64,000 nt of DNA from positions 94,813 to 158,812 of IMG/VR virus record IMGVR_UViG_3300033146_003955. One strand, given 5' to 3'. The position numbers were made by a program, and so were the translations under genes. This document shows positions 1-64,000 of this stretch, in pieces; positions within the stretch are counted from its first letter, which is position 1, and each line of letters opens with the position of its first letter. The stretch comes from a virus. The notes below the pieces were generated by a model that ran no database searches, had not been told where the DNA came from, and worked only from the letters and a program-made list of their open reading frames with translations.

Positions 1-12
1 AAATTTATAGAT

Positions 13-210
13 ATGGTTAATAGATTAAATAATATATCTATGAGTGGGAAAGATGAAAGTAATTTTAATATAATAAAAAAAAGAATATTACAGAAAGTAA
101 TCTTAAGTAGTAAAGACAAACAAGTTTTAAATGATTTATTAAAGGAATACCTATCAGATCATGATAGAATATCTATAGCTATGAAATATTTAAAAAAGGA
201 TGGAAAATGA
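13..210 (+). CDS. hypothetical protein (may be the 3' end of a gene starting before the window)
   Basis: ORF overlaps the next start (ATGA). Confidence 0.5.
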   Translation: MVNRLNNISMSGKDESNFNIIKKRILQKVILSSKDKQVLNDLLKEYLSDHDRISIAMKYLKKDGK

Positions 211-1133
211 AACATTTATTAATAGATGCTAACAATATCGCATCACTTAGCTTTTTCCGCGCTAAATCTATTATGATGAAAGAAATAAATTCTAAAATTG
301 ATATTGATAATGAAAAAGAATTAATTACGGAAGTTCAAAAAAATATTATAGGTTTTTCTACACATATGTTTTTTAACAAACTTCATAGTATTATGAAGTT
401 AAACAAAGGTGCTAAAGTTTATATTATTTGGGATGGTAAAGGCGGTTCTAATTGGAGAAAAAAAATTAATTCTGACTATAAAGCAAATAGGAAACATGGC
501 AATGATAGTTTCTACCCTGTATATATTAATATGATGAATAAATCAAAAGAAATTCTTAAATCTTATCCTGTTGTTCAATTTACAAAGCAAGAAGCTGAAG
601 CTGACGATTTAATTTATTCTATAGTTAAATATGTAAGTAACAACGTTGAATCAGAAGTAGCAACAAATAAATTAATTGATAAATCATATATTAACGTAGT
701 TTCTACAGATACAGATATGATACAGCTGGCACAGCAATTTTCAAATGTAGATATTTATAACCCTATAACTAAAAAAAATCAAGTAATACCAGAATACAAT
801 TATGTACTTTACAAATCTATAGTTGGTGATAAAAGCGATAATATTGTTGGCGTTCCAAGATACGGAAAAAAGAAAGGAGCAAATGCAGCGATAGCTGGTA
901 TTGATTCTATGAAAGAAGAATTTCACCCTCTTATTAAAAATAATTTATTAATTATTGATATGGCACAAAATCCTAATCAAAAAGATAATTATTCATATAT
1001 AAGTGAAATTATTAAAGGAACGAAAATAACTCTTGATATTGATAAAATTAAAAAACACTACTTTGATTTAAAATTAAAATCACTTCTTGATGGATTGGAT
1101 ACTACATCTAAACTATTAAAGAATCTTCTATAA
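207..1133 (+). CDS. 5'-3' exonuclease / flap endonuclease (T4 RNase H, T5 D15-like)
   Basis: LIDAN, WDG, YKANR, EADD, STDTD and GDKSDNIVGV (H3TH) motifs. Confidence 0.9.
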   Translation: MKHLLIDANNIASLSFFRAKSIMMKEINSKIDIDNEKELITEVQKNIIGFSTHMFFNKLHSIMKLNKGAKVYIIWDGKGGSNWRKKINSDYKANRKHGNDSFYPVYINMMNKSKEILKSYPVVQFTKQEAEADDLIYSIVKYVSNNVESEVATNKLIDKSYINVVSTDTDMIQLAQQFSNVDIYNPITKKNQVIPEYNYVLYKSIVGDKSDNIVGVPRYGKKKGANAAIAGIDSMKEEFHPLIKNNLLIIDMAQNPNQKDNYSYISEIIKGTKITLDIDKIKKHYFDLKLKSLLDGLDTTSKLLKNLL

Positions 1134-1136
1134 AAT

Positions 1137-1214
1137 ATATTTCACTCCATTTTTACTATATTTTGGTAATTATATTAAGATAATAGTATATAATAAATAA
1201 GTGGAGTAAAATAT
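1137..1214 (+). promoter_or_regulatory. RBS-sequestering hairpin with AAGATAA promoter motif in the loop
   Basis: 1137-1152 ATATTTCACTCCATTT pairs with 1199-1214 AAGTGGAGTAAAATAT (1 mismatch, 1 G-U), covering GGAG and the start codon; AAGATAA at 1177-1183. Confidence 0.6.
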
Positions 1215-1614
1215 GTTAAAAACTGTCAATTTAATTAATTTTGGAGCTTTTTTAAAAGAAGACATAATAAACGCAATAGGAGAAGAACACTCCATTTTTG
1301 TAAAACAGATAAATATAAAAAATACATCTCTCAACTTGAAAAAACACTCAACGTTTATTCAAGTACACGATCTTGTTGAACAAAATAAAGATTATTTTTC
1401 TGAAGACTTCATCGTTAATCTTCCTGGACTTCCAATATTTGCAGCAATGCTTATCGCTGAAATACATGGCTTAACTGGAGCATTCCCTAAAATAGTAGAA
1501 TGTGTTAAGGATTATAGCCAAGAAGGTATGTTCTCTGAATTTAAATATAAACGATTATACAATTTAGATAGAGAAAGAACACAATCAAGAGAAAATTATA
1601 AAAAATTTAACTAA
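1213..1614 (+). CDS. Csx15-like (CARF-related) protein
   Basis: LINF...IVNLPGLxxxAAxLxAExHGxxGxFPxIV...NLxxxRxxxR matches the Csx15 pattern; 133 aa. Confidence 0.7.
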   Translation: MLKTVNLINFGAFLKEDIINAIGEEHSIFVKQINIKNTSLNLKKHSTFIQVHDLVEQNKDYFSEDFIVNLPGLPIFAAMLIAEIHGLTGAFPKIVECVKDYSQEGMFSEFKYKRLYNLDRERTQSRENYKKFN

Positions 1615-1669
1615 TATCTCTTAATTTATATAAGATAAATAAAACTAAGTAAAAGGTAAAAACAATTAA

Positions 1670-1948
1670 ATGAATGTTGATAAATTTTTTAATGAATTAA
1701 ATGAAAAAACTTGGCGCAACGAAAAACGTTTTTTTGTAGAACGCAAATTTGACGCTTTAATTGAATACCTTCAAGAGAATAAAGAAGAAGTACTTGATGA
1801 TATAATCGATGATTTAAATGGTATGGAGAAGATGCAAACTGAAGATAAAGAAATATTTGATTATAAAGAGTTTGACAAATGGGTAAATGTATTTGCTAAA
1901 GACAATATGTCTGCTTGGCTTGAAGAAGTAGACGAAGAAGAAGAATAA
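1670..1948 (+). CDS. acidic hypothetical protein, possible head-internal protein
   Basis: N-terminal KFFNELNE; AAGATAA upstream at 1632-1638. Confidence 0.6.
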   Translation: MNVDKFFNELNEKTWRNEKRFFVERKFDALIEYLQENKEEVLDDIIDDLNGMEKMQTEDKEIFDYKEFDKWVNVFAKDNMSAWLEEVDEEEE

Positions 1949-2734
1949 ATGGATTTATCCACACTCGCAGCTTCTATAGTTAACCAACCTAAATCATCTA
2001 AAAAAGATTATCAAACTTTAATGCCTCAACAGCAGCAAACACGTTCTTATTCAGATGAACCCACTATAAACTATTCAGAATTAATTATAAATGTAACTCG
2101 ATTCAAATTTGGTAAAACTAGACTTGGTTGGACTCTTCAATATAAAATAAATTATCCTCTTAGTTCTTTTAATAGGAAAACTACAGACTTAAGACAAATA
2201 AAACAATATGCTAAAGATTACTTAGAAGCAAATACTGATAAAAAAGATTTGCCCTATATTGATATTACTAAAATAAGTGAATATTTGATTGAATATCGTT
2301 TTAATCATAAAAAATGGATTAAAGCTAATTTCAGTAGAAAACCTCATTTTATGCCTCCAACTACTTTATATTGGAAATATAAAATAGATATACCTAGAAT
2401 AATTTTTGTTAATCAAGTAGGTTCAGATTTACAAAAATTTATAGAAGAGATGTTTTATGAATATATAGATAAACGAGCCAATCTCTTGAAACATAAAGAA
2501 TTCTCCTTTGTGCAGCGAATGGTTGCAAAACTTTTCACTTTTAAGTGGGATAGAGTAAATATGAGAATGTATGCACATTTAAAATATTCTGTTATTTTAG
2601 GTTCTCTTGCTATATATATGTCCCTTTACCATAAAAAAGATGCCAATAAATATGATATTAAAAAACTTCAACGTAAAGCTTCAAATCTTGGTGATATAAA
2701 GAAACTTGATAAATATATAAAGAGGTTGAAATGA
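1949..2734 (+). CDS. hypothetical protein
   Basis: 261-aa ORF abutting its neighbours. Confidence 0.7.
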   Translation: MDLSTLAASIVNQPKSSKKDYQTLMPQQQQTRSYSDEPTINYSELIINVTRFKFGKTRLGWTLQYKINYPLSSFNRKTTDLRQIKQYAKDYLEANTDKKDLPYIDITKISEYLIEYRFNHKKWIKANFSRKPHFMPPTTLYWKYKIDIPRIIFVNQVGSDLQKFIEEMFYEYIDKRANLLKHKEFSFVQRMVAKLFTFKWDRVNMRMYAHLKYSVILGSLAIYMSLYHKKDANKYDIKKLQRKASNLGDIKKLDKYIKRLK

Positions 2735-3012
2735 TAAAATATTATAAACTTATAAAATATATTTTAGAAAATAATAAAATAGAACTTAATTTAATTGATG
2801 ATTTTTCTATAGGTAAATATTTTATATTTGATATAGATGACTTTGGGTATGACGATAAAGGTAAAAGATTAGACTATGTTGAGGCTGATGATTTAATGGA
2901 AAAAACAATGTATGATACTAAAATTAAATATAAAAATAAGAATTGGTATGTTGAAGTTGATGAAGATGTTATTGCTGTATGTCCAAAAGAGCATAAAGAA
3001 GTATTAATATAA
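2731..3012 (+). CDS. hypothetical protein
   Basis: ATGA overlap with upstream gene. Confidence 0.6.
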   Translation: MIKYYKLIKYILENNKIELNLIDDFSIGKYFIFDIDDFGYDDKGKRLDYVEADDLMEKTMYDTKIKYKNKNWYVEVDEDVIAVCPKEHKEVLI

Positions 3013-3033
3013 TTATGAATAATCTTTAAGGAG

Positions 3034-3498
3034 TTGAACCTGGCAAACAAAAAATATAAATCATCAATGTTCAATTACAGAAAAAAGTTTAAACCTAATA
3101 CGAAAAGAAATGCTGGGAATAGGGTTCAGGATATAAAAAAGAGAAGAGGTTTATATACTGAGAGTTGGGACTCAATAAGAAAACAGTGTTATCGTCGTGA
3201 TGGCTATAGATGTGTAATGTGTGGCAAAAAGGGTAAGATATCAGCTCATCATATTGTTCCTGTTCGTATCTCTCATAATAACTCTCTTACAAATTTAGTC
3301 AGTGTGTGTGATAGATGTCATAAGAGATTAGAAGAAGTAGGCTTCGCAATCCTTAGAAATGGCGGTCATCAATCAGATGTTAGACGAGTAGAACTAACAA
3401 TGATTATGGAAGCTAAACAGAAGAGGAAAGAGAAGGAAAGAAAACTTATAGCTAAAAAGAGATTAGAAGAAGGGAAAGATGTACCTAGTAACAATTGA
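3034..3498 (+). CDS. HNH endonuclease
   Basis: W..IR...RRDGYRCVMCG...HHIVP...N...NLVSVCDRCH; AAGGAG upstream. Confidence 0.9.
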   Translation: MNLANKKYKSSMFNYRKKFKPNTKRNAGNRVQDIKKRRGLYTESWDSIRKQCYRRDGYRCVMCGKKGKISAHHIVPVRISHNNSLTNLVSVCDRCHKRLEEVGFAILRNGGHQSDVRRVELTMIMEAKQKRKEKERKLIAKKRLEEGKDVPSNN

Positions 3499-3682
3499 TC
3501 CTGCAAATAATTGGTATTCAATACATAGTGGTGATAGGTACTCACAATCTTCATATATCGTCCATAAAGAAATTATTAATCTTTATGGTGTTGGTGACTT
3601 TGAGCCTGGTTCAATTATCTCACTATTTTCAGTTGAAAGATTCGATACACTGCAAAAAAAGTATAAAGTATTTCATTTCTGA
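3479..3682 (+). CDS. small hypothetical protein
   Basis: ORF overlapping HNH 3' end; IISLF motif. Confidence 0.5.
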   Translation: MYLVTIDPANNWYSIHSGDRYSQSSYIVHKEIINLYGVGDFEPGSIISLFSVERFDTLQKKYKVFHF

Positions 3683-3760
3683 AGTCTTAAAATAAATTTA
3701 CAAAAATAGATAATATTAAGGATACTCAGTAAGATAACTTTATAGATTAAAGGAGTTAAT

Positions 3761-3910
3761 ATGGGAGATACTGAGAAAAAAGCTTTGCTTAAACTTATGA
3801 AGGACATGAAAGAAGTTAAAGAAAATGTTTCATATCTTGTTGAAGCAGTAGAATTATTATTATCAATTCAAACACAAGCAATAAAAGATAATAATAACAG
3901 GAGAAGATAG
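3761..3910 (+). CDS. small coiled-coil protein, 49 aa (not in ORF track)
   Basis: AAGGAG RBS, AAGATAA at 3731-3737; MGDTEKKALLKLMKDMKEVKENVSYLVEAVELLL... Confidence 0.6.
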   Translation: MGDTEKKALLKLMKDMKEVKENVSYLVEAVELLLSIQTQAIKDNNNRRR

Positions 3911-4245
3911 TGTATGAATATACTCTAAATCAACAAATAAATTTACATGATTTAGTAAAATTAAATTTTGTTGGGGAAGTAGAATATAATGATAATGCCT
4001 TAACCATTGTTGAGAGCTGGATGTCAAGCGATGAATTTTTTACAAAGTTTAAAGATAAAAGTAGTTATTTTACTATAGACCCTGGAACACTAATAAAATT
4101 TGAAATTGTTTCTAATACTATACAGGTAATATTCTATGCTGCAGTTATGATGGAAGACGATATAACAGATGGTGGGTGGGGCACACTTACAATTATTGGT
4201 GATAAGATTAAAAAGTTTATATATATGGCAAATGAATTAGATTAA
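3910..4245 (+). CDS. hypothetical protein
   Basis: GTG start, AGGAG upstream. Confidence 0.6.
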   Translation: MYEYTLNQQINLHDLVKLNFVGEVEYNDNALTIVESWMSSDEFFTKFKDKSSYFTIDPGTLIKFEIVSNTIQVIFYAAVMMEDDITDGGWGTLTIIGDKIKKFIYMANELD

Positions 4246-4262
4246 TAAATAAGGAGATAGAT

Positions 4263-4490
4263 ATGGCTGATAAAAAAGAAGATAAAAAAAAGGGTGTATT
4301 TACAAATTATACAAAAATCCCTGTAAAAAAGCGTCCTTATTATTACGATTATAACGATACTTCAAAAGAGGAAAAAGAATTTGCAGATATGTTTTCTGAA
4401 TTGGGTTCTTTTAATGATAAATTAAAAGATGAATTAAAAAAGGATAAACCCGCTAAAATTAAAATTAAAGGTTCTAAAGACTCAGAATAG
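4263..4490 (+). CDS. hypothetical protein
   Basis: AAGGAG RBS; followed by terminator. Confidence 0.65.
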   Translation: MADKKEDKKKGVFTNYTKIPVKKRPYYYDYNDTSKEEKEFADMFSELGSFNDKLKDELKKDKPAKIKIKGSKDSE

Positions 4491-4512
4491 TATTTTTGTA
4501 TATTAACATAAT

Positions 4513-4541
4513 AAAGCTACCTTAAGGGGTAGCTTTTTTTT
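4513..4541 (+). terminator. intrinsic terminator
   Basis: AAAGCTACC...GGTAGCTTT stem followed by T-tract. Confidence 0.8.
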
Positions 4542-4575
4542 AATGATATTTTATAATATACGTAAAGATAATTAT

Positions 4576-5166
4576 ATGAATTCATTATTTAACAAATTGG
4601 TCAACACAGTAACAAAACAACAGCAAAGTAATATAATACCTTTTGCTGTTGGCAGAATATATCAATGTAGATACAGGAATTTCAAGCAAGATCCAGCTCC
4701 CTTAGTTTTAATTTTAGGCAGTAATAATTTTTATACAGTTGGTATTAATTTACATTATGTATCAGCTTTTTACCACAACATAGAAGCATGGATTATGATG
4801 ATGAGAAAGAGTAAAAAAGTTTTAACAGGGAAAATAATATATGATGTTATGAAAATGCGAATACCCATGGTTCCTAAAATTGCTTACAGGAAATACTTCA
4901 CTTCTATGTTAAGAGGAAGACTAATAAGTCAAGGTCTGTATACAGGTCCTGAAATGGCTGCGATGCAATTAGCTATGGATCCATTTGTAAGACGTTTAAA
5001 TAAAAAAATAAATGGTTCAATAGCTAGAGCGGCAGGACCAGGAAGTGAAGAATTGGCCGGAATAAGAAGTCAAATAACACAATCAAGCTATGCATCTGAT
5101 TCGCAACGTCCTTTTGCCAACAGAACACAGAAAACAGTCGTCCAATATCGACCACCAGGAGCGTAA
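4576..5166 (+). CDS. DNA end-protector-like protein (T4 gp2-like)
   Basis: GRIYxxxY...D.APLVL...GINLHY...YRKY; start placed at ATG 4576 just after AAGATAA (track start 4543). Confidence 0.55.
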   Translation: MNSLFNKLVNTVTKQQQSNIIPFAVGRIYQCRYRNFKQDPAPLVLILGSNNFYTVGINLHYVSAFYHNIEAWIMMMRKSKKVLTGKIIYDVMKMRIPMVPKIAYRKYFTSMLRGRLISQGLYTGPEMAAMQLAMDPFVRRLNKKINGSIARAAGPGSEELAGIRSQITQSSYASDSQRPFANRTQKTVVQYRPPGA

Positions 5167-5169
5167 TAG

Positions 5170-6909
5170 ATGACAAAAAAAGAGATAGAGGCATTAAAAG
5201 CTGGAGGTGCTGGAGCTAGTATGGGTATTTCCAATCGTCGTCATGATTTCAGTAAACGGGCTCCAGAAAAAGATAGTTGGCTGGATGAGAGTAGGATTCT
5301 TCCAACAACGCAGACTTGGATTCAAGTTGATTTCTTTGTAGAAACAGGAGCTGGTGATGACGAGTTACTTAAAAATTTTTATAATACAATGAGTCATCGC
5401 GAATATGGAAAGTTAACTATTCCACGGTATTATATACAAAATGCAGAGTTTGATGGTGTTCAAATTGGAGCAAGAAAGGGTTCTATAACAATTATTGATC
5501 CAGAGAACACGTGGTCTCGTGCTTTCGATTATATAGGGTATTGGAAGAATAAAAACGCTGGAAGACCAAACATGAGCATTCAATTTGGATGGGTTGATTT
5601 AAAGGCAGGTGCTGAGAGAGGAGATATGGTTCAAACAATTCCTGCTATACTCTTAAAAACTGGATTTAACATGAATGAAAATGGTATTGTGACTATAACA
5701 TTGGAATTTATAGAAAATACAGAAAGAATATTAGATATTGTTAAATTTAATAAGTTGGAAGATTTAACTTTATTAAACTCTGAGGTTAATGGAGACCTTA
5801 AAAAAATGAGTGTTAAAGAAATTTTAGAATTTGTAATAGCAACAGATGGCATTAAAGCTCAATTAGAGACTTTTGATATCCATCTAAGTTTTGATGATAC
5901 GTTTGAAATGAATGATGATAAATTTGGTGAAACGGGTGTAGATATAAAAATAAGATTAGGTGATACACTTGGTTCTAAAATAAATGAAATAATTTCTAAA
6001 GCTACTCCAGATACAACTGAAAAAGATTTTTCTGATAAAGGTTGGTTATTAGCTTCATACGTTATGAAAGATAAAGAAATAAAATATAAAACAGTAAATG
6101 GGAAAACACACTATCATTCTTATATATTGTTTGGTTGGCGTTACGCTGTTACAGATGAAGGTAGGGCCGGAAATTTAAAAAAATGGCAAATAGAAAAATA
6201 TACCATGGGAGTTGAGTCTGAGTCCGATATAGAAGAATTAAAAGGTCCAACACTGCTATGGAAAAAACAGTCAATGAATTATTCTGAGAAAACGCTTCTT
6301 ACTTTTGATGTAGATTTAAAAATGTTAGATTATGCAACGTCCATGATTAAGAGTGAATTAGATACAAAACTTTCACAGTTTAATGAAGAAGATTGGGGCA
6401 AAATCGCTGAAGTAGTACAACAAATACAAGAAAAAGGTGATACTGATGCCAAAGCGTTATTAACTATGAATCCCCAACAATTAAGTGAAAAAGCTACATC
6501 TGAAGGTAAATCTTTTGGTTTAAGTTACGACGTTGGCGCACATATTTTTGGGTGGGGAATAAGTGAAGATGACAAAGCCAGAACCCAAATAATAGATGAA
6601 TTTAATGAGGTACTTAGAAATTCTAGTAGTAATGTAACTAAAGCTATAGGCGCTATTATACACAATAACGTCTTTAAAGCTAAAGCTAAAATAATGGGTG
6701 ATCCTAGTTTTGGTACTGATTATACAATGTTTAATGTCTACTTTGATAGTGATTTTAATGGGGCAGGATCTTTTGCTGCATTCTTCACTAGGAAATGGCT
6801 TTTGACGAAGGTTTCTCACAAGATAGAAGAAGGAAGTTATTTTACTGAATTAGAAATAATGGCTCTACCAATAGAACCGCCAAAATATGCTCACGGTAAC
6901 GTGAAATAG
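5170..6909 (+). CDS. probable baseplate hub / tail protein
   Basis: C-terminal IMGDP...WLLTKVSHKI..GSYFTELE typical of hub (gpD/gp27-like) proteins; precedes tape measure gene. Confidence 0.6.
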   Translation: MTKKEIEALKAGGAGASMGISNRRHDFSKRAPEKDSWLDESRILPTTQTWIQVDFFVETGAGDDELLKNFYNTMSHREYGKLTIPRYYIQNAEFDGVQIGARKGSITIIDPENTWSRAFDYIGYWKNKNAGRPNMSIQFGWVDLKAGAERGDMVQTIPAILLKTGFNMNENGIVTITLEFIENTERILDIVKFNKLEDLTLLNSEVNGDLKKMSVKEILEFVIATDGIKAQLETFDIHLSFDDTFEMNDDKFGETGVDIKIRLGDTLGSKINEIISKATPDTTEKDFSDKGWLLASYVMKDKEIKYKTVNGKTHYHSYILFGWRYAVTDEGRAGNLKKWQIEKYTMGVESESDIEELKGPTLLWKKQSMNYSEKTLLTFDVDLKMLDYATSMIKSELDTKLSQFNEEDWGKIAEVVQQIQEKGDTDAKALLTMNPQQLSEKATSEGKSFGLSYDVGAHIFGWGISEDDKARTQIIDEFNEVLRNSSSNVTKAIGAIIHNNVFKAKAKIMGDPSFGTDYTMFNVYFDSDFNGAGSFAAFFTRKWLLTKVSHKIEEGSYFTELEIMALPIEPPKYAHGNVK

Positions 6910-6921
6910 GAGTAATATTTT

Positions 6922-9900
6922 ATGGGCACAATGAATGCCTTAAAAATGCGTTTAGATTTTCTCTTTAATACTAAAGAAGCAGTTCAAGGTGTTGCCTCCC
7001 TGACTAAAGGTTTTAACAATTTTGGTAATACTCTTGATATAATGAAAAATTTTATACCTGTTCATGATAATATGACTGGATCAATTAATCAAATTAGTGA
7101 AAATTTGAAAAACGCTGTTGAATCAGGTAAAGAATACGGTGATGTTTTAAACAACTATATTAAGAGTGGAAATAGTATTGATGGATTAGCTGGAGGGATG
7201 GAGAGATTATATGAAGCACAAATAAAAGTAGGTCAATCTATTAAAACAGCAGGACAAATAGATATTTTAACAGGAGCAGTTAATGTTCTAGACCGAGCTT
7301 ATATTAATGCAGGTAGCAGTGCTAATCAACTCCATGAAATACTTAAAGGATTTGATCCTAAAGGTGATAGATTTAATTTTGGTGATCAATTAACTGAACA
7401 AATAATTGAATTGGAAGGAAGTAATGAAAAACTTGCTAAAGAGTTTAGAGAAGTAAATAGTGCTGCGGCTGAATTTAAGAAAAACCTTAATGGTAAACAG
7501 CTGGTACAATATAGCACATTAACTATGAAACTAGCAGAAGAATTCGCACACGGTACAATTAGTGCTAAAGCATATACCAAACAATTAGAACAATTAAACC
7601 ATAGAACTACGTTTTTAAATCAGACTCTCCCTAAATTAAAAGGTCAACTAGCAGGTTTAGCTGGTGGTACTCTATCTACAATGACTACTGCTTTAGGTGC
7701 TTTACGTATCATGGATGATGCTGTAAGTGCTCAAGCTCAAACAGTAGAAACAACTCATAGATTAGCTCTTGCTAATGCTACTGTATTTGAAGGTGCAGGA
7801 GAGAATGCAAAAAGTTTTACTAAAACAGTTATGGATATGAATAAAGCCGTTCGTGATGTTGGCACTCAAACAGGTGTATCAATGACAAGAGCTGCTGAAG
7901 CCATGAATTCTTTAGCTGCAGCTAGAGTTTCAGATAATATAGACGATTTGAATGAACTGGCTATTACATCAATTAGAATGTCACAGGCTTTTGGTATATC
8001 TGAAGGAGCGGCTGCAGATTTAATGAGGCAGCTTGTTCTCGTTGGTGGTTTAGACGTGGATAGTGTAAATGCAATGGCAGAGGAAATGGCAGATGTTCAA
8101 GCGGTATTCGGACTCACAGCAGAGGAAGCGACTGAAGTTACGGCACAAGTAGGGAAAGTGATAAATAGAATGACTGCGATGGGAGCCAACTCTATTAAGA
8201 ATGCAAAAATTGTAGCGAAAGAAGTTGCTAAAATGACTACATCATTTACTAAAGCTGGTCTAAGTGCTCAAGATGCTAGTGGTATGATTGATCGTTTTAT
8301 GGATCCAACTAAATTAGAAGATAATGTTCTTCTATGGCATAGTATGGGTATATCAGTTGCTGACGGTTTAGCTATGATGACTGGTGATGCGTCTGCTATG
8401 GAAGGTATGACAGAAAAGTTAACAGCAACCGCAGTTCAATTAAAAGAACAATATGGTGGGAATGCTCTCGCTCTTCAAGCTATGGCAGAAGCTCATGGTA
8501 TGACTATACAACAAATTAATCAACTAACTAATGCCCAAGAAAGACAAAAAAATATGTCTGCTGAAGAAATTAAAAAGATGGAAGAGCAAGCAACATTAGA
8601 ATCTCAAGCAGAACAAGCACGTCAATCTATGAAAGAATCATTAACACGTTTGGCGTTTATAGGTAATGTGTTGATGCAAACATTCCTTATGCCTCTTATA
8701 GATATCCTTACACCTATTGCGTCAAAGATAGCAAAAGTTGCCCAAGGTTTTACAGAATTTACTAAGAAGTTGGGACCTTTTGGCGGAGCCATTCGTGGTA
8801 CTATGGGTTTAATTATATTATTCACTGCTTTAACTAAAACAAATTTACTTAAACTGTTAATGCCAATTGGGAAATTAGGTGAAGGTTTTGGTGGTATGTT
8901 TGGTGGTATAGCTTCAGGCGCTAAAAAGGGTATTGCAGCTTTAGGTAAATTTGTTACGTTAGCTGCTGGAAAGTTAAAAAATAAAGCATTGAGTGAAGGA
9001 TTAGGCAAACTTGGTTCAAGTATGCAGAGTGTTGCAGGTGGTGATAATAGTAAAACTATAAAAGGTGGTGCATCAAATGCAATAGGTGATAAATCTATGG
9101 ACAATGGGACTGATGCTACAAGCAAATTAAGTAAAATAAATGGTAAAGGTTTAATGCAAGTCGGCATTGGTTTAGCTGCGATTGCTGCTGCTGTTTTTTT
9201 ATTAGCTCTTGCATTTAAAGTTTTAGTTGATGTTGTTCAAAATGCATCTGGACCAGATATGATTAAAGCTGGCCTTATCATGGCTTTAATGATGGTCGGA
9301 TTAGGAGCAGCAGCTTTTGCCTTAGGTAAAATATCCGCAGTTGCTGGTCCAGAAATAATGTTACTCGGCGGAGCGATGTTAATGGTTGCGGGATCCGTCG
9401 CTATATTAGCTGGAGCTTTCTGGCTTTTAAATGAAGTAATACAGAATGACGGTGGATGGAAAACATTTGGTATAATGGCTGCAATGATGGCCATATTAGT
9501 TGTAGCTGTATTGGCTCTGGCAGCTGCTGGGACTGCTGCTGCCGTACCATTAATTACACTTGGTGGAGCTATGTTAATGATTGCAGGATCAATAGCGATA
9601 CTTGGTGCTGGTTTATTTTTAATAGGTTGGGGTTTAGATAAAATAATTCAAGCTATATCTAAGACTGGTAAAGAGTTTGCAGAAGGTGCTAAAAATATGG
9701 CTGCTGGAATTTTTTCTCTACTTATACCATTGGGCTTATTAGGTATTGTTGGTGGAGCGGCAGCTCTTGGCTTGTCATTGTTTGCTATTGCTATGGCAGT
9801 TATTGGCTTAGCCGCTATGGCTCTAGTTATGATGTTTAATGTAATAAAAGATTCTATCACAGGATTTGTAGACGGATTAAGATATATAAGTGAAAATGCC

Positions 9901-10872
9901 GGAGTTGTTGTAGCAGGCCTTGCAGTATTAGGAGCCGGGCTTTTATTACTTGGTATTCAAGTCACACCAGTTATTCCCGCCTTATTAGGGGTTGGGCTTG
10001 CTTTTGTTATGATGGGAGCAGGTATGGCTTTGGTTGGTTTAGGGTTTAAATTCTTCAGTGAAGGTATTGCTAAACTTTCAGGTAATATCGGTACTCTTGC
10101 TTTAGGATTAATTCTTACGATAGCTGCTTTTACTGCTTTTGTGACGGCTATAAATTTCTTTATTGTACCGATAGCAACTGCTATTATTGCTATTGCCGCA
10201 TTAGGTGTAGCTACAATAATTCTTGGAGCAGGTATGGCTCTTTCCGGCCTTGGCATGCAACTTATGGCTAAAGGATTTGCATCTCTTACTGAACATTCTA
10301 AGACTATGTTGAATACATCAATAGAACTAGCAAAATCTTTAGTCGCATTAGCTGTTGGTATGGGTATTGCTGCCGCGATTATGATGCCTTTTGTTGGTAC
10401 TTTTGGAGCCGCTGCTATTACTCTTGGTTTATTTGCTCTCGTTGCTTTAAGCATAGGTGCTGCATTTAAAATGATGGGTACTGGAACACAATTATTAGCT
10501 AAAAATGCTGTTGGAGCAATAGAAGGCATAAAAGGAATTAAGTCGGAATTAGGTGGTATGAAAGATGTAGCCAAAGATTATATCAGTTCTATAGATGATA
10601 TAACAACATCATTTATTAAATTGGGCCAGGTTCAAGATAAAGGACTTAAAGGATTAAAAGCATACAAGAAGATTGTTCATGATATTCAAGTTGAAGTTAA
10701 AAAAAGCGGTGATGTTGATAAAGCTGCAGCTCAAATGGATACAGCTAATGAACATTTAAATAAAATATCCGGGTTTACTTCTAGAACAGCTCTTGCAGTT
10801 GAGAAGTTAGCAGATACTGTTAAGGGTGGCGGTAATAATTCTTTTGTAGCGACCATGGAAACTGGTCTTTAA
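6922..10872 (+). CDS. tail tape measure protein
   Basis: 1316 aa, helical Ala-rich N-half, long Gly/Ala hydrophobic repeat region, tail-module context. Confidence 0.85.
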   Translation: MGTMNALKMRLDFLFNTKEAVQGVASLTKGFNNFGNTLDIMKNFIPVHDNMTGSINQISENLKNAVESGKEYGDVLNNYIKSGNSIDGLAGGMERLYEAQIKVGQSIKTAGQIDILTGAVNVLDRAYINAGSSANQLHEILKGFDPKGDRFNFGDQLTEQIIELEGSNEKLAKEFREVNSAAAEFKKNLNGKQLVQYSTLTMKLAEEFAHGTISAKAYTKQLEQLNHRTTFLNQTLPKLKGQLAGLAGGTLSTMTTALGALRIMDDAVSAQAQTVETTHRLALANATVFEGAGENAKSFTKTVMDMNKAVRDVGTQTGVSMTRAAEAMNSLAAARVSDNIDDLNELAITSIRMSQAFGISEGAAADLMRQLVLVGGLDVDSVNAMAEEMADVQAVFGLTAEEATEVTAQVGKVINRMTAMGANSIKNAKIVAKEVAKMTTSFTKAGLSAQDASGMIDRFMDPTKLEDNVLLWHSMGISVADGLAMMTGDASAMEGMTEKLTATAVQLKEQYGGNALALQAMAEAHGMTIQQINQLTNAQERQKNMSAEEIKKMEEQATLESQAEQARQSMKESLTRLAFIGNVLMQTFLMPLIDILTPIASKIAKVAQGFTEFTKKLGPFGGAIRGTMGLIILFTALTKTNLLKLLMPIGKLGEGFGGMFGGIASGAKKGIAALGKFVTLAAGKLKNKALSEGLGKLGSSMQSVAGGDNSKTIKGGASNAIGDKSMDNGTDATSKLSKINGKGLMQVGIGLAAIAAAVFLLALAFKVLVDVVQNASGPDMIKAGLIMALMMVGLGAAAFALGKISAVAGPEIMLLGGAMLMVAGSVAILAGAFWLLNEVIQNDGGWKTFGIMAAMMAILVVAVLALAAAGTAAAVPLITLGGAMLMIAGSIAILGAGLFLIGWGLDKIIQAISKTGKEFAEGAKNMAAGIFSLLIPLGLLGIVGGAAALGLSLFAIAMAVIGLAAMALVMMFNVIKDSITGFVDGLRYISENAGVVVAGLAVLGAGLLLLGIQVTPVIPALLGVGLAFVMMGAGMALVGLGFKFFSEGIAKLSGNIGTLALGLILTIAAFTAFVTAINFFIVPIATAIIAIAALGVATIILGAGMALSGLGMQLMAKGFASLTEHSKTMLNTSIELAKSLVALAVGMGIAAAIMMPFVGTFGAAAITLGLFALVALSIGAAFKMMGTGTQLLAKNAVGAIEGIKGIKSELGGMKDVAKDYISSIDDITTSFIKLGQVQDKGLKGLKAYKKIVHDIQVEVKKSGDVDKAAAQMDTANEHLNKISGFTSRTALAVEKLADTVKGGGNNSFVATMETGL

Positions 10873-10889
10873 GGAGCATAATTAATAAT

Positions 10890-11567
10890 ATGAAAATAAT
10901 AAAATATTTATATGAACCCATACTTGAACTTCAATGTTCTACATGTATGGAAGAGCACACCATGCGTTTTGATATTTGTAAAGATTTTAAAAACGATGAA
11001 AATCATGAAGCTTTATACGTTGATTTAATAAGCGAATATACTCCTGGTTTTTTTGAGAGATTAAAGACTTTTTTTCATTATAGGAAGAATTGGAAAAAAT
11101 ATATAAATGGGAAAGAACAAACATATAACGGTATAACTCTTGATATTACACAAATTAGAGAAATGTACCCAATCTTAATAGACAAACTTTTAAAGTATGA
11201 AACTATAACTTTAAAGGATGTAGAAGAAATAGAAAGTTGGGACAATTTTCCAACTATAGAATATGATAAAGATGGATGGGCAGAACAAATTATATTTAAT
11301 GGAAATGATATTGTTTTATCTATTGAAGCTCACGAAAGTAATGGAAAAAATATAATTCAATTTTTTACTCTTGGCTATAGATTTTATGATGAGATGAAAC
11401 AGAAAGATATTAATAGACGTACATGGTATTACTTGATATATAAAAGTAAGGCAATGATTAGTAATTATGAAGGATTTATTGATTATAATAATACTAAGTT
11501 ATTTCTTTCAGTATTATACTATTTAATTAAAAATATGAACAAAGAAACAAACCAACTCAATAAATAG
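10890..11567 (+). CDS. hypothetical protein inserted in tail module
   Basis: own GCATAATT-N6-ATG element; CxxC near N-terminus. Confidence 0.65.
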   Translation: MKIIKYLYEPILELQCSTCMEEHTMRFDICKDFKNDENHEALYVDLISEYTPGFFERLKTFFHYRKNWKKYINGKEQTYNGITLDITQIREMYPILIDKLLKYETITLKDVEEIESWDNFPTIEYDKDGWAEQIIFNGNDIVLSIEAHESNGKNIIQFFTLGYRFYDEMKQKDINRRTWYYLIYKSKAMISNYEGFIDYNNTKLFLSVLYYLIKNMNKETNQLNK

Positions 11568-11581
11568 CCTAATTTCTCAAT

Positions 11582-11595
11582 TTATCTTAAGATAA
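11582..11595. promoter_or_regulatory. putative late promoter motif AAGATAA (here in palindrome TTATCTTAAGATAA)
   Basis: Same heptamer upstream of genes starting at 1213, 1670, 3761, 4576, 11623, 41555 (+) and 29199, 34269, 54824 (-). Confidence 0.6.
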
Positions 11596-11622
11596 TAGTA
11601 AGTAATAAGTTGAGAGGTAAAA

Positions 11623-14600
11623 ATGGCTAATTGTGATAACACTTCTAATGATAGTGGTAACCTTGGCGTGGGACCAGGTGTTCCAAATCCTAATATTGAT
11701 TCTGAGATTTTAAAACCAGAACAAAATATCCCCCCTCGAGAAAGTTATAAATTGGGTGAAAATTTTTTAGAACCTGATAATAAAGCTCAGAAAGGTATAC
11801 GTACTTTAGGTTCTTTCGGTACTCAAAAAAATAAAAATGAAAATGACTTAACACTTCCAACTGGTCAGAGAATAAAAAATGAACAAGAAATACAGCAAGC
11901 TATAGAAAGAAGAGGTAAGGACGAAGCTGAACCTCAAATGCCTATATCTTCTACAAGTAAAATAGATGAAAAAATCACTCAAATAAAAGATTCTGAAACT
12001 AAAAAATCTGTTGATATTGCTAGCACAGAAACTCGACCAAATAAAAATTTAAATGAAATATCCATTTCTTCAGATTCTAAATTAAAAGAATTAAATTCAA
12101 TAAACATTAAATCTGATTCTAAAAAAGATGAGCAAGAAGTATTAGAAAGTGAAAATAGAGATATAAAAATAGGTGATCAAATAGATTTGGTAAGTAGTAG
12201 ACAGATTAAAGATTCTTCTATTACTATAACAGGTGAAAAAAATTTTAAAAAAGATGAAGTGGTGGAAGATACTAATACTCATGAGAAAAAAGATTCTCCA
12301 TCTATGGAAGTTAGCGGAGCTAACGGAAATCAAGTAAAAGTAGAAAATGATATAAATACAACTGCTCCTGTTGTAAATGATAAATTTTTTAATGAGAAGG
12401 ATTTAAATGTAGTTGATATATTTAAAAATTCTAAAAAAGACGAAGTTGTAAATGTACACGACTCAACTGGGAAAAAGTCCGAATCAGATTTGGGTCCAGA
12501 AGAAGATCACACTCTCAAGTTTGAGATGGATATACCTTCAACAATTTCAGTTAATAAAACTGAAGAAGAAATTGCTGGTACTATACCTACTGAAAAGACT
12601 GAAGAAGAAATTGCAGACACTACATCTACTGAAAAGACTGAAGAAGAAATTGCAGACACTACATCTACTGAAAAGACTGAAGAAGAAATTGCAGACACTA
12701 CATCTACTGAAAAAGATTTACAAGAAATTGCAGACACTATATCTACTGAAAAAGATTTACAAGAAATTGCAGACACTATATCTACTGAAAAAGATTTACA
12801 AGAAATTGAAGAAGCTACAGCGTCTCAGGGTAAACCAACTGATGTTCAAATAACAACAGAAGCATCCAGCTCTGTTAATGCTTCACCTATAACTATATTA
12901 GAAGCAGAAACAGGTGGAAGTGCTTTATCTTATAACGTAAACACTCCTGCTTCAGAACAAATAATAGAGAACGATTATGATACTACCTCGGTATTAAGAA
13001 ATAAAGATGTAGCTGACAATAGCGCCTCTCGTGCAGATTCTGAAGGTAACGTTACTTTTATTGATGAAAATGGGAATGTAAATACAACAATTAGAAAAAT
13101 TAAAGATTCAACAAATACTGTATCGGCGTTAGCTTCTGCTGGTTTTAATCCTACAACAACTAATGGCGAAATTGATACAGAATTGTATGACAATGCTGTT
13201 AAGGTACTATATGAGGACAATGTATTATCTAGTAATTATAGTACAAATAATAATGCTAATAAAAATTATGAATATGAATTAAATACTAACATAAAAGCTA
13301 ATAGAGAAATAGAATCTAATGAAGGTTTACTTGAAAAAGAAACATTAAAACAGGAAACAACAACTGATACCCATTCTAAAATAGGAGATGTGTTATCAGA
13401 TCCCGATCAAAGAAACGAGAGATACGATTATACAGAGTTGGAAAATGATGGGCAGGTAATAAAAGGAAGCGGCGATGCTATCGGTGCAAGAGATTTTAAA
13501 TCTATAGACGTAAGTAGTGATGGAATAATAAATCAAGAATTATATCCTAATGATCCTGTTAATATACCTGAAAGTGCTAATGTCATTGATAAAAATATAT
13601 CTAATATATATCATGAAAATTTTATATATGATGATTTTGGTAATGAAAGAAACACTGATATAAGTTCAGAATCTAATGTTGGTTTATTCGATAGTGAAAC
13701 TCCAAAAAAAGAAGTAACAGATCCAACAAATCAACTAAATTTAGAAAAACCTAATGATCAACTTCAAAATAGGCCAGAATACGTAGGTGATAATAATACA
13801 AATGATGAAATAAAAGGTATAAGAGATAATAAATTAAATGGTATAACAAATGAAAATATCATTCACTCAAATTATGAAGCTTCTATAAAAATTGATAATG
13901 CAGTATTAAATGCTGGTGAAGAAAGAGAAAGTGGTCAAGAAAATACTAATCATGATTATAGTAATTATATAAGTAGCAGAAATGTAGAAAACGATTTTAT
14001 AGATACTACTGTACATGAACAAAACACACCTCGTAAAACAGTTGTACCTCCTAATAATATAATTGGCAACACTGAACCTTTAACCCAATTACAAGACCGT
14101 TCGGAATACGTGGGTGACAACGATATAAACGATAGAATAAAAGGTGTAAGAGATAATAAACTAGATGGCATAACAAATGAAAATATTATTCACTCAAATT
14201 ATGAATCTGAATATAAAATAAATGAAGCAGCTCAGTTTAATGCTGTGACTACAGATGATGTTATTTCAGGTCAAGACAAGAGTAATTTTAATTATGATTC
14301 TGTACAAATTAAGAGACCGTATTCAAAATTATCAGAGAGTACAATAAATTCAGAATCATTTGTCCACGGTGTTACTCAAACTGATGAAACAAATGTTGTA
14401 TACCAAGACGATGATACTGATGGATATACTGGGCAAGTTAATGTCCAAGATGTTCTTACTGTAACTCGATTAGATAGAAACGTTGAATATACACTTAACG
14501 ATATAGATAAGACAAAATTAAAAATAGATGCAACTACAGTTAATAGCGAAGGTGATATTACAGATATTGATTTTAATAATTATAATCAACAACCTGGTGA

Positions 14601-17600
14601 TTTTGATGACGGAAATGCTAACGAATATATCCCCAACAGAGACGCTATAAATTATGTCATAGACGACCCGGCGACAGAAGATGTAAATGAGATGGCTGAT
14701 GCTGCTATATTCCAGAAACAACAAGTTGATAATTTTGACTATACAGATATATTAGTTAAGTCTTCAGGTAAGATTTCTGGTACTCCAAGTGTTAGAGGAG
14801 CAAAAGATTTCAGATATATTGGTGCATCAAAAGTACCTGGAAGTATTGCGACAACTTCAAATCAGAAATATGCTGATCTCTTAGATACAAAAAACATAGA
14901 TTATGGTTCTGCTAAAGTGGAAGAAGCTTTTCTTGCAGAATTTGGGTTGGAAACTATTGAGGAGTGGAAAACTCAAGGTGTTTATTTAGAAAACGTACGT
15001 AATAAAATTGGTGAAGTGGATTTTAATCTATATAGAGAAGACAACAATGGTGATTATTCGTCCATTCAAGAAACAACAAATTTTACATATAGTACGTTAG
15101 CTTCCGATGGTAGTGAAATAACTATCTTCAATATTAAAGAAGGTGATATCGCATCAAAAAATAGTTTCTATAAAACATTAGAAGGTAATAATGAATTTGG
15201 TGAAAATGATTATGCCTTCCCTACAGCTATTGCTATTAATAATAATGTTGATATAAATTCAGATAGATGGCAAGAAACTACATCACGTGATATAATAATG
15301 AGTGATTTATCAGAAGTAGATTGGTTTACATTGGTTGCTGCTGGAATGGGTGTTACGAGTGCTTTAAGTACAGCGTCTAATTTAGTGGATACTATTGAAG
15401 ATCTTAGTAATCCTCAAGGTTTTAGTGATTTCAGTATAAATGATGATACACAAAATGTGTTGAGACGGTTAACTTTCGTAAATGCAGCGTCTATAGTTTA
15501 TAATGTTAAAAGTAATATCACATTAGAAGGTAGTGCAGGTTCAGGTGTTCTTGGTTATGTTGATTCAGTTTCAGAAGTTGCAACTTCATTTGGAGCATTA
15601 CAAAACCACCCTGCTGCATGGACAATGTCTCGCCTAAGAGCTATTAATCCTAAAAATGAACGTGATGTATTACCAGCGACAAATGTTGCTATCCAAGGCT
15701 CACGAGGAGAAGTAAAGGGAGATGCTAGTGGAAATTGGAATGGATGGCTTGATGGTGAAGAGTGGGATATAGAAAATTCATTCGCAGCTAAATATTCTTC
15801 TATGGCAAATTTTCGGGATGCTGTTATAGAAGGAAAAGCTGGCCAGTTAAATATATTTAATAGTGATAGAAAAATACGGCCTAGTTCTGGTACAGAAGGC
15901 AAAGACGCTATGTCTTATGATGAGTGGGACGGTCAATGGACAGAAATTGATGGTATGACTTTTATAAATGAGTGGACTGGAAATGTTAATATAACCGCTA
16001 GTTGGTTACAACCAACAGAATATCAAGCTATTTATAATTTTAGTCAACATGTTAATGGAAAAGATAAAATTGATGTTGAAAAATTATGGAACATCAACAA
16101 AGATCGTACCAAACATAGAAAAGGTGCTTATACTAGTAAGTTGTGGGGTTTGGCAAGTGAATTTTTTACACCAAATGCTGATGGAATTTATAGACAGGAT
16201 CTTAATACTAATATAGAAAGTAATTTCAATTCCGCTAAAGATGATAATATTAATAATTTTCCAGCTCCGTTTACAACAAATAGTATCTATATGGCTGAAG
16301 ATGGTGATACCAAAGGTACGCTTGGAAGTTATAAAATTTTATTTCCAGATGTTGAAAAAGGATGGCACGCAAATAATACCACTTATTATATTAATAAAGA
16401 TGTTTTAACCAAAATAAATGATAAATCGACAAAAATATTTGATGGAATGTTTCATGTTAAATCTGATCAAACCTTCTACGGTGAGTTAATGGCTAATGCA
16501 TCACTTGGTGCCGGTAAAGTAATTTATACAGATTATAAAGGAAAATCATTAAATCCGACTGTAGATAATGAACTTGATATAGATCCTCACTTTATCGATG
16601 CTGGACTTAATGATATATTGATACCATTAACTGGTGTTGAAAATCTTACAGGTAAAGATTTGTTTTATAAAGAATTGATTAAAGATGATAAAAACGAAAA
16701 TTTAGAGGGTTTTAAACATTTTAATTGGACAAATTGGAAAAACAGTCAAGATAAGCATAATATATTTCAAGGGCTTTGGAATATAGATACTATGGCCGAG
16801 GGTAATGAAGCGGTTAATGAACGTATGGCTATCTCTAATATTAAAAGATACGAAACTATAAACATCTTCTATGACGAGTTGATGACTAATAAAACTAATA
16901 TTACAGAAAATAATTATCACCCTGAATATCAAGATGCAGAAGGTAATTTAGGTGATCCTCATCTCGGACAATTTCAAATTGATTATACTACTACTGGTGG
17001 TACAGAAACACCTATATATAATACTGGTATAGCTCATGCGCAAGGCAAAGATTTATTTGCTTATAATATGGCAACACAAACTTTTGGTAAAGAAGAAGAT
17101 TTATTTTCATGGTCACGTATTGGCTCTTTGAGTGAACAAGATACCGATTATAATTATTGGAATATGATGGGTATTATTAATAACGAAAATAGATTGGCTG
17201 GTGGAGAATTTCAAAATATTAAAACAATAAAAAATAGTATAAATATTGTTAATTTTAAATATCGAGGTAAGTTATCAGGTTCAGGATTAACAAATAAGTC
17301 TGCTAATAATAGATTTTCATACGATGATTTTAGATTTATGGATAGTAGTAATCAAATTACTAAAACTATAAATATATTAGATGAAAATGGAGCAATTACT
17401 AACAGCAATCTTGGTGAAGATTTAGCGTTTTTTAATGATGATAATTATGCTCTGTCTGCTCTTGCTGTTAATGTTCCTACTATTGTTGAATATGATAAAT
17501 TTACATTTGGAACAGATGAAACTGGTAGTAGAGATGGGATAACAGATAAATTAATAGAATCAGCTCCTTTCGCTCAATCTGCATTTGGAGGAACACAACC

Positions 17601-18879
17601 TCAACCGGGTAAATATCCAACGATAACAGCAGAAACAAAAAATAACGCATTACTTAATACTATTGCAATTGACATGACACCTCCTGGTAATACAGATAAA
17701 AATGGAATTAATGATAATAGTTTTATTGAAACAGATATCGGTTTAATAAGAAAGGGTGGAGAAGTTGATTTTTATGCATCGAAATATAGTACAACTGATG
17801 GCACAACGCCCTCCACAAGAAATGATTCCGCCAAACGGCCATTAAAGAAAGAAATTAAACCACAATATTATGTTGATAAAGAAGTTGTCAATTATGGCAA
17901 AGGGGTAACGAAAAATGCTGATGGTACAAATGTAAATGTAGTAACAGGAGAAATAACAAAAACAGCTTTGCATGGTGCAATGGTTGCATTCGGTGCTGAC
18001 GTCGACGATAACAATACCAGATTTGTGGCATATAATGACTCTAACTCTCAACTTGTATATACAGATACTCAAAAAATACAAGCAGAAACAAAATCTGATT
18101 TTCATATGAAAATAAAAAATAAACTTGATTTTTTTCTAAAAGATAACAGGAAACAAACTTTAAAAGAAAAATGTATTATAGAAAACTATGTTGACGACCT
18201 AGGATATATACTCGTTTATCCAGATTCTTCAAAAGAATATGATATTAACAATAATATGTTATTTACGATCCCATTTCAATTTAATCCCGAATTATCTGGT
18301 GAAACACGTTCTGCAGCTTGGGCAACACATACCGCTATTGGCCGAACTAATGAATTTCTTGTATGGGGTAATACATCAGCTCGTTCTCTTCAGTTTAAAA
18401 CGACTATTGCAATTATTGCCCCAGAGAGTGGTAAAGATAGCAAAACAGGATCTGCAGATATATCCTTTAAAGATACGTATAATGGTAGTAATGGGCGTAT
18501 GAATCCAATTTATGATGGTTGGGGACAGAGTTGGAATGAAACAAATATGTATAAAGTATTAAATGCGTATCGCGGTCTAGTTTTACCAGTAGATTATTCA
18601 ACAGATAGAGCAGACACAAGTAGTAATATTATATCTCCTCCAGTTTTATCATTTACATTTGGAGAAGATATAACACAAACAAGATATTCAGGAGTTGAAG
18701 GACTTGTTAAATCTAAGTGGATTGCTACTGATGTTAATATCGATGCACGTATTGAAGCTGGATATACTGCAAAAAGAAATCCTAGAGTTTACGATATTAC
18801 AATGACATTAAAAGAAGTATATGGTAATTTTAGAAGTTTTCAAACTCATAAACAACTTATATCGTCTGGAGGACAATAA
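11623..18879 (+). CDS. giant baseplate / tail-tube-initiator-like protein with long acidic N-terminal extension
   Basis: C-terminal IPFQFNPE..ETRSAAW....IGR.....WGNT.ARSLQF...PPVL resembles tube-initiator domains; lies between tape measure and wedge genes. Confidence 0.65.
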   Translation: MANCDNTSNDSGNLGVGPGVPNPNIDSEILKPEQNIPPRESYKLGENFLEPDNKAQKGIRTLGSFGTQKNKNENDLTLPTGQRIKNEQEIQQAIERRGKDEAEPQMPISSTSKIDEKITQIKDSETKKSVDIASTETRPNKNLNEISISSDSKLKELNSINIKSDSKKDEQEVLESENRDIKIGDQIDLVSSRQIKDSSITITGEKNFKKDEVVEDTNTHEKKDSPSMEVSGANGNQVKVENDINTTAPVVNDKFFNEKDLNVVDIFKNSKKDEVVNVHDSTGKKSESDLGPEEDHTLKFEMDIPSTISVNKTEEEIAGTIPTEKTEEEIADTTSTEKTEEEIADTTSTEKTEEEIADTTSTEKDLQEIADTISTEKDLQEIADTISTEKDLQEIEEATASQGKPTDVQITTEASSSVNASPITILEAETGGSALSYNVNTPASEQIIENDYDTTSVLRNKDVADNSASRADSEGNVTFIDENGNVNTTIRKIKDSTNTVSALASAGFNPTTTNGEIDTELYDNAVKVLYEDNVLSSNYSTNNNANKNYEYELNTNIKANREIESNEGLLEKETLKQETTTDTHSKIGDVLSDPDQRNERYDYTELENDGQVIKGSGDAIGARDFKSIDVSSDGIINQELYPNDPVNIPESANVIDKNISNIYHENFIYDDFGNERNTDISSESNVGLFDSETPKKEVTDPTNQLNLEKPNDQLQNRPEYVGDNNTNDEIKGIRDNKLNGITNENIIHSNYEASIKIDNAVLNAGEERESGQENTNHDYSNYISSRNVENDFIDTTVHEQNTPRKTVVPPNNIIGNTEPLTQLQDRSEYVGDNDINDRIKGVRDNKLDGITNENIIHSNYESEYKINEAAQFNAVTTDDVISGQDKSNFNYDSVQIKRPYSKLSESTINSESFVHGVTQTDETNVVYQDDDTDGYTGQVNVQDVLTVTRLDRNVEYTLNDIDKTKLKIDATTVNSEGDITDIDFNNYNQQPGDFDDGNANEYIPNRDAINYVIDDPATEDVNEMADAAIFQKQQVDNFDYTDILVKSSGKISGTPSVRGAKDFRYIGASKVPGSIATTSNQKYADLLDTKNIDYGSAKVEEAFLAEFGLETIEEWKTQGVYLENVRNKIGEVDFNLYREDNNGDYSSIQETTNFTYSTLASDGSEITIFNIKEGDIASKNSFYKTLEGNNEFGENDYAFPTAIAINNNVDINSDRWQETTSRDIIMSDLSEVDWFTLVAAGMGVTSALSTASNLVDTIEDLSNPQGFSDFSINDDTQNVLRRLTFVNAASIVYNVKSNITLEGSAGSGVLGYVDSVSEVATSFGALQNHPAAWTMSRLRAINPKNERDVLPATNVAIQGSRGEVKGDASGNWNGWLDGEEWDIENSFAAKYSSMANFRDAVIEGKAGQLNIFNSDRKIRPSSGTEGKDAMSYDEWDGQWTEIDGMTFINEWTGNVNITASWLQPTEYQAIYNFSQHVNGKDKIDVEKLWNINKDRTKHRKGAYTSKLWGLASEFFTPNADGIYRQDLNTNIESNFNSAKDDNINNFPAPFTTNSIYMAEDGDTKGTLGSYKILFPDVEKGWHANNTTYYINKDVLTKINDKSTKIFDGMFHVKSDQTFYGELMANASLGAGKVIYTDYKGKSLNPTVDNELDIDPHFIDAGLNDILIPLTGVENLTGKDLFYKELIKDDKNENLEGFKHFNWTNWKNSQDKHNIFQGLWNIDTMAEGNEAVNERMAISNIKRYETINIFYDELMTNKTNITENNYHPEYQDAEGNLGDPHLGQFQIDYTTTGGTETPIYNTGIAHAQGKDLFAYNMATQTFGKEEDLFSWSRIGSLSEQDTDYNYWNMMGIINNENRLAGGEFQNIKTIKNSINIVNFKYRGKLSGSGLTNKSANNRFSYDDFRFMDSSNQITKTINILDENGAITNSNLGEDLAFFNDDNYALSALAVNVPTIVEYDKFTFGTDETGSRDGITDKLIESAPFAQSAFGGTQPQPGKYPTITAETKNNALLNTIAIDMTPPGNTDKNGINDNSFIETDIGLIRKGGEVDFYASKYSTTDGTTPSTRNDSAKRPLKKEIKPQYYVDKEVVNYGKGVTKNADGTNVNVVTGEITKTALHGAMVAFGADVDDNNTRFVAYNDSNSQLVYTDTQKIQAETKSDFHMKIKNKLDFFLKDNRKQTLKEKCIIENYVDDLGYILVYPDSSKEYDINNNMLFTIPFQFNPELSGETRSAAWATHTAIGRTNEFLVWGNTSARSLQFKTTIAIIAPESGKDSKTGSADISFKDTYNGSNGRMNPIYDGWGQSWNETNMYKVLNAYRGLVLPVDYSTDRADTSSNIISPPVLSFTFGEDITQTRYSGVEGLVKSKWIATDVNIDARIEAGYTAKRNPRVYDITMTLKEVYGNFRSFQTHKQLISSGGQ
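12556..12808 (+). repeat. 39-bp tandem coding repeat (13 aa, STEKTEEEIADTT / STEKDLQEIADTI), about 6 copies
   Basis: visible in DNA and translation. Confidence 0.9.
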
Positions 18880-19220
18880 TGGCTAAAAAAAATTCGTCTG
18901 CTATGCCTAGTTTTGGTAGAGAGAGTAAAATGGGAAGATATAACTTAATTTTTGATAATAATGTGCAACAGGTAAGAGCTGGCTTTTTTGATAAAACGTT
19001 ATATAAAATAAATACCAATGTTCAAAAGGATGATTTTATTTGGACAGTTGAACCTGGATTTGAATATAGAACAGATTTGATATCTAATAAATTTTATGGT
19101 ACAGCGAAATATGATTGGATTATCGAAGAAATAAATAATATAAAAGATCCTATTAAGGATGTAAAAATAGGCACTAAATTAAGATTTATGTCTAAATCAC
19201 GTTTATTTGGTTTAATATAA
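18879..19220 (+). CDS. baseplate wedge protein (gp53/LysM-like)
   Basis: RTDLISNKFYG...WII.EINNIKDP...IGTKLR. Confidence 0.75.
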   Translation: MAKKNSSAMPSFGRESKMGRYNLIFDNNVQQVRAGFFDKTLYKINTNVQKDDFIWTVEPGFEYRTDLISNKFYGTAKYDWIIEEINNIKDPIKDVKIGTKLRFMSKSRLFGLI

Positions 19221-19230
19221 AGGAGTTAAA

Positions 19231-20112
19231 ATGTCGGTAGAAATGGCTGGAATTTTCCGGGCAGAAGTTTTAGATACATCAATGTTTAAAGAATCAGGTC
19301 GTATTAAAATACATGTAAAAGGTGTTAATACTCCAGAAGCATATGAAATGGCCGCTGTAATGACTCCATTTGGTGGTCTCCCGAACATGGGTATGCAAGC
19401 TCTTCCACCAATTGGTGCATATGGTTTAGTTCTATTTGAGAGGGAGAGAGATCAAAATCCTATATGGATGGGAAGTTTAATGCGGTATTGGGGTGAAGAA
19501 CTAAATGATAATACAGCGCACCCTGTTGAAGCCGAGGACCCCACAGATTTTGTAATTAAAACACAATACACCTCTATTGACGATCAAGAACTAGATGGGA
19601 ACAATAAGGTTGAAAATGTTATAAAAATGAATGAAGAAGCCATAACTCTTTCCAAAATACAGCAAGGTGGAAATTATGAATACCAAGTTGAAGGTTATGA
19701 TTCTAACGAAGAATTTCCAGCTAATACAATAACGATAAAAGATGATGAAATACGCTTGAAGGTCAGAACAGATGGCGATGATGCTGACAGGGTTTTTGTG
19801 GTTAACGGTGACGAATTACGTCTTGAGTGGGGAAGCGATCAAACTATGACTGTAACTGAAGATAAAACTATTATTAAAAATGGCGAAGCAGATATTACAG
19901 TATATAACGATGGTAAGGTTGAAATTAATGCTGAAAAAATACATCTTAATGGTACTGATGGCACTGGAGTATTTTATGAAGGAATACGTGATTTTATAAA
20001 TAATGCATTTAATAGTCATACACACGGAACACCATCAGGGCCATCATCTCCGCCCATAGCACCATATACATCTATATCTACAGCGAAATCCTCAAACGTG
20101 AAGTTATCATAG
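19231..20112 (+). CDS. baseplate central spike (gp5/gpV-like)
   Basis: OB-fold GRIKI...LPPIG...FE....PIWMGS, beta-repeat region, C-terminal HTH tip motif. Confidence 0.8.
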   Translation: MSVEMAGIFRAEVLDTSMFKESGRIKIHVKGVNTPEAYEMAAVMTPFGGLPNMGMQALPPIGAYGLVLFERERDQNPIWMGSLMRYWGEELNDNTAHPVEAEDPTDFVIKTQYTSIDDQELDGNNKVENVIKMNEEAITLSKIQQGGNYEYQVEGYDSNEEFPANTITIKDDEIRLKVRTDGDDADRVFVVNGDELRLEWGSDQTMTVTEDKTIIKNGEADITVYNDGKVEINAEKIHLNGTDGTGVFYEGIRDFINNAFNSHTHGTPSGPSSPPIAPYTSISTAKSSNVKLS

Positions 20113-20125
20113 CATAATTAAATAT

Positions 20126-21736
20126 ATGATATTAAAAGTAAATGGTATAACAGTTGAAACGAAAATAAAATATACAACTGTTAGAGGTGCTAATTCCATT
20201 AAAATAAATGGAAATTATATATTAAAAAAAAATGATAATATAATATTTAAATGTTGTATATGCAATAAAGAAAAAAATCAAAAATTTAGATTTAAACCCA
20301 AATTTATAGAAGATGATATAATATGTGATTCATGCAATAGAAGTATAAATAATCCATTTAAAAGAAATGATGTTAAAGAAAAGATCAAAAATACAAATTT
20401 AAAACGTTATAACGTTAAAAATTCAATGCAAAATAAAGAGATATTAAAAAAAGCACAACAAAAACAAAAAGATAATAATAATGGTGTTCTAGCCTTCAAT
20501 TCAGATAAACAAAAAAAAACCTTAAAAAAAAAATATGGTAATGAAGTAATATTTAAAACGCAACACTTTAAAGAAAAAACAAAAAAAACTTTATTAAAAA
20601 ATTATGGCGTTGAAAATCCAATGAAATCTGATATTATTAAAAATAAAACCAAATCTACAATGAAAAAACGATATGGAAACGAAATAATATATAAATCTAT
20701 TTATTTTAAAAAAAAATCTAAAAAAACAATACAAGAAAGATATGGTGTAGATTATATTATACAAAATCCCGAAATTAAAGAAAAAATAGAAAATACCATG
20801 ATTACGCGTTATGGATCTAAAACATTTTTAACATCAAATAGATATATTGCTATGGGAATTAATACTAATACATCTAAAACTCATTATGAAATAATTTCAT
20901 TTATTAAAAGTTTTAATATAACAAATATTAAAATAAATAATAGAAAAATTATATCTCCTATGGAACTAGATATTTATTTGCCTGATCATAATATCGCTAT
21001 TGAATTTGATGGTCTTTACTGGCACTCTGATAAGTTTAAAGAGAAAAACTATCATATCAATAAAACCCTTCAGTGTGAGGCTAAAAACATTCATCTTATA
21101 CACATCTTTGAAGATGAGTGGGCTAACAAGAGAGGAATAATTGAAGCTCGGTTAAAAAATCTTTTAGGTTTAAACTCTAAAAGAATTGGAGCCAGAAAAA
21201 CTATAATAAAAGAAATTAGCCCTAAAGTTAAAAATGCTTTCTTAGAAAAACATCATATACAAGGAGAAGATAAAAGTAATATTAAGTTGGGTGCTTATTA
21301 TAGGAACGAATTAATTGGTGTTATGACTTTTTCTAAACCTAGAATATTTATGAGCAAAAAAGCTAAAGATGGAAGTTGGGAACTTAGTAGATTTGCTACT
21401 ATACCGGATACATATACACCAGGATTAGCTTCTAAAATGCTTAAATATTTTGAGAGAGGTTGGAATCCTAAGCTGATAGAATCATTTGCAGATAGAAGAT
21501 GGAGCCAAGGTAATTTATATAAAAAATTAGGTTTTGAACTTGCAAGTCAAACTAATCCTAATTATTATTATTTTAAAAATTTAAAACGATGGCATAGATA
21601 TAAATTTAGAAAATCAGAACTTACCAAGTTTGATAATTATACACCAGAAAAGACTGAGAAAGAAATAATGAACGAAGCCGGATGGGGTAGAATATATGAT
21701 TGTGGTAATTATAAATTTACAAAAGATTATTTTTAG
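20126..21736 (+). CDS. putative homing endonuclease: YGV repeats + PD-(D/E)XK nuclease + Mom/GNAT-like C-terminal domain
   Basis: KKYG repeats; ELDIYLP..IAIEFDGLYWHS; FLEKHHIQG...ELSRFA...SFADRRWSQGNLYKKLGF...IYDCG. Confidence 0.75.
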   Translation: MILKVNGITVETKIKYTTVRGANSIKINGNYILKKNDNIIFKCCICNKEKNQKFRFKPKFIEDDIICDSCNRSINNPFKRNDVKEKIKNTNLKRYNVKNSMQNKEILKKAQQKQKDNNNGVLAFNSDKQKKTLKKKYGNEVIFKTQHFKEKTKKTLLKNYGVENPMKSDIIKNKTKSTMKKRYGNEIIYKSIYFKKKSKKTIQERYGVDYIIQNPEIKEKIENTMITRYGSKTFLTSNRYIAMGINTNTSKTHYEIISFIKSFNITNIKINNRKIISPMELDIYLPDHNIAIEFDGLYWHSDKFKEKNYHINKTLQCEAKNIHLIHIFEDEWANKRGIIEARLKNLLGLNSKRIGARKTIIKEISPKVKNAFLEKHHIQGEDKSNIKLGAYYRNELIGVMTFSKPRIFMSKKAKDGSWELSRFATIPDTYTPGLASKMLKYFERGWNPKLIESFADRRWSQGNLYKKLGFELASQTNPNYYYFKNLKRWHRYKFRKSELTKFDNYTPEKTEKEIMNEAGWGRIYDCGNYKFTKDYF

Positions 21737-21953
21737 TCGTCTCTATTAAAAGGATTTGTTCTATAAGTTCAGACGGGAGCCATATACTTTCTTTTTTAGG
21801 AAAAACTGTTTCAACGTTCCACACACTTTTCTCAACAACCCAGCCATTCTTTTCTTGTTCAAATTCATAAGATATAATTGTTTTATTATCATCGCTTCGC
21901 ATCTCAGCTTTATGAACCGTTTTCTCTTCTTTGCTCAACTTATATTTACCCAT
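21717..21953 (-). CDS. hypothetical protein
   Basis: last gene of the - strand run, converges on the endonuclease. Confidence 0.55.
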   Translation of the reverse strand: MGKYKLSKEEKTVHKAEMRSDDNKTIISYEFEQEKNGWVVEKSVWNVETVFPKKESIWLPSELIEQILLIETTKNNLL

Positions 21954-21968
21954 ATAAATAACTATGCT

Positions 21969-22820
21969 TCAATTTGGATCATCATTGGGGTCATATGATG
22001 CTCTATATACTTCTAACGCCCAATGTCCATGTGCGTTTTCTACACCTACAACATCCGGTATTGTTACTTCTGCACGAAAAATAGTCCCAGGAGGGGCAGG
22101 ATTTTCTGCTGCACTCTCAGTATTTAACTCATCTCCCATTGGACACGAGCCTTCCATATGATATTTTACCACCCAATGCATAAATGGTACAGGAAGAGGA
22201 CCAGCTAATTGATATGATTTAACAATATTTTGTTTGGAGTCTAATACTTTTTTAGGGAAGTATGAACCACCAGGAGATACAAGCCAAAGATCAATATATG
22301 AACCTTTAGGCATGTTGAAGAAATAGAATGTTCCTTCTTTAATATAAACATAACTTGAATAAGTCCAATCTATTCTTTGTCTTTTAAAACCAGCAGGAGC
22401 ATCAATCCATCTTGTATCATTTCCGGGAGCTGCAAAATCATAAACAAAATCTACACCACTACCCATTTTACCAGTTATCATGTCATCACCAGCGCCAGAA
22501 AATACTACATCCCAATTGTTACGTCTAGAATCAGATCTAACAACCCATCGCCCTAACTCGTCAACTTCTGTAGCACGTTGTATTTTTCTAATGAGATCAA
22601 GGCCTTCGGAAAGTGAAAGGTCTCTCAACCCATCACTTACCTGAATTTTATCTGTACCCATTATTAAAAGTTCTAATAAATCGTCAGATGATGCTAATTC
22701 TATTAATCTGCTTTCATTGCCGCCCAGATCTATAGCACCATTAGCAAGGATTTTAACGTCTCCTAAGTCTGATATAATAAATTCTTCATCTGTATGGTTT
22801 TTTATAATTCTTTGTGCCAT
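21969..22820 (-). CDS. virion protein, KN...DLG N-module family
   Basis: IIKNHTDEEFIISDLG N-terminus shared with five paralogues; GGAG RBS. Confidence 0.6.
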   Translation of the reverse strand: MAQRIIKNHTDEEFIISDLGDVKILANGAIDLGGNESRLIELASSDDLLELLIMGTDKIQVSDGLRDLSLSEGLDLIRKIQRATEVDELGRWVVRSDSRRNNWDVVFSGAGDDMITGKMGSGVDFVYDFAAPGNDTRWIDAPAGFKRQRIDWTYSSYVYIKEGTFYFFNMPKGSYIDLWLVSPGGSYFPKKVLDSKQNIVKSYQLAGPLPVPFMHWVVKYHMEGSCPMGDELNTESAAENPAPPGTIFRAEVTIPDVVGVENAHGHWALEVYRASYDPNDDPN

Positions 22821-22839
22821 TTAATACTCCATTACTTTT

Positions 22840-23067
22840 TTACAATGTCCAAGACTTTATTTTTTCGCTTAATAATAATTTAATTATTTGCCGATTTAAA
22901 TCTGAATCACCCGTTATAGGATCTTCAAACTTAAAATGATATTCTTTTTTTTCATATACTTCATTGGTTTCAGGATAAAACAACAAACATTTAATTATTT
23001 TATCCTCCAATATTTCTATAGGAACTACCAAACCATCAAACGTATAAATTCTATACAATTCAATCAT
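22840..23067 (-). CDS. small protein with C-terminal hydrophobic motif
   Basis: RQIIKLLL near C-terminus. Confidence 0.6.
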   Translation of the reverse strand: MIELYRIYTFDGLVVPIEILEDKIIKCLLFYPETNEVYEKKEYHFKFEDPITGDSDLNRQIIKLLLSEKIKSWTL

Positions 23068-23249
23068 ACTAACTCCAGCTGCTCTTTAAATAACATCTTA
23101 ATTAATGCCCCTTTATTTAGGTTATCTTCTAACTCCCCTTCCAATACTTCTTCAATTTCTTCTTTTATTTTTGTATGAGCAACTTTCGCTATCTTCTCGC
23201 CAAATAATAACTCGTATTCTCTTATAATATAGGTAAAATTAGTAATCAT
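23064..23249 (-). CDS. small protein with C-terminal hydrophobic motif
   Basis: ALIKMLF; coupled to next gene. Confidence 0.55.
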   Translation of the reverse strand: MITNFTYIIREYELLFGEKIAKVAHTKIKEEIEEVLEGELEDNLNKGALIKMLFKEQLELV

Positions 23250-23264
23250 ACTGAATAAGTTTAA

Positions 23265-25391
23265 TCATATTCGCCTCTTAACTATTGCCCAGGCTTGTGG
23301 TCTATCAGCATCATTATCATGACCATCCATATAAAAACTTAATATATCATTTTCATTAAAATTTACATTTAAATTATTAACACTATTTTTATAATCATTA
23401 TTATAATATACTCGTGCACTAGTATTATTACCATTTTTTCTAATAACAATTGAATTTGAACAATTATCATCATTACTCACAATACTCATGGCTACTATAA
23501 CACCATCCCATGGAGCACACCACCCAATATGATTATTCATTGATGTTCCATTAAACATTTTTAAATATTTATCTTTAACATTATTAGCGTTATATCCACC
23601 ACCAATTGTCATACTGAATGTAGATACCCAACTACTTCTTGTAGCATCGTATAAATATAATTCACCATCTCTTATACATAACTCTCCACCACTTAACCAT
23701 CGATTAGGAGTGTATCCAAGAGGTGGAAGTTTAATAGGTGCAAATCCTCTAGACGCATTAAATTCTACACTTCCTGCATCTACACTTATTATTCTACCTT
23801 CACCATTACTATACATATTGTTATTATCATAAGCATCATCTAGACTAATCAATCCACCACCTAAATCGCTATGTGTATGGAGCCCAGCAGCATCGCTTCC
23901 ATTTGTTAGGGTCTCCAATTCAACTCCTGTCACGTTAGTTGTAGAATCATTAGAGCTAATTCTATTATAATCTATCCCATTTAATAAATTATCGGTTTGT
24001 GTTTTTGAATAATACCTTTCATCATGATTATGAAATACATTAGCATAAGTATCTAGTAAATCATCAGTTTCATCTTCTGTATAATATCTCCCATCATGGT
24101 TATGAAGATCGGTATCTTGTCCAGATGTTAATTCATCTGCACTATCTTGTGATATCGGATGTGATACATTAGTAACTGGTGGGGAAGTATTATTTGCCAA
24201 CCATATCCATCCGTTAACTTCATCATTCCAAGTATAAAAACCTTCATCGTACGTTATACCATAAAAAGATCCATTGATTATAGTTTGAAAATCATTTTCA
24301 GATAATTCACCTTCTTGTAAGAAAAATTCATCTATTTTAATTGAATCATCAGGGCCATGTTGTTCTTCTATATTATATCCAAAATAAAGATAATCACTTT
24401 CCTGCACAATTGTTCCACCATCATTAAGAGATTCTTCTTTATTTAAGATACCATTTATATAAATCTTTACCATTTTAGATACATTTGAATAAGAAAAACC
24501 TATATGTGTCCATGTATCTTTAGATATTTTTGTTGGTGCATGAGGTTCTTTGTGACCTTCATCCGTACCAACCCAAAATTTAGGTCTTCCATCTTTTAGC
24601 AAAAGATACATTCCTTTTTTAGGACCTTTTTTCCACATATGAAATAAAGGATTATACTTCTCATAATGATCTACAGTACTATAAATCCACATTCCACCTG
24701 ATATTTCTCCTGGTGTAAATGACTTAACTGTCGGCGAATATCTAGCCCTCTCATCATCTGTTCCATCACCATCCCAGCCACGAAATGAAACGGCTTGATT
24801 TACTCTACCTTCAGACCAAACTGCAATATTACTATTAATAGTTTCAGTATAATTCCCAACTTCATCATCGAAATTACCATCTAATTTAGTGAAAAGAATA
24901 GTATCATCATTTATGGTGTATTGACCATCATTATTACCGTCACCACTTGTACCTCTAACAATCCATATTTCACCTTCAACTCCAGTTGCTGGTAAATTAT
25001 CCTTATAATCAACAGCACCCTTTATACCAAATGCAGCAGCATTAGAAATCATCCCATCAATTTGTGCTTGTGTATAATATGCCGAACTATGATCATGTAT
25101 CAAAGGCGCTTTTTCACTTAACAAATTATCAGTTTCAGTAATATTATAGTAACCAGATAAATCTGTATTTAAACTTAAATATATTATGGCTTCTTCCGGA
25201 ATTAAATCGTTAGAACCATTATTTACAACAATTGAATTATCGTTTATTAAAGAAATTAACTCGGTAGAATCTTCAAACTCTAATATATCAGTCCAATTAA
25301 GAGTAATTTCTTCTCCTACTCCAACTCTTATTCCTAAATTGGCTAGTTTTATTTCTGATGCAGTTGTATTTTTTAAAATTACTATATTCAC
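23265..25391 (-). CDS. fibre-like virion protein with LamG domain
   Basis: N-module, LamG (WTHIGFSY...KIYINGIL), HxHDxRYY repeats, shared C-module. Confidence 0.75.
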   Translation of the reverse strand: MNIVILKNTTASEIKLANLGIRVGVGEEITLNWTDILEFEDSTELISLINDNSIVVNNGSNDLIPEEAIIYLSLNTDLSGYYNITETDNLLSEKAPLIHDHSSAYYTQAQIDGMISNAAAFGIKGAVDYKDNLPATGVEGEIWIVRGTSGDGNNDGQYTINDDTILFTKLDGNFDDEVGNYTETINSNIAVWSEGRVNQAVSFRGWDGDGTDDERARYSPTVKSFTPGEISGGMWIYSTVDHYEKYNPLFHMWKKGPKKGMYLLLKDGRPKFWVGTDEGHKEPHAPTKISKDTWTHIGFSYSNVSKMVKIYINGILNKEESLNDGGTIVQESDYLYFGYNIEEQHGPDDSIKIDEFFLQEGELSENDFQTIINGSFYGITYDEGFYTWNDEVNGWIWLANNTSPPVTNVSHPISQDSADELTSGQDTDLHNHDGRYYTEDETDDLLDTYANVFHNHDERYYSKTQTDNLLNGIDYNRISSNDSTTNVTGVELETLTNGSDAAGLHTHSDLGGGLISLDDAYDNNNMYSNGEGRIISVDAGSVEFNASRGFAPIKLPPLGYTPNRWLSGGELCIRDGELYLYDATRSSWVSTFSMTIGGGYNANNVKDKYLKMFNGTSMNNHIGWCAPWDGVIVAMSIVSNDDNCSNSIVIRKNGNNTSARVYYNNDYKNSVNNLNVNFNENDILSFYMDGHDNDADRPQAWAIVKRRI

Positions 25392-25394
25392 AAT

Positions 25395-25655
25395 TTAAAC
25401 TCCATTAAAAACTTCTTGTATTATTTGTTTTTGAGCATCTTCCATAGTATTACATCTATCTTTGGCTTTAATTTTTTCATCAAAATCATTATTAAGCCAA
25501 TATAATAAGTCATCTTCTTCATCACTCATATATGTATATACATCAATTATATTATTAGTAATAACCCTGTTACTTATAGTATCATAGTTAATAATAAATA
25601 TATCAGCATATTCTATTCCATCTGGCTTTAAAACGTACCCAGTATATTTAATCAT
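25395..25655 (-). CDS. small protein with C-terminal hydrophobic motif
   Basis: KQIIQEVF. Confidence 0.6.
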   Translation of the reverse strand: MIKYTGYVLKPDGIEYADIFIINYDTISNRVITNNIIDVYTYMSDEEDDLLYWLNNDFDEKIKAKDRCNTMEDAQKQIIQEVFNGV

Positions 25656-25656
25656 A

Positions 25657-28600
25657 TTATTTTCTCCATGCCAATTCTATTGTAAAGACAGCATCATGTA
25701 ATGCAGCTCCTTGATTAGTAACATATACACTAATATAATCACCTTCATTTAAATCATAATTTAAGGAATTATTTAATACTTTACCGTTTGAATCTGTATT
25801 TAAAGAGAAGGCTAAATTACCATTTACTTCTACCTGTATTTCTTTATTATTTATTGAATTAGAGGTTTCTACTGATACTCCTAATATACATGCATCATGC
25901 AACATTTTAATTCCTGATCTCCAATCCTTCATCCCTCCAGGTAAAGATAACGTTGTACCATCAGAATTATTATTTTTTGCGTATACTACCAACTTTGAAG
26001 GACTCAACCATTTATTCCTATTGCCATCATATATATAAAGTATATTATCTATAATTGATATCTGTCCTGCACCAAGATTAGTAGTTGGAGTAGCTGCTAA
26101 ACTAGTTAATTCTAATGGTGCGTCTGTTGAGGTCGAAGCATTTAATTTTACCGGTCCATCATCAACTGTAATTTCTTTTCCATTATCATATGCTTCATCT
26201 AATGTCGAGGAGGTTAAACTTACCTGATTTCTTAATTCTTGTAAAGCGTCTTGTACGTTATTAGATGTTATACCACCAATAAGAGATACACCGATCAATG
26301 CTGCTCCCGATATTCCGGAATCTGAGTTTAGCTCACTCTCAGTATAATATCTATCGTCGTGTATATGAACTAAATTAGCTTTTCCAGCTAGAAGACTATT
26401 TATTTCATTTTCTGTATAATATCTATCGTCATGTAAGTGAGTTGTAAGTGAATAATTACTTAAAAAAGTATCTATTTCACTTTCTGTATAATATAAATTA
26501 TCATGGTTGTGTACTAAAGTGGCATATCCTAAAAGAATAGTATCAACTTCTGTTTCTGTATAATATAGAGTATTCAGTTGTCCACCATTTAATTCTACTT
26601 TAGAATAATAATTTGATACTATTTCACTTTCTGTATAATATCTATCATCATGTGTATGGGAAGTTAAAGAATAGTTATCTAAGAGGGTATCAACTTCTGT
26701 TTCTGTATAATACCTATCATCGTGTGTATGGGAAGTTAAAGAATAATTACTTAATAAAGTATCAACTTCTGTTTCTGTATAATACCTATCATCATGTGTA
26801 TGAGATGTCAAAGAATAGTTATCTAAGAGGGTATCAACTTCTGTTTCTGTATAATACCTATCATCATGTATATGAGATGTTAAAGAATAATTACTTAATA
26901 AAGTATCAACTTCTGTTTCTGTATAATATCTGTCATCATGTATATGAGATGTAAGAGAGTAGTTATTTAGGAGAGTATCAACTTCTGTTTCTGTATAATA
27001 TCTGTCATCATGTATATGAGATGTAAGAGAGTAGTTATTTAGGAGAGTATCAACTTCTGTTTCTGTATAATATAAACTATCATGGTGATGTCTGCTGGAT
27101 GCATCATTACCATCAACTAAATCAGATTTTTCATATCTATTTATATGTCTATAATCTTCTGTGTCTAATCCTAATAATGAATTATGAAAAATTCCTCCAT
27201 TATTAAAATCCAACCAAACCCACTCTGTTCCATCCCATCTATAAAAACCTTCTTCTCTATATCCAGTAAATTGTTCATTGTTAACAAGCTCTTGTAATTG
27301 AATATCAGAATAAGTTGATTTTTCTAAAAACAATTCATCTATTTCACCATCTATTCTATGACTATAATATTTACCGATATCAAGTACATTAGGAATATTC
27401 CCTAAAGGACCATCAAAGACACCTTGTCCTATTACTATTGCATTCTTCCATAATTTTATTGTTGTTCCATCAAATGTTATTGCTACATGCGTCCATTCGT
27501 TTAATTTTATTCTTGAATATGATATTACTTTTATTAAAGGAGTTGTTTCGCTTTTTAACCACACTTCAACTCTACCATCTCTAATTAACAAAGCCCAAGC
27601 ATTAGCAGAAGAACCATTGCCCCAAGCATCAAATATAGACATAACCTGATCATATGAGTTAGGTTTAAGCCAACAACCAGCAGTAAATGCCCCACCAACA
27701 TTAAAATCAGGAGAGTTCGGAACTCTTACATATCCATCATTTAAATCACCTGACTGGCCGTTTCTGCCTGCTTGATAAGTTATTCCACCACCGTGGTAAC
27801 TAGTTGGGTGGCCTATCTCATCATTAATATTATTATCAAATTTCATAAAAAAAGCAGTATTACTATTTTGTACATATGCTCCACCATAGTTTGGTGGTTC
27901 AGGAATTCCATTTCTTTCCCTTACAATGTAGACATCTCCTTCGGTATTTCCAGTTAAAGGTAAATCTCTAAATTGATCATGTGAACCTTTAATTCCTTTA
28001 GACTCTAGACCAACAAGCATTGAATCAATCGTCGGCTTATCATAATAATTGTTTACAATTTCTGTTTCTGTGTAATAAAGAGTATTTAACTGTCCGCTAT
28101 CCAACTCAATTTTAGAATAATAATTAGTAGATATTTCACTTTCTGTAAAATATCTATCATCGTGAGTATGTAAAACAGTATTATTTCCACCTGTAAGTTC
28201 AGTGTATTCTAGAGCTGTTAAATGTAGATAATCTCCAATATTTAAATTATTTAATGAATTATGATCTGAAGTACCTATATTATTAGCAAGAAAAGTCCAG
28301 CCACTTCCGTCCCATCTATAAAAACCTTCTTCATTTATGCCTACAGTTGTTTTGACTATATATATAGTTCCTATGTTTTGCGTTATAGGAAGATTACTAT
28401 AAGTATCTACATATCCTTTAATTCCAAATGAAGCAGCTGCAATTATTAAATCAATTTCATTTTCTGTATAATATCTATCGTCATGTATATGAGATGTCAA
28501 AGAATAATTACTTAATAAAGTATCAACTTCTGTTTCTGTATAATACCTATCATCGTGTATGTGAGATGTAAGAGAGTAGTTATTTAGGAGAGTATCAACT

Positions 28601-29199
28601 TCTGTTTCTGTGTAATATAGAGTATTCAGTTGTCCATCATTTAATTCTACTTTAGAATAATAATTTGATACTATTTCACTTTCAGTAAAATATCTATCAT
28701 CATGAACATGAGTTGTAAGAGAGTAATTATTTAAGAGAGTATCAACTTCTGTTTCTGTATAATATCTGTCGTCATGTATATGAGGCGTTGCAGGAAATGT
28801 TGCAGGAGTATTTACTATATTAGTCCAATCAACTTGTGATTGTCCCGGGGATAAAAGTTCCGCTTTCCTGTAATACCAATCATCATGATGATGCCAATTA
28901 CATTGAGTACCCGACGTTAAAGAAAGAGCTTGCATGTCTGTAAGATTATTTACTTCAGCACCTTCTTCTATTGTATCTAATTTATCTCCGTCTACAGATA
29001 CATCTCGGCCATCTATTATCATTGTATGAGGATCTAATTGATGTTCATCATCACGCATAATAAATATTGGTATTTGCGCGTCTACTAATTGCCCAGTATG
29101 TTGTTCTCCACCTAATTCATGGGGTGAGGACATAATATCAACCGGTAAACGGTGATTGATTGGTGGGATGCCGTCAAGTTCGTTTATATTAAAAGGCAC
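25657..29199 (-). CDS. fibre protein with HDDRYYTETE repeats and LamG domain
   Basis: DGRDVSVDGDKLD.IE.GA fibre motif, 24-aa repeats, WTHVAITFDG LamG, shared C-module; AGGAG and AAGATAA upstream. Confidence 0.8.
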   Translation of the reverse strand: MPFNINELDGIPPINHRLPVDIMSSPHELGGEQHTGQLVDAQIPIFIMRDDEHQLDPHTMIIDGRDVSVDGDKLDTIEEGAEVNNLTDMQALSLTSGTQCNWHHHDDWYYRKAELLSPGQSQVDWTNIVNTPATFPATPHIHDDRYYTETEVDTLLNNYSLTTHVHDDRYFTESEIVSNYYSKVELNDGQLNTLYYTETEVDTLLNNYSLTSHIHDDRYYTETEVDTLLSNYSLTSHIHDDRYYTENEIDLIIAAASFGIKGYVDTYSNLPITQNIGTIYIVKTTVGINEEGFYRWDGSGWTFLANNIGTSDHNSLNNLNIGDYLHLTALEYTELTGGNNTVLHTHDDRYFTESEISTNYYSKIELDSGQLNTLYYTETEIVNNYYDKPTIDSMLVGLESKGIKGSHDQFRDLPLTGNTEGDVYIVRERNGIPEPPNYGGAYVQNSNTAFFMKFDNNINDEIGHPTSYHGGGITYQAGRNGQSGDLNDGYVRVPNSPDFNVGGAFTAGCWLKPNSYDQVMSIFDAWGNGSSANAWALLIRDGRVEVWLKSETTPLIKVISYSRIKLNEWTHVAITFDGTTIKLWKNAIVIGQGVFDGPLGNIPNVLDIGKYYSHRIDGEIDELFLEKSTYSDIQLQELVNNEQFTGYREEGFYRWDGTEWVWLDFNNGGIFHNSLLGLDTEDYRHINRYEKSDLVDGNDASSRHHHDSLYYTETEVDTLLNNYSLTSHIHDDRYYTETEVDTLLNNYSLTSHIHDDRYYTETEVDTLLSNYSLTSHIHDDRYYTETEVDTLLDNYSLTSHTHDDRYYTETEVDTLLSNYSLTSHTHDDRYYTETEVDTLLDNYSLTSHTHDDRYYTESEIVSNYYSKVELNGGQLNTLYYTETEVDTILLGYATLVHNHDNLYYTESEIDTFLSNYSLTTHLHDDRYYTENEINSLLAGKANLVHIHDDRYYTESELNSDSGISGAALIGVSLIGGITSNNVQDALQELRNQVSLTSSTLDEAYDNGKEITVDDGPVKLNASTSTDAPLELTSLAATPTTNLGAGQISIIDNILYIYDGNRNKWLSPSKLVVYAKNNNSDGTTLSLPGGMKDWRSGIKMLHDACILGVSVETSNSINNKEIQVEVNGNLAFSLNTDSNGKVLNNSLNYDLNEGDYISVYVTNQGAALHDAVFTIELAWRK
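26340..27085 (-). repeat. 72-bp tandem coding repeat (HDDRYYTETEVDTLLxNYSLTSHx); second block about 28460-28780
   Basis: TATCAACTTCTGTTTCTGTATAATA recurs every 72 bp. Confidence 0.9.
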
Positions 29200-29247
29200 G
29201 TATATTCTCCTCTACTATATTTACAATTATCTTTATAGCTGGGAAAG

Positions 29248-29493
29248 TTATTTATTGAATTTGAATAATGTATATAAAAGTTGTTTTCCTATATCTAATT
29301 CTTCTTTAGTAGGGGAATCGATAAATAATTCATCACCATCAAGTAAATTTTTCACAACACTGTTTATTCCTTGTTGAAATTTTATGACGCCATCAAAAAA
29401 ACGAATTTGTAATATAGCAGCGTGCATAACACCTATTACTTCTAACCTCTTGCTAGTACGATGGCGAAAATTACCTTGTATAATGTACATCAT
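29248..29493 (-). CDS. small protein with C-terminal hydrophobic motif
   Basis: KQLLYTLF. Confidence 0.6.
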   Translation of the reverse strand: MMYIIQGNFRHRTSKRLEVIGVMHAAILQIRFFDGVIKFQQGINSVVKNLLDGDELFIDSPTKEELDIGKQLLYTLFKFNK

Positions 29494-29735
29494 ATAAATA
29501 TTCCTCTAAAAATACTCTCAAATGCATTTGGATAAGCTTTAGATAAAGGTGTAGTATAATTCATAACATCTAAATCTTTTAAATAATGTATTACACACTC
29601 AGGTTCTTTAACATGAACATCACTAGCAAACACACTCATATCATAGTAAAATTCGTCGTCATCCTTCTCAGCCACAAAGCGATAGAATTCAAATTGTTTA
29701 GCTATATGGTTATAGTGATAATACCATTCATCCAT
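29490..29735 (-). CDS. small protein with C-terminal hydrophobic motif
   Basis: AFESIF. Confidence 0.6.
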   Translation of the reverse strand: MDEWYYHYNHIAKQFEFYRFVAEKDDDEFYYDMSVFASDVHVKEPECVIHYLKDLDVMNYTTPLSKAYPNAFESIFRGIFI

Positions 29736-29980
29736 TATTTTTCGCCCTTCTCCTTATGTATTACAAATAATTCATCTCTCTTCTTATTCAGCTTGGAGGC
29801 AACATAAGCTTTTCTATTTTTAGAAGCATTCTCCCTCTCCATCTTCATAAATTCCTTTCCCACCTTATCTAAATATTTATCCAACTCTTTATCATCTATG
29901 GAGTAGTGATCTGTCCAGGTTTTATCTGGCTGAGCGAAGTGATTTTGTTGTAATTTATGTATATCTTTTGGACTTGCCAT
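29735..29980 (-). CDS. hypothetical protein
   Basis: AAGGAG RBS. Confidence 0.65.
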   Translation of the reverse strand: MASPKDIHKLQQNHFAQPDKTWTDHYSIDDKELDKYLDKVGKEFMKMERENASKNRKAYVASKLNKKRDELFVIHKEKGEK

Positions 29981-29990
29981 TATTTACTCC

Positions 29991-30324
29991 TTAAAATTTA
30001 AAATTCTCTGGTTCTTCAAATATGAAATATACCAAAGATCGTACTGCATCTACATCATCCTCTATTCCCTCAACATCATCATCAGAGAGGGTAAATTCAA
30101 AGTCTGCCGTTGGTGGAGAAGGTATTCTTATCCTAGCAGTCTTTCTATAATTTGCTATTCTATCTTTATGTTCTTGCGTTCTTCCATCATAGATTAAATC
30201 AATATAATTCACTATTGTAGTCTGATTTGGTTCCTGTTCCCTTTGTTTTCTCTTGCCAACAGTAAAAGATTCATCACTCTTATAATATGTTATTACATAT
30301 GTTTATTACATATGTTTGTTCCAT
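29991..30324 (-). pseudogene. small gene frameshifted by a 13-bp tandem duplication
   Basis: ATTACATATGTTT x2 at 30292-30317; removing one copy joins ATG 30324 in frame to the 29991-30212 ORF. Confidence 0.6.
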
Positions 30325-30326
30325 AA

Positions 30327-30620
30327 TTAATCCACTATCTGTTCAGAGAGGCTGTATTTGAAAATGAAGTCAAAATATAATCTCTCTTTCGTTATTTTAT
30401 AATTTCTCTCTATAGGAACAAGTTCATCTTCCTTCCCTTTAATTATACCATATCTTATATGCTTGCTATAGTTTATCATCCTTTCGCCTTTAATAATCCA
30501 GCCCCATTGGTTGAAATAATTATAATCATCCCATTCGCCAGACTTCTCATATACTAAAATTTTAAGAGAATCTCCTTGCTTATCGTCATAGAGATACCAG
30601 GTACCAACTTCAAGTTTCAT
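30327..30620 (-). CDS. small protein with C-terminal hydrophobic motif
   Basis: LYFDFIF. Confidence 0.6.
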   Translation of the reverse strand: MKLEVGTWYLYDDKQGDSLKILVYEKSGEWDDYNYFNQWGWIIKGERMINYSKHIRYGIIKGKEDELVPIERNYKITKERLYFDFIFKYSLSEQIVD

Positions 30621-30976
30621 TATTTACCAGCACCACGAATCCAATCATTCATAACTTTATTAAGAAATGCTGATCTGGAAGATACTTTACCTTGAGGTGC
30701 TATTTTAGAATACTTCCTCTGTATTGCTTTAATGTGTTCTTCCCCAACTTTTCTAAGTTGATTACCATCCATTTTAGCATATCTTTTTAAATCTTGTGGA
30801 AGAAGGAGAGCTCTTACCTGATCATAACCCTTATTAAATTCATTAGCAATTTTTTTACTAATTTCATCACCTGAATTATTTAAAGCTCTTAATTCTTTAA
30901 CGCGTGTTTTTAAATCTTTAATTTTATTATTTACTTTGTCTTCGTTTAACTGAAAATCAAACATATCTAATTTCAT
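30620..30976 (-). CDS. possible head-internal protein
   Basis: N-terminal FQLNE; AAGGAG RBS. Confidence 0.6.
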   Translation of the reverse strand: MKLDMFDFQLNEDKVNNKIKDLKTRVKELRALNNSGDEISKKIANEFNKGYDQVRALLLPQDLKRYAKMDGNQLRKVGEEHIKAIQRKYSKIAPQGKVSSRSAFLNKVMNDWIRGAGK

Positions 30977-30990
30977 ATTAATTCTCCTTG

Positions 30991-31143
30991 TTATTTAAAT
31001 ATTCTCATTACAATTCTATACTTATTATCATTTAACATCTTAGCAACTCCGGTGTTACCCATTTTTCTAGATTTATATGTATATGTAAAACCACCAATCC
31101 ATTTTATTTTATCACTAAATTCCATATATTTATCTTTATACAT
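30991..31143 (-). CDS. small protein with C-terminal hydrophobic motif
   Basis: start moved to ATG 31143 (coupled to upstream gene); RIVMRIF. Confidence 0.45.
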   Translation of the reverse strand: MYKDKYMEFSDKIKWIGGFTYTYKSRKMGNTGVAKMLNDNKYRIVMRIFK

Positions 31144-31498
31144 TCTCAAATAAAAGATTGAAAAATTCAACTGGATTACGTTTATATTCTTTATAAAATT
31201 TCTCGTAAGCTTCTTCAAGAGAGGATTGAAAATATTCATCCCAGTCTAGCGGGTCTATATCACTAGGATGATGATATTGATTAGCAAGAATATCTGATGG
31301 TATTAAATTCTCTAATCCTTTAAGCTGGAAATTATAATCCCAATCATCTGAATCTGTTTCTATACATATACATTTAATTATAATAGGCCAAAGATATTGT
31401 TTTCCTTTTACATCTGTAGGGAATCTATCAGCAATATAATAGGTTTTCCCTTTTTCAAACTCTATTTTTTTACCATCTTTTTTAAATTTATAAATCAT
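31136..31498 (-). CDS. small protein with C-terminal hydrophobic motif
   Basis: EFFNLLF. Confidence 0.65.
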   Translation of the reverse strand: MIYKFKKDGKKIEFEKGKTYYIADRFPTDVKGKQYLWPIIIKCICIETDSDDWDYNFQLKGLENLIPSDILANQYHHPSDIDPLDWDEYFQSSLEEAYEKFYKEYKRNPVEFFNLLFENV

Positions 31499-31621
31499 GT
31501 TTATTCCTATAGTAGTATTATGTTTATATAAGATCTATTTATTATATATTTATCAGTTCATCTCGTGAACACTAGCGTTCATAGTATGAAGACACTCTTC
31601 ACTATATGAATATACGTTCAT

Positions 31622-32119
31622 TTAGTGAATATCAATTTCTATGCCTTCAACTGTACCATCAATACCTCTCGTTAAAGTTTGCGTTTCAGTTTCTATCAGT
31701 TCATCGTCATCATCATATATTTCGGATACGATTTCTACAACTGCGCCATTTATATTTCTTATTATACTTTCTTCGCGTAATATTCTCGTTTTAGCAGCAT
31801 CTTTAAAGTATGTAATTTTTGATGTTTTGCCAGCAATTTTCTCTGTATCAAATATTGAATCGTCTGCTACATTATGTGCATGGGCGTCAACTTGACGGTG
31901 TGTAAAGTCATTCAACTTCTTTATATATCTAATTAGCACCTTATAAGTTATATTTACACCATCTAATTTTATAGTTAATAGAGTCGATTCAAGATCTATA
32001 GAATTTATTATTTGTTTATCAGTAAACATTTCAATATCTAAGCTTTCTCCTGTTTCCAACTCAATTCCTAAATCATTTATAGTTATGGTGTTGGATGTTT
32101 CATTAACTAATTCAAGCAT
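31622..32119 (-). CDS. virion protein, N-module family
   Basis: MLELVNETSNTITINDLGI; GGAG before ATG 32119. Confidence 0.6.
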   Translation of the reverse strand: MLELVNETSNTITINDLGIELETGESLDIEMFTDKQIINSIDLESTLLTIKLDGVNITYKVLIRYIKKLNDFTHRQVDAHAHNVADDSIFDTEKIAGKTSKITYFKDAAKTRILREESIIRNINGAVVEIVSEIYDDDDELIETETQTLTRGIDGTVEGIEIDIH

Positions 32120-32351
32120 TTTTTCTCCCAAATCGAAATTGCTTATTACTAAATATAGATTCAAATATCCATTCTTTAAAATATATTTCGTCTTCTACAC
32201 TTAATAATTTATAGCCAGCTTCTTTTAAAGAAGTAGCTCCTCTTTTTACGTTTAAAACAGAAATTTCAATTATTCCCTCATATATATGTAAATCTTTATC
32301 CATAATATATACACTCCAATAAAGATCATCCATATCACCCCAAATTATCAT
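32112..32351 (-). CDS. small protein with C-terminal hydrophobic motif
   Basis: WIFESIF. Confidence 0.6.
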   Translation of the reverse strand: MIIWGDMDDLYWSVYIMDKDLHIYEGIIEISVLNVKRGATSLKEAGYKLLSVEDEIYFKEWIFESIFSNKQFRFGRKNA

Positions 32352-33442
32352 TTAGTATTCCACCTTTCCATCATTTTCCAAGCTGTTAACATATAATGAG
32401 CTTCTAAATCTCCTAGATCATTTATTTCAGTGTTGTAATGATTATCCTTTTTCAATTTATTAAAATCTTTAATTATTTGTTGTTTGTGATAGTGATAACC
32501 CTTCCCGTAAGTTTTAGTATGATATAGACCTATTTCACCATAGTCGTTTTTCTTTCTCTCAACTCGAGTATAGTAAGCATTTTTACCACCTTCAAAGTAG
32601 TTGTATGTTATTCTTACTCTACGTTTTGTAATTTCTATAAAGTCAACATAGTAATCTATATTTTTCATTTTCTCAACTAAAGTATCAAATAATTTTTGAA
32701 ATTCTTTTCTCTGGAATGAGAATCTAAATTCATCTAAATATACACCTATTTCTAATCCAGCATCTCGTATTGGTTTCTCTATACGTTCGCGAAAAAATTC
32801 GTCATTCGATTTAATTTCTATAATATTATTACTACTATAATTTTTTTTAAATATAGGATGTATTTTTAATAATGTTTTCATTATTAAATTTACACCTTTT
32901 AATTTTGGTCTTTTATTTATGTAAGGATCATTATAGCTTTTTATTCTTGCATCTTTAAAATAATCATATAAATTATCAGGGTCAACCTCAATTATAGGAG
33001 CAAGAAATTTAAAAACTTCATCAAATACATCATATGTAGTTTTATTTGTTGTATGGATGGGTTTAATATTCATAATATAATCTAATTCTTGTTTTTCACT
33101 TTTACCATTTCTATTATATATGAATGTAGGTTTATAATATAATTTATTCAATTCAGGTTTAAATTCTAAACGTAAGACTGTACCGCTCTTACCACTTAAC
33201 CGTATATCTATTGGCGTGTCATTTGTAAAGTATATGCTATATGAAGAGTTACCTGCATCCATATTATGAGCATCATTCATCAGATTTTGTTTTATTTTAA
33301 CATCAACAAGGTCGTATTTGTCTAATATTTGGATAAATATACGCATTATTTCTACAGTACTAAAATCACTTATAGCATCATTAAATTCTGCTTTATTTAT
33401 AGTATCTTTTTTAGCTTCATTTAAGTTCATTAAGATCTCCAC
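32348..33442 (-). CDS. hypothetical, possible head-internal protein
   Basis: N-terminal MNLNEA. Confidence 0.65.
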   Translation of the reverse strand: MEILMNLNEAKKDTINKAEFNDAISDFSTVEIMRIFIQILDKYDLVDVKIKQNLMNDAHNMDAGNSSYSIYFTNDTPIDIRLSGKSGTVLRLEFKPELNKLYYKPTFIYNRNGKSEKQELDYIMNIKPIHTTNKTTYDVFDEVFKFLAPIIEVDPDNLYDYFKDARIKSYNDPYINKRPKLKGVNLIMKTLLKIHPIFKKNYSSNNIIEIKSNDEFFRERIEKPIRDAGLEIGVYLDEFRFSFQRKEFQKLFDTLVEKMKNIDYYVDFIEITKRRVRITYNYFEGGKNAYYTRVERKKNDYGEIGLYHTKTYGKGYHYHKQQIIKDFNKLKKDNHYNTEINDLGDLEAHYMLTAWKMMERWNTK

Positions 33443-34269
33443 TTCACGAAAACGTTTATAACTATATCCTTAACTGGTGCACCAGAACCAGATGTGAATA
33501 TCTGTAATATATCTTCAACATTTAAATCTATATTGAGTTGATTGTTAGTATATATTCCACCAACTAATTGAAAAGAATAAACATTAGAGCTGTTTACTCT
33601 CACATTAAAGTTTTTAGACAAATTACCGCGATCAGCATATGCAGCAATTTTTACAATAGTAGCATTAATAGGCATAATATATCCAGCACCTGTAGATGTG
33701 ATATCGCCTATTTTCATATATCTTCCGTCTGACACATTCTCAGACCACAAATAGCCCGTTTCAGATATGCTTAATGTTTTACCCCTTACATTATCATAAA
33801 TATAAGCGTCACCATTAATTATAACAATATTACCAGCGACAGGAGGATTAATTATATTTGCCCAATCAACTTGCGCGCTACCGGGAGTTTGCAATTCTGT
33901 TTCAGTATAATACCTTCCGTCATGTATATGGAGAGAAGTATCACTTCCATCAGTTAATTCTTCCAACTCCACATTGGTTATATCAGTAATATCATCTTTA
34001 CCGGTAATATAGGAATAATCAACTTTATCCCATCTGGTTAGGGCGGTTAGGTAATCTATAAATTCAGTATAGGTGAGATTGTAAGTAGCATTAAGCCAAA
34101 TTTCACCACCTAAAGATAGTGTAGCCTCTATATCTGTAGATTCTAATAGATCTTCAGTTCTAAAATTAGGTATAAGGTCTAAATCTTCACCAGGAGTTAC
34201 CTCAACTCCTATATCTGATATTATGAGTATATTTGATGCATGTGTATTTTTAAAAACAAGAGTATCCAT
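33430..34269 (-). CDS. minimal fibre-family protein (N-module + LTDGSD/HDGRYY + C-module)
   Basis: paralogy to 23265 and 45614 genes; AAGATAA 5 nt before ATG. Confidence 0.7.
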   Translation of the reverse strand: MDTLVFKNTHASNILIISDIGVEVTPGEDLDLIPNFRTEDLLESTDIEATLSLGGEIWLNATYNLTYTEFIDYLTALTRWDKVDYSYITGKDDITDITNVELEELTDGSDTSLHIHDGRYYTETELQTPGSAQVDWANIINPPVAGNIVIINGDAYIYDNVRGKTLSISETGYLWSENVSDGRYMKIGDITSTGAGYIMPINATIVKIAAYADRGNLSKNFNVRVNSSNVYSFQLVGGIYTNNQLNIDLNVEDILQIFTSGSGAPVKDIVINVFVKWRS

Positions 34270-34302
34270 TAAAATTATCTTTAGAAGAAGGGGAAAATTA
34301 TA

Positions 34303-34794
34303 CTATTTAGATAATAAGTCTTTCGCAATATTATTATTTTGTTTGTTTTTTCTTAAATTTAATTCTTCATTATCATATATAACTTTTCCATTTGCAGATA
34401 TAAATATATCACTATCTATAAAAAAATTAGCAATAAGAGAAATATCAGATTGTGGTCTCTTTTTATTAAATAATGCTTCAACAGTTTTTTTAAAACCAAT
34501 ATCAACTTGATAATATTTTATTGATAATTGCTTTACAATATTTATTATCTTTTCAATGAATGGTTTTCTACTAAAATTTAATTCATTTAAAAACTCATCA
34601 ATTGTTAATTTTTCAATTTTTCCATAATAGTTTAAATATATACTAATTTTATTTTTTTTATTATTAACAAATTCTAACGTAATTTTTCTTTTTTCGTCTT
34701 CAAATATATATCTACCTGAATGTTTTGCTCCACCCGGACCATTATATACATTATCGTTTATTAACAACAATTTAGCTAAATTATTTAATTTCAT
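34303..34794 (-). CDS. hypothetical protein, AKxLL motif at both ends
   Basis: LAKLLL / IAKDLL. Confidence 0.6.
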   Translation of the reverse strand: MKLNNLAKLLLINDNVYNGPGGAKHSGRYIFEDEKRKITLEFVNNKKNKISIYLNYYGKIEKLTIDEFLNELNFSRKPFIEKIINIVKQLSIKYYQVDIGFKKTVEALFNKKRPQSDISLIANFFIDSDIFISANGKVIYDNEELNLRKNKQNNNIAKDLLSK

Positions 34795-35128
34795 TTGTTC
34801 CTTTAATATGTGTAAAATATCTACACAGAGAATTTTTACTTATAGGGGAGTTTGTAATCTCACAACGCTGATATATTAAATGAATATAATATTCAGCACT
34901 CGTATTATACTCTTCAGCAGAGACGTAAACTTTATCATCATAAATATAAGCCATAATCATCCGTCTTATACCATTTTCACTCTTCTCTATCTCTATAACT
35001 GAGGAAGCATAAGAAAGTATATAGGGAAGAGATTTAATTCGTTCAATTTCTATTTCTTCTCTCACATGATTACAATCAAGGCATGTATTTTCAAGTAGAA
35101 GGTTTTTAGCTATATCACCTATATTCAT
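34781..35128 (-). CDS. small Cys4 zinc-binding protein
   Basis: IAKNLLLENTCLDC...C...CRYF. Confidence 0.6.
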   Translation of the reverse strand: MNIGDIAKNLLLENTCLDCNHVREEIEIERIKSLPYILSYASSVIEIEKSENGIRRMIMAYIYDDKVYVSAEEYNTSAEYYIHLIYQRCEITNSPISKNSLCRYFTHIKGTNEIK

Positions 35129-35310
35129 TTTTTAATAAAGTCTCCACATGTTTTAATCTCTAGTATATCTTATACTCAGTGTGTCTTGGAATACCATTCT
35201 ATACTTAATAAGTTACCTATACTATCTTGCCATACTATCTCAGTATCATTATGATAGTAGTGGAAGCAATTAAAACATGTGAAATCTTTTAATATATTAT
35301 TTATGTTTAT
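35125..35310 (-). pseudogene. decayed Cys zinc-binding paralogue
   Basis: ATA at start position, reads TCFNC...KTH*V*DILEIKTCGDF; overlaps both neighbours like a coupled gene. Confidence 0.55.
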
Positions 35311-36269
35311 TACTTAGTTAAAATAAGCTTCCCATTTGAAACTTTAAAATCTTTAACGGCAAAACCAGCAGCCTGCTTGTGTCCACCACCACCGAATGAT
35401 TTAGCAATTATAGAGAGGTCTATATCCTCTCTTGTGGTATAAATTGAACAACCATACTCCTCATATTTCCCATTATATGTATAAGCAAGCATAAAGTCAT
35501 ATTCCTCCTCATTCCACTCAGCATCAAAGAATTGGCTATTCTTAATAAAGGTGTTGGCAACTAAAACTTTATGTCCCATAAGCTCAGCATCGAAAGCAGT
35601 AACACTTAATCCAAATTTATTCTGTTCCTTTTGATATCTATAGAGAAGTTTACCTTTATAGATAGTCTCATCTATAAAATCATTATAGAGGGCGAAATAT
35701 CTACCACTCTTAGGATTATCCCTATCCTGACTAACCATCCAAAGATTATGTAAATGAGACCAAAACATCTGCCAATTATCATCAAACTTAGGGCTTGTAC
35801 TATGCACCTTCATTCCATACTGGAAGGGGATAATTTTATTAAACCATTTTGATCTATCAGATTGATCCCATACATCATATCTACCGAGCATTCTAATATG
35901 TGTGGGCACTTTTATACCAGGATAAAAATATTGCCAGGCCAATTCGCAACCTGCAAGAGCAGCGTCAAGAACACCGCCAGTTACGTACTTCAACATATCT
36001 GAATCTATTACCGTCTTATGATGGTCAATAATATAAACTTCCCAACCATACTTCTTTTCAAACTCTTTCATGTCTTCATTAGGTTGGTAGGTAACATCAA
36101 GGAAGTATACCTTATCGCCCCTCTCAAACTCTTCGAAAGGGAATTCTTGCCCATAATTATATGGGTGCATTGTATATGCTTCCCCTGCTGTATATTCAAA
36201 ATATTCTCTTGCTATTGCACCGCTAGCAGCTCCGTCTAAATCTGCTGAGTGGTATACTATTCTTACCAT
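35310..36269 (-). CDS. DHH/DHHA1 phosphoesterase
   Basis: YHSADLDG, FLD, IDHH, D.WD, GGGGHKQAAGF. Confidence 0.9.
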   Translation of the reverse strand: MVRIVYHSADLDGAASGAIAREYFEYTAGEAYTMHPYNYGQEFPFEEFERGDKVYFLDVTYQPNEDMKEFEKKYGWEVYIIDHHKTVIDSDMLKYVTGGVLDAALAGCELAWQYFYPGIKVPTHIRMLGRYDVWDQSDRSKWFNKIIPFQYGMKVHSTSPKFDDNWQMFWSHLHNLWMVSQDRDNPKSGRYFALYNDFIDETIYKGKLLYRYQKEQNKFGLSVTAFDAELMGHKVLVANTFIKNSQFFDAEWNEEEYDFMLAYTYNGKYEEYGCSIYTTREDIDLSIIAKSFGGGGHKQAAGFAVKDFKVSNGKLILTK

Positions 36270-36270
36270 T

Positions 36271-36564
36271 TTATTCTCCTATTTTCAAATCTATTACTAT
36301 TATTTCTGATGATGCTATTTGTTGTACTTGTGTTGTAATAACATTGTCATCATCAATTATATTAAAATTACGAATTTCGTTTTGTTCTTTTAGCTGAGTT
36401 AATCTTTTTATTATTCTATTTGTTAAAATATTATGTGTTATTACGTCATTTACTTCTCCAATCATATTGCTATATATTTCTTGAATATTTAGCTGTAATT
36501 GCTCTTGAAGAGTTAGATCATCTAAAAGATATCTTTTTGCTTCTACATCTGGCGTTTCTTTCAT
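36271..36564 (-). CDS. hypothetical protein
   Basis: EAKRYLL motif. Confidence 0.6.
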   Translation of the reverse strand: MKETPDVEAKRYLLDDLTLQEQLQLNIQEIYSNMIGEVNDVITHNILTNRIIKRLTQLKEQNEIRNFNIIDDDNVITTQVQQIASSEIIVIDLKIGE

Positions 36565-36860
36565 TTATTCTGTTCATTTCTTCTTTTCATTAAAAATACA
36601 CTCTTTTCTTCTTTTCCCATCCAATGGCTGCAACCGCCAATATCTGGTATTTTCCACCTTCTACCTGGAGCTGAACATCCAAAATCGCCATGGAAAAGGT
36701 CTCTACGAAGTTTTAGCTTCTTTGCTTCATTGTCATCTATTAAAGAATCTTTAGACCAATCTATATAGTGATTTCTGCTACAAGCTAATCTCCAAGCACA
36801 GGAGATACATTCTTTACCGGCTAGGAGAAACTTTATGCCTTCAATATCCGTAGAATTCAT
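36561..36860 (-). CDS. small Cys zinc-binding protein
   Basis: CISC...C...C...CSHW. Confidence 0.6.
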   Translation of the reverse strand: MNSTDIEGIKFLLAGKECISCAWRLACSRNHYIDWSKDSLIDDNEAKKLKLRRDLFHGDFGCSAPGRRWKIPDIGGCSHWMGKEEKSVFLMKRRNEQNK

Positions 36861-37074
36861 GTGGTTTTTTATCCTTATTATATCCTATATCAGGATTCAC
36901 GCGTCCATATCTATTTTTATCACTTGACCAGTCCCAACATATTCTCTCATTAGGGAATTGGGTATTAAACCATAAACATATAGCCCCATCATAAGGACTG
37001 TCATTATAACCCATACAATTATCACAAGTCTTCCCCTCCAAGAGATTTTTTGCAACAATATTACTACTTTCCAT
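36841..37074 (-). CDS. small Cys4 zinc-binding protein
   Basis: VAKNLLEGKTCDNC...C...CWDW. Confidence 0.6.
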   Translation of the reverse strand: MESSNIVAKNLLEGKTCDNCMGYNDSPYDGAICLWFNTQFPNERICWDWSSDKNRYGRVNPDIGYNKDKKPHEFYGY

Positions 37075-37591
37075 TTTTAGCCTTTAGCATATCTCCTATA
37101 GAGCAACCTTCATCATATTTTTCTTCTTTTTTCTTTTTCTTATAATCAAATTCAGGTTTCTCATCCCAACCATGAGCTTTCCTATGAACGTTGCCGACTC
37201 CTACGCCTTTGCTCATCATACTTTGAAGTGCAGCTTTTTCAAACTGTTTATACTCAGTAATGAAATCGAGGGGCGAACCACCAAACTTCTCTTGATATTC
37301 TTCGTGGGCACTAGTAAGATGCATTAGGCCAGTTAGGTCCTGCCCGTCTTTAACACGGAGAGCCATTAGATGAGGCATTAATTTAACAAAGAAATCATTT
37401 TTCTCTTTAGCAGTTTTGACATGTTCATCTTTCACACGAAAGATAAATTTTTCGTCAGTCTTCTCAAACATATTGTTAAATTCTTCCCAAGTTGCCTCAT
37501 CTTTAAGTTGTCCTATAAAAGACTTAACACCAAGATATTTAAACGTAACACCAACTTTACTTTTGTTAACAACTTTAACTTTTACATCCAC
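37064..37591 (-). CDS. hypothetical protein
   Basis: 175-aa ORF overlapping neighbours. Confidence 0.7.
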   Translation of the reverse strand: MDVKVKVVNKSKVGVTFKYLGVKSFIGQLKDEATWEEFNNMFEKTDEKFIFRVKDEHVKTAKEKNDFFVKLMPHLMALRVKDGQDLTGLMHLTSAHEEYQEKFGGSPLDFITEYKQFEKAALQSMMSKGVGVGNVHRKAHGWDEKPEFDYKKKKKEEKYDEGCSIGDMLKAKNGK

Positions 37592-37905
37592 CGTCCGTCA
37601 TCTCCTTTCAATAATATTGCTTTAGCTTTTATATCTCCATCAACTACGTGAAAAGTATTCTCCCTATTTATTTCGGCAAACTTTTTAAAATCAGAAATAT
37701 AACCACTAATAAATTTCCCTGTATCTGGTTGATAAATAGAATATTCTAATACAGTTACGTCATCATCTTTGTGTACTTTATCTATATATAAATATGCATC
37801 CATGTTTTTAAATTTACCATATAAAATTTTCTCTTCATCAAAAAAACTTATGATATCAAACATATTAAGCACTTTTCTTTCCACACCATTTTCAACTATA
37901 TACAT
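37582..37905 (-). CDS. hypothetical protein
   Basis: GGAGG RBS; C-terminal KAKAILL. Confidence 0.65.
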   Translation of the reverse strand: MYIVENGVERKVLNMFDIISFFDEEKILYGKFKNMDAYLYIDKVHKDDDVTVLEYSIYQPDTGKFISGYISDFKKFAEINRENTFHVVDGDIKAKAILLKGDDGRWM

Positions 37906-38243
37906 TTAACCTCCAGGAGAGAAATCTTAGCTTTAAGCATATCATCAATTGTATGTACTTCACCCCCAATACAAAGGCCAAGCCATTCCTCTATAAATGT
38001 ATCTATATGTATAAGATCATTACCATGTCTTACCGTTTTATTATCCATATTATAGATAGAGAAGTTAACTTCATCATCCCTAATACTGTGTATAATAGTA
38101 ATAATATTGATTGCACGACCGTCACTCCACTCCACTTGCCATTGAAACATTCTTTCATTAAGTAGGAGACTGCAAGTGTTTTTGAGGCCAAGAGATGAAA
38201 AATCATGTTTATTATATTTATGCAAGCTCTTCCACCAATTCAT
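37896..38243 (-). CDS. hypothetical protein
   Basis: C-terminal KAKISLL. Confidence 0.55.
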   Translation of the reverse strand: MNWWKSLHKYNKHDFSSLGLKNTCSLLLNERMFQWQVEWSDGRAINIITIIHSIRDDEVNFSIYNMDNKTVRHGNDLIHIDTFIEEWLGLCIGGEVHTIDDMLKAKISLLEVKCI

Positions 38244-38634
38244 TTAATTTATCCGTAACTGCTTGAACTTTAGAAACATCTGTATTACTCTCTATCAACT
38301 TAATAAGTTTCTCAAGTGTTATTGACGCAATAGATTTCTCTGTAAAGAGTGCATAGACTAGTTCAAACTTGGCTAATATAATATTGTCTGTAACAACAGT
38401 TCTGTTAATTTTTATAAATCGGTCTTGTCGATATGCATCTCGCATAAATACTCTAAACTCTTCATTTTCAACTAAATTGGAATCAAAATAAAGAGTTTTG
38501 GTGTTAGGTATTTCTTGGGAGCCAATGTTTATTGTAGGTCTTTTATCATAACCGGGGCCTTTAGTTTTAAAAGAGTAAAACTCCTCGTATCCTTCCATCT
38601 CAACTAACATTAATGTTTCTATGGGTACTCTCAT
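38218..38634 (-). CDS. hypothetical protein
   Basis: ORF in operon. Confidence 0.6.
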   Translation of the reverse strand: MRVPIETLMLVEMEGYEEFYSFKTKGPGYDKRPTINIGSQEIPNTKTLYFDSNLVENEEFRVFMRDAYRQDRFIKINRTVVTDNIILAKFELVYALFTEKSIASITLEKLIKLIESNTDVSKVQAVTDKLNELVEELA

Positions 38635-38635
38635 G

Positions 38636-38998
38636 TTAATCCCTTGCTAATAGCATTTTTGTAACTTCTGCCTGCATGTCCACTCTACTTTCAATTATAC
38701 TTAAAGCCTCAGCATAGTGGAAGGTGGTTGTACTTTTATGTTTACAGTAAACCATAGCTGACCAAAAGTCTTCTTCTTTATTTAATCCTCTTCCAATATT
38801 AATCATAACTGGTTCATTGTCGAACTCAAATACTAGTGTACCACCAGCATATTCAGCTACTCTCTTTTTATCATATATTTGTTTAATATAAAGAGACATA
38901 TCTTTTGTACGAAGAGGATTTGGATCAGGTATGCCCATTAAAGTGTTTACTCGTCTACTTGGAATACCAGAAAAAAATTTGTTATATATATTTACCAT
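38636..38998 (-). CDS. hypothetical protein
   Basis: GGAG RBS; C-terminal VTKMLL. Confidence 0.6.
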   Translation of the reverse strand: MVNIYNKFFSGIPSRRVNTLMGIPDPNPLRTKDMSLYIKQIYDKKRVAEYAGGTLVFEFDNEPVMINIGRGLNKEEDFWSAMVYCKHKSTTTFHYAEALSIIESRVDMQAEVTKMLLARD

Positions 38999-39975
38999 CG
39001 ACCACTCCTCCTATCTAACATCTCAAAAAGTTCATCTATGGTTTTATATCTGGAACCATTGAACTCTATAATTTTTAGTCCAGCTTCAATAAAATGGTCA
39101 AAAATGAAGTTTCTTTGTTTTGTAGTAATTTTGTGTTGCTTCCTCATAATGAAGTTGTCGCTAGTAAGTTTAATCCAACCACTATTTTCTAAATCGTCCT
39201 CATCACCAGGTGAGAGACCTAATTCAGCCAAGTGTTGAGCAAGATTTATATGACCCATATATTCGCATGGGTAGAAGGTACCTTTAGGGTTAATCCACCC
39301 ATGAGCACTTTCCCCAGCTTCTCCTTCTGTAACAACAGCATTATCAATCCTATCCATCCTTTCAATGAATTCGTCTATATCTACTTCTACATTATTTTTC
39401 TCAACATATCCCCGAAAAGTATCAATAGCGGAGGTGGAAGTAAATTTATTTGAATCAAATTTCTCATACATTTCTTTCTCAATTTCATCGAAAGTATGAT
39501 CTGAAAGTTCACAGATGATGGTTAATTGTTTGAGATAGTCAAATTTCTTTTTCTCGAGAGAGATAGCACTACTTCTAACTTCTCTTTCAATATCATAGAT
39601 GTCTTCCGAATCACCTTTATCAAGACTTCGAATCATATTCTTTCTAAGATAATAATCATATTCCATTTTATCAACTTGGAGTTCAATATATCTATCTTTT
39701 AATTTGTAAAACCATTCCTCAACTGTTGTACCTTGATAATCATCTTCATCATCTGTAAGGTTGAGAGTATGATCACCTTCACGAGTATCACCAACAAGAT
39801 GCATATCACCTTCAAATAGTTTAACAGCCAATTCGGTAGGCATATTAAGACCTTCTTTGGTTGTCCTTAGTGCATGCACTATATTACCTTCCTCCCAGAA
39901 GGCTCTCATGATTGTATTCATATTTTCACCAGTTGTCCAGAATGCTACTCTCTCCACCAATTCAGCTTCTTCCAC
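38992..39975 (-). CDS. hypothetical protein with C-terminal GWIxPxG...H...GWIK domain
   Basis: HGWINPKGTFYPC..MGH...LENSGWIKL; AAGGAG RBS. Confidence 0.7.
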   Translation of the reverse strand: MEEAELVERVAFWTTGENMNTIMRAFWEEGNIVHALRTTKEGLNMPTELAVKLFEGDMHLVGDTREGDHTLNLTDDEDDYQGTTVEEWFYKLKDRYIELQVDKMEYDYYLRKNMIRSLDKGDSEDIYDIEREVRSSAISLEKKKFDYLKQLTIICELSDHTFDEIEKEMYEKFDSNKFTSTSAIDTFRGYVEKNNVEVDIDEFIERMDRIDNAVVTEGEAGESAHGWINPKGTFYPCEYMGHINLAQHLAELGLSPGDEDDLENSGWIKLTSDNFIMRKQHKITTKQRNFIFDHFIEAGLKIIEFNGSRYKTIDELFEMLDRRSGRW

Positions 39976-39985
39976 TTTGCACTCC

Positions 39986-40267
39986 TTATACTTTCAACTC
40001 TTCAACTAATTTATTATACTCTTGTTTGATTTTGTCAGCTTCGTCTGCCCAATACATAAAAGAAGGATCATTTTCATAATCATTCAACTCTCCAGACAAT
40101 TCCGACAAACTACATTGACACGAAATCATTTCATTATATTTTTTGACTAATTTATCAAAATAGGAGAGGGATTCTAATTTAGCTAAATCACTTCTCAATC
40201 TTTTTAATTCTTGTTCCTTATGGATCAGTCTCTTATATCTCTTACTAAATATAATTTTCATCTTCAC
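39986..40267 (-). CDS. coiled-coil hypothetical protein
   Basis: AGGAG RBS. Confidence 0.55.
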   Translation of the reverse strand: MKMKIIFSKRYKRLIHKEQELKRLRSDLAKLESLSYFDKLVKKYNEMISCQCSLSELSGELNDYENDPSFMYWADEADKIKQEYNKLVEELKV

Positions 40268-40284
40268 TCCTATTTAAAATAATT

Positions 40285-40312
40285 GGTAAAAGGGACCGAA
40301 GCCCCTCTTACC
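40285..40312 (-). terminator. UUCG-capped hairpin after CCA C-terminal gene
   Basis: GGTAAGAGGGG-CTTCGG-TCCCTTTTACC on - strand; weak U-tract. Confidence 0.6.
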
Positions 40313-41447
40313 AGTTTTTTGCGATTGTCAGTGCTTCTTCAAAAGTGGTAATCTCTTCACCAAGCTGAAGTTCACTGATGTGATTAAGAATCTCTTTGAA
40401 AAGAGGTCCTGGCTTGAAACCCATATCGATAAGATGCCGGCCAGAAATAAGTGGTTCTGGCAGTTCAATCTGATCTTCAAGAGTCCCAACAAAGGATTTA
40501 ACTTTCTCAACCCAATCAAGTTTAGTCAGACAAGGCTCAGCACAAATTGCACTTTCAGTATCTGCTTTAGAAACAATAACAAGACTATCAAGTCTCTCAT
40601 CTGCAACAAGTCTACGCAGAGTTGATTTCTTCATTTCCTTAGCATATTTAATTCTCATATGATTTTCAACGAGCCAAACAATATCATTAGTTTCCTTACT
40701 TGAGAATCTCAGCCTGTTAAGTATGTCCCTTGCAATTTCAGCACCAGCTTTATCATGACCATGAGCTTTAATCATACCATCTTCGATAGTAAAAGTGGCA
40801 GGTTTTCCAATGTCATGAAGCAGCGCAGCCCAAAGAAGAATAACATTATCAGTCTCCTTCCTAACAGCATCAAGAGTCATCATAGAATGTACACCTACCG
40901 AACCTTCACTGTGCCATTTAGGTGCTTGTTCACATCTCCAAAGTTTCTCAACTTCAGGAAGGATTGGTTCAAGCAGACCAGATGCTCTAAGCATTTCAAT
41001 ACCAATAGATGGTTTAGGAGCCATAAGCATTTTATTCATTTCATCGTGAATTCTCTCCTGAGATACAGAATCAATTTCACCAGCATGTTTCTTAATTGCT
41101 CCCCAAGAAGCCTCATCAAGTTTGAAATCAAACTTCGAAGTGAAGCGGATCGCCCTAAGCATACGAAGTTTATCTTCTTCGATTCTTCTCTTAGGGGAAC
41201 CAACAAATTTAACCAGTCCGTTCATAAGGTCTTTTTCACCATGAGTAAAATCAAAAATCTCTTCACTAATAGGATCAAAGAAAAGTGCATTCATAGTAAG
41301 GTCTCTTCTCATAGCATCTTCCTTCATTGAAGAGAACTCAACACTATCAGGCCTACGACCGTCACTTTCCAAAGTTATACATTCACCTTCTGGATGGATG
41401 CAGTGCCCCTCAAACCATTTACATTTATTACACATTGTTTTGTTCAT
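40308..41447 (-). CDS. cca: class II CCA tRNA nucleotidyltransferase, C-terminal half with HD domain, fused behind a Cys-rich leader
   Basis: DGRRP, RRDLTMNAL, EDKLRMLRAIRF, ERIHDE, H.EG.V..H, LLHDIGKP, GPLFKEIL. Confidence 0.9.
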   Translation of the reverse strand: MNKTMCNKCKWFEGHCIHPEGECITLESDGRRPDSVEFSSMKEDAMRRDLTMNALFFDPISEEIFDFTHGEKDLMNGLVKFVGSPKRRIEEDKLRMLRAIRFTSKFDFKLDEASWGAIKKHAGEIDSVSQERIHDEMNKMLMAPKPSIGIEMLRASGLLEPILPEVEKLWRCEQAPKWHSEGSVGVHSMMTLDAVRKETDNVILLWAALLHDIGKPATFTIEDGMIKAHGHDKAGAEIARDILNRLRFSSKETNDIVWLVENHMRIKYAKEMKKSTLRRLVADERLDSLVIVSKADTESAICAEPCLTKLDWVEKVKSFVGTLEDQIELPEPLISGRHLIDMGFKPGPLFKEILNHISELQLGEEITTFEEALTIAKNW

Positions 41448-41453
41448 ATCTAT

Positions 41454-41481
41454 ATTATACCACGTTCTTTGAAATGTCCAA
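41454..41481 (-). promoter_or_regulatory. leaderless promoter TTGGACA-N15-TATAAT-N6-ATG
   Basis: same layout at 43010-43037 and 62988-63015. Confidence 0.75.
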
Positions 41482-41554
41482 AATTAAATATGCTAAAAAC
41501 ACAACCTTTTGTGGAAAGATGACAAGATAACTATATAACAATGAAGGAGCTAAT

Positions 41555-41692
41555 ATGGAAAGTGAAAAACAAGTTAGATTGGATAAGGAGACATGGGAGA
41601 CATTGAAAATAATGTCTGTTAAAGAAAATAAATCAATGAAACAAGTTATAAAGGAAATGGTGAATGATAGAGAAAGTAATAATAAACAATAA
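41555..41692 (+). CDS. ribbon-helix-helix DNA-binding protein, 45 aa (not in ORF track)
   Basis: MESEKQVRLDKETWETLKIMSVKENKSMKQVIKEMV; AAGGAG RBS; AAGATAA at 41524-41530. Confidence 0.7.
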   Translation: MESEKQVRLDKETWETLKIMSVKENKSMKQVIKEMVNDRESNNKQ

Positions 41693-42704
41693 AGAAATTA
41701 TAGTTAAAAATTATAATGAAATTATACATTCTCATAAATATGGTAAAGAAAAAATTACTCTATATATAAATAATGTCTATTATCTTAAAACAAAAGATTT
41801 TATCCAGTATACTTGTGATGGGTGTGGTAATGATGAAACTAAAGAATATGCTTATAATTATAATAAATATCACCAAAATGAAGTATTGTGTGGTGAATGT
41901 TTAAAAAAGAAATCAAGATTAGAAAAATATGGCGTTGAAAATTTCTTTCAAAAAAAAGAAATACATAAAAAAGCACGGATAAATAGATCAACACAAGAGG
42001 CTAAAAATAAAACTAAACAAACAAAATTAAGTCGTTACGGAACTGAAAATTATAATAATAAAGAAAAAACAAAACAAACATGCATAAAAAGATATGGCGG
42101 TAATAGTCCTATGTCTGACCCAGTAATTAAAGGAAAATTAAACATATATTGGAATAATTTAAAAAATGATGATTATAATACCAAGGTAAAAAATAAACGT
42201 AAAGAAACGTGTCTCAAAAAGTATGGAGTAGAATACACGACACAAACTGATATAATGAAAGAAAAGTCTAAACAAACTTGTTTAAAGAATTATGGTGTTG
42301 AATATCCAGCTCAAAATCCAGAAATTCATAGAAGACAGATGTCACGGTTTGGTAAAACTAATACATTAAAACAAATAAATGAAGATTTACATTATCAAAC
42401 TATTCCTGAATTAGAATGTATTGAATATTGCCAATTTAATAATACAAATATATGGGATGGTCCTTCTATACCTTACATATTTGAAAATAAAAAACATATC
42501 TATCATGTAGATTTTGAAACTGATGAATACATAATAGAGATAAAAGGAAGTCATGGCTGGTATAAAAAGAATTTAGCGTCAGGTAAAATAGAAGCCAAAA
42601 ACAAAGCAGCACAAGAATATGCTGCTTCTGTAAATAAAGAATTTTTGTTTCTATTAGATATTAAAAATTATCTTTTTTTAGGTTCAAAATTTTTACAAGA
42701 ATAA
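41664..42704 (+). CDS. free-standing putative homing endonuclease (zinc ribbon + YGVE repeats + PD-(D/E)XK)
   Basis: CDGC..CGEC, TCLKKYGVE repeats, YHVDF...IIEIKG; antisense, between the two cca halves. Confidence 0.8.
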   Translation: MIEKVIINNKEIIVKNYNEIIHSHKYGKEKITLYINNVYYLKTKDFIQYTCDGCGNDETKEYAYNYNKYHQNEVLCGECLKKKSRLEKYGVENFFQKKEIHKKARINRSTQEAKNKTKQTKLSRYGTENYNNKEKTKQTCIKRYGGNSPMSDPVIKGKLNIYWNNLKNDDYNTKVKNKRKETCLKKYGVEYTTQTDIMKEKSKQTCLKNYGVEYPAQNPEIHRRQMSRFGKTNTLKQINEDLHYQTIPELECIEYCQFNNTNIWDGPSIPYIFENKKHIYHVDFETDEYIIEIKGSHGWYKKNLASGKIEAKNKAAQEYAASVNKEFLFLLDIKNYLFLGSKFLQE

Positions 42705-43003
42705 TCATGAGTTCTGGCTTGAAAAGTAGCACACTCAAATTCTTCATTTTTATGGAGAACAACAATAATTCCAAACTGTTTACCGACAGGTACAGTTCTT
42801 GGAAAAAGAAATTCTATCTCCTCGGGACGTGCATCTGTAGCAATATCCACATCATGCGGCTCATGACCAAGAAGAATATCACGGACTGCGCCTCCCGCAA
42901 TAACGCCAGCAAAACCGTTATCTTTAAGGATGGAAATAACTTCAGTAGCAGCCTGAAACATACTTGAGTCTTTTATATTTTTGTTTAGTTTAATCTTTCT
43001 CAT
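42668..43003 (-). CDS. cca: class II CCA tRNA nucleotidyltransferase, N-terminal catalytic half
   Basis: AGGAVRDILLG..PHDVDIATDA.P, VGKQFG, EFECATF. Confidence 0.9.
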   Translation of the reverse strand: MRKIKLNKNIKDSSMFQAATEVISILKDNGFAGVIAGGAVRDILLGHEPHDVDIATDARPEEIEFLFPRTVPVGKQFGIIVVLHKNEEFECATFQARTHDYSCKNFEPKKR

Positions 43004-43009
43004 ACTTCT

Positions 43010-43037
43010 ATTATACCATATATTAGGAAATGTCCAA
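43010..43037 (-). promoter_or_regulatory. leaderless promoter TTGGACA-N15-TATAAT-N6-ATG
   Basis: same architecture as the promoter of the C-terminal half. Confidence 0.75.
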
Positions 43038-43043
43038 AACTCT

Positions 43044-43279
43044 AATATCCCATATATACTAACGTTTTATTCTCTAAATCAATTGTCTTAAATAATTTAA
43101 CCAATTCAAAAATGGCATATTCATAGCGGGAGGCATCTGAAACGGTTTCATCACATCTTCTTTGTTTTCAAATGAGAGAGTAACAATCCAGTCACCTTCT
43201 AAAAAAGTACATTCATCTTTAGCATGAAGTGAAAAAAGGATATAAAAAAGAATAAAAATACTATAAAATACTTTCTCAT
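43044..43279 (-). pseudogene. possible frameshifted secreted-protein gene
   Basis: AGGAG RBS; MRKYFIVFLFFFISFF, then a shift in a T-run continues SLHAKDECTFLEGDW. Confidence 0.35.
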
Positions 43280-43288
43280 AATAAACTC

Positions 43289-43666
43289 CTAATAATTATT
43301 GGTTAACTTAGATGTCAATTGATTAAGGGCAATTTCTGAAGCTGAAGCAAATTTAATAGTCATTATACCATCAATATTTAAATCAATACTCATAAAAGTA
43401 ATGTCATCATAATTATCTTCTACAGCTACCATAGCTTTGTGACAATTCATATATGCTTCGCTCATAATTCTACAATTTGTAGTTGTGTCATACTTCCTTA
43501 AAGAACGTATAGCTACTTTAATTGTATAATTCTTTTTCCTAGCATCACGCTTCCCTGTTGAAGTGAAGAGAGATGAAAACGGGGTATAATCTAATATATA
43601 ATCTTTTTTGGGGAAATTAGAGATAAATTCATTTATTATATCTGTATGTGCTTGCTCATCCAACAT
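43289..43666 (-). CDS. hypothetical protein
   Basis: GAGG RBS. Confidence 0.6.
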   Translation of the reverse strand: MLDEQAHTDIINEFISNFPKKDYILDYTPFSSLFTSTGKRDARKKNYTIKVAIRSLRKYDTTTNCRIMSEAYMNCHKAMVAVEDNYDDITFMSIDLNIDGIMTIKFASASEIALNQLTSKLTNNY

Positions 43667-43821
43667 TTATACCTCTTCATCTTCAATAAACATAGTATGA
43701 AGAATCAACTCTCCATACATTGGGCACACCATCAAACATTTTATCTATAACAAAAACATCCCAGTAAGATAGTATTCATAATATTCGTCTCTCAGGAGGA
43801 GAATTTTAGCTTCTTCAACAA

Positions 43822-44070
43822 TCATTGTAATTTGGCATATCCTTTAGCCATTTTATTACGAATTTTCTTTTTAATCTCCCAATCTACGTCATAGGAGGAG
43901 ACATGTTTAGATTGTATTTTTTTACCAATTCTAGCCCAATAAGTTGTATAACCATCATCTTCAGGTTGAATACACCAGAACTTATAATGTCCATCTTGGG
44001 TATTTACATATAGATTGGTAGGAAATTTAAGCAGTAGAAGTGCTTCATCCCATACTTCTAAGTTTTCCAT
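43822..44070 (-). CDS. WGR-domain-like protein
   Basis: HYKFW.I......YWARIG....K......KMAKGY. Confidence 0.7.
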   Translation of the reverse strand: MENLEVWDEALLLLKFPTNLYVNTQDGHYKFWCIQPEDDGYTTYWARIGKKIQSKHVSSYDVDWEIKKKIRNKMAKGYAKLQ

Positions 44071-44106
44071 ATAAATAAATATGCTTTACAAATAAAATTT
44101 ATGTAT

Positions 44107-44132
44107 AAAAAACCTTCATTTTCATGAAGGTT
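44107..44132 (-). terminator. intrinsic terminator
   Basis: AACCTTCAT-N4-ATGAAGGTT followed by T-run on - strand. Confidence 0.65.
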
Positions 44133-44137
44133 ATAAT

Positions 44138-44512
44138 TTATTTAACTATTTTAAGGACCGTTTTGGTCTTATGTAATTCTTTTTCTAATTCTAGATACTT
44201 TTTACCTTTTTTAGAATTGTTACCAAATTTACTCATTTTATTTTTAATAGATGATATCTTATTTTCGTATTGTTCAATTAATTCTTTTTTCTGTCTAGAA
44301 TCAACTTTTTCTAGGATGGGGTTTTTTTTAATACCATCTATATTATAAAGACTTATGGTAGTTTCTTCACCATCAGGATTCTTAAGAGTAAAATATTCCT
44401 CATCATCCTTCATATCTTTAATAGTCCAGGTATCAAGACTGTTAGGAATAGTTACTTCGTCGCCCACCTTAAGATCACCTTTTATTTCATTAACTATTTT
44501 TTTAAAATTCAT
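44138..44512 (-). CDS. possible head-internal protein
   Basis: MNFKKIVNE, internal ILE. Confidence 0.6.
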   Translation of the reverse strand: MNFKKIVNEIKGDLKVGDEVTIPNSLDTWTIKDMKDDEEYFTLKNPDGEETTISLYNIDGIKKNPILEKVDSRQKKELIEQYENKISSIKNKMSKFGNNSKKGKKYLELEKELHKTKTVLKIVK

Positions 44513-45582
44513 ATTAATACCTCACTTAATTTTTCTTCAATATTTTCATTATATTTTATTCTTATTAATTGTATGTTATTATCTTTACAATATTTATTTT
44601 TTATTGCATCATTTTGTTGTCGATATTTTAAACCTTTTTTACCATCCCAAATTTCTTTGATAACAAAATGTTGTTCACCATCATATTCTACTAATATATT
44701 TGTTTCAGGAAGATAAAAGTCAAAAGGCAACGGTTTGACATTTTTACAATCATTAAATTTATATTGTCTTATATATTGTATATTTTTATTATCTAAATAT
44801 TCAGCTACAGCTTTTTCACCTTTAGATTCATTACACTTAAAACAGCCTTTACCTTGTAAATGACTTTTCGGATTTTGTTCGAATAAGCCATGTTTTGGAC
44901 ATATTATTTTAATTTTAGTTTTATTGTTTATATATTTTACTAAAGAATAATCATATTTATTATTATGTTTTAATTTAACTTTTTGTATAAATTCACTATT
45001 ACTATATTTATATTTTCCAGAACATATTTTACAGCCTTGCCCGTTTAAATGTGCATATGGTTGCTGTTTAAATATACCGTGTTCTGGACATATTATTTTA
45101 ACTTTAGTTTTACTATCTTCATAATCGATTAATGAATAATTATATTTATTATTATGTTTTAATTTAGCTTTTTTAATAAATTCTTTTGTAGTTAATTTAT
45201 ATGTTGTACTACATTTAAAACATCCATGTGTATAATGATTATTTGGGGTTTGTTCAAATATACCATGTTCTGGACATATTATTTTAATTTTAGTACTATT
45301 ATTTATATAATCAACTAAAGAATAATCATATTTGTTGTTGTGAATTTTAGAAGCTTTTTTTATGAATTCTCCTGTAATCAATTTATGTTTATTCACGTTA
45401 CATTTTGAACAGCCTCTACCACGCAAATGGTTTGATATTAATTGCCAAAATATACCATGCTCTGGACATATTATTTTAACTTTAGTTTTACTATCTTTAT
45501 AATCAACTAAAGAATAATCATATTTATTCCCATGTACAGCTTTAGCTTTTTTTATAAATTCTTCAGTAGTTAACTTCTTCAT
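44509..45582 (-). CDS. putative homing endonuclease (KYDYSLV/ICPEHG zinc repeats + PD-(D/E)XK)
   Basis: four FIKKA..HxNKYDYSLV.Y...IICPEHG...GC..C repeats; LPFDFYLP...VEYDGEQH. Confidence 0.8.
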   Translation of the reverse strand: MKKLTTEEFIKKAKAVHGNKYDYSLVDYKDSKTKVKIICPEHGIFWQLISNHLRGRGCSKCNVNKHKLITGEFIKKASKIHNNKYDYSLVDYINNSTKIKIICPEHGIFEQTPNNHYTHGCFKCSTTYKLTTKEFIKKAKLKHNNKYNYSLIDYEDSKTKVKIICPEHGIFKQQPYAHLNGQGCKICSGKYKYSNSEFIQKVKLKHNNKYDYSLVKYINNKTKIKIICPKHGLFEQNPKSHLQGKGCFKCNESKGEKAVAEYLDNKNIQYIRQYKFNDCKNVKPLPFDFYLPETNILVEYDGEQHFVIKEIWDGKKGLKYRQQNDAIKNKYCKDNNIQLIRIKYNENIEEKLSEVLI

Positions 45583-45613
45583 ATATTTAATTATACTTTT
45601 GTTACAGTTTTAT

Positions 45614-48600
45614 CTAGGCTACCCCAGACCATGCTATAGTATAGACAACAACAATATCTCTAGCCGGAATACCCGTTGACGTTACAAACGCTTGTAAGTA
45701 ATCTAATGTTGTAAAATCAATATTAGTTGTTACAGATGAATAGCTCCCTGCAGTAAGACTAAACGTTGTTAACGGCGAAGCCGAATCATTATTCCTTCTA
45801 ACTTCTATTGTTTTAGTTTGATTACCTGAAGCAATTTTAGCTGTAATAGCTATTATAGTTCCAGACCGAGGCATTAGATAGCCCGTCATTGTTGCCGTGG
45901 CTCCATGTATATTCAAATATTTTCCATCAGCATTATTAGCACCAAAGTCATAAGTCATTTGTGTGGTAGAAAGCCATTTACTACGTGAATCGTCATATTG
46001 AAACATTATACTTAAATCTGTTCTGTAGAAGAGGTCTGCATCTTCTGCAGGAGTAGGGAACACAGTACCTTTAGGAACCTTGAACGCATCTATTTCAAAT
46101 TTAAGATTATCAATAGCATCTTGAACATTATCAGCAGGAATAAGAGTTACGGTATTATCGTAATAAACAACGTCTGATTTAGTTTCATTATACCATTCAC
46201 CAGAAGCATTTACTGTAAGTTTTGTTTTATCAAAAAATGTTCCACGAGTGGTCAATTCTCCAACTGAATTAACTATTGTAGAATTGGCACCCAACCAGCC
46301 AGCATAAGTTGTCATTGAACCACTTATAGTTGTTGTAGACGAGGAACCACCAACATTGGTGTTAAATGTCTCGACTACAGAACCAGTACCAATATTAATA
46401 TTAGCATCAACCTTAGAATCTCTTAACGTTAGTTTTGTTTGAACAGAGTTAACAGGTTTAGCATTGGTAGAATTATAAGTTAAACTAATTGTATTACTAC
46501 TAATTTGATAAACATTATTATATGCAGCTTCGCTAACATTTTCTAATGTTAAATTACCATCAAATGTAATGTCTTCTAATTCTAGAGATATAAGATTTTT
46601 ACCAGTTATATCTCCTGTAATCTTAGAATTTTTAATTAAACATGTAGATTCGAAAGTATTACCAGCATCAACAGCACCTTCAAAGTATACAGGTCCGTCA
46701 AGAACTATATCCTCAAATTTAAGTTTTGATAATCCACCGTTTAAAAGTGAAGATCTAAAAGCATCGCCTGACGTTGGTCTCACTATAGCGTTATTTCCTA
46801 CAAAAGTAACATTATCTAATCTATTATCATTAAATAGAATAGTTTCTTCATAAAGACCTGGAGCAACCCATATCACATAAGGATTATCCATCGTATTATC
46901 ATTATTATATTCTATTTTATTTACTGCAGCTTGAATAGTTAAATATGGAGCACCAAAACTTCCTCTGTGATCATTAGGGAGGGTAGTATCATTACCATTT
47001 TTAGCTACAAAAATTACATTATCAGGTTGAACTTTATAATTTTCAGCTATATAATCTATAGCAGCTTGAACATCTGTAACGTCTAATTCATTAACAATAT
47101 TTTTATTATAAAGGATGTTAATAGCATTATGATAATGAAGAAGATCCGCATCTGAACCATCAGTAAGTACTTCAGCTTCAGAAGCTAATATATCGGTTCC
47201 AGTATCAGCCGCTACTGCTTGAGTAAAAGTAACCGAGTGAGGATTAGTTATATCACCTTCATGATTATTCATATTAACTATGGTTAAATCGAGAGCAGTG
47301 TCGATTTCATCAATAGCGTCTTGTACATTAACAGCAGTTAAACCAGAAGTAGAATTATCATAAAAATTTCTTATAGCTTTAAATATTAATTCATATGTTC
47401 CATTAAAAACAAGTTTACTTTCGTCACAATCAATCCAGCCCCATGCAACACTACCCGATGTTTGGTTGTAATCTTTGAATGTACCATTAGAAATAATTTT
47501 TCCACCAACGAATCTTACACTTCCACCGGATTGAGTAATAACATCACCATTAGCAAATTGGAAAAAACCTTCACGAATTAATATTGAACCATTGGTAATA
47601 TTTGTTTGTCCTCCTTCTACAGAGGATAAGAAGAAATCTGTTGAACCATTATCAGCTCTGAACTCTCCATCATACATTTTAACTCTATTAAAAGTATAAT
47701 TATATGAACCATTTATAAATGTAGTTCTAGCACCAAGTCCAGCTTTTACAATAACATCAGTGAGGATGGGATCATTACCGGTTAAAACTAATGCATTATC
47801 AGAAGCTGTTGCTGATGTTGATTCAATTGTTATATTTTTTAATCCTGTTGAATTAAATCCTGTAGTTGCAATAGTTAAAGTATCATTAGATGATGATGTA
47901 ATTATAGTACTCTTTTTATCCCAACCTGAAATGTAAGTAAACTCTTTTGAAGTGTTTACATTTTCTTCGTATTCACCAGGCATAATTAAAATTAAATAAG
48001 GATTATTTGCAGTTGCAGCGTTTAAACCAGATGTGGGCACAGCATTGATAGCTGCTTGGATAGTTGAAAATGGGTTAGCAAATGTTCCAACAGTAACACC
48101 AATTTTATTATCATCTCCATTTTTAGCAACAACATGAAGATTATCTAAATCAATTCCGCCTTCAAGGGCAATTTCATCTATAGCAGCTTGAACTTCAACA
48201 GCTGTTAAGCCAGAAAGTGAATTGTTGTATGAAATAGCAGTAGCAGGGTGAGTATCAGCGACTTCTCTTCCGCCTATACTATTATGTGTTCCCCAATCTA
48301 CATCTGCAATTTTAGTCCAATTTACTCCGTCGTAAATATATTGAGCGCCTTTATTATCACCATCATCAGAAACTAATATAGACCAGTTATCTTCTGGAGT
48401 TTCTCCAATCCATTGACTTCCGTTCCATGTATATACCTCATCAGTATTATAATCTATAAATCTATCATCTATAACAGGAGCACCTTGATCAACCCAAGTA
48501 GAACCATCATATTTATAAAGATGACTATCATCAGTATCCATATAAAAATCACCGGTATTTCCTGCTGGAGGAGCAGAAGAAACTTGTACCGCTATTGCTA

Positions 48601-49093
48601 ATACTGGTAGTTGCCAATTAGGTGCACCAACATTTGGTGTATTAGTAATATTATCCCAATGCACTAATACAGTAGTTGGATTTGAAGTTGAGAGTTCTGT
48701 TTCAGTATAATATCTATTATCATGAATATGAAGAGAAGTGTCTGAACCGTCTGTTAATTCTTCAGTTTCAGCAGCGGTAATATCAGTATTAGGGTCCGCT
48801 GTAACTGTTTGAGTGAAGGTAACATTAGTTGGGTTATCATCATCATATCGAGATACAAGAGTTAAAGCTAATATACCGTCTTCTGGCGTTAAATCCCCAG
48901 AATTATCACCTATATCTGTAGTAGATACAACTAAGTCTGAAGGTGTATTAATAGCATCTGCCATATCAGGTGTGAGCCACCCAGTAATATCATTACTATC
49001 AATAGGTAGAGACATATTGTCTGCCAATACGATACCTAGATCTCTGAGATTTACTAGAGCTCCTGATGTATTTTTAAGATAATAGGTTGCCAT
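45614..49093 (-). CDS. fibre/spike protein with two beta-helix (pectin-lyase-like) segments
   Basis: N-module; VAKNG.D...P..TIQAA...PG.YEE twice; VQDAIDE repeats; shared C-module. Confidence 0.75.
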   Translation of the reverse strand: MATYYLKNTSGALVNLRDLGIVLADNMSLPIDSNDITGWLTPDMADAINTPSDLVVSTTDIGDNSGDLTPEDGILALTLVSRYDDDNPTNVTFTQTVTADPNTDITAAETEELTDGSDTSLHIHDNRYYTETELSTSNPTTVLVHWDNITNTPNVGAPNWQLPVLAIAVQVSSAPPAGNTGDFYMDTDDSHLYKYDGSTWVDQGAPVIDDRFIDYNTDEVYTWNGSQWIGETPEDNWSILVSDDGDNKGAQYIYDGVNWTKIADVDWGTHNSIGGREVADTHPATAISYNNSLSGLTAVEVQAAIDEIALEGGIDLDNLHVVAKNGDDNKIGVTVGTFANPFSTIQAAINAVPTSGLNAATANNPYLILIMPGEYEENVNTSKEFTYISGWDKKSTIITSSSNDTLTIATTGFNSTGLKNITIESTSATASDNALVLTGNDPILTDVIVKAGLGARTTFINGSYNYTFNRVKMYDGEFRADNGSTDFFLSSVEGGQTNITNGSILIREGFFQFANGDVITQSGGSVRFVGGKIISNGTFKDYNQTSGSVAWGWIDCDESKLVFNGTYELIFKAIRNFYDNSTSGLTAVNVQDAIDEIDTALDLTIVNMNNHEGDITNPHSVTFTQAVAADTGTDILASEAEVLTDGSDADLLHYHNAINILYNKNIVNELDVTDVQAAIDYIAENYKVQPDNVIFVAKNGNDTTLPNDHRGSFGAPYLTIQAAVNKIEYNNDNTMDNPYVIWVAPGLYEETILFNDNRLDNVTFVGNNAIVRPTSGDAFRSSLLNGGLSKLKFEDIVLDGPVYFEGAVDAGNTFESTCLIKNSKITGDITGKNLISLELEDITFDGNLTLENVSEAAYNNVYQISSNTISLTYNSTNAKPVNSVQTKLTLRDSKVDANINIGTGSVVETFNTNVGGSSSTTTISGSMTTYAGWLGANSTIVNSVGELTTRGTFFDKTKLTVNASGEWYNETKSDVVYYDNTVTLIPADNVQDAIDNLKFEIDAFKVPKGTVFPTPAEDADLFYRTDLSIMFQYDDSRSKWLSTTQMTYDFGANNADGKYLNIHGATATMTGYLMPRSGTIIAITAKIASGNQTKTIEVRRNNDSASPLTTFSLTAGSYSSVTTNIDFTTLDYLQAFVTSTGIPARDIVVVYTIAWSGVA

Positions 49094-49123
49094 TCTTATC
49101 TGTTCTCCTTAACTAATATATTA

Positions 49124-49435
49124 TTAATTTATTTTACTTTCTCTAACATCACCCATGACAGCTCTATCAAAATCAGCACCGTCTTCTTCATACGGACGAC
49201 CTTTTATATCTTGAATCAAACCAAGAAGAAAAGATTCAAATGATACACCCTTCTTTTCAGCACTTCTCCATTTAGCTATTTCTTCAGAATTGGCCCCTGC
49301 TTTTTTTAACATAGTAAGTTTTAAACTTGTTGGACTTCCATCTATATCGCCCAATTTATTAGTATTTCGTCTCATTTGACTATTAGAACTATAATTTATT
49401 TCGTTCAATTCTTTTTTTAATTTGTTAAATTTCAT
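49124..49435 (-). CDS. possible head-internal protein
   Basis: MKFNKLKKELNE. Confidence 0.6.
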   Translation of the reverse strand: MKFNKLKKELNEINYSSNSQMRRNTNKLGDIDGSPTSLKLTMLKKAGANSEEIAKWRSAEKKGVSFESFLLGLIQDIKGRPYEEDGADFDRAVMGDVRESKIN

Positions 49436-49436
49436 G

Positions 49437-50573
49437 TTATAACCTCCAAGCTATTTCTAAATTTATTCTCGGTGAAAACGCTTGAGGTCCTGGTTCAAAA
49501 TAAATTTGAATTGTATCTCCAGCATCAAAGTCTATATTTAATGTACTATCTATTAATTTTCCAGCAGCCATAGTAAAACTTTGAATTGATGTATGTGTTC
49601 CATTTTTCATAATATGAAATGTTTTATTTTGAGTACCCCATCCAACAATAGCAGTTATACCTACTATAGTACCTTGACGTATAGCAGTAAAACCGACATA
49701 TTGAGCACCATGTTTATCAGCTGAAAGGTAATTTCCGCAACCGAACCTCCCAACAAATGTTGGCGATTCTTTATTAGTTGAGAGCCATTTAGCTAACGTA
49801 CCATCATATGCATATTGTATATTTCCTACAATACAAAGTTGACCAGCAGCTAAGTTTTGTGTAGGCGCAGATGTCATAGGTGTTAGTTGGAGAGGTGCAT
49901 ATCCATTAGATGCGTTAACAACAACAGCACTTTCGTCTGCGTTAATAAATACACCATGATTATAAGCATCATCTAAACTAACCCCAGCACTTCCGCCATC
50001 AACTCCTTTTTCACCAACATATCTAAACACTTTAACCCAAAGTGGAATAGTCCAACCTTGAACTGGTGCCGTTTGTGCATCTCCTAAAATAATAAAACCT
50101 AATTTGTAATTAGGAATCCAAGCACCCTCTGTAGTCGATATTTCATCACCCGGAGCTCCGGAAGACGGTATCGCATCATTATGTGTACCATTATCTTGAT
50201 AAAATCTTAAAGCATAACCTCTACCAAACAACTGTGGTTGCAGCCAATCTCCTATAACACCAGAGCTTGGATCATTATAAGTTTGAAACGCTGCCCATGC
50301 TCTGCCATTAGTTCCTGGTACAACAGATAGTTTAATCTCTTCTTCCACCAATATAGTAGGATTAGCAGTCGCGGCTGCAACAGCATCTGGAATTGTTAGT
50401 GCTGCAGGTACTGTGTTCATAAGAATTTCACTATTTAGCGACCAAGTTTTGGTAGCATATTCCTCTTGAGACCAGTGTAAACCATTAGGTGGATCTGGAT
50501 TCCATAATCCTTGAATACCAAAGACTGCTTTTAGAGATAAATTAATTTTTTCAACTTGAGTTAAATCAGCCAC
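49437..50573 (-). CDS. virion protein with SLDDAY + shared C-module
   Basis: paralogous C-terminus to 23265, 25657, 33430, 45614. Confidence 0.7.
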   Translation of the reverse strand: MADLTQVEKINLSLKAVFGIQGLWNPDPPNGLHWSQEEYATKTWSLNSEILMNTVPAALTIPDAVAAATANPTILVEEEIKLSVVPGTNGRAWAAFQTYNDPSSGVIGDWLQPQLFGRGYALRFYQDNGTHNDAIPSSGAPGDEISTTEGAWIPNYKLGFIILGDAQTAPVQGWTIPLWVKVFRYVGEKGVDGGSAGVSLDDAYNHGVFINADESAVVVNASNGYAPLQLTPMTSAPTQNLAAGQLCIVGNIQYAYDGTLAKWLSTNKESPTFVGRFGCGNYLSADKHGAQYVGFTAIRQGTIVGITAIVGWGTQNKTFHIMKNGTHTSIQSFTMAAGKLIDSTLNIDFDAGDTIQIYFEPGPQAFSPRINLEIAWRL

Positions 50574-50591
50574 GTTTCATTATCCCCTTAA

Positions 50592-50759
50592 TTAGATGTC
50601 ATCTCCAGCTTGTTCATTACCATACTCGATGATTTCATTTATATTAGATTCTAGTTTACGTAATTCAGAGCGAGTAAGAAAGACACCCTTCACTTCAGTC
50701 TCATCATTTGAGAAGTAAACAAGATATCTTTCCCCTTTTTTTTCTATTTTAATTTTCAT
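50592..50759 (-). CDS. small hypothetical protein, 55 aa (not in ORF track)
   Basis: MKIKIEKKGERYLVYF...; fills the intergenic gap. Confidence 0.5.
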   Translation of the reverse strand: MKIKIEKKGERYLVYFSNDETEVKGVFLTRSELRKLESNINEIIEYGNEQAGDDI

Positions 50760-50768
50760 AAACTAACC

Positions 50769-51290
50769 TTATTCTGTTTCTGTAACATTGTTAGTAACAG
50801 TAATTAATTTTGAATCACTTGCACCACTGCCATCGTTAGCGGTAACAGTAATAGTTACATCACCAGGATTGTCTAAAATTTCAACAAGACCATATGTTTC
50901 AGTAATAGCAATTCTGCTAGCATCACTTGTTGTAAATGTAAAACTTGGATCATCAGCATTAGCTGGTGATACTGTAGCACCAAAATTTAAGTCGTTATTA
51001 GCAGCATTAAAATCATCAAATTCATATGTTGATTCAGCTCCTGTTAAAGTAATTCCTGTAACTAGTATTGGATCAGGATCTGGTTCAGAACCAACATTAG
51101 GCTGATTCCCAACTCCCATTTCTCCATCAGATGTAAAAGTTGCTGCTTTAGTTAAAACAGCTCCGTAAACGGAATTGAGTTTAGCAGCTTCTGCTGCACC
51201 CTCTGCCCCGCCTTCAGCAAGTCTTTTACCTTGTATTCTCCATCTTGCTGGTGTATTTTCAGTATTTAAATCGTTAGGGTCAAATGACAT
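50769..51290 (-). CDS. Ig-like (Big_2) domain virion protein
   Basis: VTGITL...ATVSPANADDP...TSD...G.VTITVTANDGSG. Confidence 0.8.
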   Translation of the reverse strand: MSFDPNDLNTENTPARWRIQGKRLAEGGAEGAAEAAKLNSVYGAVLTKAATFTSDGEMGVGNQPNVGSEPDPDPILVTGITLTGAESTYEFDDFNAANNDLNFGATVSPANADDPSFTFTTSDASRIAITETYGLVEILDNPGDVTITVTANDGSGASDSKLITVTNNVTETE

Positions 51291-51307
51291 AATTTTCCTC
51301 CATTATT

Positions 51308-51472
51308 TTAATTAGCTGTAAACTCAGCCAACATTTTCTCTAATTTTGACTTCGCTCTTATGAGAAAAGCATCTTTTTCTGTACTATCTACAAACGTTAT
51401 GCTGTCTGCATTATTAATTGCTTCTGCAAGCAAGTTAATTTCTGTTAATTTTGAAATATCTGAACCTTTCAT
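51308..51472 (-). CDS. small hypothetical protein, 54 aa (not in ORF track)
   Basis: AAGGAG RBS; MKGSDISKLTEINLL... Confidence 0.5.
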   Translation of the reverse strand: MKGSDISKLTEINLLAEAINNADSITFVDSTEKDAFLIRAKSKLEKMLAEFTAN

Positions 51473-51862
51473 TTATTCACTCCTTCTTCTAAGTATTCTA
51501 CTTAATGCAGAATCATCATCATCTGAATTAGAAAAACTATCTTCTGAATCGTTATCATCATTAAAATCAGAATCACTTGAACCGATTGTATCTAGTTCCA
51601 TACTATGTGTAAACATAGGACCTACATCAAGACTAGAAGATGTATTTTCAATTTCTGAAATATAAAAATTTAAAGTTTTACTTGCATCTTTTAAAATATT
51701 TAAAACATCTTCTCGGTCAAATTTCTTTTTAACGTCTTTAACGAATTCGGCTATAAGAGCGAGACTGTCTTCTCTTGCTAAATCTTTATTAACTTTTTCT
51801 TCTATTGAATAAGATTTTTTATTTTCTTTTACTAATTTTTTATTAAATTTTTCCATTTTCAC
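51473..51862 (-). CDS. acidic possible head-internal protein
   Basis: KFNKKLVKE N-terminus, D/S-rich tail. Confidence 0.6.
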   Translation of the reverse strand: MKMEKFNKKLVKENKKSYSIEEKVNKDLAREDSLALIAEFVKDVKKKFDREDVLNILKDASKTLNFYISEIENTSSSLDVGPMFTHSMELDTIGSSDSDFNDDNDSEDSFSNSDDDDSALSRILRRRSE

Positions 51863-52785
51863 AATAATATCTCCGTTAATTTATCTTCAATATTTTCATT
51901 ATATTTTATTCTTATTAATTTTATGTTATTATCTTTACAATATTTATTTTTTATTGCATCATTTTGCCGTCTATATTTTAAACCTTTTTCTCCACCAAAA
52001 AAATCAATTGGTTTATAATGTTGCCTACCGTCATATTCAATTAATACATTATTATTAGGTAAATAAAAATCAAAAGGTAAAGGTCTTTTATTTATACAAT
52101 CATTAAATCTATATTGTTTTAAATAATCAATATTTTTATCGTCTAAATATTTAGCAGTAGCTTCTTCGCCTTTAGGTTCATTACAGGCAGGGCAACCATG
52201 TCCGTTTAAATGGTGGTCTGCTCTTTGTGTAAAAACGCCATGTTTTAGACATATTACTTTTATATTTTTATTAATACCTTGATAATCAACTAAAGAATAA
52301 TCATATCTGTCACCATGTACAGCTTTGGCTTTTTGTATAAAATATTGCGTATTTTTAATTTGTTTTAATCTACTTATTTTATTACCACATTTATTACAAT
52401 TTCTTCCTATTAAATGGTTATTCGGAAACTGTTTGAATATGCCATGTTCTGGACATATTATTTTAACCTTAGTATAATTATTTACATAATTAACAAGGGA
52501 ATAATCATATTTATTACCATGTATTTGTTTAGCTTTCTCTATAAATTCGTATTTAGACATGCTTCTTTGCTGTTTTATTTTGATATATCTACATTTTGAA
52601 CAACCTTGTTTTTGTGAAACATGTAAGTTAGGCCTTTGTTCAAAGACTCCGTGTTCAGGACATATTATTTTAACTTTAGTCTTAGCATTAATATATTCAA
52701 CTAAAGAATAGTCATACTTTTCACTATGTACAGCTTTAGCTTTTTCTATAAATTCTTCAGTTGTTAAACGTTTATTGCTCACCAA
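51859..52785 (-). CDS. putative homing endonuclease, paralogue of 44509-45582
   Basis: three zinc repeats; LPFDFYLP...IEYDGRQH. Confidence 0.8.
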   Translation of the reverse strand: MVSNKRLTTEEFIEKAKAVHSEKYDYSLVEYINAKTKVKIICPEHGVFEQRPNLHVSQKQGCSKCRYIKIKQQRSMSKYEFIEKAKQIHGNKYDYSLVNYVNNYTKVKIICPEHGIFKQFPNNHLIGRNCNKCGNKISRLKQIKNTQYFIQKAKAVHGDRYDYSLVDYQGINKNIKVICLKHGVFTQRADHHLNGHGCPACNEPKGEEATAKYLDDKNIDYLKQYRFNDCINKRPLPFDFYLPNNNVLIEYDGRQHYKPIDFFGGEKGLKYRRQNDAIKNKYCKDNNIKLIRIKYNENIEDKLTEILL

Positions 52786-54824
52786 TCTATTACTTCCATA
52801 TGACTAATTTTTATTCCTGTATTAGAAGGAATCATTACTTTTACTATTATCATATATCCACCAAATTCTGTTCTAAATCTATCAAGGCCAAATGTGAAGT
52901 CAGAATTTGTCTGCATGTCTCGGTGCATCCAACATCCGTCTTCATCAATTCCTGTAAATGTAGCATAGTTGTAATCTGTATTTAGTGACAACCAACCAGT
53001 TTGTGATGGAACTTTAATCCATACTTTAATATCTTCGTCTAACATTTGTTGTTTTGTCACACCGGTTATTCTTAAAGTACCTTGAGCTCTAGATAGAGTG
53101 GTATCTTTGAATGCACGGAAATAATATTTATTAGTTTCAACGCCAAGGGGTGAATAATTTGGATTACCTCCAGGGAGAGTGTTTGTGAAATCTTCGTGCG
53201 GGAATATCAACTCATCCATAAAAACTTGCAATTGATTCCCTGCATCGTATGTATCAAGACTTTGTGTTGAGTCCCATTGCGCTACTATATTTGCTGGAAT
53301 TGTGTCGTAATCACCACTCAACATTCTATAATCTTCATCTCTAAAATATTCTTTTAAAGGTGTAGAGTAAGATCCAAAAGAATAAACCATAATATTCTCT
53401 GATAATGATGTTTGTGGTGTATAAGAACCGTAAGGATCACGAGGCGTAACGTCCAGCTGCGCATCAAGGTTCATATAATTTGCTGCTTGTACTAATTGCC
53501 AATCTGTAACTGTCATAATCTCATCTATATTTGGAGGAGATGATACACCTACAACTGATGAATCAGTATAAGCTAAAGGAGTTGCAACCATTCCAGGCCA
53601 CGAGTTCAATATTATTGGTGCATTTGATGAATGATAAACATTATCAAAAGCATCTAAAACTATTGTACTTATATTCCAAGTACTTCCTGTATCATAAAAC
53701 TGAACACCAGAAAGCCAATTGATAACAGGCACGTTTTCTACAACAGTAGGTACGTTATTTGATGGGTTAGAACCAGCGTCTGTATCATAAAAAATATCTA
53801 CAGTATTTGATATTTGCGTACCAGAAGCTAAATCTTCATGTGTTATATAAAATTCATTCCATCCTTGTCTCAATGCTGTAGCATCGGTTAAAACAAATTG
53901 TGCATGCCAACTTTGGTAAAATTTAAAATTATTAAATTTTCCAACATGAAGGACTTCAAAATAGCCATATGTTAAAGATACAGTAGCATTAATTATCGCA
54001 TCACCGTTTCCTTGAATATCATACGTTGATAAATCTTGAGCTGAATCGTTATTCAAGACATTAAAGTTAGCTTCTAAATCAATTGTCGCGATAGCTATTC
54101 CATTATGAAAGATGCTTATTATACCTTTTTCGCCTTGATCACTATAATTACCTATAGGAGTTTTTAACGTAAAAGTTCCATCTTTAACTATATAAGAGAT
54201 TGTAGAACCTTCAATATCTCCTGTTTTATAGTTTATATTATTTTGAGATAAATTACCTATGTAGAAAGTTGTACCTTCAATAGTTAAATCTTGCCCGTGA
54301 AGGGAAAGAGGTGGGTCTGGAGGACCAATATAAGCGATGTTATTATCTGCATCAATATATACGTCATCTTCAGCTTCAACAAAAACTAATTTTTGTATAT
54401 CTGTTCCAGATGGATTAGCATCATATTCTTCAACAGTTAACGAGAATGTAGATGTTAATTGCGTCCACTCAGTAGCTTGAAGATTCCACCAAAATAACAT
54501 CCCTATATCTTCTACTAAACGTATATCACCATCTTCATTGCCAATAAGAGGGAGATTGTTAAATGTTTCTACAGATGGTTTCCATCTACTTTTAAGTGTT
54601 AATCTTTCAATTGCTATTGCTGTTGGGAAATCACCACTTGTCGTCCCAATATCAGTAGTTGATAAAACAAGTCCGCTATTAAGCGCTGTAACCATGTCAG
54701 GTGTTAAAAATCCATCAAAATCGTTTTCATCAATTGTTATGGATTCATTTGAATCAATTACTCTACCTAAATCGTTAATAGTAATTAAAGCACCGGTTGG
54801 ATTTTTAAGAAAATATTCTCCCAC
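52779..54824 (-). CDS. virion structural protein, N-module family
   Basis: YFLKNPTGALITINDLG; LPLIGNEDGD.R motif; GGAG and AAGATAA upstream. Confidence 0.7.
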   Translation of the reverse strand: MGEYFLKNPTGALITINDLGRVIDSNESITIDENDFDGFLTPDMVTALNSGLVLSTTDIGTTSGDFPTAIAIERLTLKSRWKPSVETFNNLPLIGNEDGDIRLVEDIGMLFWWNLQATEWTQLTSTFSLTVEEYDANPSGTDIQKLVFVEAEDDVYIDADNNIAYIGPPDPPLSLHGQDLTIEGTTFYIGNLSQNNINYKTGDIEGSTISYIVKDGTFTLKTPIGNYSDQGEKGIISIFHNGIAIATIDLEANFNVLNNDSAQDLSTYDIQGNGDAIINATVSLTYGYFEVLHVGKFNNFKFYQSWHAQFVLTDATALRQGWNEFYITHEDLASGTQISNTVDIFYDTDAGSNPSNNVPTVVENVPVINWLSGVQFYDTGSTWNISTIVLDAFDNVYHSSNAPIILNSWPGMVATPLAYTDSSVVGVSSPPNIDEIMTVTDWQLVQAANYMNLDAQLDVTPRDPYGSYTPQTSLSENIMVYSFGSYSTPLKEYFRDEDYRMLSGDYDTIPANIVAQWDSTQSLDTYDAGNQLQVFMDELIFPHEDFTNTLPGGNPNYSPLGVETNKYYFRAFKDTTLSRAQGTLRITGVTKQQMLDEDIKVWIKVPSQTGWLSLNTDYNYATFTGIDEDGCWMHRDMQTNSDFTFGLDRFRTEFGGYMIIVKVMIPSNTGIKISHMEVIDW

Positions 54825-54965
54825 AGATATACTCCATTTTATTTATTTAAGATTATCTTGGGTGAAAATTGCAAAAATACCCATTTTCACACTGTAATAA
54901 AAAAAATAAAAATTATGGTCTCCAACCTCTCCGAAGTTCAACTATTTGTTTTATTAACATATATT

Positions 54966-55157
54966 TTAATTTTTGAGGTAGTTTATTGTACGACATTTTA
55001 GTTTTTGAGCTATCTCCCAGTCGTCAGAACTATTTGTTGATATTGGACTCCAATCAAACTCAATACCTTGTGCGACAAAATAATAAATATTGTCAGATTC
55101 AAGTTTATACGGGATAAAATAATATTCTCTTTCTGCATATAGTTGAAACAATTCCAT
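54966..55157 (-). CDS. small hypothetical protein
   Basis: ORF after terminator. Confidence 0.45.
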   Translation of the reverse strand: MELFQLYAEREYYFIPYKLESDNIYYFVAQGIEFDWSPISTNSSDDWEIAQKLKCRTINYLKN

Positions 55158-55178
55158 ATTATATCTTTACATAGAAAT

Positions 55179-55206
55179 AAAAAAAGGAGCTTTTTAGCTC
55201 CTTTTT
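55179..55206 (-). terminator. intrinsic terminator (possibly bidirectional)
   Basis: AAAAAGGAGC-N6-GCTCCTTTTT. Confidence 0.8.
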
Positions 55207-55207
55207 G

Positions 55208-55684
55208 TCAACCGTCTCTACCGGCACCAAATTGACGATCAGCCATTATAATACCGTTACTTTCGTTGAAACCTTTGTACATAACTACTTGTTCTTGCTC
55301 AAAACTATCGAGTTCAATATCATAATCGTAATAATCTCCATCCCAAAAATCACTATCATCATGGTCACCACACTCATCAAAATAACAAACTACAGGATCT
55401 GCGTCTTCAGCAAGATATTTCTTAGCTTGGATGTCTTCACTTTCATTATCAAGGAGAGCATTCATAGCGTCCTCACTATTAACAGAGACAGTAGTGCCCA
55501 TAAATGATTCTATAAAAGCATCACTGTTATCACTTCCCCACTTGCTAATGGGCATTGTTTTAATATCTTTAATTCCTTCCCTCTCAATCCAATTATTAAA
55601 TTTAACCATATCCTTAATAACACCGATACCCATTATAAAGGATGAGCTTGATGAATTAGATACAAAGCCTGTTCTAATTTTCAT
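55208..55684 (-). CDS. FVSNSSSSSF-motif protein 2
   Basis: MKIRTGFVSNSSSSSF...DYDIELDSF...FGAGRDG. Confidence 0.8.
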   Translation of the reverse strand: MKIRTGFVSNSSSSSFIMGIGVIKDMVKFNNWIEREGIKDIKTMPISKWGSDNSDAFIESFMGTTVSVNSEDAMNALLDNESEDIQAKKYLAEDADPVVCYFDECGDHDDSDFWDGDYYDYDIELDSFEQEQVVMYKGFNESNGIIMADRQFGAGRDG

Positions 55685-56199
55685 CCGTTCCTCCCTGCAC
55701 CAAATATTTTATCAGCATATGAAATCCCACTTTTTTCACCGAAAGAATTATATGATTCTTGTTGCTCTTTATTAAACCAGTCTAAATCAATATCATAATC
55801 CATATCCCAACCATCTGATTGAGAAAAAGCTGAGTCTCCTTCGTCATTAGCAACACTATAAACGACTAAATCTTTATGACCTTTTCCAGTAAGGAGATTC
55901 TTAGCTTTGATATCGTCACTAGGTTTTATTTGTGCTTTATAATAATCTTCCTTTTTTAAATAAACATAAGTCGGACTATTAGTAGATGCAAGAGCTGCAT
56001 ATCTTCCACTCTCAGCATGATATTCGATATCTGAATATTCTTTTTTTAGTTCATCTTCCGGATTATATACATATACATCCCATTCTCCTGAGACACCTTC
56101 TTTCCACTTATTAAATTTCTTCCAATCTGTCACTACACCGATCCCAATCATAAATGATGATGACGATGAATTAGATACAAATCCTGTTCTTACTTTCAT
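55681..56199 (-). CDS. FVSNSSSSSF-motif protein 1
   Basis: MKVRTGFVSNSSSSSF...DYDIDLDWF...FGAGRNG. Confidence 0.8.
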   Translation of the reverse strand: MKVRTGFVSNSSSSSFMIGIGVVTDWKKFNKWKEGVSGEWDVYVYNPEDELKKEYSDIEYHAESGRYAALASTNSPTYVYLKKEDYYKAQIKPSDDIKAKNLLTGKGHKDLVVYSVANDEGDSAFSQSDGWDMDYDIDLDWFNKEQQESYNSFGEKSGISYADKIFGAGRNG

Positions 56200-57242
56200 T
56201 TTTCTTCCTCACCCTTCCAACTTTCTTTTAAAACTTTCTTAAACATATTTTTACATGTTAATTTCCAAAAAGATTCCACATCTTCTTTGTCTAAATCCTC
56301 ATAAAAATTGAGAGGTATTTTAGCAGCTCCTGCCCCAGATTTTCCACCGCCGAAATCCCCAAATAGGTCTTTCATCATTTGATTTACGTCAACAGATACC
56401 AGGGAAGAACGTACACTTACATGTAATTCTTTTTTGCCGACTACAGCAAATATAACGGCGGTTGTAACACTCTCCATTCTTGTATACTCTTCTGAGAGAA
56501 TAGAAATTGCGTCCCTTTGCTCTGCCGGTATATAACCAATACCACCAACAAATACACCATTTTTCTCTACAAAATTGCCTTCTTTATGAAGAGTTAAACG
56601 TGTGTCATAGAGATAACGTGGAAAGGGATAATTCATAACCTTCTGTAAAGCTTCTTTATCAGATATTTTTAAAAGTTCTTGATATCCAATAAAGTCGTCT
56701 TCACTTATATTTTCACTAACTAAATCATTAGTATCAGTTCTTATGCCGAGAAGAAGAGCTGTATATATAGATATATTTTCATTATTAACTTCATGGTTTA
56801 ATTCCTTCATCATCCGCCACATTAAAGCTGCACACGAACCGTATGAAGGCTCAATAATTTTAAATTTAGCTTTGGAGATAGATTTATGATGATCTATAAC
56901 AAGTATAGGATTTTCGCCCCTGCTGTTATTTTCTGTACAGTCTATACAAACATCAATTCCATTAGGTATAGGATGTCCATTTCTTCTTTCCATCGCAACA
57001 TTTAATACATTAACAATAGTTTTATTTTGAGGATGTGATACTTCCCCAGAATAATAAATGGTAGAATCCAAGCCTTCTTCTTTAAACTTTAACTGAAGGC
57101 CTAAACCAGCCCCAATTGCGTCGGGATCTGGAGCGTCATGAAGATTTATTCTTATAATATGATCTTCATTCTCCTCTTTATATTTTTTTAGATGATCAAT
57201 TGCTTGACGTAATTTTCCTTCCATCTTTATTCGTTCAGCCAT
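56196..57242 (-). CDS. DHH-family phosphoesterase (NrnA-like)
   Basis: HDAPDPDAIG, IDHH, GIRTDT, SVRS, GGGK. Confidence 0.85.
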   Translation of the reverse strand: MAERIKMEGKLRQAIDHLKKYKEENEDHIIRINLHDAPDPDAIGAGLGLQLKFKEEGLDSTIYYSGEVSHPQNKTIVNVLNVAMERRNGHPIPNGIDVCIDCTENNSRGENPILVIDHHKSISKAKFKIIEPSYGSCAALMWRMMKELNHEVNNENISIYTALLLGIRTDTNDLVSENISEDDFIGYQELLKISDKEALQKVMNYPFPRYLYDTRLTLHKEGNFVEKNGVFVGGIGYIPAEQRDAISILSEEYTRMESVTTAVIFAVVGKKELHVSVRSSLVSVDVNQMMKDLFGDFGGGKSGAGAAKIPLNFYEDLDKEDVESFWKLTCKNMFKKVLKESWKGEEEK

Positions 57243-58317
57243 TTACAATCCTCTTACAACTATTTAATTCCTCATATATAGGGCAACTTCTACATAATCC
57301 ATTAGAAAATTTGCAGTTACATCCTTTTGAAGAATTTATTAATTTTTCTCTCCATTCTTTAGTTTGTTTATGATTCCAAACATCTGCTATAAAATCGTTA
57401 CAACCTAAAACATCAATACCAGCAACTATATCTTCCGCAAAAGAACATGGAAAATAAACACCTTTATCATTTATATAACTTGAAAAAATTCCGGACTCAC
57501 AAGGCTCCGCGAGTTGGGTATACACCTTCTCGTTTTTTACACCCTCGATACTCTTAAGAAAGAGTGGAGCTGAACATGAATCAAAGCCGAAGTTAACTTC
57601 CTTTTCTATCATGTACTCAACCAACTTCTTATATTTATCTGGGTGGGAGATTGAATGGAAACTACCTTCAGCAGCGCCCTTCTCTTTACACTGGAGAAAA
57701 ACAAGAGCATTTAATTTTTCAGTTCTTATATCACTCTTTATATCATCAGCTAATTTAAAAGCAGAATCATAAGTTTCTTCAGCAACCATATAATGAATAT
57801 TTATTTGGTCCATACCCGCATCGGTTAAAGCTTTAATCCAGTTGAATGATTTATTTTGGTCATAAATTGAAATAGCGCAAGCACCAAAAATACGTTTAAT
57901 ATCAGCAACTCTTTCTGGCGTTATATCATCAAGACCATGCATTGTAAAGTTTGGTATTACACCATGTTCTCTTGAATATTCAGCCATCTTAAAAAAGTCT
58001 GGGTTAGCATCTATATCAGTAATGCCAAAGGCAATTTGAGTGATAAAAGGTCCTAATTTGTGAAAAATAGTACGAAACTCTTCAAATGTCATATTATAAG
58101 ATGAACCAACTCCATTTGATTTATAGCAGAAGGTACAATTACCTTTACATTTTCCGGAGGATATTTCAAGATCTAATATTTCAGGCCCTGGGGCAAATGC
58201 AGGGTCATCTTCTTTAGTCTGTCCCCACCTCTCAAAATATCCAGTAACTTTGTCAAAATTGTAATTGTAATATTGAGAACGAATGTGTTTTGATGTTTTA
58301 TTTTCTTTTATTTTCAT
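57235..58317 (-). CDS. radical SAM protein with SPASM/twitch-like C-terminus
   Basis: CKGNCTFCY; PCESG...YI...G..FPCSF; C-terminal Cys cluster. Confidence 0.9.
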   Translation of the reverse strand: MKIKENKTSKHIRSQYYNYNFDKVTGYFERWGQTKEDDPAFAPGPEILDLEISSGKCKGNCTFCYKSNGVGSSYNMTFEEFRTIFHKLGPFITQIAFGITDIDANPDFFKMAEYSREHGVIPNFTMHGLDDITPERVADIKRIFGACAISIYDQNKSFNWIKALTDAGMDQINIHYMVAEETYDSAFKLADDIKSDIRTEKLNALVFLQCKEKGAAEGSFHSISHPDKYKKLVEYMIEKEVNFGFDSCSAPLFLKSIEGVKNEKVYTQLAEPCESGIFSSYINDKGVYFPCSFAEDIVAGIDVLGCNDFIADVWNHKQTKEWREKLINSSKGCNCKFSNGLCRSCPIYEELNSCKRIVNG

Positions 58318-58351
58318 ATTGTTAAATATGCATGGAATAATGAAATTTTAT

Positions 58352-58603
58352 TTATTTTTTTGTTTTATAGTCATCATTTGATTTTTTAATTGCATCTGCT
58401 ATATTCCATCCTATAAGATTTATTTTAGCTTGAGTTACAGATATCATCTCATGTATCGAATTCCACTTCTCTTTATTAGATGTAAAATAAACTTCAAAAG
58501 TTTTTTTATTATCATCATTTAATTCAGAGTATTTAACATCTTTATCAGCCATAGCCTTGCAGCAAGACATAAAATATCGAGTCTTATCTTCTTCATCCAT
58601 CAT
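58352..58603 (-). CDS. hypothetical protein
   Basis: QAKINL. Confidence 0.6.
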   Translation of the reverse strand: MMDEEDKTRYFMSCCKAMADKDVKYSELNDDNKKTFEVYFTSNKEKWNSIHEMISVTQAKINLIGWNIADAIKKSNDDYKTKK

Positions 58604-58911
58604 TTTAAAAGAAGCATTTTCGCCTTCTCTTCATCCTTCTCGATACGTATTATCAACCCATCATTAAATATTTTCTCTAAAAAACTCTTACCAAAAGATG
58701 CTGATATATTTTTCTCATTATGCACATGATATGATCCATCTACGTCTTCATCTACTATGAAATATTTAGAACTTTTCCATATAGATATCCGCTGCCCATT
58801 TAACACTTTAGGGGACGGTTTAAACATATCCCCCAAAGAGATGTTATTCATCAATCTTTCCAGGTCCTTTGATAAGTGAAGCAAAGCCAGTTGGTTTTTC
58901 TTTATTGACAA
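58600..58911 (-). CDS. hypothetical protein (true start probably later, about 58854)
   Basis: C-terminal KAKMLLL. Confidence 0.55.
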   Translation of the reverse strand: MSIKKNQLALLHLSKDLERLMNNISLGDMFKPSPKVLNGQRISIWKSSKYFIVDEDVDGSYHVHNEKNISASFGKSFLEKIFNDGLIIRIEKDEEKAKMLLLK

Positions 58912-59128
58912 TACCTTGCGTCATAACGTAATACTGATTGAATAGAGAGGTTAAACTTCCTATTTGAACACCCATTGCTATAAAATATGTTCTCATTGCA
59001 GAACCATCCATATCAGGTGATATAGGTCCGTCTACAGCTTCAGCTATGATAGAGTTTAAGTTTGTTATAGTTGTAGCCATTTCTTGTATTAAAACTTCTT
59101 TATTATCTTCGATAAATTTGTCAGCCAT
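58844..59128 (-). CDS. hypothetical protein
   Basis: AAGGAG RBS. Confidence 0.65.
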   Translation of the reverse strand: MADKFIEDNKEVLIQEMATTITNLNSIIAEAVDGPISPDMDGSAMRTYFIAMGVQIGSLTSLFNQYYVMTQGIVNKEKPTGFASLIKGPGKIDE

Positions 59129-59139
59129 TTTGTCTCCTT

Positions 59140-60027
59140 TTAAAGTCGTCCACTATTCATCCAAGAAGAATAATTTTTTGCCTCAGGGAATTTTTCCCTC
59201 ATCAAATTATGAAATTGTTTTTCTGATTTATATCCTTCCGACCAATCAAATTCTTCATCTGTCATATTATACAATGTACCGTTATAAAAAAGATTATGTC
59301 CTTCAATATATACAGTCTTACTATCGTAGAATTTGTCAGCATCCCACACTTTAACTTTAATACCTTCACCACCATCACCTATATTACCACACATACATTT
59401 TTGATTTGGAATATAATATGTAGATTTATATATTACGTCCTTATATTTGAAATAAGGATAATCAGTATGGGAGGGATTATCATTATTTTTATAATCTAAA
59501 TAATAAGGCACTACTCCTTCATGCATACTGTAGAATTTTTTTGGTATAGCAGATAGAGCATATTGGAAGTTACCATTAGTATTATAATCTTCAATCCATT
59601 TACCATTTATAAGGATATAAAATGTAGTACTACAACTTTTTCTCACTTGTAATTCATCCCATTTAAACTTAGTATAATAGTTTTCTTTGACAATAAATTT
59701 ATCTCTTTTCAACCAATTACTTAACCGTGAGGGCATATCTTTTTCATGCATTTTATGATAAAAAATATCAGTTTCAATTCCAAGTATTGCAGAAGCTATA
59801 GCTTCCTCTAAAGTATCTGTATGAGATATATATTTTATAAACCAATTAGGGTTTATGTCATTAGGTTTGATACGAGCTTTAAAGTATTTAATCTCCCAAA
59901 ATGTTTTGGGGTATTCGGGTTCGTCTTCGTTATATCTATGAAAACTTTCAATTTCAACTTTTTTAATATATTTGGTTCCAGTTAGGTTGTCTATTGTTTT
60001 TTCTATTATTTGAGTGTCTTTCATCAA
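59140..60027 (-). CDS. hypothetical protein
   Basis: 295-aa ORF coupled to upstream gene. Confidence 0.7.
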   Translation of the reverse strand: MMKDTQIIEKTIDNLTGTKYIKKVEIESFHRYNEDEPEYPKTFWEIKYFKARIKPNDINPNWFIKYISHTDTLEEAIASAILGIETDIFYHKMHEKDMPSRLSNWLKRDKFIVKENYYTKFKWDELQVRKSCSTTFYILINGKWIEDYNTNGNFQYALSAIPKKFYSMHEGVVPYYLDYKNNDNPSHTDYPYFKYKDVIYKSTYYIPNQKCMCGNIGDGGEGIKVKVWDADKFYDSKTVYIEGHNLFYNGTLYNMTDEEFDWSEGYKSEKQFHNLMREKFPEAKNYSSWMNSGRL

Positions 60028-60314
60028 AAGTCCTTATTTGTAAGAAAAAGGAGAGCGGTATCTGCTTCATTTGCAACATTTGCTTTTCCAGCTTGAGCTA
60101 ATTCGAAAAATTCGCTGATAAAAAGTTTTTGAAATTTTTCAACCGTTTCATCCTTCTTTAACACATTTCCCACTATATATAACTTAGCCCCAGTTTGTTC
60201 CTTCTCTTCCTCATCGTTTCTGTTCTCTGATGTGAGAGTCTCAATTGCTCTAAAAAATTTCCAATCTGGATAAAATTTATTCTTTTTAAATGCTAAAACA
60301 TCGCCTCTATTCAT
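60024..60314 (-). CDS. hypothetical protein
   Basis: AGGAG RBS. Confidence 0.65.
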   Translation of the reverse strand: MNRGDVLAFKKNKFYPDWKFFRAIETLTSENRNDEEEKEQTGAKLYIVGNVLKKDETVEKFQKLFISEFFELAQAGKANVANEADTALLFLTNKDF

Positions 60315-60322
60315 ATCATCTC

Positions 60323-60592
60323 CTATATGTCTAAATATGCTTCATTATAATCTAATACCATAGTATCATTTATTCTATAAAGTGCAACTTTTGCTTGTTC
60401 TAGCTCAGTTGCTTCTTTTAACTTAAGTCGCTTAATATAATCATCTTTATCTTCAACATTTATAAAACCTATAAATGTATGTTTCCCTGATTTAGTAAGT
60501 AAATATATTCTACATTTTTTCTCGTACTTGTTATGTTCTAAAGAGATGAATTTTTTCCTAGGATTTTTATATAAATTATAAGATTTTAACAT
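60323..60592 (-). CDS. hypothetical protein
   Basis: QAKVAL. Confidence 0.6.
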   Translation of the reverse strand: MLKSYNLYKNPRKKFISLEHNKYEKKCRIYLLTKSGKHTFIGFINVEDKDDYIKRLKLKEATELEQAKVALYRINDTMVLDYNEAYLDI

Positions 60593-60918
60593 TATCTGTT
60601 TGAACCTTCACTTCTAAATATTGTTTCAAGTTCTCTTGCAATTTGTATACTATTTGTAGATATTTTGTTGTCCACCATTTTAAGAGTGGAATACATATCT
60701 TTTAGAGCTCTAGTAAATAATAATCTATTTGGTATATCCATAGAAACAGAGAATACATCTACATATAAAGTAAACATAGTCTTTTTGGTATCTTCAGTAA
60801 CGTTCATAGCACTTAAAGCATTATAAACTACTAATAGGAAGTTGGAAAATATTTGAATTCTTTGAGCATCATCTTCTTGTTTTAATTTTTTCTTTTTTTG
60901 GAAATATTTTTTAAACAT
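60592..60918 (-). CDS. hypothetical protein
   Basis: ORF in operon. Confidence 0.6.
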   Translation of the reverse strand: MFKKYFQKKKKLKQEDDAQRIQIFSNFLLVVYNALSAMNVTEDTKKTMFTLYVDVFSVSMDIPNRLLFTRALKDMYSTLKMVDNKISTNSIQIARELETIFRSEGSNR

Positions 60919-60920
60919 AA

Positions 60921-61259
60921 TTATCCTTTCTTCAATAATTTTTTAGCCAATTTAGGTAGAAGGCTATCAATCTCCTCTTGGGTAAAACTTTTCAATACCA
61001 CATCATTAAACTTCCATACTGTTTCACCTTTATGAATACCCTTTCTTAGATAGTCATAATATATAGCATCTAATTCAAGTTCAGGATGTTCTCTCCCCCA
61101 CTGAATTTGCATAACACATGATCTGTGAATATACATACGAGGCCCACCACCTCTACCTTTAAAACGATAAGACTTCTCACCATCAAAATCACCTTGTTTT
61201 AATTGATAAGCTCTTTCAGTTTTTTGTATATCTTTTCCGCATATCATACACTTTTGCAT
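60921..61259 (-). CDS. CxxC...HxxC zinc-binding protein
   Basis: CMICG...IHRSC; C-terminal LAKKLL. Confidence 0.6.
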   Translation of the reverse strand: MQKCMICGKDIQKTERAYQLKQGDFDGEKSYRFKGRGGGPRMYIHRSCVMQIQWGREHPELELDAIYYDYLRKGIHKGETVWKFNDVVLKSFTQEEIDSLLPKLAKKLLKKG

Positions 61260-62981
61260 TTAATAATCCACGTTAGGATACTGCTTGTAGTAATCTTTAT
61301 CTGTATCTTCCGCCCATTTAAATTTCTTTTGAAGTGTTGGTGTGAATACTCTTTTCACTTCAATATCATTAGCCTTACAGAAAGAATATATAATTCTAGG
61401 TGAAATGTAATTAGTTTTAGAAGTTCCGGTAGCTATCCCGGAAGTCTTTTTCTTAATATCAATTTTAGTCTCAAGATTTTCCACTCTCATTTTCAATCTT
61501 TCGACTCTTGCTTCCCAAGTTGTTTTTTTCTTTTTGAAAGTTGCTTTAGCTCTTCTTATTGAATCTTTCTGTTTCACACCAGTATATTTCTTTTTAGCGA
61601 GTTTGACTCTTTCATCTTTTATTTTTTTAGCTTTTTCGATTTCAATTGATGCTTCAGCCTTTTTATCTCGAAGCTCAATTTTCATATTCTTAAGCTTATC
61701 TTTCATATTCTTAAGAGAAATTTTGTACGCAGGAGAGACTGCAGTTTGATGGTTAAGCTTAATCGCAACTTCAAGATTTGCATCTGTGAAAAATTTCATT
61801 TTCTGGCCAACAGTCATACCTTTAAGATTACCCTTACTTAACTCTTCAGCAAGAAGTTTTGAACCATAAGCAGTTCTGAATACTTTAGCAGTTACACCTT
61901 CAACTATTGAAGATAGAAATTCATTAACATCCTTAGAGGTAATTCCAGGAAAGAGTTGAGCTGAAGGTTTTTTACCCTTACAAAGCCATACAAAATTTCT
62001 AATCATAGATGGAGAGAATGATACAACTTTGTTATATCTAATTGAATCTTTACCAAGGAAATCAAATTCAATAGTTCCTTCCACCTCATCAATTTTAATA
62101 TGTTCTGAGAGCAAAGAGGTTGCGCCGAATGTATCTGCAGTATCTTCACTTTTTTCATCACCAACTCTTATAGCAAGCTGCGAAATTAGTTTAGCAACAG
62201 TTGCAACTTTCCGAGTCTGACTAAGTTTATCATTCAATTTCTTATCAATTTCAGCATTGATAAAATCAAGATTTTTAGCCAACTTAATTGCTTTATTAAA
62301 TTTACTCTGGTCTGATTTCTGCTTAACTATAGAGTCATTGCTGAATAAAACTTTTTTATATTCCCCAGTTAATTCCTGTTTCCAGGACGCAACCATAAGA
62401 GCATTTTTGTTTTCTACCACTTCTTTCCAAGAGTGACCTTCAGGAGGCTTAGGACCGGAACCAGAACAGTTTATAGTTATATCTTCAGGGAATGTTCTAA
62501 CTTTAAGCGAACCTCTAAGAGGATGCTTCCCCCTACCCATAAAAAGTCCTGGAGGTTCAATAGTATAATTGCCAAGAGCAATTCTTTTACCATCAAGAGT
62601 AGCAAAGCCAAATTTCTCTTTACGAGCAGCAGCCTCTTCCTTCTCTTTTTTCTTAATTTCTTTACTTCTATTTTTCTTAACTTCTTTCTTATATTCAAGA
62701 TCTCGGATTATATTAATAAAATCCCAATCTTTAGGAAATGAAGTTGTTTTTAATTCTTTAGAAAGAAAAGGTTTAAAATCTCTCCAAAAATTCTTTTGGA
62801 ACACAGGATCTTTTACGTAATCTGTCGCATGCTTTTGAGCCCAAAATACTGCTACTTCTTCTGCTTCCTTTGAGAGAATTACAGTTTTACCTTGTACCTT
62901 AATTTCATACTTTTGATACTGATATAAAGGAGGAAAAACTGGTCCTAAATGTGTTAACGTTTGCCATTTATTTGTTTTCAT
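61260..62981 (-). CDS. top1: DNA topoisomerase IB, long eukaryote/thaumarchaeal type
   Basis: KWQTL.H.GP.FPP.Y, EPPGLF.GRG.HP..G, IRVG, FLGKD, KVFRT, LNH, coiled-coil linker, GTSK.NYI.PRI; start set at second Met from promoter spacing (track start 62987). Confidence 0.92.
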   Translation of the reverse strand: MKTNKWQTLTHLGPVFPPLYQYQKYEIKVQGKTVILSKEAEEVAVFWAQKHATDYVKDPVFQKNFWRDFKPFLSKELKTTSFPKDWDFINIIRDLEYKKEVKKNRSKEIKKKEKEEAAARKEKFGFATLDGKRIALGNYTIEPPGLFMGRGKHPLRGSLKVRTFPEDITINCSGSGPKPPEGHSWKEVVENKNALMVASWKQELTGEYKKVLFSNDSIVKQKSDQSKFNKAIKLAKNLDFINAEIDKKLNDKLSQTRKVATVAKLISQLAIRVGDEKSEDTADTFGATSLLSEHIKIDEVEGTIEFDFLGKDSIRYNKVVSFSPSMIRNFVWLCKGKKPSAQLFPGITSKDVNEFLSSIVEGVTAKVFRTAYGSKLLAEELSKGNLKGMTVGQKMKFFTDANLEVAIKLNHQTAVSPAYKISLKNMKDKLKNMKIELRDKKAEASIEIEKAKKIKDERVKLAKKKYTGVKQKDSIRRAKATFKKKKTTWEARVERLKMRVENLETKIDIKKKTSGIATGTSKTNYISPRIIYSFCKANDIEVKRVFTPTLQKKFKWAEDTDKDYYKQYPNVDY

Positions 62982-62987
62982 GATCAT

Positions 62988-63015
62988 ATTATACTATATA
63001 ATCTCCATTGTCCAA
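62988..63015 (-). promoter_or_regulatory. leaderless promoter TTGGACA-N15-TATAAT-N6-ATG
   Basis: third copy of the motif. Confidence 0.7.
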
Positions 63016-63017
63016 AG

Positions 63018-63320
63018 TTAAGTATTTAAATATTCGAGTGCAATTGCTGCATCAAGGTCGCTGCTATTCATTTTCTTAAAAGTTATATTATTCATATGTT
63101 CTGATCTTATTTGATGGATGGTCATGGTTTTATTTACAGCTTTATATTCTTTTTTCCAGCCAATATATTCCCATCCTTCTACATCATATAAAAATAATAC
63201 ACCCTTTTTCTTTTTAATCTTTTTGCGTCTTAGGAGTTTGTAGTAATCAAACTTCCCATCATGACGGCTCCAATGTTTTGCTTTATATCTGAAACACATC
63301 CCAACCTTATAAGGTTTCAT
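63018..63320 (-). CDS. basic hypothetical protein
   Basis: GGAG RBS. Confidence 0.6.
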   Translation of the reverse strand: MKPYKVGMCFRYKAKHWSRHDGKFDYYKLLRRKKIKKKKGVLFLYDVEGWEYIGWKKEYKAVNKTMTIHQIRSEHMNNITFKKMNSSDLDAAIALEYLNT

Positions 63321-63323
63321 ATC

Positions 63324-63563
63324 TCACTCCGTTAGTTGAAACTTCGCAATTTGGTCTATACTAAGTAATCTAATTCTTTCTGTTATAATAGGAGAATATC
63401 CTAAACCGTTTAGAAAGAGTTTGAAATGGTCCAGCATTAAATCTGCATTAGGTTCCTCAGAGTAAACATGTTCAGCCACGCCATTAGTTATAAATGAGTC
63501 AAAATCATCATTTATATCATAATGGTCATCATCTACTTCAAATATAAATCTTGTCTTTATCAT
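63324..63563 (-). CDS. hypothetical protein
   Basis: C-terminal IAKFQL. Confidence 0.6.
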   Translation of the reverse strand: MIKTRFIFEVDDDHYDINDDFDSFITNGVAEHVYSEEPNADLMLDHFKLFLNGLGYSPIITERIRLLSIDQIAKFQLTE

Positions 63564-63577
63564 AAAATATGCTTTAA

Positions 63578-64000
63578 TTATAAAATTTTTTTATAAGTTT
63601 TATTAAATATTTTCCCATCAACCAACCATACATCCTTAGGATCTGGATTATTAATATCAGCAAAGTTCTTAACTATGTAATCACCGCTTTTACCGTGGAG
63701 CGGTTCATCAGACCAGGAGGATATAACTTTAAAAGGGACGTGCATTTTAAGTGCGGCAACAGCAGAACCTGGGTTTACCTTATACCATGTAAATTCTCTA
63801 TTTTCGCTATCACTAGCTTTTTTATTAGTTTCTCCCGGGATGTACTTTTTTTTGAAAGCTTCATCACTTATAACCTGTTGTTCTTTTTCGATACCCATCA
63901 GAATCCAGTCACCCTTTTTAGCAGTTTCTTGGCCTGTTCTATTTTCAAGACTTTTAATATAAGTTTTCCTTTCTACATGATGGGCAAATACTCCACCTTG
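63578..64000 (-). CDS. PGDYG-like tandem-domain protein, 5' end outside window
   Basis: frame open to window edge; SLE...AKKGDWIL.G..E......FKKKY and GKSGDYIV.....IFNKTY. Confidence 0.55.
   Translation of the reverse strand, partial: QGGVFAHHVERKTYIKSLENRTGQETAKKGDWILMGIEKEQQVISDEAFKKKYIPGETNKKASDSENREFTWYKVNPGSAVAALKMHVPFKVISSWSDEPLHGKSGDYIVKNFADINNPDPKDVWLVDGKIFNKTYKKIL

Follow-up and report, generated by a model that had tools for sequence, protein, structure and literature searches.

Csx15 was characterised in 2026 (10.64898/2026.01.21.700848; 10.64898/2026.10.26.761840). Its dimers stack head-to-tail around cA4 (Chi et al., 10.64898/2026.01.21.700848), and two types of behaviour were described in that study: PfCsx15 sequesters cA4 and cleaves it little or not at all, and CliCsx15 is a slow cA4 nuclease, for which His13 in the head and His90 are of importance. 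In PfCsx15, the H11A substitution abolished both the sequestration of cA4 and the multimerisation (10.64898/2026.01.21.700848). The same authors reported that about 25% of the bacterial csx15 genes are orphans and that Csx15 had been seen in no phage genome, and they argued that sponging is ill suited to the large amounts of cOA that type III systems produce (10.64898/2026.01.21.700848). Klimavicius et al. (10.64898/2026.10.26.761840) found the ring-nuclease activity of Csx15 to be broad and filament-dependent. In HaCsx15, catalysis depends on H8 in the head and R125 in the tail; phosphates are bound by R118 and R122, the latter also stacking on adenines A1 and A3, and H8 and F106 stack on adenines A2 and A4. 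The H8A and R125A variants lost cleavage, with the cA4-induced multimerisation intact (10.64898/2026.10.26.761840). Canonical Csx15 also accepts cA3/cAAG, and cellular Csx15 domains function as sensors when they are fused to effectors, for example to Schlafen in Cash (PMC13462974; sequence P0121). As for viruses, the October 2026 paper describes a few homologues, "rare... predominantly restricted to prophage regions", and the name AcrIII-3 was given there to viral Csx15 by a proposal made without experiments (10.64898/2026.10.26.761840).

The DNA analysed here, referred to as the window, makes up the final 64 kb of an IMG/VR virus record of 158.8 kb that carries tail, baseplate and replication genes. 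Within the window, a 5′-3′ exonuclease, an HNH endonuclease, a DNA-end-protector-like protein, a tape-measure-like protein and a baseplate spike are encoded, and no tRNA was found. The initial annotation had pointed out a Csx15-like gene with no cas genes or array in the window, and this description holds: there is no CRISPR-like array in the window, where the tandem repeats lie inside long ORFs or are short runs of two to three copies, and there is no Cas10 in the 159-kb record, the sole match being a 16.6-bit one to an HD domain inside a CCA-adding enzyme. AcrIII-1 (DUF1874) was not found in the genome either. DNA of this stretch is present in metagenomes of marine sediment (0.43 of its words) and hydrothermal vents (0.27), and no RNA sequencing run containing it is listed.

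The Csx15-like gene occupies positions 1213–1614 of the plus strand and encodes a protein of 133 aa. It starts with ATG, and a Shine-Dalgarno sequence, GGAG, is located at 1203–1206, six bases 5′ of the start. The Csx15 motifs by which the gene had been recognised are all present in the protein: IVNLPGLPIFAAMLIAEIHGLTGAFPKIV at residues 67–95 (including NLPGLPI at residues 69–75), NLDRERTQSR at residues 117–126, which fits the pattern NL...R...R, and NFGAF at residues 9–13, which contains the head motif N9-F10-G11-A12. The form NFSHP, given in the initial annotation as the usual one, is literal in some canonical members, and others have NFGH or NFSGH; in the present protein, the His is replaced by Ala12. 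The proposed identity was tested by HMM and structure searches, and the results concur. One is the match to NCBIfam CAS_Csx15 (NF040560) at 51 bits (E 1.5e-13), the curated cut-off of this model being 35 bits. Another is the match to the independent Csx15 model of PADLOC (E 6.4e-12). Furthermore, a profile built from the protein and its relatives matched, among the PDB sequences, CliCsx15 (9TEU, 5.3e-14), the Csx15 domain of Cash (9YLU, 5.3e-12) and PfCsx15 (9TET, 4.2e-10). No fitting model was found in Pfam or PHROGs.

The fold agrees with these results. The AlphaFold2 model of the protein (pLDDT 91) has five strands with flanking helices, and the Atlas model was superposed on three Csx15 clusters with TM scores of 0.81–0.87 over 122 residues, as against about 0.6 for CARF, SAVED and other Rossmann-like families. 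Among solved structures, Foldseek against the PDB returned only weak CARF/SAVED rows (E 4e-3 or weaker), and the best hits of VIA-align were SAVED/CARF domains at Z 5–7. In both cases the library apparently predates 9TEU and 9TET; since the Csx15 crystal structures were thus apparently absent from the solved structures compared, the assignment of the Csx15 fold rests on the Atlas comparison. Taken together, the ORF is real and is a member of the Csx15 family, its likeness to Csx15 being far beyond what chance would give.

The functional residues were mapped by MAFFT alignments with 43 distant representatives obtained by an exhaustive profile search, together with an HMMER alignment to 9TEU. 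At positions 12, 85, 122, 126 and 129, where canonical Csx15 has H, H, R, R and R, the phage protein has A, H, R, R and Y. The catalytic head His (H8 of HaCsx15 and of CsCsx15, H13 of CliCsx15, H11 of PfCsx15) corresponds to Ala12, and the catalytic tail Arg (R125 of HaCsx15) corresponds to Tyr129. The R-x3-R-x2-R triad (R118, R122 and R125 of HaCsx15) is accordingly incomplete: the two phosphate-binding arginines are retained as R122 (HaCsx15 R118) and R126 (HaCsx15 R122), and the third position is Y129. The stacking aromatic residue (F106 of HaCsx15, Y113 of CliCsx15) is retained as F110, the ligand-contacting L71 of HaCsx15 corresponds to I75, and the central His of the LHG motif (H82 of PfCsx15, H90 of CliCsx15) is retained as H85. 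Judging from the aligned positions, the phage protein lacks both of the published catalytic residues.

These replacements are not peculiar to one sequence. In all 28 close homologues, which are 55–87% identical in the alignment, the head position is occupied by A, S, T or V without exception, position 129 is Tyr or Phe, and R122 and R126 are invariant; H85 is changed to Ser in the most distant members of the close clade. Within this close group, K44, S46 and H52 show little or no variation and H45 occurs frequently; the conservation of H52 and H45 does not extend to the wider phage clade, which has V/I and N, respectively, at these two positions. The two adenine-stacking positions, F110 and R126, are kept in most of the phage clade, and the positions of R122 and H85 are not conserved across it. 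When counted over the tree, the head His occurs in 0 of the 28 rows of the clade without it and in 18 of the 19 canonical rows.

In the maximum-likelihood tree, the canonical His-bearing Csx15 sequences are split from the clade containing the phage protein with a support of 99/96. The 28 rows that lie above one basal His-bearing sequence and have no head His form one clade (support 99/88; the tree is unrooted), and a single loss of the head His would be the simplest reading. The gene context was examined in all four main sub-branches (P0001, P0008, P0093, P0097, P0098, P0099, P0103, P0105 and P0110), and all nine clade members with informative contigs were found to be phage-like and to lie in replication or recombination modules. 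The neighbours across the clade include 5′-3′ exonuclease, gp32, an SLT domain, Mre11/Rad50, RecA, DnaB and PolIII-alpha, as well as Toprim primase, PD-(D/E)XK nucleases and T4 baseplate genes. The 5′-3′ exonuclease stands beside the Csx15-like gene in the window, L002 and L014; Mre11/Rad50 does so in L015 and L019, with an overlap with the Rad50-like gene in L019. In distant members, the Csx15-like gene abuts or overlaps the downstream gene, and in three loci (L031, 1349–2550; L032, 7001–8094; L033, 804–1897) it abuts or overlaps a gene for a PD-(D/E)XK (Cas4-like) nuclease. The layout of these three loci, which belong to one sub-branch without the head His, recalls the CARF plus PD-(D/E)XK effectors Can2 and Card1, split into two genes.

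As for the distribution, there are 95 clusters at an identity of at least 56%. The homologues are located on phage contigs of 82–499 kb, with six further IMG/VR contigs of 82–388 kb; the close relatives L002–L004 (JGI contigs of 437–481 kb) show 73% identity and a shared gene order, and P0008 was found on contigs of up to 498,865 bp. The lineage thus reaches megaphage size, and the 159-kb record may be less complete than the 80% estimated by CheckV. No DNA or protein match for the Csx15-like gene was found among the GenBank phages, nor was one obtained with the canonical query P0123, so that no cultured phage with this gene was found in that set. Two apparent exceptions were rejected. The match of P0113 in Erwinia jumbo phages (E 0.4) is spurious and runs antisense to an annotated gene. 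Two GTDB matches that appeared to be cellular copies, namely L012 (CAZYLG010000001.1, 117 kb, in a 'Thermoplasmatales archaeon' MAG) and L013 (CAZLSE010000008.1, 39 kb, in a 'Gammaproteobacteria' MAG), are syntenic with the region of the phage Csx15-like and tail genes; these are phage contigs inside MAG bins, probably mis-binned, and their taxon labels are for this reason uninformative on the host.

The gene order around the Csx15-like gene is also conserved. Upstream is the 5′-3′ exonuclease of the FEN/RNase H type (207–1133, plus strand; Pfam 5_3_exonuc_N, 5e-17; phrog_107, 2e-27), which is a conserved neighbour, syntenic in L002–L004, L006 and L014, and which marks a replication/recombination module. 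Downstream is a gene for an acidic protein of 92 aa (1670–1948, plus strand), assigned as a conserved neighbour from its syntenic homologues, which show 29–55% identity in L002–L004, L006–L008, L012 and L013; it has no match in Pfam, PHROG or PADLOC. This gene is followed by that of a 261-aa protein (1949–2734, plus strand), identified by synteny as a conserved companion: its homologues adjoin the Csx15-like gene in every locus of the close clade and in L014. The 261-aa protein matches nothing in Pfam, PHROG or PADLOC, its AlphaFold2 model (pLDDT 75) has no match in the PDB, and its Atlas model is poor. Across the whole clade, the downstream partners are not homologous. The order of exonuclease, Csx15-like protein, 92-aa protein, 261-aa protein, HNH endonuclease and tail genes is kept in genomes of 27–40% GC. 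Among the relatives, the identity of the Csx15-like protein is 56–73%, as compared with 25–60% for the neighbours other than the HNH endonuclease, and its gene shows pN values of 0.12–0.34 against saturated pS values of 0.6–0.97. The gene is under strong purifying selection, and its place is among the core genes and not among accessory genes acquired in recent times. The suggestion of the initial annotation that a host regulator had been captured fails in the sense of a recent capture, which is ruled out: the clade is an old and monophyletic one, all nine informative contexts are those of phages, and large phages hold the gene as a conserved part of their core.

RNA folding indicated a hairpin in the leader of the Csx15-like gene (1134–1217, plus strand). 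The hairpin of this 79-nt leader (−23.5 kcal/mol, z −4.5) pairs the stretch following the exonuclease stop codon with the GGAG at 1203–1206 and the AUG, burying both. In its loop lies the phage motif AAGATAAT (1177–1184), 36 nt 5′ of the start of the Csx15-like gene. The motif is found 25–38 nt 5′ of several genes, including the giant gene at 11623 and the fibre-like gene at 29199 on the minus strand, and the element looks like a phage promoter. Among seven folded relatives, six have the motif 5′ of the homologous gene (L002, L007, L008, L012, L013, where it is imperfect, and L014), and four have a hairpin that hides the Shine-Dalgarno sequence (L002, L007, L013 and L014). The PHROG annotation of the other genes preceded by AAGATAA gave no pointer to early versus late expression. 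The recurrence of the hairpin and of AAGATAAT in distant relatives supports a separate note on this leader, which deals with a translational switch.

Several other features of the window are described here. The giant ORF mentioned above (11623–18879, plus strand) encodes 2418 aa in the tail module, contains a 39-nt tandem array at 12559–12819 (about 6.7 copies, 93% identity) and is preceded by AAGATAATAGTA, an element that it has in common with the Csx15-like gene. The gene at 25657–29199 (minus strand) encodes an 1180-aa protein with a lectin-like Laminin_G_3 domain and a weak PHROG match to a long tail fibre, and carries 72/144-nt tandem repeats at 26540–27073 and 28450–28784. A 575-aa DNA topoisomerase IB of the eukaryotic type is encoded at 61260–62987 on the minus strand (Topoisom_I_N, 2e-64; Topoisom_I, 8e-64; Topo_C_assoc, 1.5e-21), and its full three-domain architecture is unusual in a phage. 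A nucleotidyltransferase of the CCA-adding/poly(A)-polymerase type with an HD domain is encoded at 40308–41447 (minus strand). In the more distant relatives L005 (3642–5198), L009 (1637–2950) and L011, its homologue is found some 1 kb upstream of the Csx15-like gene, and it is split into two genes in L005 and L011. Two DUF7487 proteins are encoded on the plus strand at 20126–21736 and 41664–42704. The former also has a Mom-like domain and matches PHROGs of homing/HNH endonucleases (1e-121). In L012, a DUF7487 homologue has been inserted immediately behind the Csx15-like gene in the reverse orientation, which suggests that the DUF7487 gene is a mobile element.

Based on the residues, we tentatively regard the phage protein as a non-cleaving binder of cyclic oligonucleotides that would serve as a sponge against type III CRISPR and/or CBASS. 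The protein of the Csx15 fold, having lost the ring-nuclease chemistry, would probably still bind an adenine-containing cyclic oligonucleotide (cA4, perhaps cA3/cAAG) and, by analogy with the solved Csx15 filaments, would hold it where the head of a dimer faces the tail of the following one. The phage protein would in this way soak up the second messenger of the host, so that the cOA-activated effectors of type III CRISPR and/or CBASS would stay off; the action would be stoichiometric, as that of a sponge, and not enzymatic. Binding of the ligand, formation of filaments and the effect on host immunity are all inferred here, and the target could equally be CBASS signals. That sequestering had been favoured over cleaving in the initial annotation fits the aligned residues, in which the counterparts of H8 and R125 are replaced (A12, Y129) and those that stack on the ligand or bind phosphates are kept. 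Because the H8A and R125A variants of HaCsx15 still multimerise without cleaving, the phage protein resembles a natural double mutant of H8 and R125, and PfCsx15, with its little or no cleavage, provides a precedent for a non-cleaving binder. Further points in favour are the membership of the Csx15 family, the absence of the head His from all 28 close homologues and throughout one supported clade, the retention of F110 and R126 in most of the phage clade, and the strong purifying selection. The loss of the head His may also cost binding, since sequestration was lost in the H11A variant of PfCsx15. Counted against the binder are also that the wider phage clade does not conserve R122 and H85, that the gene has a core position in replication/recombination modules, unlike the variable islands of many anti-defence genes, and that Chi et al. 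argue against sponging in view of the large cOA output (10.64898/2026.01.21.700848).

A serious alternative, which we hold to be somewhat less likely than the binder, starts from the core position: a protein of the Csx15 fold may serve the replication/recombination of the phage, apart from the cOA signalling of the host, for example by binding a nucleotide, an oligonucleotide or a partner and thereby modulating the adjacent nucleases. Such a role would suit a core gene that is better conserved than its neighbours, is followed by the conserved companion at 1949–2734 and lies, at every informative locus, in a replication/recombination module (exonuclease, Mre11/Rad50, PD-(D/E)XK nuclease, gp32, RecA, DnaB, PolIII-alpha and primase); it would also suit a protein whose catalytic residues are gone and whose canonical ligand site is partly variable within the clade. 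However, all the characterised relatives of Csx15 bind cyclic oligoadenylates, the two adenine-stacking positions are retained here, and no replication protein family matches the protein. The position of a gene alone is, moreover, weak functional evidence, and counter-defence genes are often expressed from early or middle modules.

It is improbable, in our estimation, that the clade without the head His is a ligand-gated, filament-forming regulator within the replication/recombination module of large phages and no immune sponge, one that would sense host cOA or a nucleotide made by the phage and signal to the neighbouring nucleases or the 261-aa partner. If so, a virus would employ a signalling receptor of the CRISPR type for its own decisions. 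We also give little credence to a sensor by which the cOA alarm of the host would be read through ligand-induced filaments and relayed to the 261-aa neighbour or an adjacent nuclease, changing the programme of the phage. The conserved pairing with the 261-aa gene, the abutting or overlapping downstream genes of the distant members and the sensing by Csx15 domains fused to effectors, as with Schlafen in Cash (PMC13462974), are in line with it; but members across the clade do not share a homologous downstream partner, the 261-aa partner has no recognisable effector fold, and no fused forms of the clade were found among longer proteins, although this last point is weak evidence. Equally hard to credit is a retained ring nuclease in which catalysis has moved to residues of the sub-clade (for example H52/D53, K44/H45/S46 or H85), giving an enzymatic anti-CRISPR like vCsx15: the conservation of K44, S46 and H52 and the frequency of H45 in the close homologues, the retention of H85, whose counterpart H90 contributes to the activity of CliCsx15 (10.64898/2026.01.21.700848), and the expectation that viruses prefer enzymes over sponges speak for it, yet H8A or R125A alone abolishes the activity of HaCsx15, both residues are replaced in the phage protein, and the wider phage clade does not keep H52 and H45.

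That viral Csx15 may act in counter-defence has already been proposed in print, without experiments (10.64898/2026.10.26.761840). The available parts of the two 2026 papers, in which Csx15 is said to be missing from phage genomes or to be rare among viruses and sponging to be unfit against type III CRISPR, do not mention a divergent, catalytically disarmed clade that is confined to phages and is both common and core in the large ones. The present analysis indicates that, in uncultured phages of large and very large size, a divergent Csx15 branch without the cutting residues is common, belongs to the core genes and is strongly conserved. Should its members trap cA4 or cA3, type III CRISPR signalling would for the first time be seen to meet a counter-measure of the sponge type, and a filament-forming ring nuclease would have a natural form that only binds. 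If the role is another one, a receptor fold of the CRISPR type would have been recruited into the DNA metabolism of phages.

When compared with other countermeasures, the proposed binder resembles Acb2, Acb4, Tad1 and Tad2 in its mode of action, in which a small, oligomeric protein made by the phage sequesters an immune messenger stoichiometrically. The folds of these four are unrelated to that of the phage protein, their sponge action has been shown experimentally, mainly on CBASS and Thoeris signals, and none of them uses ligand-bridged filament stacking. AcrIII-1 (DUF1874) and AcrIII-2 (vSAVED) are likewise small virus proteins that remove cA4, and vSAVED has a head-to-tail composite site and a fold related to Csx15; unlike the phage protein, both are enzymes with intact catalytic residues, and AcrIII-1 has no sequence relationship to it. 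There is also vCsx15/'AcrIII-3' (Skoll URC17498 and more than 20 IMG/VR sequences; 10.64898/2026.10.26.761840), which in the published description is a virus-encoded Csx15 proposed to counter cyclic-nucleotide signalling. Its members, including that of the Lokiarchaeota virus Skoll, were obtained by BLAST with canonical queries and are described as rare and mostly located in prophage regions, and the proposal takes them for active ring nucleases. The clade without the head His differs from the vCsx15 so described in being divergent (phmmer E 0.13 to CliCsx15), in lacking the catalytic residues and in being common and core in large phages of the lytic type; the present protein is encoded by a virus as well, and its A12 and Y129 argue against ring-nuclease competence.

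Within the cellular family, PfCsx15 (9TET) is similar in that it stands alone outside a CRISPR locus and is a proposed sponge acting by cA4-induced head-to-tail stacking. It comes from bacteria, and neither the head His (H11) nor any of the three arginines is lost in it; the loss of binding by its H11A variant calls for caution as to the binding by the phage protein. HaCsx15, CsCsx15 and CliCsx15 (9TEU) share with the phage protein the family, as assigned by HMM and predicted fold, the size of about 125–135 aa, the stand-alone, five-stranded Rossmann-like form, the N-F-G ending strand 1, the NLPGL loop, the central His, the stacking aromatic residue and two of the three tail arginines. The difference is that the head His (H8/H13) is changed to Ala and the tail Arg (HaCsx15 R125) to Tyr in a protein that comes from a lytic-looking large phage without cas genes. 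The identity between canonical Csx15 and the phage protein is about 21–33%, and the phage clade stands separate (99/96), with E96, K/R99 and K/R114 as conserved residues of its own.

What the first reader, a model, noticed from the sequence alone, without database searches (positions are those of the whole stretch)
40308..43037. CCA-adding enzyme in two pieces, each with the same promoter, split by an antisense endonuclease cassette
Seen: the N-terminal catalytic part (GGAVRD, DVD; 42668-43003) and the remainder (RRD, EDxxR, HD domain; 40308-41447) are separate intact ORFs with an opposite-strand RHH + endonuclease between them. Both are preceded by TTGGACA-N15-TATAAT-N6-ATG and no catalytic motif is degraded. 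Known: the break lies between motifs A and B, in the flexible loop whose deletion converts class II CCA enzymes into CC-adding enzymes; phage Aeh1 nrdA, split by mobE, is a precedent for a functional gene in pieces. Inference: a functional heterodimeric tRNA-repair nucleotidyltransferase, possibly with altered CC versus CCA specificity. I know of no described naturally split CCA enzyme of this kind.
Basis: partly seen in the sequence, partly recalled or inferred. Interest (0 to 1): 0.9.

Follow-up and report, generated by a model that had tools for sequence, protein, structure and literature searches.

The report
Phage CCA enzyme in two pieces
An uncultured phage carries its tRNA CCA-adding enzyme as two separately expressed genes, cut inside the catalytic domain by a mobile endonuclease cassette that also supplies matching cysteine-rich tails; the same design recurs in related phages, so the enzyme probably works as two pieces.

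Summary
A class II CCA-adding enzyme gene is broken between motifs A and B. The 111-aa N-piece is at 42668-43003 (-) and the 379-aa C-piece at 40308-41447 (-). Between them lie an antisense RHH-like gene and an intact homing endonuclease. Both pieces follow a 40-nt repeat holding the same extended -10 promoter, 6 nt before the ATG.

New here: the same break occurs in at least 7 other metagenomic contigs, with conserved non-enzyme tails. The N-piece ends in YSCKNFEP. The C-piece begins C-x-KCKWF...C-x-H. No full-length relative has these tails.

The enzyme bodies of the split genes are polyphyletic (AU p 1.3e-7). Sharp mosaic breakpoints flank the cassette, and two different endonuclease types occupy the slot. 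In two loci the endonuclease has decayed but the split remains. dN/dS is 0.17-0.25 on both halves.

Best reading: a mobile splitting cassette (tail, endonuclease slot, RHH, promoter, head) that converts intact CCA genes into a working two-piece enzyme. The closest precedent is phage Aeh1 nrdA split by mobE, whose insertion-derived tails are essential.

Activity, zinc binding and CC versus CCA specificity are untested. This scan noted a similar split CCA locus in another genome (e1-3954593).

The parts
43010..43037 (-). Promoter-like site of the N-piece: TTGGACA-N15-TGGTATAAT (extended -10). The ATG follows 6 nt after the -10, a leaderless-type layout. It is part of the 40-nt repeat 43000-43039.
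   Evidence: the same promoter sits before the N-piece in L031 and L034
42668..43003 (-). N-piece of the CCA-adding enzyme, 111 aa: motif A (GGAVRD, DVD) and the strand ending in FECATFQ. Stop codon is TAA.
42671..42712 (-). N-tail (residues 98-111, THDYSCKNFEPKKR). It is not homologous to any full-length enzyme. The core [H]-x3-C / YSC(K/R)NFEP is conserved in all 5 known N-pieces. It overlaps the endonuclease 3' end on the other strand.
42603..42628 (-). Terminator-like hairpin (11-bp stem plus T run) about 40 nt after the N-piece stop. It would make the N-piece its own transcription unit.
   Evidence: consensus scan only
41664..42704 (+). Intact free-standing homing endonuclease, 346 aa. 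It has an N-terminal Cys4 element, DUF7487 repeats and a C-terminal domain with a D...E-x-K motif that resembles TnsA-like PD-(D/E)xK nucleases.
41555..41692 (+). Small RHH-like gene, 45 aa. It overlaps the endonuclease start by 29 nt and is transcribed divergently from the C-piece. It is conserved in 4 cassettes (64-78% identity, dN/dS 0.07-0.24).
   Evidence: all Pfam RHH families below cut-off
41519..41540 (.). GTTAT repeats with 8-bp period in the divergent intergenic region. They are conserved in every cassette, and L005 has one extra unit. Inferred operator for the RHH protein.
   Evidence: the operator role is inference
41454..41481 (-). Cassette-borne promoter of the C-piece: TTGGACA-N15-TGGTATAAT with the ATG 6 nt after the -10. 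It is part of the 40-nt repeat 41444-41483. The TG(G/T)TATAAT box is homologous in all cassettes.
41364..41447 (-). C-head (residues 1-28), the cysteine-rich extension M..C-x-KCKWF..C-x-H..G-x-C. C6, C9, C16 and H18 are invariant in the 5 aligned C-pieces. It is absent from all full-length relatives.
40308..41447 (-). C-piece of the CCA-adding enzyme, 379 aa: head, loop remnant DGRRP, motifs B-E, RNA-binding neck, and the HD and tail domains.
40284..40313 (-). Terminator-like hairpin (13-bp stem, 6 G-C pairs, T run) at the C-piece stop.

Best explanation
[quoted passage not shown] In gene orientation the cassette reads: a short new C-terminal tail and stop codon for the upstream half; a slot holding an antisense homing endonuclease; an antisense RHH regulator; a divergent control region with its own extended -10 promoter; and a start codon plus a 27-residue cysteine-rich head for the downstream half. 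The two halves are transcribed and translated separately. In this phage they use near-identical leaderless-type promoters. They then reassemble non-covalently into one nucleotidyltransferase by re-forming the head-domain sheet. The tail and head, probably a zinc-binding knuckle or clasp, pack against each other at the cut. When this phage co-infects a cell with a phage carrying an intact CCA gene, the resident endonuclease cuts that gene. Repair then copies in the whole cassette plus some flanking enzyme sequence. This explains why the same tails sit on enzyme bodies that are not each other's closest relatives. What is shown: the anatomy, recurrence, polyphyly, mosaic breakpoints, purifying selection and absence of an intron. 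What is inferred: assembly, activity, zinc binding, RHH control and endonuclease target.
For: Recurrence of the same break with the same tails:
- L003 and L031 carry the same endonuclease type.
- The P0038 contig has N-piece / antisense DUF7487 gene / C-piece at only 43% body identity.
- L004, L005, L030 and L034 also show it.
- Among the 120 best relatives and a profile search of 1.84 billion representatives, the head occurs only at the N-terminus of C-piece-sized proteins. It never occurs inside a full-length enzyme.

Mobility:
- The body tree needs 4 changes of the split state. An AU test rejects one split clade (delta lnL 219, p 1.3e-7).
- The L004 C-piece is 39/40 identical to full-length P0005 just after the head. 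The last 38 columns of its N-piece are closer to other split forms (71%) than to P0005 (55%), while the first 45 are 84% P0005-like.
- L034 is 97% identical to the window down to about 42870, then 57-80%, and carries a different endonuclease.

Function retained:
- NG86 dN/dS is 0.17 for the N-piece (window vs L031, dS 0.80) and 0.25 for the C-piece (window vs L003, dS 0.96).
- All catalytic motifs are invariant.
- The split persists where the endonuclease is a 64-aa remnant (L004) or gone (L030, 217-bp spacer).

No splicing:
- Rfam found no intron in 40000-43400.
- The insert holds antisense genes, and each half has its own promoter and terminator-like hairpin.

Pairing:
- Complex prediction of C-piece + N-piece + Zn scored 0.83 against a best control of 0.00. 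That mark was reached by 58 of 80 solved complexes and 2 of 110 mismatched pairs.
- Runs agree in at least 76% of contacts, and partner pLDDT is at least 80.
- The confident interface includes head residues 5-25 and tail residues 101-110.
- Because single-chain CCA enzymes are solved, this pass may reflect likeness to them rather than independent evidence.

Other:
- The head is low-confidence when the C-piece is folded alone (pLDDT 42-55 for residues 1-40).
- Precedent: insertion-derived tails are essential in Aeh1 NrdA-a/NrdA-b (PMC3045599).
Against: No experiment or expression data exist. dS is near 1 for the best pairs and saturated for the rest, so dN/dS is rough. Zinc binding rests only on the Cys/His pattern, and the head matches no Pfam family. 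The flexible loop is needed for A-addition (PMC2910056), and cutting it could change the enzyme's product. All relatives are short metagenomic contigs, and one (P0038) gave no DNA. The polyphyly could partly reflect recombination after a single ancient split rather than repeated invasions.
Confidence: 0.7

Rival explanations
1. The enzyme works in two pieces, but the tails are neutral insertion scars. Assembly relies only on the native head-domain interface, and the cysteines bind nothing.
For: In Aeh1 the tails were not needed for heterodimer formation itself. The lowest-error contacts in the complex model are the native sheet (C-piece 52-60 with N-piece 33-41). The head is disordered in the single-chain model.
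Against: The tails are much better conserved than neutral sequence would be. C6, C9, C16, H18 and the KCKWF core are invariant across bodies only 43-56% identical. YSC(K/R)NFEP is present in all 5 N-pieces. A divergent member (P0137) keeps a CxxC...C...C pattern with other residues changed.
Confidence: 0.15
2. The gene was killed by the endonuclease insertion, and the two ORFs are decaying remnants (a pseudogene).
For: The catalytic domain is cut in two, and the host presumably has its own CCA enzyme, so loss might be tolerated.
Against: Both ORFs are intact with all motifs. dN/dS is 0.17-0.25 between relatives that are both split. The split state persists across bodies down to 43% identity and after endonuclease decay. 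Each half has a dedicated promoter and start.
Confidence: 0.05
3. The halves are rejoined covalently by an intron, a split intein or trans-splicing.
For: Phage genes broken by endonuclease genes are often rescued by group I introns or, in 'fractured genes', by split inteins (PMC2677866).
Against: No Rfam intron was found. The insert carries antisense genes, a stop codon, a terminator-like hairpin and a new promoter. The tails total about 14 + 27 residues, far too short for an intein fold. Pfam finds no intein family in either piece or in the heads.
Confidence: 0.02
4. The two-piece enzyme is active but has changed product, for example adding only CC because the loop that switches the pocket to ATP is cut. 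Alternatively, it serves mainly through its HD phosphohydrolase part.
For: Loop mutations and deletions abolish A-addition but not C-addition, and natural CC-adding enzymes lack the loop (PMC2910056). The cut lies at the start of that loop.
Against: The loop's conserved basic segment DGRRP is kept and is invariant in the main split forms, whereas CC-adding enzymes have lost the loop. The phage's one detected tRNA (anticodon CUA) has no encoded CCA and needs the full triplet, although the host enzyme could supply it.
Confidence: 0.25

Closest known systems
Aeromonas phage Aeh1 nrdA split into nrdA-a/nrdA-b by the free-standing endonuclease gene mobE (Friedrich 2007; Crona et al. 2011, PMC3045599)
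   Same: A conserved phage enzyme gene is cut within its catalytic region by a free-standing homing endonuclease gene. There is no intron or intein. The pieces are translated separately. Unique tails created by the insertion sit at the cut, and in Aeh1 they are essential for activity.
   Different: The enzyme differs (tRNA nucleotidyltransferase, a monomer, not RNR). The endonuclease is antisense and of another family (DUF7487/TnsA-like, with a NUMOD3-type alternative). The C-piece has its own cassette-borne promoter rather than sharing an operon mRNA. An RHH gene is part of the unit. The tails are Cys/His-rich rather than oppositely charged. The cassette with its tails is found on several non-sister enzyme lineages, whereas Aeh1 is a single case.
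[quoted passage not shown] 2009, PMC2677866)
   Same: The layout is the same: half, endonuclease gene, half, mainly in phages. Control elements are brought in with the endonuclease. The endonucleases have a PD-(D/E)xK-type fold.
   Different: No intein is present. The extensions are 14 and 27 residues and lack intein motifs, so the halves cannot be ligated. CCA-adding enzymes are not among the eight enzyme types listed in that abstract.
T4 topoisomerase gp39/gp60 split by mobA
   Same: A phage enzyme is split next to a free-standing endonuclease gene, with tail-like extensions noted in PMC3045599.
   Different: The enzyme is different. The T4 case also involves ribosomal bypassing in gene 60. 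No shared sequence.
Collaborating CC-adding and A-adding enzymes (for example Aquifex, Bacillus halodurans)
   Same: CCA synthesis depends on two polypeptides, and the flexible loop is the element that differs.
   Different: Those are two complete paralogous enzymes with partial activities. They are not two halves of one catalytic domain.

Membership tests
Class II tRNA nucleotidyltransferase (CCA-adding enzyme, PolyA_pol head + HD) | Motif A GGxVRD with the DxD carboxylates | tested here: met
   The N-piece reads GGAVRD ... DVD. G37, G38, R41, D42, D51 and D53 are invariant in alignment A2. Pfam PolyA_pol E 1.5e-18.
Class II tRNA nucleotidyltransferase (CCA-adding enzyme, PolyA_pol head + HD) | Motifs B (RRD) to D (EDxxR) and the RNA-binding neck | tested here: met
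   R47, R48, D49, E91, D92, R95 and R98 are invariant in A3. PolyA_pol_RNAbd E 2e-20. Matches solved CCA enzymes 1MIV, 6IBP and 3H37.
Class II tRNA nucleotidyltransferase (CCA-adding enzyme, PolyA_pol head + HD) | [quoted passage not shown] | tested here: inconclusive
   The loop is cut at its start. DGRRP is kept on the C-piece, and 14 + 27 foreign residues are added. The effect on A-addition is unknown.
Class II tRNA nucleotidyltransferase (CCA-adding enzyme, PolyA_pol head + HD) | Adds C, C, A to tRNA 3' ends | not testable with these tools
   Needs an enzyme assay.
Endonuclease-fragmented 'genes in pieces' with insertion-derived tails (Aeh1 nrdA type) | Host gene cut into two ORFs by a free-standing endonuclease gene, with no intron or intein | tested here: met
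   Rfam was negative. No intein family was found.
Endonuclease-fragmented 'genes in pieces' with insertion-derived tails (Aeh1 nrdA type) | Unique tail sequences at the cut, absent from uninterrupted homologues | tested here: met
Endonuclease-fragmented 'genes in pieces' with insertion-derived tails (Aeh1 nrdA type) | Function retained, and tails required for it | not testable with these tools
   Indirect support only: purifying selection, persistence without the endonuclease, and the model of the complex.
Fractured genes with split inteins | Split-intein halves (Hint fold, about 100 + 35 residues or more, terminal Cys/Ser and His-Asn) | tested here: not met
   The extensions are 14 and 27 residues. 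There is no His-Asn before the first enzyme residue and no intein Pfam match.
DUF7487 / PD-(D/E)xK-type phage homing endonucleases | DUF7487 repeats plus a restriction-endonuclease-like nuclease domain | tested here: inconclusive
   DUF7487 scores 75 bits against a cut-off of 27. PHROG 3339 and 12131 are annotated 'homing endonuclease'. The C-terminal domain resembles TnsA-like N-terminal domains only by Atlas model comparison (TM by query 0.70-0.74). There is no PDB sequence match. Cleavage is untested.
Ribbon-helix-helix DNA-binding proteins | Match to an RHH family profile | tested here: inconclusive
   Seven RHH-type Pfam families match, all below their cut-offs (best RHH_4 at 18.1 bits against 25). 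A 41%-identical relative lies in an unrelated contig, L032.

The most novel reading that the evidence does not exclude
The unit tail / endonuclease slot / RHH / promoter / head is a portable gene-splitting kit. Whichever endonuclease sits in the slot drives it into intact CCA genes of distantly related phages. The kit makes its own insertion harmless by supplying expression signals and a pair of peptides that re-join the halves through an inter-chain zinc site. This would be a third, protein-complementation solution alongside introns and inteins, and here it is inherited and spread as a module.
Probability: 0.4. Interest if true: 0.8.

Novelty: new variant of a known kind. Interest (0 to 1): 0.66.

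Why it matters
Three reasons.

1. It would be the first natural CCA-adding enzyme made of two polypeptides. The cut is exactly at the loop that governs the switch from C to A addition, which gives enzymologists a natural experiment on that loop.

2. It extends the single Aeh1 case of insertion-derived assembly tails to a second enzyme. It adds something Aeh1 could not show: the tails, a regulator and a promoter travel together with interchangeable endonucleases across diverged host genes. That suggests mobile elements can carry a ready-made antidote to the damage they cause.

3. The 14- and 27-residue tails are candidate small, natural protein-complementation tags.

Tried and rejected
- Megablast of the locus against GenBank phages found no match. 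tblastn found only relatives at 36-44% identity.
- Single-protein scans of IMG/VR found nothing.
- A degenerate DNA pattern for CxKCKWF in IMG/VR gave 22 hits, none of them a CCA gene.
- A word-indexed search restricted to the head found only P0002.
- Rfam at a permissive threshold showed no intron, only two sub-threshold chance hits.
- A PDB sequence search with the endonuclease gave nothing usable.
- Pfam on the isolated heads gave nothing.
- AlphaFold2 of the C-piece alone left the head unresolved, so no fold search of the head was attempted.
- RHH profile scans of JGI metagenomes and IMG/VR found only distant relatives in unrelated contexts, so no further cassettes and no cassette in another host gene were found.
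No read-level check of the junctions and no expression evidence were possible. Independent assemblies from several samples stand in for the mis-assembly check.
- Stop-codon recoding was considered because of the tRNA(CUA). ORF totals give no sign of it, and the N-piece ends in TAA.
- A split intein was considered and rejected on length and motifs.
Full report
**What is in the window.**
- On the minus strand, a 111-aa ORF (42668-43003) matches the first 77 positions of the Pfam PolyA_pol head domain.
- A 379-aa ORF (40308-41447) matches positions 72-125 of that domain, then the RNA-binding neck, an HD domain and the tRNA_NucTran2_2 tail.
- These are the only two PolyA_pol matches in the whole record. 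The record is an IMG/VR virus contig of 158,812 bp, estimated 80% complete.
- Between the halves on the plus strand lie a 45-aa RHH-like ORF (41555-41692) and a 346-aa ORF (41664-42704).
- The 346-aa ORF has a DUF7487 match above Pfam's cut-off and PHROG families annotated as homing endonucleases.
- Its C-terminal 120 residues carry a D...E-x-K motif. By Atlas model comparison they resemble TnsA-like PD-(D/E)xK domains. This is a lead, not a proof.
- The insert is AT-rich: GC 0.22-0.27 against 0.37-0.42 in the enzyme parts.
- The endonuclease 3' end overlaps the N-piece 3' end by 37 nt on the other strand.

**Expression signals.**
- Both halves are preceded by TTGGACA-N15-TGGTATAAT, with the ATG 6 nt after the -10 box.
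- This is part of a 40-nt direct repeat, 78% identical.
- The 11-mer TTGGACATTTC occurs nowhere else in the 158.8-kb record.
- Only 4 of 153 long ORFs have a TAnAAT box 4-8 nt before the ATG. Two of them are these halves, and a third is another endonuclease gene.
- The spacing fits leaderless mRNAs. That is an inference.
- Terminator-like hairpins follow each half, at 42628-42603 and 40313-40284.
- A permissive Rfam scan of 40000-43400 found no intron.
- The two halves therefore look like two separate transcription and translation units.

**Where the cut is.**
- Full-length relatives read ...FEVATFR-x-D-x4-DGRRP... at this point.
- In the window, homology of the N-piece ends after ATFQAR. Fourteen foreign residues follow (core YSCKNFEP) and then TAA.
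- The C-piece starts with 27 foreign residues (M..C-x-KCKWF..C-x-H..G-x-C..), and homology resumes at SDGRRP.
- This lies between motifs A and B, at the N-terminal edge of the 10-12-residue flexible loop.
- According to Hoffmeier et al. 2010 (PMC2910056), that loop is needed for A-addition but not C-addition and is deleted in CC-adding enzymes.
- My mapping onto the numbered loop of solved enzymes is approximate. It uses the alignment ranges.

**The split is not unique to this phage.** The closest relatives of the C-piece in 5.8 billion proteins are C-piece-sized: P0002 (70% identity), P0003 (56%), P0004 (53%) and P0038 (43%). Full-length enzymes start at 56% identity. Their contigs show the same architecture:

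| Locus | What it shows |
|---|---|
| L003 | RHH and the start of the same endonuclease upstream of the C-piece |
| L031 | N-piece, same promoter, same endonuclease 3' end antisense |
| P0038 contig | N-piece / antisense DUF7487 gene / two small ORFs / C-piece |
| L004 | N-piece, a 64-aa endonuclease remnant, RHH, C-piece |
| L005 | RHH fragment and C-piece |
| L030 | N-piece, 217-bp spacer, C-piece |
| L034 | N-piece with a different endonuclease |

- All five N-pieces end in [H]-x3-C / YSC(K/R)NFEP.
- All C-pieces start with the CxKC...C-x-H head. C6, C9, C16 and H18 are invariant in the 5 aligned.
- A divergent member, P0137, keeps CxxC-x7-C-x3-C.
- A profile of the head was searched against 1.84 billion representative proteins. 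It matched only at the N-terminus of such C-pieces and never inside a full-length enzyme. The head is therefore not an old loop insert that later got cut.

**The cassette moves.**
- A maximum-likelihood tree was built from the enzyme bodies (DGRRP onward). It places the five split genes at four separate positions among full-length genes, with strong support.
- An AU test rejects a single split clade (delta lnL 219, p 1.3e-7).
- The L004 C-piece is 39/40 identical to full-length P0005 right after the head.
- The L004 N-piece is 84% P0005-like in its first 45 columns. In the 38 columns next to the cassette it is only 55% P0005-like and 71% like another split gene.
- L034 is 97% identical to the window from the promoter down to about 42870, then drops to 57-80% up to the cassette.
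- L034 carries a different endonuclease, with NUMOD3-like repeats and a C-terminal IWINN...GWIKGM module. That gene is 64% identical to the remnant in L004 (E 7e-22) and unrelated to the window's endonuclease.
- The RHH gene and the divergent control region are homologous in all cassettes. The control region holds the GTTAT repeats with 8-bp period and the TG(G/T)TATAAT box.
- RHH identity (76-78% between the window and L004 or L030) exceeds enzyme-body identity (50-56%).
- These are the expected marks of endonuclease-driven gene conversion with co-conversion of flanks.
- The data also show that the scaffold (tail, slot, RHH, promoter, head) outlives any one endonuclease.

**Is the two-piece enzyme functional?**
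- All catalytic residues are invariant.
- dN/dS between pairs that are both split is 0.17 for the N-piece (dS 0.80) and 0.25 for the C-piece (dS 0.96). More distant pairs are saturated but similar.
- The split is maintained where the endonuclease is a stump (L004) or absent (L030).
- The promoter in front of the two halves is homogenised in two lineages: 40 nt in the window, and 88 nt at 91% in L030, where a copy of RHH plus control region also sits before the N-piece.
- Complex prediction on C-piece + N-piece + Zn gave 0.83 against a best control of 0.00.
  - That mark was reached by 58 of 80 solved complexes and 2 of 110 mismatched pairs.
  - Runs agree in at least 76% of contacts, and partner pLDDT is at least 80.
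  - The confident interface contains the native sheet plus head residues 5-25 and tail residues 101-110.
  - Single-chain CCA enzymes have been solved, so this pass may be memory of their fold.
- When the C-piece is folded alone, the first 40 residues are low-confidence and the rest is confident (mean pLDDT 87.7).
- Zinc binding is inferred from the ligand pattern only.

**Comparison with what is known.**
- The closest case is Aeh1 nrdA split by mobE. There, Crona et al. showed that tails created by the insertion are essential, and they predicted that such tails exist on other fragmented genes (PMC3045599).
- The 'fractured genes' of Dassa et al. share the layout but use split inteins (PMC2677866). 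Here the extensions are far too short for inteins and lack intein motifs.
- Full-text searches found no report of a split CCA-adding enzyme gene. In the literature, 'split CCA-adding activities' means separate CC- and A-adding enzymes.
- Within this scan, a follow-up on another genome (e1-3954593) reported a CCA gene cut by endonuclease genes with cysteine-bearing tails. A first-reader note on this same stretch (e1-5743088) proposed a zinc clasp. I treat both as leads, not evidence.

**Verdict.**
- The thing is a new variant of a known kind: an endonuclease-fragmented phage gene with insertion-derived tails.
- It differs in the enzyme hit, the Cys/His tails, the built-in promoter and RHH gene, the interchangeable endonucleases, and the evidence that the whole kit spreads between diverged genes.
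- Open points are activity, product (CC versus CCA), zinc binding, the role of the RHH protein, and the endonuclease target.

Noticed in passing
L030:1500-1811 and L029:540-720: In two relatives the CCA enzyme appears to be in three pieces. The C-piece stops right after W-H-x-E-G at the start of the HD domain, with a shared foreign tail (ATV-R/Q-R...). A further ORF then resumes the HD domain, preceded by a shared foreign head (NP-E/D-H...KF). In L030 the third piece has its own promoter-like site and Shine-Dalgarno sequence. In L029 it overlaps the previous stop. This is a second, independent split site with its own tails. No endonuclease is present.
   Followed up: partly
L034:1-921 versus window 42661-43098: A contig from another sample is 97% identical to the window through the N-piece promoter and first ~50 codons. 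It diverges sharply at about window 42870 and carries a different, NUMOD3-type endonuclease in the cassette slot. This is a clean recombination breakpoint next to a nuclease gene.
   Followed up: yes
G000:C1:53503-53575 (outside the window, 41 kb before it): The only tRNA found in the record has anticodon CUA (an amber suppressor type) and no encoded CCA end. ORF statistics give no sign of TAG recoding.
   Followed up: partly
window 20126-21736 (+) and 44509-45582 (-): Two more intact homing-endonuclease-like genes are present (PHROG 3339/559/681). The second lies 1.5 kb from the CCA locus. It has repeated zinc-ribbon modules and a TATAAT box 7 nt before its ATG.
   Followed up: no
window 43822-44070 (-) and 35310-36269 (-): There is an 82-aa WGR-domain protein just upstream of the CCA locus and a DHH/DHHA1-type phosphoesterase 4 kb downstream. 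Most neighbouring genes have no Pfam match.
   Followed up: no
L030:350-469 and 880-998: The whole control region (GTTAT repeats, promoter, Shine-Dalgarno sequence) is duplicated before both halves (88 nt at 91%). The RHH gene sits before the N-piece instead of the C-piece. This suggests repeated copying of the cassette's control region to the front of the upstream half.
   Followed up: partly

Follow-up and report, generated by a model that had tools for sequence, protein, structure and literature searches.

A phage CCA-adding enzyme gene in two pieces, separated by an antisense cassette with a putative homing endonuclease and conserved peptide tags

In the stretch of viral DNA analysed here (64,000 nucleotides, hereafter the window), the gene of a class II CCA-adding enzyme is found as two ORFs, with the break lying between motifs A and B (ORF and Pfam searches). 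We give a probability of about 0.8 to the following reading: the CCA gene was cut by a free-standing antisense homing-endonuclease cassette, the two halves re-form the enzyme with the assistance of tags supplied by this cassette, and the whole unit homes.

The two ORFs are complementary parts of one gene. Positions 3-77 of the PolyA_pol profile match the N-half (residues 35-105) and positions 72-125 match the C-half (residues 27-79), so that together they cover the gene, which is contiguous in intact relatives of about 440 aa (7305 homologues of the C-half). The class II features are distributed over both halves (motif A, motif B, RNA-binding neck and HD domain; PF01743, PF12627, PF01966 and PF13735), the Pfam matches of the C-half being PolyA_pol, PolyA_pol_RNAbd, HD and tRNA_NucTran2_2, and the motif columns are invariant. 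In these relatives, the gene calls of the N-half begin at a Met equivalent to residue 15 of the window protein; two short N-halves (P0122 and P0123) are also homologous to it. The gene is split by an antisense cassette made of a ribbon-helix-helix (RHH) gene and a DUF7487 homing endonuclease gene, the latter standing free at the break, without intron or intein (Table 1). The preliminary description of this DNA was correct about the peptides that close the N-half ORF and open the C-half ORF, as well as about the presence of these two genes between them. Purifying selection is seen in each half and in the RHH gene (dN/dS 0.05-0.25), with values of 0.17-0.24 for the N-half (against loci L170 and L171), 0.25 for the C-half (against L001) and 0.11-0.12 for RHH. 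No tRNA was found in the 64-kb window.

Table 1. Features of the divided CCA gene and its cassette (window positions)
Feature	Position	Strand	Description
CCA-adding enzyme, C-half	40308..41447	-	379 aa; remainder of the head domain, starting at D-G-R-R-P (motif B R-R-D and beyond), RNA-binding neck, HD domain
C-half head	41367..41447	-	about 27 non-CCA residues, without counterpart in intact CCA enzymes
Repeat copy 1	41371..41384	.	chance match, not a recombination site
Divergent control region	41448..41554	.	C-half promoter and G-T-T-A-T-type tandem repeats adjoining the RHH ribosome-binding site (candidate operator)
Ribbon-helix-helix gene	41555..41692	+	45 aa; heads the endonuclease operon; RHH and Arc-like matches weak, under the Pfam cut-offs
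Putative homing endonuclease DUF7487	41664..42704	+	346 aa; antisense to the CCA gene; Pfam DUF7487 1e-20; PHROG 3339 and 12131 "homing endonuclease"
CCA-adding enzyme, N-half	42668..43003	-	111 aa from first ATG; motif A G-G-x-V-R-D and D-x-D carboxylates; Pfam PolyA_pol 1.5e-18
N-half tail	42668..42697	-	9 non-CCA residues and stop codon, no counterpart in intact CCA enzymes
Repeat copy 2	42723..42736	.	chance match, not a recombination site
N-half promoter	43000..43039	-	repeats the C-half promoter region (41444-41483) over 40 nt at 78% (direct repeat D3)

A single polypeptide might still be produced if the interruption were removed by a split intein, by translational bypass or by a group I or II intron, or the gene might simply be dead. 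Phage genes hit by endonucleases are indeed frequently rescued by introns or inteins (general knowledge; PMC3045599). However, no intron and no other RNA family was matched in Rfam, either over the whole window at the gathering score or over positions 41200-42900 with the cut-off relaxed to E 10. With no covariance-model match and with the endonuclease and RHH genes both antisense to the CCA gene, whereas intron ORFs usually share the strand of their host gene, a group I or II intron carrying an endonuclease ORF is very unlikely. The tail (7-9 aa) and the head (27 aa) are too short for an intein, an N-intein having at least about 25 aa with Cys/Ser at its start, and both lack intein end motifs, the head ending in L-D/E and not in the H-N that precedes Cys/Ser/Thr in a C-intein; a split intein was therefore rejected too. 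Moreover, the start and stop codons of both halves are conserved, and each half keeps its catalytic motifs under purifying selection. Restoration of one polypeptide, like death of the gene, is thus highly improbable.

Besides a promoter, the cassette contributes a tail of about 9 residues to the N-half and a head of about 27 to the C-half, and alignments place both additions outside anything present in intact homologues. The tail core S-C-K/R-N-F is invariant in the window and in L170, L171, L002, L172-174 and L177 (6 distinct N-halves); its codons vary synonymously, and it is kept even at loci without an overlapping endonuclease ORF. The head is shared with P0002, P0003, P0004, P0038, P0131 and L172-174, and is conserved across 7 distinct C-halves whose bodies are only 43-70% identical. 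Its motif blocks C-x2-C, W-F and C-x-H, formed by Cys6, Cys9, Trp11, Phe12, Cys16 and His18, never vary, Cys23 occurs in 6 out of 7 sequences, and nonsynonymous change is well under synonymous change (pN 0.17-0.35 vs. pS 0.39-0.75). Conservation of both tags, synonymous variation and purifying selection therefore argue that the head and the tail are real protein parts. In the AF2 model of the C-half alone, the body has a pLDDT above 90 and head residues 1-27 a pLDDT below 50, a value that is uninformative on a metal-dependent fold.

A different origin of these tags had been proposed from an imperfect 14-nt repeat at the two junctions: a circle carrying a small zinc-finger gene, the RHH gene and the endonuclease gene would have recombined at an A-A-A-G-T core, and its excision would restore the CCA gene. 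The order of tail, cassette and promoter-head is the outcome expected of a Campbell-type insertion through a small gene, and loose C-x2-C ... C-x2-F patterns do occur in other small ORFs. All the reported details of the 14-mer pair (10/14 match, 1352 bp apart, same codon phase) were confirmed, but the pair has no meaning as a crossover site, since, when the 40 and 45 codons nearest the junctions were shuffled 500 times, 91% of the shuffles gave an in-phase match of at least 10/14. The real junction regions hold 16 such in-phase pairs, one of them matching at 11/14; a repeat search of the sequence did not report the 14-mer pair, and the same 13-mer has a better chance partner (D13). The likeness in E-C-x-T is absent from the relatives, where the heads read A-C-V-Q, P-K-L-E, S-C-L-K or S-C-V-K and the N-halves often E-V-A. 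Furthermore, some 8 residues would be lost through the crossover, and in intact relatives their aligned counterparts belong to the native flexible loop; the middle part of the supposedly reconstituted 43-aa peptide is this same native loop (Pfam and alignment). No integrase or recombinase is present (Pfam, PHROG), and a mosaic locus, L002, fits homologous repair and not site-specific exchange.

A free small gene, or another split gene, bearing the head was also sought. Against 1.84 billion representative proteins, the head profile retrieved CCA C-halves only, although this 29-position profile is weak and distant relatives may escape it. Head residues 1-30 gave no match above noise in the ESM Atlas. 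Extended degenerate DNA patterns of the head and tail returned, from viral and metagenome collections, nothing but out-of-frame noise, motifs of SPASM domains and a small number of unrelated short ORFs with Cys, and no Pfam family was found for the ORFs matched by these patterns. No close relatives of the C-half were found in IMG/VR. The small ORFs at 34781, 36561 and 36841, which had been likened to the tags, share no more than a loose C-x2-C pattern with them; in BLASTP against the head and the tail, they score an E-value of 8.8 at best. With a repeat at chance level, a native loop inside the peptide, no recombinase and no free gene, a circle integrated through its own zinc-finger gene is very unlikely. 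On the same grounds, we reject such a circle as a site-specific integrative element. What holds is a caveat of the preliminary description, in which A-R-T-H-D-Y-S is taken as the native loop and the halves as assembling at the protein level. Its other suggestion, of a mobile element rescuing its target with a donated promoter and end-peptides, is supported in outline: the head, the tail, RHH and the extended -10 recur together in divergent phages, and the unit has moved between CCA lineages.

We then consider how the two halves could work as one enzyme. The complex model of the two halves (Zn included) reached an ipSAE of 0.83, compared with 0.04 for the best control; the mark used for this score is reached by 58 of 80 solved complexes and by 2 of 110 mismatched pairs. 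At least 58% of contacts are common to the runs, with a partner pLDDT of 77 or more. The confident contacts are those of the native head-domain interface, so that this pass partly reflects likeness to solved intact CCA enzymes; neither the cassette-derived head (residues 1-27) nor the tail is among them, so that the model speaks neither for nor against a metal site shared by the tags. The model supports a reassembly of the halves through their native interface.

The end-peptides of the cassette probably help the halves to work together. One way would be a zinc clasp, in which Cys6, Cys9 and Cys16 (or His18) of the C-half and the tail Cys of the N-half share one metal and tie the chains at the cut loop. 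Every locus retains the C-x2-C, the C-x-H and the tail Cys, the ligand pattern permits a shared zinc site, and the head is not predicted to fold by itself. No consistent charge complementarity between head and tail, like that of the phage Aeh1, was seen that might replace such a link. A one-domain pattern of this kind does exist: in some of the single-chain ORFs retrieved with the head motif (L070, L047 and L153), C-x2-C-K-W-F is followed by a C-x2-F-E close to the C-terminus, although these ORFs have no detectable homology to the tags. However, the head alone has four invariant ligands (C, C, C, H), which makes the tail Cys unneeded to complete a site, and other candidate ligands vary (Cys91 and His99 of the N-half, Cys23 of the head). 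We consider the clasp plausible, though less likely than not.

The four invariant ligands, which lie inside 13 head residues, could equally form a self-contained C-C-C-H metal knuckle, or the head could be a loop substitute, acting on the nucleotide pocket or on the tRNA 3' end; the tail might then, for example, cap the cut strand, and the tags would not be bound to each other. The cut falls in the loop that switches specificity from CTP to ATP (PMC2910056), and a replacement element could be selected for catalysis and not for assembly. In addition, the Aeh1 heterodimer itself did not need its tails (PMC3045599). Against this reading, the tail Cys never varies and accompanies the head in every case; we regard the reading as possible but doubtful. 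Since the flexible loop, whose position and role are described, is required for A76 addition (PMC2910056), the split enzyme may perform no more than CC addition. A broader proposal, which we find rather unlikely, is that the cassette is a portable "cut-and-rescue" module, equipped to enter a coding sequence in its middle with neither intron nor intein; it would have complementary Cys/His peptides that re-tie fragments via a shared metal, a promoter serving the downstream piece and a small repressor, the endonuclease being an exchangeable passenger.

Each half has its own promoter. That of the C-half comprises TTGGACA at 41475-41481 and the extended -10 TGGTATAAT at 41454-41462 on the minus strand, with 6 nt between it and the ATG. 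Both TGnTATAAT and the repeat block are kept in 4 out of 4 aligned loci (window, L001, L002 and L003), and we infer that the G-T-T-A-T-type tandem repeats act as an operator. In the 158.8-kb record, the strict promoter pattern occurs at just two sites (N-half and C-half), and a looser pattern adds one further site, at 62988-63015 ahead of the TopIB gene; leaderless starts are predicted for these three sites. The two halves have matching promoters in the window, in L172 and in L177 (about 90% over 115 nt). The RHH protein is a probable repressor of the cassette promoter region and would thereby regulate it; its copies are 64-95% identical in every related locus examined, and an IMG/VR search with the RHH alignment gave one weak match, without an adjoining CCA gene.

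The last 37 nt of the endonuclease gene overlap the N-half tail. L170 encodes a matching C-terminal end of this endonuclease, and L001 a start that is 57% identical over 54 aa. A PDB sequence search found no relative of solved structure, and Pfam assigns no catalytic domain to this protein; its endonuclease activity is therefore a putative one, attributed from the family labels. The relatives of the endonuclease retrieved from IMG/VR are all distant (27-40% identity), stand free and lie in unrelated contexts. The endonuclease slot is occupied by DUF7487 (window, L170, L001 and the contig of P0038) or by GIY-YIG (L172-174 and L178), or is empty (L002 and L177). The DUF7487 and GIY-YIG types share identical final seven residues, which are read antisense through the tail.

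The tags and the RHH gene were also found at at least 10 other metagenomic loci, mostly on short contigs; the pairing of halves across contigs, L001 with L171, is putative. In the tree of CCA bodies, split forms appear in at least three places and are polyphyletic, forcing them together costing 212 lnL (AU p 8.6e-40). The cassette has thus moved laterally between CCA genes. The N-half of L002 is a clear mosaic: it is 87% identical to the intact P0005 in its first 45 residues and only 47% in its last 47, compared with 60% and 85%, respectively, to the split L172 (Fisher p 6e-5 and 0.011 for the two comparisons). The C-half body of L002 is P0005-like immediately from the junction. From this mosaic, a cut site some 120-150 bp upstream of the insertion point is predicted. 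Given the polyphyly of the CCA bodies, this mosaic locus and the variable endonuclease slot, the tagged cassette appears to move by homing.

The mechanism that we propose is as follows. The cassette unit would comprise the N-half tail, the endonuclease slot, the RHH regulator gene, the divergent promoter/operator and the Cys/His head of about 27 residues with its own start codon. Matched promoters would allow the two polypeptides to be made separately, and these would rebuild the nucleotidyltransferase head domain via the native interface. The head and tail borne by the cassette may aid assembly or loop function, like the insertion-derived tails of Aeh1 NrdA-a and NrdA-b. Spread between phage CCA genes would occur by endonuclease-driven homing with co-conversion, and the unit would persist once the endonuclease is swapped or lost. 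Of all this, the analysis shows the anatomy, its conservation, selection acting on the tags and lateral transfer, while assembly, tag function, metal binding, control by RHH and endonuclease activity are inferred.

Rescue of a fragmented enzyme by insertion-derived tails has been described in one phage, for the ribonucleotide reductase of Aeh1, and Crona et al. 2011 guessed at its possible generality (PMC3045599). The logic of Aeh1 now appears in a different enzyme, where the tails are conserved and under selection, travel with the cassette between divergent phage genes and outlive the endonuclease. The single Aeh1 case thus becomes a family that is open to comparison and testing. These short natural peptides may serve as a metal-dependent heterodimerisation pair and, if the portable module proposed above is real, the tags would be a natural, transferable heterodimerisation device. 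The cut also raises an enzymological question, as it falls in the loop that enables the C-to-A addition switch of class II enzymes. In the literature searched, no split CCA enzyme of a phage is described.

Zinc sites shared between two chains are known from the CD4/CD8-Lck zinc clasp and the Rad50 zinc hook. As in these proteins, short Cys-bearing peptides of two chains could share one metal ion here, but there is no sequence relation, and the putative ligands would be split 3+1 instead of 2+2. The CC-adding and A-adding enzymes of some bacteria belong to the same family and involve the same loop, whose loss limits an enzyme to CC addition; in contrast, they are two complete paralogues with partial activities and not fragments of one enzyme (PMC2910056, PMC7014341). 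The T4 topoisomerase gp39/gp60, with its mobA insertion, is likewise a phage enzyme that is split in association with an endonuclease and has tail-like extensions, but without Cys motif, RHH gene or separate promoter pair, and the role of the T4 tails is speculative too (PMC3045599). The closest precedent is nrdA-a/mobE/nrdA-b of Aeromonas phage Aeh1, described as "genes in pieces" (PMC3045599). In both cases, the gene of an essential-type enzyme is interrupted within its catalytic domain by a homing endonuclease gene that stands free of any intron or intein, and the active site is divided between two polypeptides. The gene split here is that of a CCA-adding enzyme, and its cassette is antisense, with its own RHH gene and its own promoter for the second half, whereas all the Aeh1 genes are on one operon mRNA. 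The Aeh1 tails are oppositely charged, while those of the CCA halves carry Cys, His and aromatic residues without consistent charge pairing. Finally, Aeh1 is a single case, whereas the tails described here, with their predicted function, are common to many loci and move with the cassette.

The split CCA-adding enzyme gene (class II) lies in AT-rich phage DNA. The virus record is 158.8 kb long, with a completeness of 80% (CheckV), and the window is its final 64 kb. The only DNA matches of the window are weak ones to Prevotella Lak megaphages. Between the two ORFs of the gene (N-half and C-half) lie, on the opposite strand, a ribbon-helix-helix (RHH) gene and a putative endonuclease gene, whose 3' end shares 37 nt with that of the N-half. 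Rfam reported no introns or other RNA families at this locus, even at E = 10. The peptides and coordinates quoted in the preliminary description were checked against the sequence and the ORFs, and are correct.

Coordinates of the split CCA locus and of other features in the window
Feature	Position	Strand	Remarks
CCA N-half	42668-43003	minus	111 aa; Pfam PolyA_pol head-domain profile positions 3-77
CCA C-half	40308-41447	minus	379 aa; PolyA_pol profile 72-125, then RNA-binding neck, HD domain, tRNA_NucTran2_2
RHH ORF	41555-41692	plus	45 aa; between CCA halves
Putative endonuclease ORF	41664-42704	plus	346 aa; DUF7487 / PHROG 'homing endonuclease'; between CCA halves
TTGGACA-N15-TATAAT-N6-ATG site	62979-63015	minus	before TopIB gene
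TTGGACA-N15-TATAAT-N6-ATG site	43001-43037	minus	before CCA N-half
TTGGACA-N15-TATAAT-N6-ATG site	41445-41481	minus	before CCA C-half
Second free-standing endonuclease-like gene	44509-45582	minus	357 aa
Three small ORFs	34781-37074	minus	115, 99 and 77 aa
DUF7487-type repeats	about 20369-20818 (G000:C1:115181-115630)		in 544-aa open frame

In intact CCA relatives (~440 aa), the strand F-E-V-A-T-F-R is followed by ~7 variable loop residues, then by D-G-R-R-P. The flexible loop of CCA enzymes is variable in sequence, yet the enzymes require it to switch from adding C to adding A (PMC2910056). Alignment with these relatives shows native strand and loop residues in the N-half up to about Y101/S102, and CCA sequence picks up again in the C-half at about S28/D29 (alignment and Pfam). 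Therefore, the non-CCA additions, hereafter the tags, are the last ~9 residues of the N-half (the tail) and the first ~27 of the C-half (the head). It had been proposed that a crossover at a 10/14 direct repeat shared by the two junctions would excise a circle and reconstitute a 43-aa zinc-finger protein. The match exists, at chance level: in-phase 14-mer matches of at least 10/14 arise in 91% of codon shuffles, and the real junction regions contain 16 such pairs and one match of 11/14. The junction pair was not among the repeats reported by a repeat search of the window, and the likeness is absent in relatives. Moreover, the crossover would remove native CCA loop residues, and the middle portion of the 43-aa peptide is CCA sequence. 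The excision model thus loses its basis, and with the chance repeat and the native loop at the junction, integration of an element through its own zinc-finger gene is ruled against.

The tags have no detectable similarity to three small ORFs (at 34781, 36561 and 36841) whose Cys pattern had been likened to that of the 43-aa protein. All three ORFs share an N-terminal A-K-N-L-L ... C-x2-C, and two match each other weakly (E 0.004-0.006). None belongs to a Pfam family.

Further short C-halves were found by a search with the C-half (proteins P0002, P0003, P0004 and P0038) and by later searches (P0131 and the set from loci L172-174). The head has the same pattern in all of them: Met, 3-4 residues, C-x-K-C-K/N-W-F, 3-4 residues, C-x-H and x-D/E-G, usually a fifth Cys, then L/I-D/E-x-D-G-R-R-P. 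Their CCA bodies are just 43-70% identical to that of the window. Similarly, short N-halves always end in S-C-K/R-N-F-E/K-P plus 1-3 residues (P0122/L171, P0123/L170, L002, L172-174, L177). In the head, pN (0.17-0.35) is well under pS (0.39-0.75), and the tail codons vary synonymously. Since the tail is retained in L171, L002 and L177 without an overlapping endonuclease ORF, antisense constraint does not explain its conservation. Purifying selection acts on both CCA halves and on the RHH gene (dN/dS 0.05-0.25), and the halves are therefore not decaying pseudogenes. From these patterns, the tags are conserved protein parts.

Between the RHH gene and the tail is a slot whose content differs among loci: the window, L170, L001 and the P0038 contig have a DUF7487 gene there, whereas L172-174 and L178 have a GIY-YIG gene (Pfam 34.6 bits; cut-off 22.6). 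In L002, nothing remains of the slot except the antisense of the last seven endonuclease codons, inside the tail; in L177, the gap between the CCA halves is empty. The DUF7487 protein of the window and the GIY-YIG protein (L172:5110-5913) belong to unrelated families and have identical last seven residues, because both ORFs read antisense through the N-half tail to one stop codon. The tail, the RHH gene, the control region and the head are constant, and the endonuclease is seemingly an exchangeable passenger of this cassette.

In L177 (1-1811), the CCA gene is in three pieces. Besides the usual tagged N-half (1038-1349, minus) and C-half (242-820, minus), the latter ending 10 extra residues beyond W-H-A-E-G, there is a third ORF at 3-149 (minus), only 92 nt downstream, which picks up in the HD motif after ~38 extra residues. 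This second break has its own tail and head, and its gap holds no gene. Upstream of the N-half, and not between the halves, lie the RHH gene and the first part of an endonuclease-like ORF (L177:818-1620). Elsewhere in the window, the second endonuclease-like gene has four DUF723/treble-clef zinc-ribbon repeats and a DUF559-like C-terminal domain (PHROG 559 'HNH endonuclease', E 1.7e-99); it lies among small genes and adjoins a 1159-aa fibre-like gene. The DUF7487-type repeats of the 544-aa frame are 39-44% identical to those of the cassette endonuclease over stretches of about 60-90 aa (E about 4e-8), and the frame may encode another homing endonuclease.

Among 44 intact enzymes, the five split forms then known occupy at least three well-supported positions on a maximum-likelihood tree built from the CCA body (starting at D-G-R-R-P). 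Constraining them to a single clade lowers the log-likelihood by 212 units (AU p 8.6e-40). In addition, L002 is a clear mosaic on sequence comparison. Its N-half matches the intact enzyme P0005 at 39/45 positions in the first part and 22/47 in the cassette-adjacent part, against 27/45 and 44/52 for split L172 (Fisher p 6e-5 and 0.011), and its C-half body is P0005-like directly from the junction (37/40, 33/40, 35/40 ...). Such a pattern would be expected from repair of a double-strand break with co-conversion from a donor that carries the cassette, and suggests that the cut lay some 120-150 bp upstream of where the cassette is inserted. RHH similarity is not in step with CCA similarity across loci: for RHH and CCA body, respectively, the window shares 76% and 56% identity with L002, and 64% and 70% with L001. 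The cassette thus moves between CCA genes, and its tags with it.

A 40-nt stretch (TTGGACA, TGGTATAAT, ATG six bases on) precedes both halves in the window, with 78% identity between the copies. The strict promoter pattern has only two sites in the whole record, one before each CCA half, and a looser pattern adds a third, ahead of the TopIB gene; because of this scarcity, TTGGACA-N15-TATAAT-N6-ATG (three in the window vs. 0.06 expected) is a rare class of promoter in this phage. Of the three copies, those before the CCA halves resemble each other most, and the 6-nt spacing from -10 to ATG suggests that the mRNAs are probably leaderless. Matched pairs also occur in L172 and in L177, where about 115 nt (operator-like repeats, promoter, ribosome-binding site) ahead of both halves are about 90% identical. 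Co-ordinated expression of the two halves is the simplest reading. In 4/4 aligned loci, an extended -10 (TGnTATAAT) lies ahead of the C-half and a block of G-T-T-A-T-type tandem repeats, a candidate RHH operator, adjoins the RHH ribosome-binding site.

The complex of C-half, Zn and N-half was modelled in three runs, with alignments made in this analysis. The ipSAE was 0.83 in three runs (best control 0.04), a mark reached by 58/80 solved complexes and 2/110 mismatched pairs, with at least 58% contact agreement between runs and partner pLDDT of at least 77. The confident contacts (C-half 37-74 with N-half 1-57 and 93-97) are those of the native head-domain interface, so the high score is largely due to resemblance to intact enzymes of solved structure; the model supports binding of the halves to each other. 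Potential metal ligands comprise four invariant residues in the head (C, C, C, H) and one invariant Cys in the tail, while head Cys23 and N-half Cys91 and His99 vary. The confident contacts include neither head nor tail, and an AF2 model of the C-half alone gives residues 1-27 a pLDDT <50 (body >90), so both models are neutral on a zinc clasp. That the tags share one metal site in such a clasp can be proposed tentatively; the head might instead be an autonomous knuckle or a loop substitute, which we consider slightly less probable. No consistent charge complementarity was found between tails (0 to +3) and heads (-1 to +2).

The view that a mobile cassette donates promoter and tags is upheld by their recurrence, the polyphyletic bodies and the L002 mosaic. 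In the literature searched, no split phage CCA enzyme has been reported. The closest system is nrdA-a/mobE/nrdA-b of Aeh1, whose tails were born with the endonuclease insertion and are essential for activity (PMC3045599); its authors proposed that such tails may be a general antidote brought by the element (PMC3045599). The window locus shares every sequence-level feature defining this kind. However, the host enzyme differs, the cassette runs antisense and brings an RHH gene and a promoter of its own, and the tags are Cys/His-bearing, whereas the Aeh1 tails are charge-paired. Moreover, there is direct comparative evidence here that the tags travel with the cassette and remain once the endonuclease has been lost.

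What the first reader, a model, noticed from the sequence alone, without database searches (positions are those of the whole stretch)
61260..63015. Eukaryote-type long topoisomerase IB in an apparent bacteriophage
Seen: 573 aa with the N-terminal core subdomains, coiled-coil linker and all five catalytic residues (R, K, R, H, Y), under the same promoter as cca. Known: bacterial and poxviral TopIB are the short form lacking these parts; the long form is typical of eukaryotes and some archaea such as Thaumarchaeota. Inference: cross-domain acquisition or a deep viral lineage relevant to Top1 origins.
Basis: partly seen in the sequence, partly recalled or inferred. Interest (0 to 1): 0.7.

Follow-up and report, generated by a model that had tools for sequence, protein, structure and literature searches.

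The report
Eukaryote-type topoisomerase IB in large phage
An uncultured large tailed bacteriophage encodes a complete, apparently active "long" DNA-relaxing enzyme (topoisomerase IB) of the human/archaeal type; it belongs to a big, old, phage-only branch of that family that I could not find described, which bears on where eukaryotic and archaeal TOP1 came from.

Summary
Window 61260-62987 (-) encodes a 575-aa protein (573 aa from the second ATG). It has all three eukaryote-type Top1 domains, the R-K-R-H-Y pentad, a coiled-coil linker and a predicted fold matching human Top1 (TM 0.86-0.88).

The replicon is a 159-kb fragment of a large tailed phage, not a chimera: TopIB's neighbours are syntenic with relatives of up to 388 kb that carry T4-like terminases. 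No type IA or type IIA topoisomerase was found in five such records.

In trees the gene sits in a well-supported clade found only on phage or metagenome contigs. That clade is separate from Archaea, eukaryotes and giant viruses. A second small phage clade can join it (AU p=0.52). A tentative rooting puts the phage clades as sister to Archaea. A recent cross-domain transfer is therefore not supported; a deep phage lineage is.

The published phage "topoisomerase I" (Iyer 2021; Weinheimer 2022) is a catalytic-core-only form with a different architecture.

The shared promoter with cca is real as a motif (TTGGACA-N14-GTATAAT-N6-ATG), but the genes lie 20 kb apart.

This scan has already noted the same phenomenon on other DNA (57 notes in at least 44 genomes). 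The bacterial host is unidentified and enzyme activity is untested.

The parts
61260..62987 (-). TopIB ORF: 575 aa from the first ATG, 573 aa from the second ATG at 62981; stop codon at 61260-61262
62346..62969 (-). Cap / DNA-binding region (core subdomains I-II; Pfam Topoisom_I_N, aa 7-214). Includes R152, which aligns with human R364
61656..62333 (-). Catalytic core (Pfam Topoisom_I, aa 219-444) with R274, K313, R371 and H413
61446..61733 (-). Coiled-coil linker: two antiparallel helices, aa 419-467 and 471-514. Very basic (35 K+R in 96 residues). His-to-Tyr distance is 114 residues
61290..61490 (-). C-terminal domain (Pfam Topo_C_assoc, aa 500-566) with the catalytic Tyr527 (codon 61407-61409), preceded by N526
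62988..63015 (-). Sigma-70-like promoter motif TTGGACA-N14-GTATAAT, directly abutting the first ATG. The second ATG lies 6 nt after the -10 box, a leaderless-type geometry
60921..61259 (-). 112-aa Cys-rich small ORF that starts directly after the TopIB stop, so probably co-transcribed. A homologue lies just downstream of TopIB in relative L008

Best explanation
The ORF is a functional long-form (eukaryote/archaeal-type) type IB DNA topoisomerase encoded by an uncultured large tailed bacteriophage. Shown: it has the cap, the catalytic core, a long basic coiled-coil linker and a C-terminal Tyr domain, with an intact R-K-R-H-Y active site, and it lacks the charged N-terminal extension of eukaryotic enzymes. 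It belongs to an old phage-borne clade carried by several lineages of large T4-like phages, distinct from the archaeal and the eukaryote-plus-giant-virus clades. Inferred from the family's established mechanism: it clamps duplex DNA, nicks one strand through a 3'-phosphotyrosyl link at Tyr527, lets the duplex swivel under linker control, and reseals, relaxing both positive and negative supercoils without ATP or Mg. Inferred, about 60%: it is made early from a host-RNA-polymerase (sigma-70-like) promoter and serves as the phage's own replication and transcription swivel. In that role it would take the place of the type II topoisomerase that T4-like phages normally encode, because no other topoisomerase is recognisable in these genomes.
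For: Domain architecture and E-values. Pentad invariant in the clade. AF2 model with pLDDT 90.7, and Foldseek TM 0.86-0.88 to human Top1-DNA complexes over the full length. The parent is an IMG/VR viral record of 158.8 kb with a baseplate spike, tail and tail-fibre hits, a T4 gp2-like DNA end protector hit, RNR and a ligase. Fourteen to seventeen parent-genome genes flank TopIB in relatives L007, L008 and L009. A T4-like TerL is present in relatives G002 (388 kb, 98% complete), G003 and G006, and no NCLDV capsid was found. Basal clade members sit among gp44, UvsY, UvsW, RNase H, UvsX, T4 alpha-glucosyltransferase and SLT genes. Careful ML tree: phage A 99/99, Archaea 100/99, NCLDV 100/99, eukaryotes 99/93. 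AU p=0.52 for a single phage clade. In 185,579 GTDB species genomes, the one close relative lies in a MAG that also holds a TerL 60% identical to that of G002. No PF00521, PF00204 or PF01131 in five TopIB phage records, with controls positive. Promoter motif, with the -10/ATG geometry conserved in relatives.
Against: No biochemical or expression data exist. The parent contig is incomplete (CheckV about 80%) and itself has no terminase or recognised capsid gene, so its assignment as a tailed phage rests on tail genes and on synteny with relatives. Absence of other topoisomerases is judged by Pfam models only, so divergent phage-specific versions could be missed, and four of the five records are incomplete. 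The host is unknown, and host gyrase or Topo IV may do much of the work. Relationships among the phage A, phage B and archaeal clades are unresolved without an outgroup (64/20), and the rooted tree rests on a very long outgroup branch.
Confidence: 0.85

Rival explanations
1. Recent horizontal acquisition: this phage, or its close kin, picked up TOP1 lately from an archaeon (for example Nitrososphaeria), a eukaryote or a giant virus.
For: The long form is otherwise characteristic of those groups (PMC2621148, PMC4824112). The best PDB sequence hit is 6z01, which I take to be the archaeal CsTOP1.
Against: Identity to any archaeal, eukaryotic or NCLDV homologue is at most about 40%, while about 60 phage or metagenome homologues span 41-70%. 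The phage clade is monophyletic and lies outside each of those well-supported groups. The clade is spread over several distinct phage lineages with different gene neighbourhoods.
Confidence: 0.04
2. Assembly chimera or contamination: the TopIB gene, which lies about 1 kb from the contig end, comes from a cell or a giant virus and was joined to phage DNA.
For: The gene lies within the last 2.8 kb of a linear, incomplete contig.
Against: The genes just downstream of TopIB, and larger genes further along the contig, have homologues beside TopIB in independent contigs L007, L008 and L009 from other samples. GC content is uniform at 0.30-0.33. The gene carries the same phage promoter motif as the cca pieces 20 kb away.
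Confidence: 0.02
3. Host-takeover tool rather than a housekeeping swivel, or in addition to it: an early-expressed ATP-independent relaxase that collapses the negative supercoiling of the host chromosome to shut down host transcription and replication, or that counters a supercoiling-dependent defence.
For: The sigma-70-like promoter suggests early expression by host RNA polymerase. TopIB relaxes negative supercoils, which bacteria actively maintain (established enzymology). The same promoter drives the cca pieces, another function aimed at host-phage conflict over tRNA.
Against: There is no direct evidence. Its conservation as the only recognisable topoisomerase in 160-500-kb phages is explained more simply by the phage's own replication and transcription needs. 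The two roles are not mutually exclusive.
Confidence: 0.12

Closest known systems
Eukaryotic nuclear topoisomerase I (human TOP1 Topo70; PDB 1K4T, 1A36, 1RRJ)
   Same: Cap, catalytic core, coiled-coil linker and C-terminal Tyr domain. R-K-R-H-Y pentad. Residues aligned with the human camptothecin contacts R364, D533 and N722 are conserved as R152, D314 and N526. Full-length fold match at TM 0.86-0.88. Linker length is in the eukaryotic range: His-to-Tyr 114 residues against 91-165.
   Different: About 34% identity. No charged N-terminal extension (median about 257 aa in the eukaryotes sampled, 4 aa in the phages). Encoded by a bacteriophage. [quoted passage not shown]
Archaeal TOP1 of Nitrososphaerota, Aigarchaeota and Bathyarchaeota (Caldiarchaeum CsTOP1, which I take to be PDB 6Z01; PMC8748870, PMC4824112)
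   Same: Same three-domain architecture without an N-terminal extension, and similar size. 6z01 is the best sequence match among solved structures (E 1e-101). The archaeal clade is the phage clades' nearest group in the rooted and FastTree analyses.
   Different: 35-39% identity. A separate, well-supported clade (100/99). Most archaeal enzymes have a shorter linker (median His-to-Tyr 67), though some are longer (Nitrosopumilus 99, Bathyarchaeia 154). Cellular rather than viral.
Long-form TopIB of giant viruses (NCLDV; dozens of GVMAG contigs in IMG/VR, including records whose lengths match CroV and Megavirus chilensis)
   Same: Virus-encoded, three-domain long form with an intact pentad.
   Different: 33-38% identity. 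These form a clade that is sister to eukaryotes, not to the phage clade. Shorter linker (His-to-Tyr about 70). The hosts are eukaryotes.
'Phage-specific' topoisomerase I of subgroup 2.2 jumbo phages (Phage NCTB, phiRSL1, Lu11, PaBG; Iyer et al. 2021, PMC7824862) and the PF01028 gene of T7-like marine jumbo phages (PMC9123017)
   Same: Phage-encoded and carrying the TopIB catalytic core, which has the tyrosine-recombinase fold.
   Different: The NCTB protein has only PF01028 (aa 307-526) behind an unrelated 300-aa N-terminus. It has no Topoisom_I_N and no Topo_C_assoc. hhalign covers the core only, and tblastn similarity is marginal (E 3e-3).
Short TopIB of poxviruses and bacteria (vaccinia/variola, Deinococcus radiodurans)
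   Same: Homologous catalytic domain and the same chemistry.
   Different: About 310-370 aa, with a different small N-terminal domain and no linker. Only E about 1e-3 by sequence and TM 0.27-0.32. Bacterial examples carry R-K-R-N-Y.

Membership tests
Long-form (eukaryote/archaeal-type) topoisomerase IB, TOP1 | N-terminal cap / DNA-binding region (core subdomains I-II, Pfam PF02919) | tested here: met
   PF02919, aa 7-214, E 2.3e-64, against a cut-off of 25 bits
Long-form (eukaryote/archaeal-type) topoisomerase IB, TOP1 | Catalytic core PF01028 with Arg, Lys, Arg and His at the aligned positions | tested here: met
   PF01028, aa 219-444, E 8e-64. R274, K313, R371 and H413 are invariant in A1 and align with the RKRH of eukaryotes, archaea and NCLDV
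Long-form (eukaryote/archaeal-type) topoisomerase IB, TOP1 | C-terminal domain bearing the catalytic tyrosine (PF14370) | tested here: met
   PF14370, aa 500-566, E 1.5e-21. Y527 is invariant
Long-form (eukaryote/archaeal-type) topoisomerase IB, TOP1 | Antiparallel coiled-coil linker between the core and the C-terminal domain | tested here: met
   AF2 helices 419-467 and 471-514 at pLDDT around 90. The model superposes on human Top1 including the linker
Long-form (eukaryote/archaeal-type) topoisomerase IB, TOP1 | Overall clamp fold like the solved TOP1-DNA complexes | tested here: met
   Foldseek TM 0.86/0.88 to 1rrj and 1k4t over 577-579 columns
Long-form (eukaryote/archaeal-type) topoisomerase IB, TOP1 | ATP- and Mg-independent relaxation of positive and negative supercoils through a 3'-phosphotyrosyl intermediate | not testable with these tools
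   Needs purified enzyme, a Y527F control and plasmid relaxation assays
Eukaryotic nuclear TOP1 specifically | Long charged N-terminal extension, and placement inside the eukaryotic clade | tested here: not met
   N-terminal extension of about 4-6 aa, against a median of 257 in eukaryotes. It lies outside the eukaryote clade
Archaeal TOP1 (Nitrososphaerota, Bathyarchaeota, Aenigmatarchaeota) | Placement inside the archaeal clade | tested here: not met
   Archaea are monophyletic at 100/99, excluding all phage sequences
Short TopIB (poxvirus/bacterial type) | About 310-370 aa, small N-terminal domain, no cap or linker | tested here: not met
   575 aa with a cap and a linker. Short forms match only at E about 1e-3 and form the distant outgroup
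Phage-specific catalytic-core-only TopIB (Iyer 2021, jumbo phage subgroup 2.2) | PF01028 core fused to an unrelated N-terminal region, without PF02919 or PF14370 | tested here: not met
   NCTB protein: PF01028 only. The window protein has all three domains
Caudoviricetes genome (replicon identity) | Tailed-phage hallmark genes (terminase large subunit, tail and baseplate) | tested here: inconclusive
   The parent contig has a baseplate spike OB domain, tail, tail-fibre and tape-measure-like hits and a gp2-like end protector hit, but no TerL in its 159 kb. The syntenic relative G002 has a T4-like TerL, as does the TopIB-carrying record G006, whose locus shares only two genes with the parent. 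No NCLDV capsid was found

The most novel reading that the evidence does not exclude
Long-form TopIB is an ancient component of large tailed-phage replication modules, and the patchy archaeal TOP1 (Nitrososphaerota, Bathyarchaeota, Aenigmatarchaeota, some Asgard), and through it possibly the eukaryotic enzyme, was seeded by transfer from viruses to cells. This would replace vertical inheritance from the common ancestor of Archaea and Eukarya, as proposed in 2008 (PMC2621148). My trees show the phage clades and Archaea as reciprocally monophyletic sisters, so the direction of transfer is open.
Probability: 0.15. Interest if true: 0.85.

Novelty: new member of a known kind. Interest (0 to 1): 0.6.

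Why it matters
The literature I could search places the long TopIB only in eukaryotes and some archaea (PMC2621148, PMC4824112, PMC8748870). That distribution has been used to argue that the enzyme dates back to the common ancestor of Archaea and Eukarya. A large, deeply diverged clade carried by bacteriophages adds another major lineage. It lies nearest to the archaeal clade, which makes virus-cell exchange a testable alternative for the patchy archaeal distribution.

Functionally, these 160-500-kb phages seem to manage DNA supercoiling with a single ATP-independent swivelase instead of the T4-type topoisomerase II, which would be a different solution to the topology problem in bacteria.

Practically, the phage enzymes are compact TOP1 homologues with a eukaryote-length basic linker. 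The residues aligned with the human camptothecin contacts are conserved. They could therefore serve as tractable models for linker-controlled rotation and drug sensitivity.

Tried and rejected
- tblastn of the full protein against 50,697 GenBank phage records gave no match at E 1e-5. With the catalytic core alone at E up to 10, only marginal hits appeared (NCTB 3e-3, BCSR5 0.8).
- NCBIfam and PHROGs gave no family for the protein.
- A single-sequence scan of IMG/VR found nothing; the alignment-based scan worked.
- Terminase searches in the parent contig, by Pfam model and by two relatives' TerL proteins, found none. I read this as incompleteness, not as evidence against a phage.
- The NCLDV capsid model hit nothing anywhere, controls included, so that negative result is weak.
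- Sequencing runs: no RNA holder is listed. Only small partial DNA shares appeared (0.22 in a marine sediment metagenome, 0.16 in a hydrothermal vent metagenome). I did not lay these, so I claim no habitat or expression.
- I first read the long linker as a feature shared only by eukaryotes and phages, then withdrew this: archaeal linkers range from 56 to 263 residues.
- The 'Gammaproteobacteria' MAG as a host hint: rejected. That MAG also holds a TerL 60% identical to G002's, so it contains co-binned phage contigs, and its GTDB class consists of 0.7-1.8-Mb genomes.
- Rooting with short bacterial TopIBs was done, but I treat it as tentative because the outgroup branch is longer than 3 substitutions per site.
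- Literature: seven searches gave no report of a three-domain TopIB in phages. My recollection that CroV was reported to carry a eukaryote-type TopIB could not be confirmed in the held library.

Full report
**The object.** The ORF listing shows an uninterrupted minus-strand ORF at window 61260-62987, 575 aa. Pfam finds the three domains that together define the eukaryote-type enzyme: Topoisom_I_N (aa 7-214, E 2e-64), Topoisom_I (aa 219-444, E 8e-64) and Topo_C_assoc (aa 500-566, E 1.5e-21). Against all PDB sequences, the best match is 6z01, E 1e-101. The search output names it only 'DNA topoisomerase I'; PMC8748870 describes the Caldiarchaeum CsTOP1 structure, and equating the two is my own identification. 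Human Top1 follows at E 1e-90, aligned over residues 7-566. The short enzymes of Deinococcus, vaccinia and variola reach only E about 1e-3.

In a 27-sequence alignment of the closest relatives, the catalytic pentad R274, K313, R371, H413, Y527 is invariant. The same columns read RKRHY in every archaeal, eukaryotic and giant-virus sequence I aligned. An AlphaFold2 model built on that alignment is confident (pLDDT 90.7, pTM 0.80). It contains two long antiparallel helices, 419-467 and 471-514, which form the linker. Foldseek superposes the whole model on human Top1-DNA complexes at TM 0.86-0.88. The residues aligned with the human camptothecin contacts (R364, D533, N722, from my knowledge of the structures) are R152, D314 and N526. 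The linker is very basic, with 35 K+R in 96 residues. Its '573 aa' corresponds to the second in-frame ATG at 62981.

**The replicon.** The window is the last 64 kb of an IMG/VR viral record of 158,812 bp. The record is linear, CheckV estimates it as about 80% complete, and it holds one TopIB copy. It has low, even GC, tightly packed genes and giant ORFs of up to 3,500 aa. Recognisable genes include:
- a baseplate-spike OB domain;
- tail, tail-fibre and tape-measure-like PHROG hits and a T4 gp2-like DNA end protector hit;
- RNR, an ATP-dependent ligase and a MoxR/VWA pair;
- a 5'-3' exonuclease, two DHH phosphoesterases, radical SAM enzymes and a class II CCA-adding enzyme.

No terminase is present in this fragment. 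However, TopIB's neighbours are conserved in independent contigs. L007, L008 and L009 share 14-17 parent-genome genes around their TopIB at 30-57% identity. L009's record is 388 kb, 98% complete, and carries a Terminase_6N TerL. L010's record also carries one, 60% identical to it.

That TerL is T4/gp17-like, about 30% identical to the terminases of Flavobacterium phage immuto, cyanophages and uncultured 484-595-kb phages. No NCLDV capsid was found, although that model also hit no control genome. Identical or near-identical TopIB proteins occur on contigs of up to 499 kb. The contig is therefore a fragment of a large tailed phage, and the gene is not a chimeric insertion.

**Hosts are bacterial.** More distant clade members sit among T4-type genes:
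- the gp44 clamp loader, UvsY, UvsW, RNase H, UvsX/RecA, an NAD-dependent ligase and an OmpA domain;
- RNR, dUTPase, T4 alpha-glucosyltransferase and dCMP deaminase;
- RecA and a lytic transglycosylase.

They also use GGAG Shine-Dalgarno sites. The window gene has a sigma-70-like promoter. The specific host is not identified.

**Promoter.** Upstream of TopIB lies TTGGACA-N14-GTATAAT, directly abutting the first ATG. The exact motif followed 6 nt later by an ATG occurs three times in the 159-kb genome: before TopIB and before the two cca pieces. Eight relaxed matches were found, against about 1.4 expected from shuffles. The TATAAT-ATGNNN-ATG arrangement recurs upstream of TopIB in L007, L008 and L009, and L172 has a similar -10 box abutting the start. 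A start about 7 nt after the -10 box would fall on the A of the second ATG. A leaderless mRNA giving the 573-aa protein is therefore a reasonable inference, but it is not shown. The genes are 20 kb apart.

**Relatives and phylogeny.**
- The word-indexed search found about 60 unnamed metagenomic proteins at 41-70% identity. Below 40% it found eukaryotes, Aenigmatarchaeota and Nitrososphaeria.
- The exhaustive HMMER search found 3,403 homologues.
- IMG/VR holds 137 relatives: seven large non-GVMAG contigs at 40-63%, then dozens of giant-virus MAGs at 33-38%.
- Among 185,579 GTDB species genomes, only one record has a close relative (54%). Everything else is archaeal at 39% or less. That one MAG also carries a TerL 60% identical to G002's, so it contains phage contigs.

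A careful ML tree (59 sequences, 601 columns, LG+C20+F+G4 PMSF) gives these groups:

| Group | Support (UFBoot / SH-aLRT) |
|---|---|
| Phage clade A (contains the window) | 99/99 |
| Phage clade B (L012, P0056, P0124) | 100/100 |
| Archaea | 100/99 |
| Giant viruses | 100/99 |
| Eukaryotes | 99/93 |
| Split {eukaryotes + giant viruses + L058/L062} vs {phage A, phage B, Archaea} | 100/99 |

The order among phage A, phage B and Archaea is unresolved (64/20). A larger quick tree and a 228-sequence FastTree agree. An AU test does not reject phage A plus B as one clade (p=0.52). A tentative rooting with five short bacterial TopIBs (R-K-R-N-Y, very long branch) gives (Archaea, (phage B, phage A)), with SH-aLRT 95 and 90, and places the root on the eukaryote side. 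Recent acquisition from any sampled cellular or giant-virus group is therefore not supported. A deep phage-borne lineage, nearest to the archaeal one, is.

**Linker length.** The His-to-Tyr distance is 105-114 residues in most phage sequences, about 70 in giant viruses and 91-165 in eukaryotes. In Archaea it varies widely: median 67, Nitrosopumilus 99, Bathyarchaeia 154. PMC8748870 reports that linker length and flexibility govern controlled rotation and camptothecin sensitivity.

[quoted passage not shown] Five TopIB-bearing phage records were searched: the parent, three incomplete relatives and the 98%-complete 388-kb genome. None has a GyrA/ParC/gp52 domain, a GyrB/gp39 domain or a type IA topoisomerase, while the controls were positive. 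I therefore infer, at about 60%, that TopIB is the phage's own swivel and replaces the type II enzyme typical of T4-like phages. An additional role in relaxing the host chromosome is possible.

**Prior knowledge.** The papers I could search state that the long form is confined to eukaryotes and certain archaea (PMC2621148, PMC4824112, PMC8748870). Iyer et al. 2021 describe a 'phage-specific version' of topoisomerase I in subgroup 2.2 jumbo phages. I checked their example, Phage NCTB: it has only the PF01028 core behind an unrelated N-terminus, with no cap and no C-terminal domain. Weinheimer and Aylward 2022 likewise report PF01028 in T7-like marine jumbo phages. I found no description of a three-domain TopIB clade in phages.

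Within this scan the same phenomenon has been noted repeatedly on other genomes (57 notes in at least 44 genomes), with the same conclusion. Those are unchecked AI notes and I did not use them as evidence.

**Verdict.** This is a genuine, probably active long-form TopIB in a large bacteriophage. It is a full member of the TOP1 family by every feature testable here, and it belongs to a phage-specific deep clade. The enzyme itself is a new member of a known kind. The interest lies in its distribution and evolutionary position, and in its likely role as the sole topoisomerase of these phages.

Noticed in passing
window 62988-63015, 41454-41481 and 43010-43037 (minus strand); L007, L008 and L009 just upstream of position 10001: The -10 box GTATAAT is followed after exactly 6 nt by an ATG at TopIB and at both cca pieces. 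TATAAT-ATGNNN-ATG is conserved upstream of TopIB in three relatives. This suggests a class of leaderless early transcripts in this phage lineage.
   Followed up: partly
window 60921-61259 (-): A 112-aa Cys-rich (CxxC) protein starts immediately after the TopIB stop and ends in LAKKLLKKG. A 28%-identical homologue lies just downstream of TopIB in L008. It could be a conserved partner or simply a neighbour.
   Followed up: no
G000 56377-57456, 62368-63438, 81836-83116 and 93180-94259; window 44509-45582 and 51859-52785: At least six paralogous proteins of about 310-430 aa with DUF723, DUF4379 and Zn-ribbon domains are scattered through the genome. All are 51-56% identical to one ORF in L007 (14865-15719). 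They look like a family of mobile (homing-endonuclease-like) genes.
   Followed up: no
L081 (IMG/VR contig of 121.5 kb), TopIB at 10001-11500: A contig labelled viral carries a three-domain TopIB that branches inside Archaea as sister to Bathyarchaeota (SH-aLRT 99). It is either an archaeal virus with TOP1 or an archaeal contig misfiled as viral.
   Followed up: no
L058 and L062 (IMG/VR contigs of 53 kb and 277 kb), TopIB ORFs of 780-870 aa: Long TopIBs with a 130-aa N-terminal extension and C-terminal PT repeats form their own branch outside eukaryotes plus giant viruses (100/99). The kind of virus or organism is unknown.
   Followed up: no
L089/L090 (G006:C1:77413-80283): The TerL of this TopIB phage matches G002's TerL in two pieces (aa 1-106 and aa 101-613). 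About 1 kb separates them inside one 994-aa open frame without stops, which looks like an intein or another in-frame insertion in the terminase.
   Followed up: no
L181-L185 (genomes G207, G118, G200, G021 and G127): The GTDB class that holds the 'Gammaproteobacteria' MAG G008 consists of 0.7-1.8-Mb genomes. Five of the 200 other genomes sampled carry short TopIBs (339-374 aa) with an R-K-R-N-Y pentad. The NCBI label of the MAG may be wrong.
   Followed up: no
L172 1862-2828: In a relative represented by 335-499-kb contigs, FliM and FliMN_C (flagellar switch) domain genes and an RtcB ligase lie about 6-8 kb upstream of TopIB. These are unusual for a phage.
   Followed up: no
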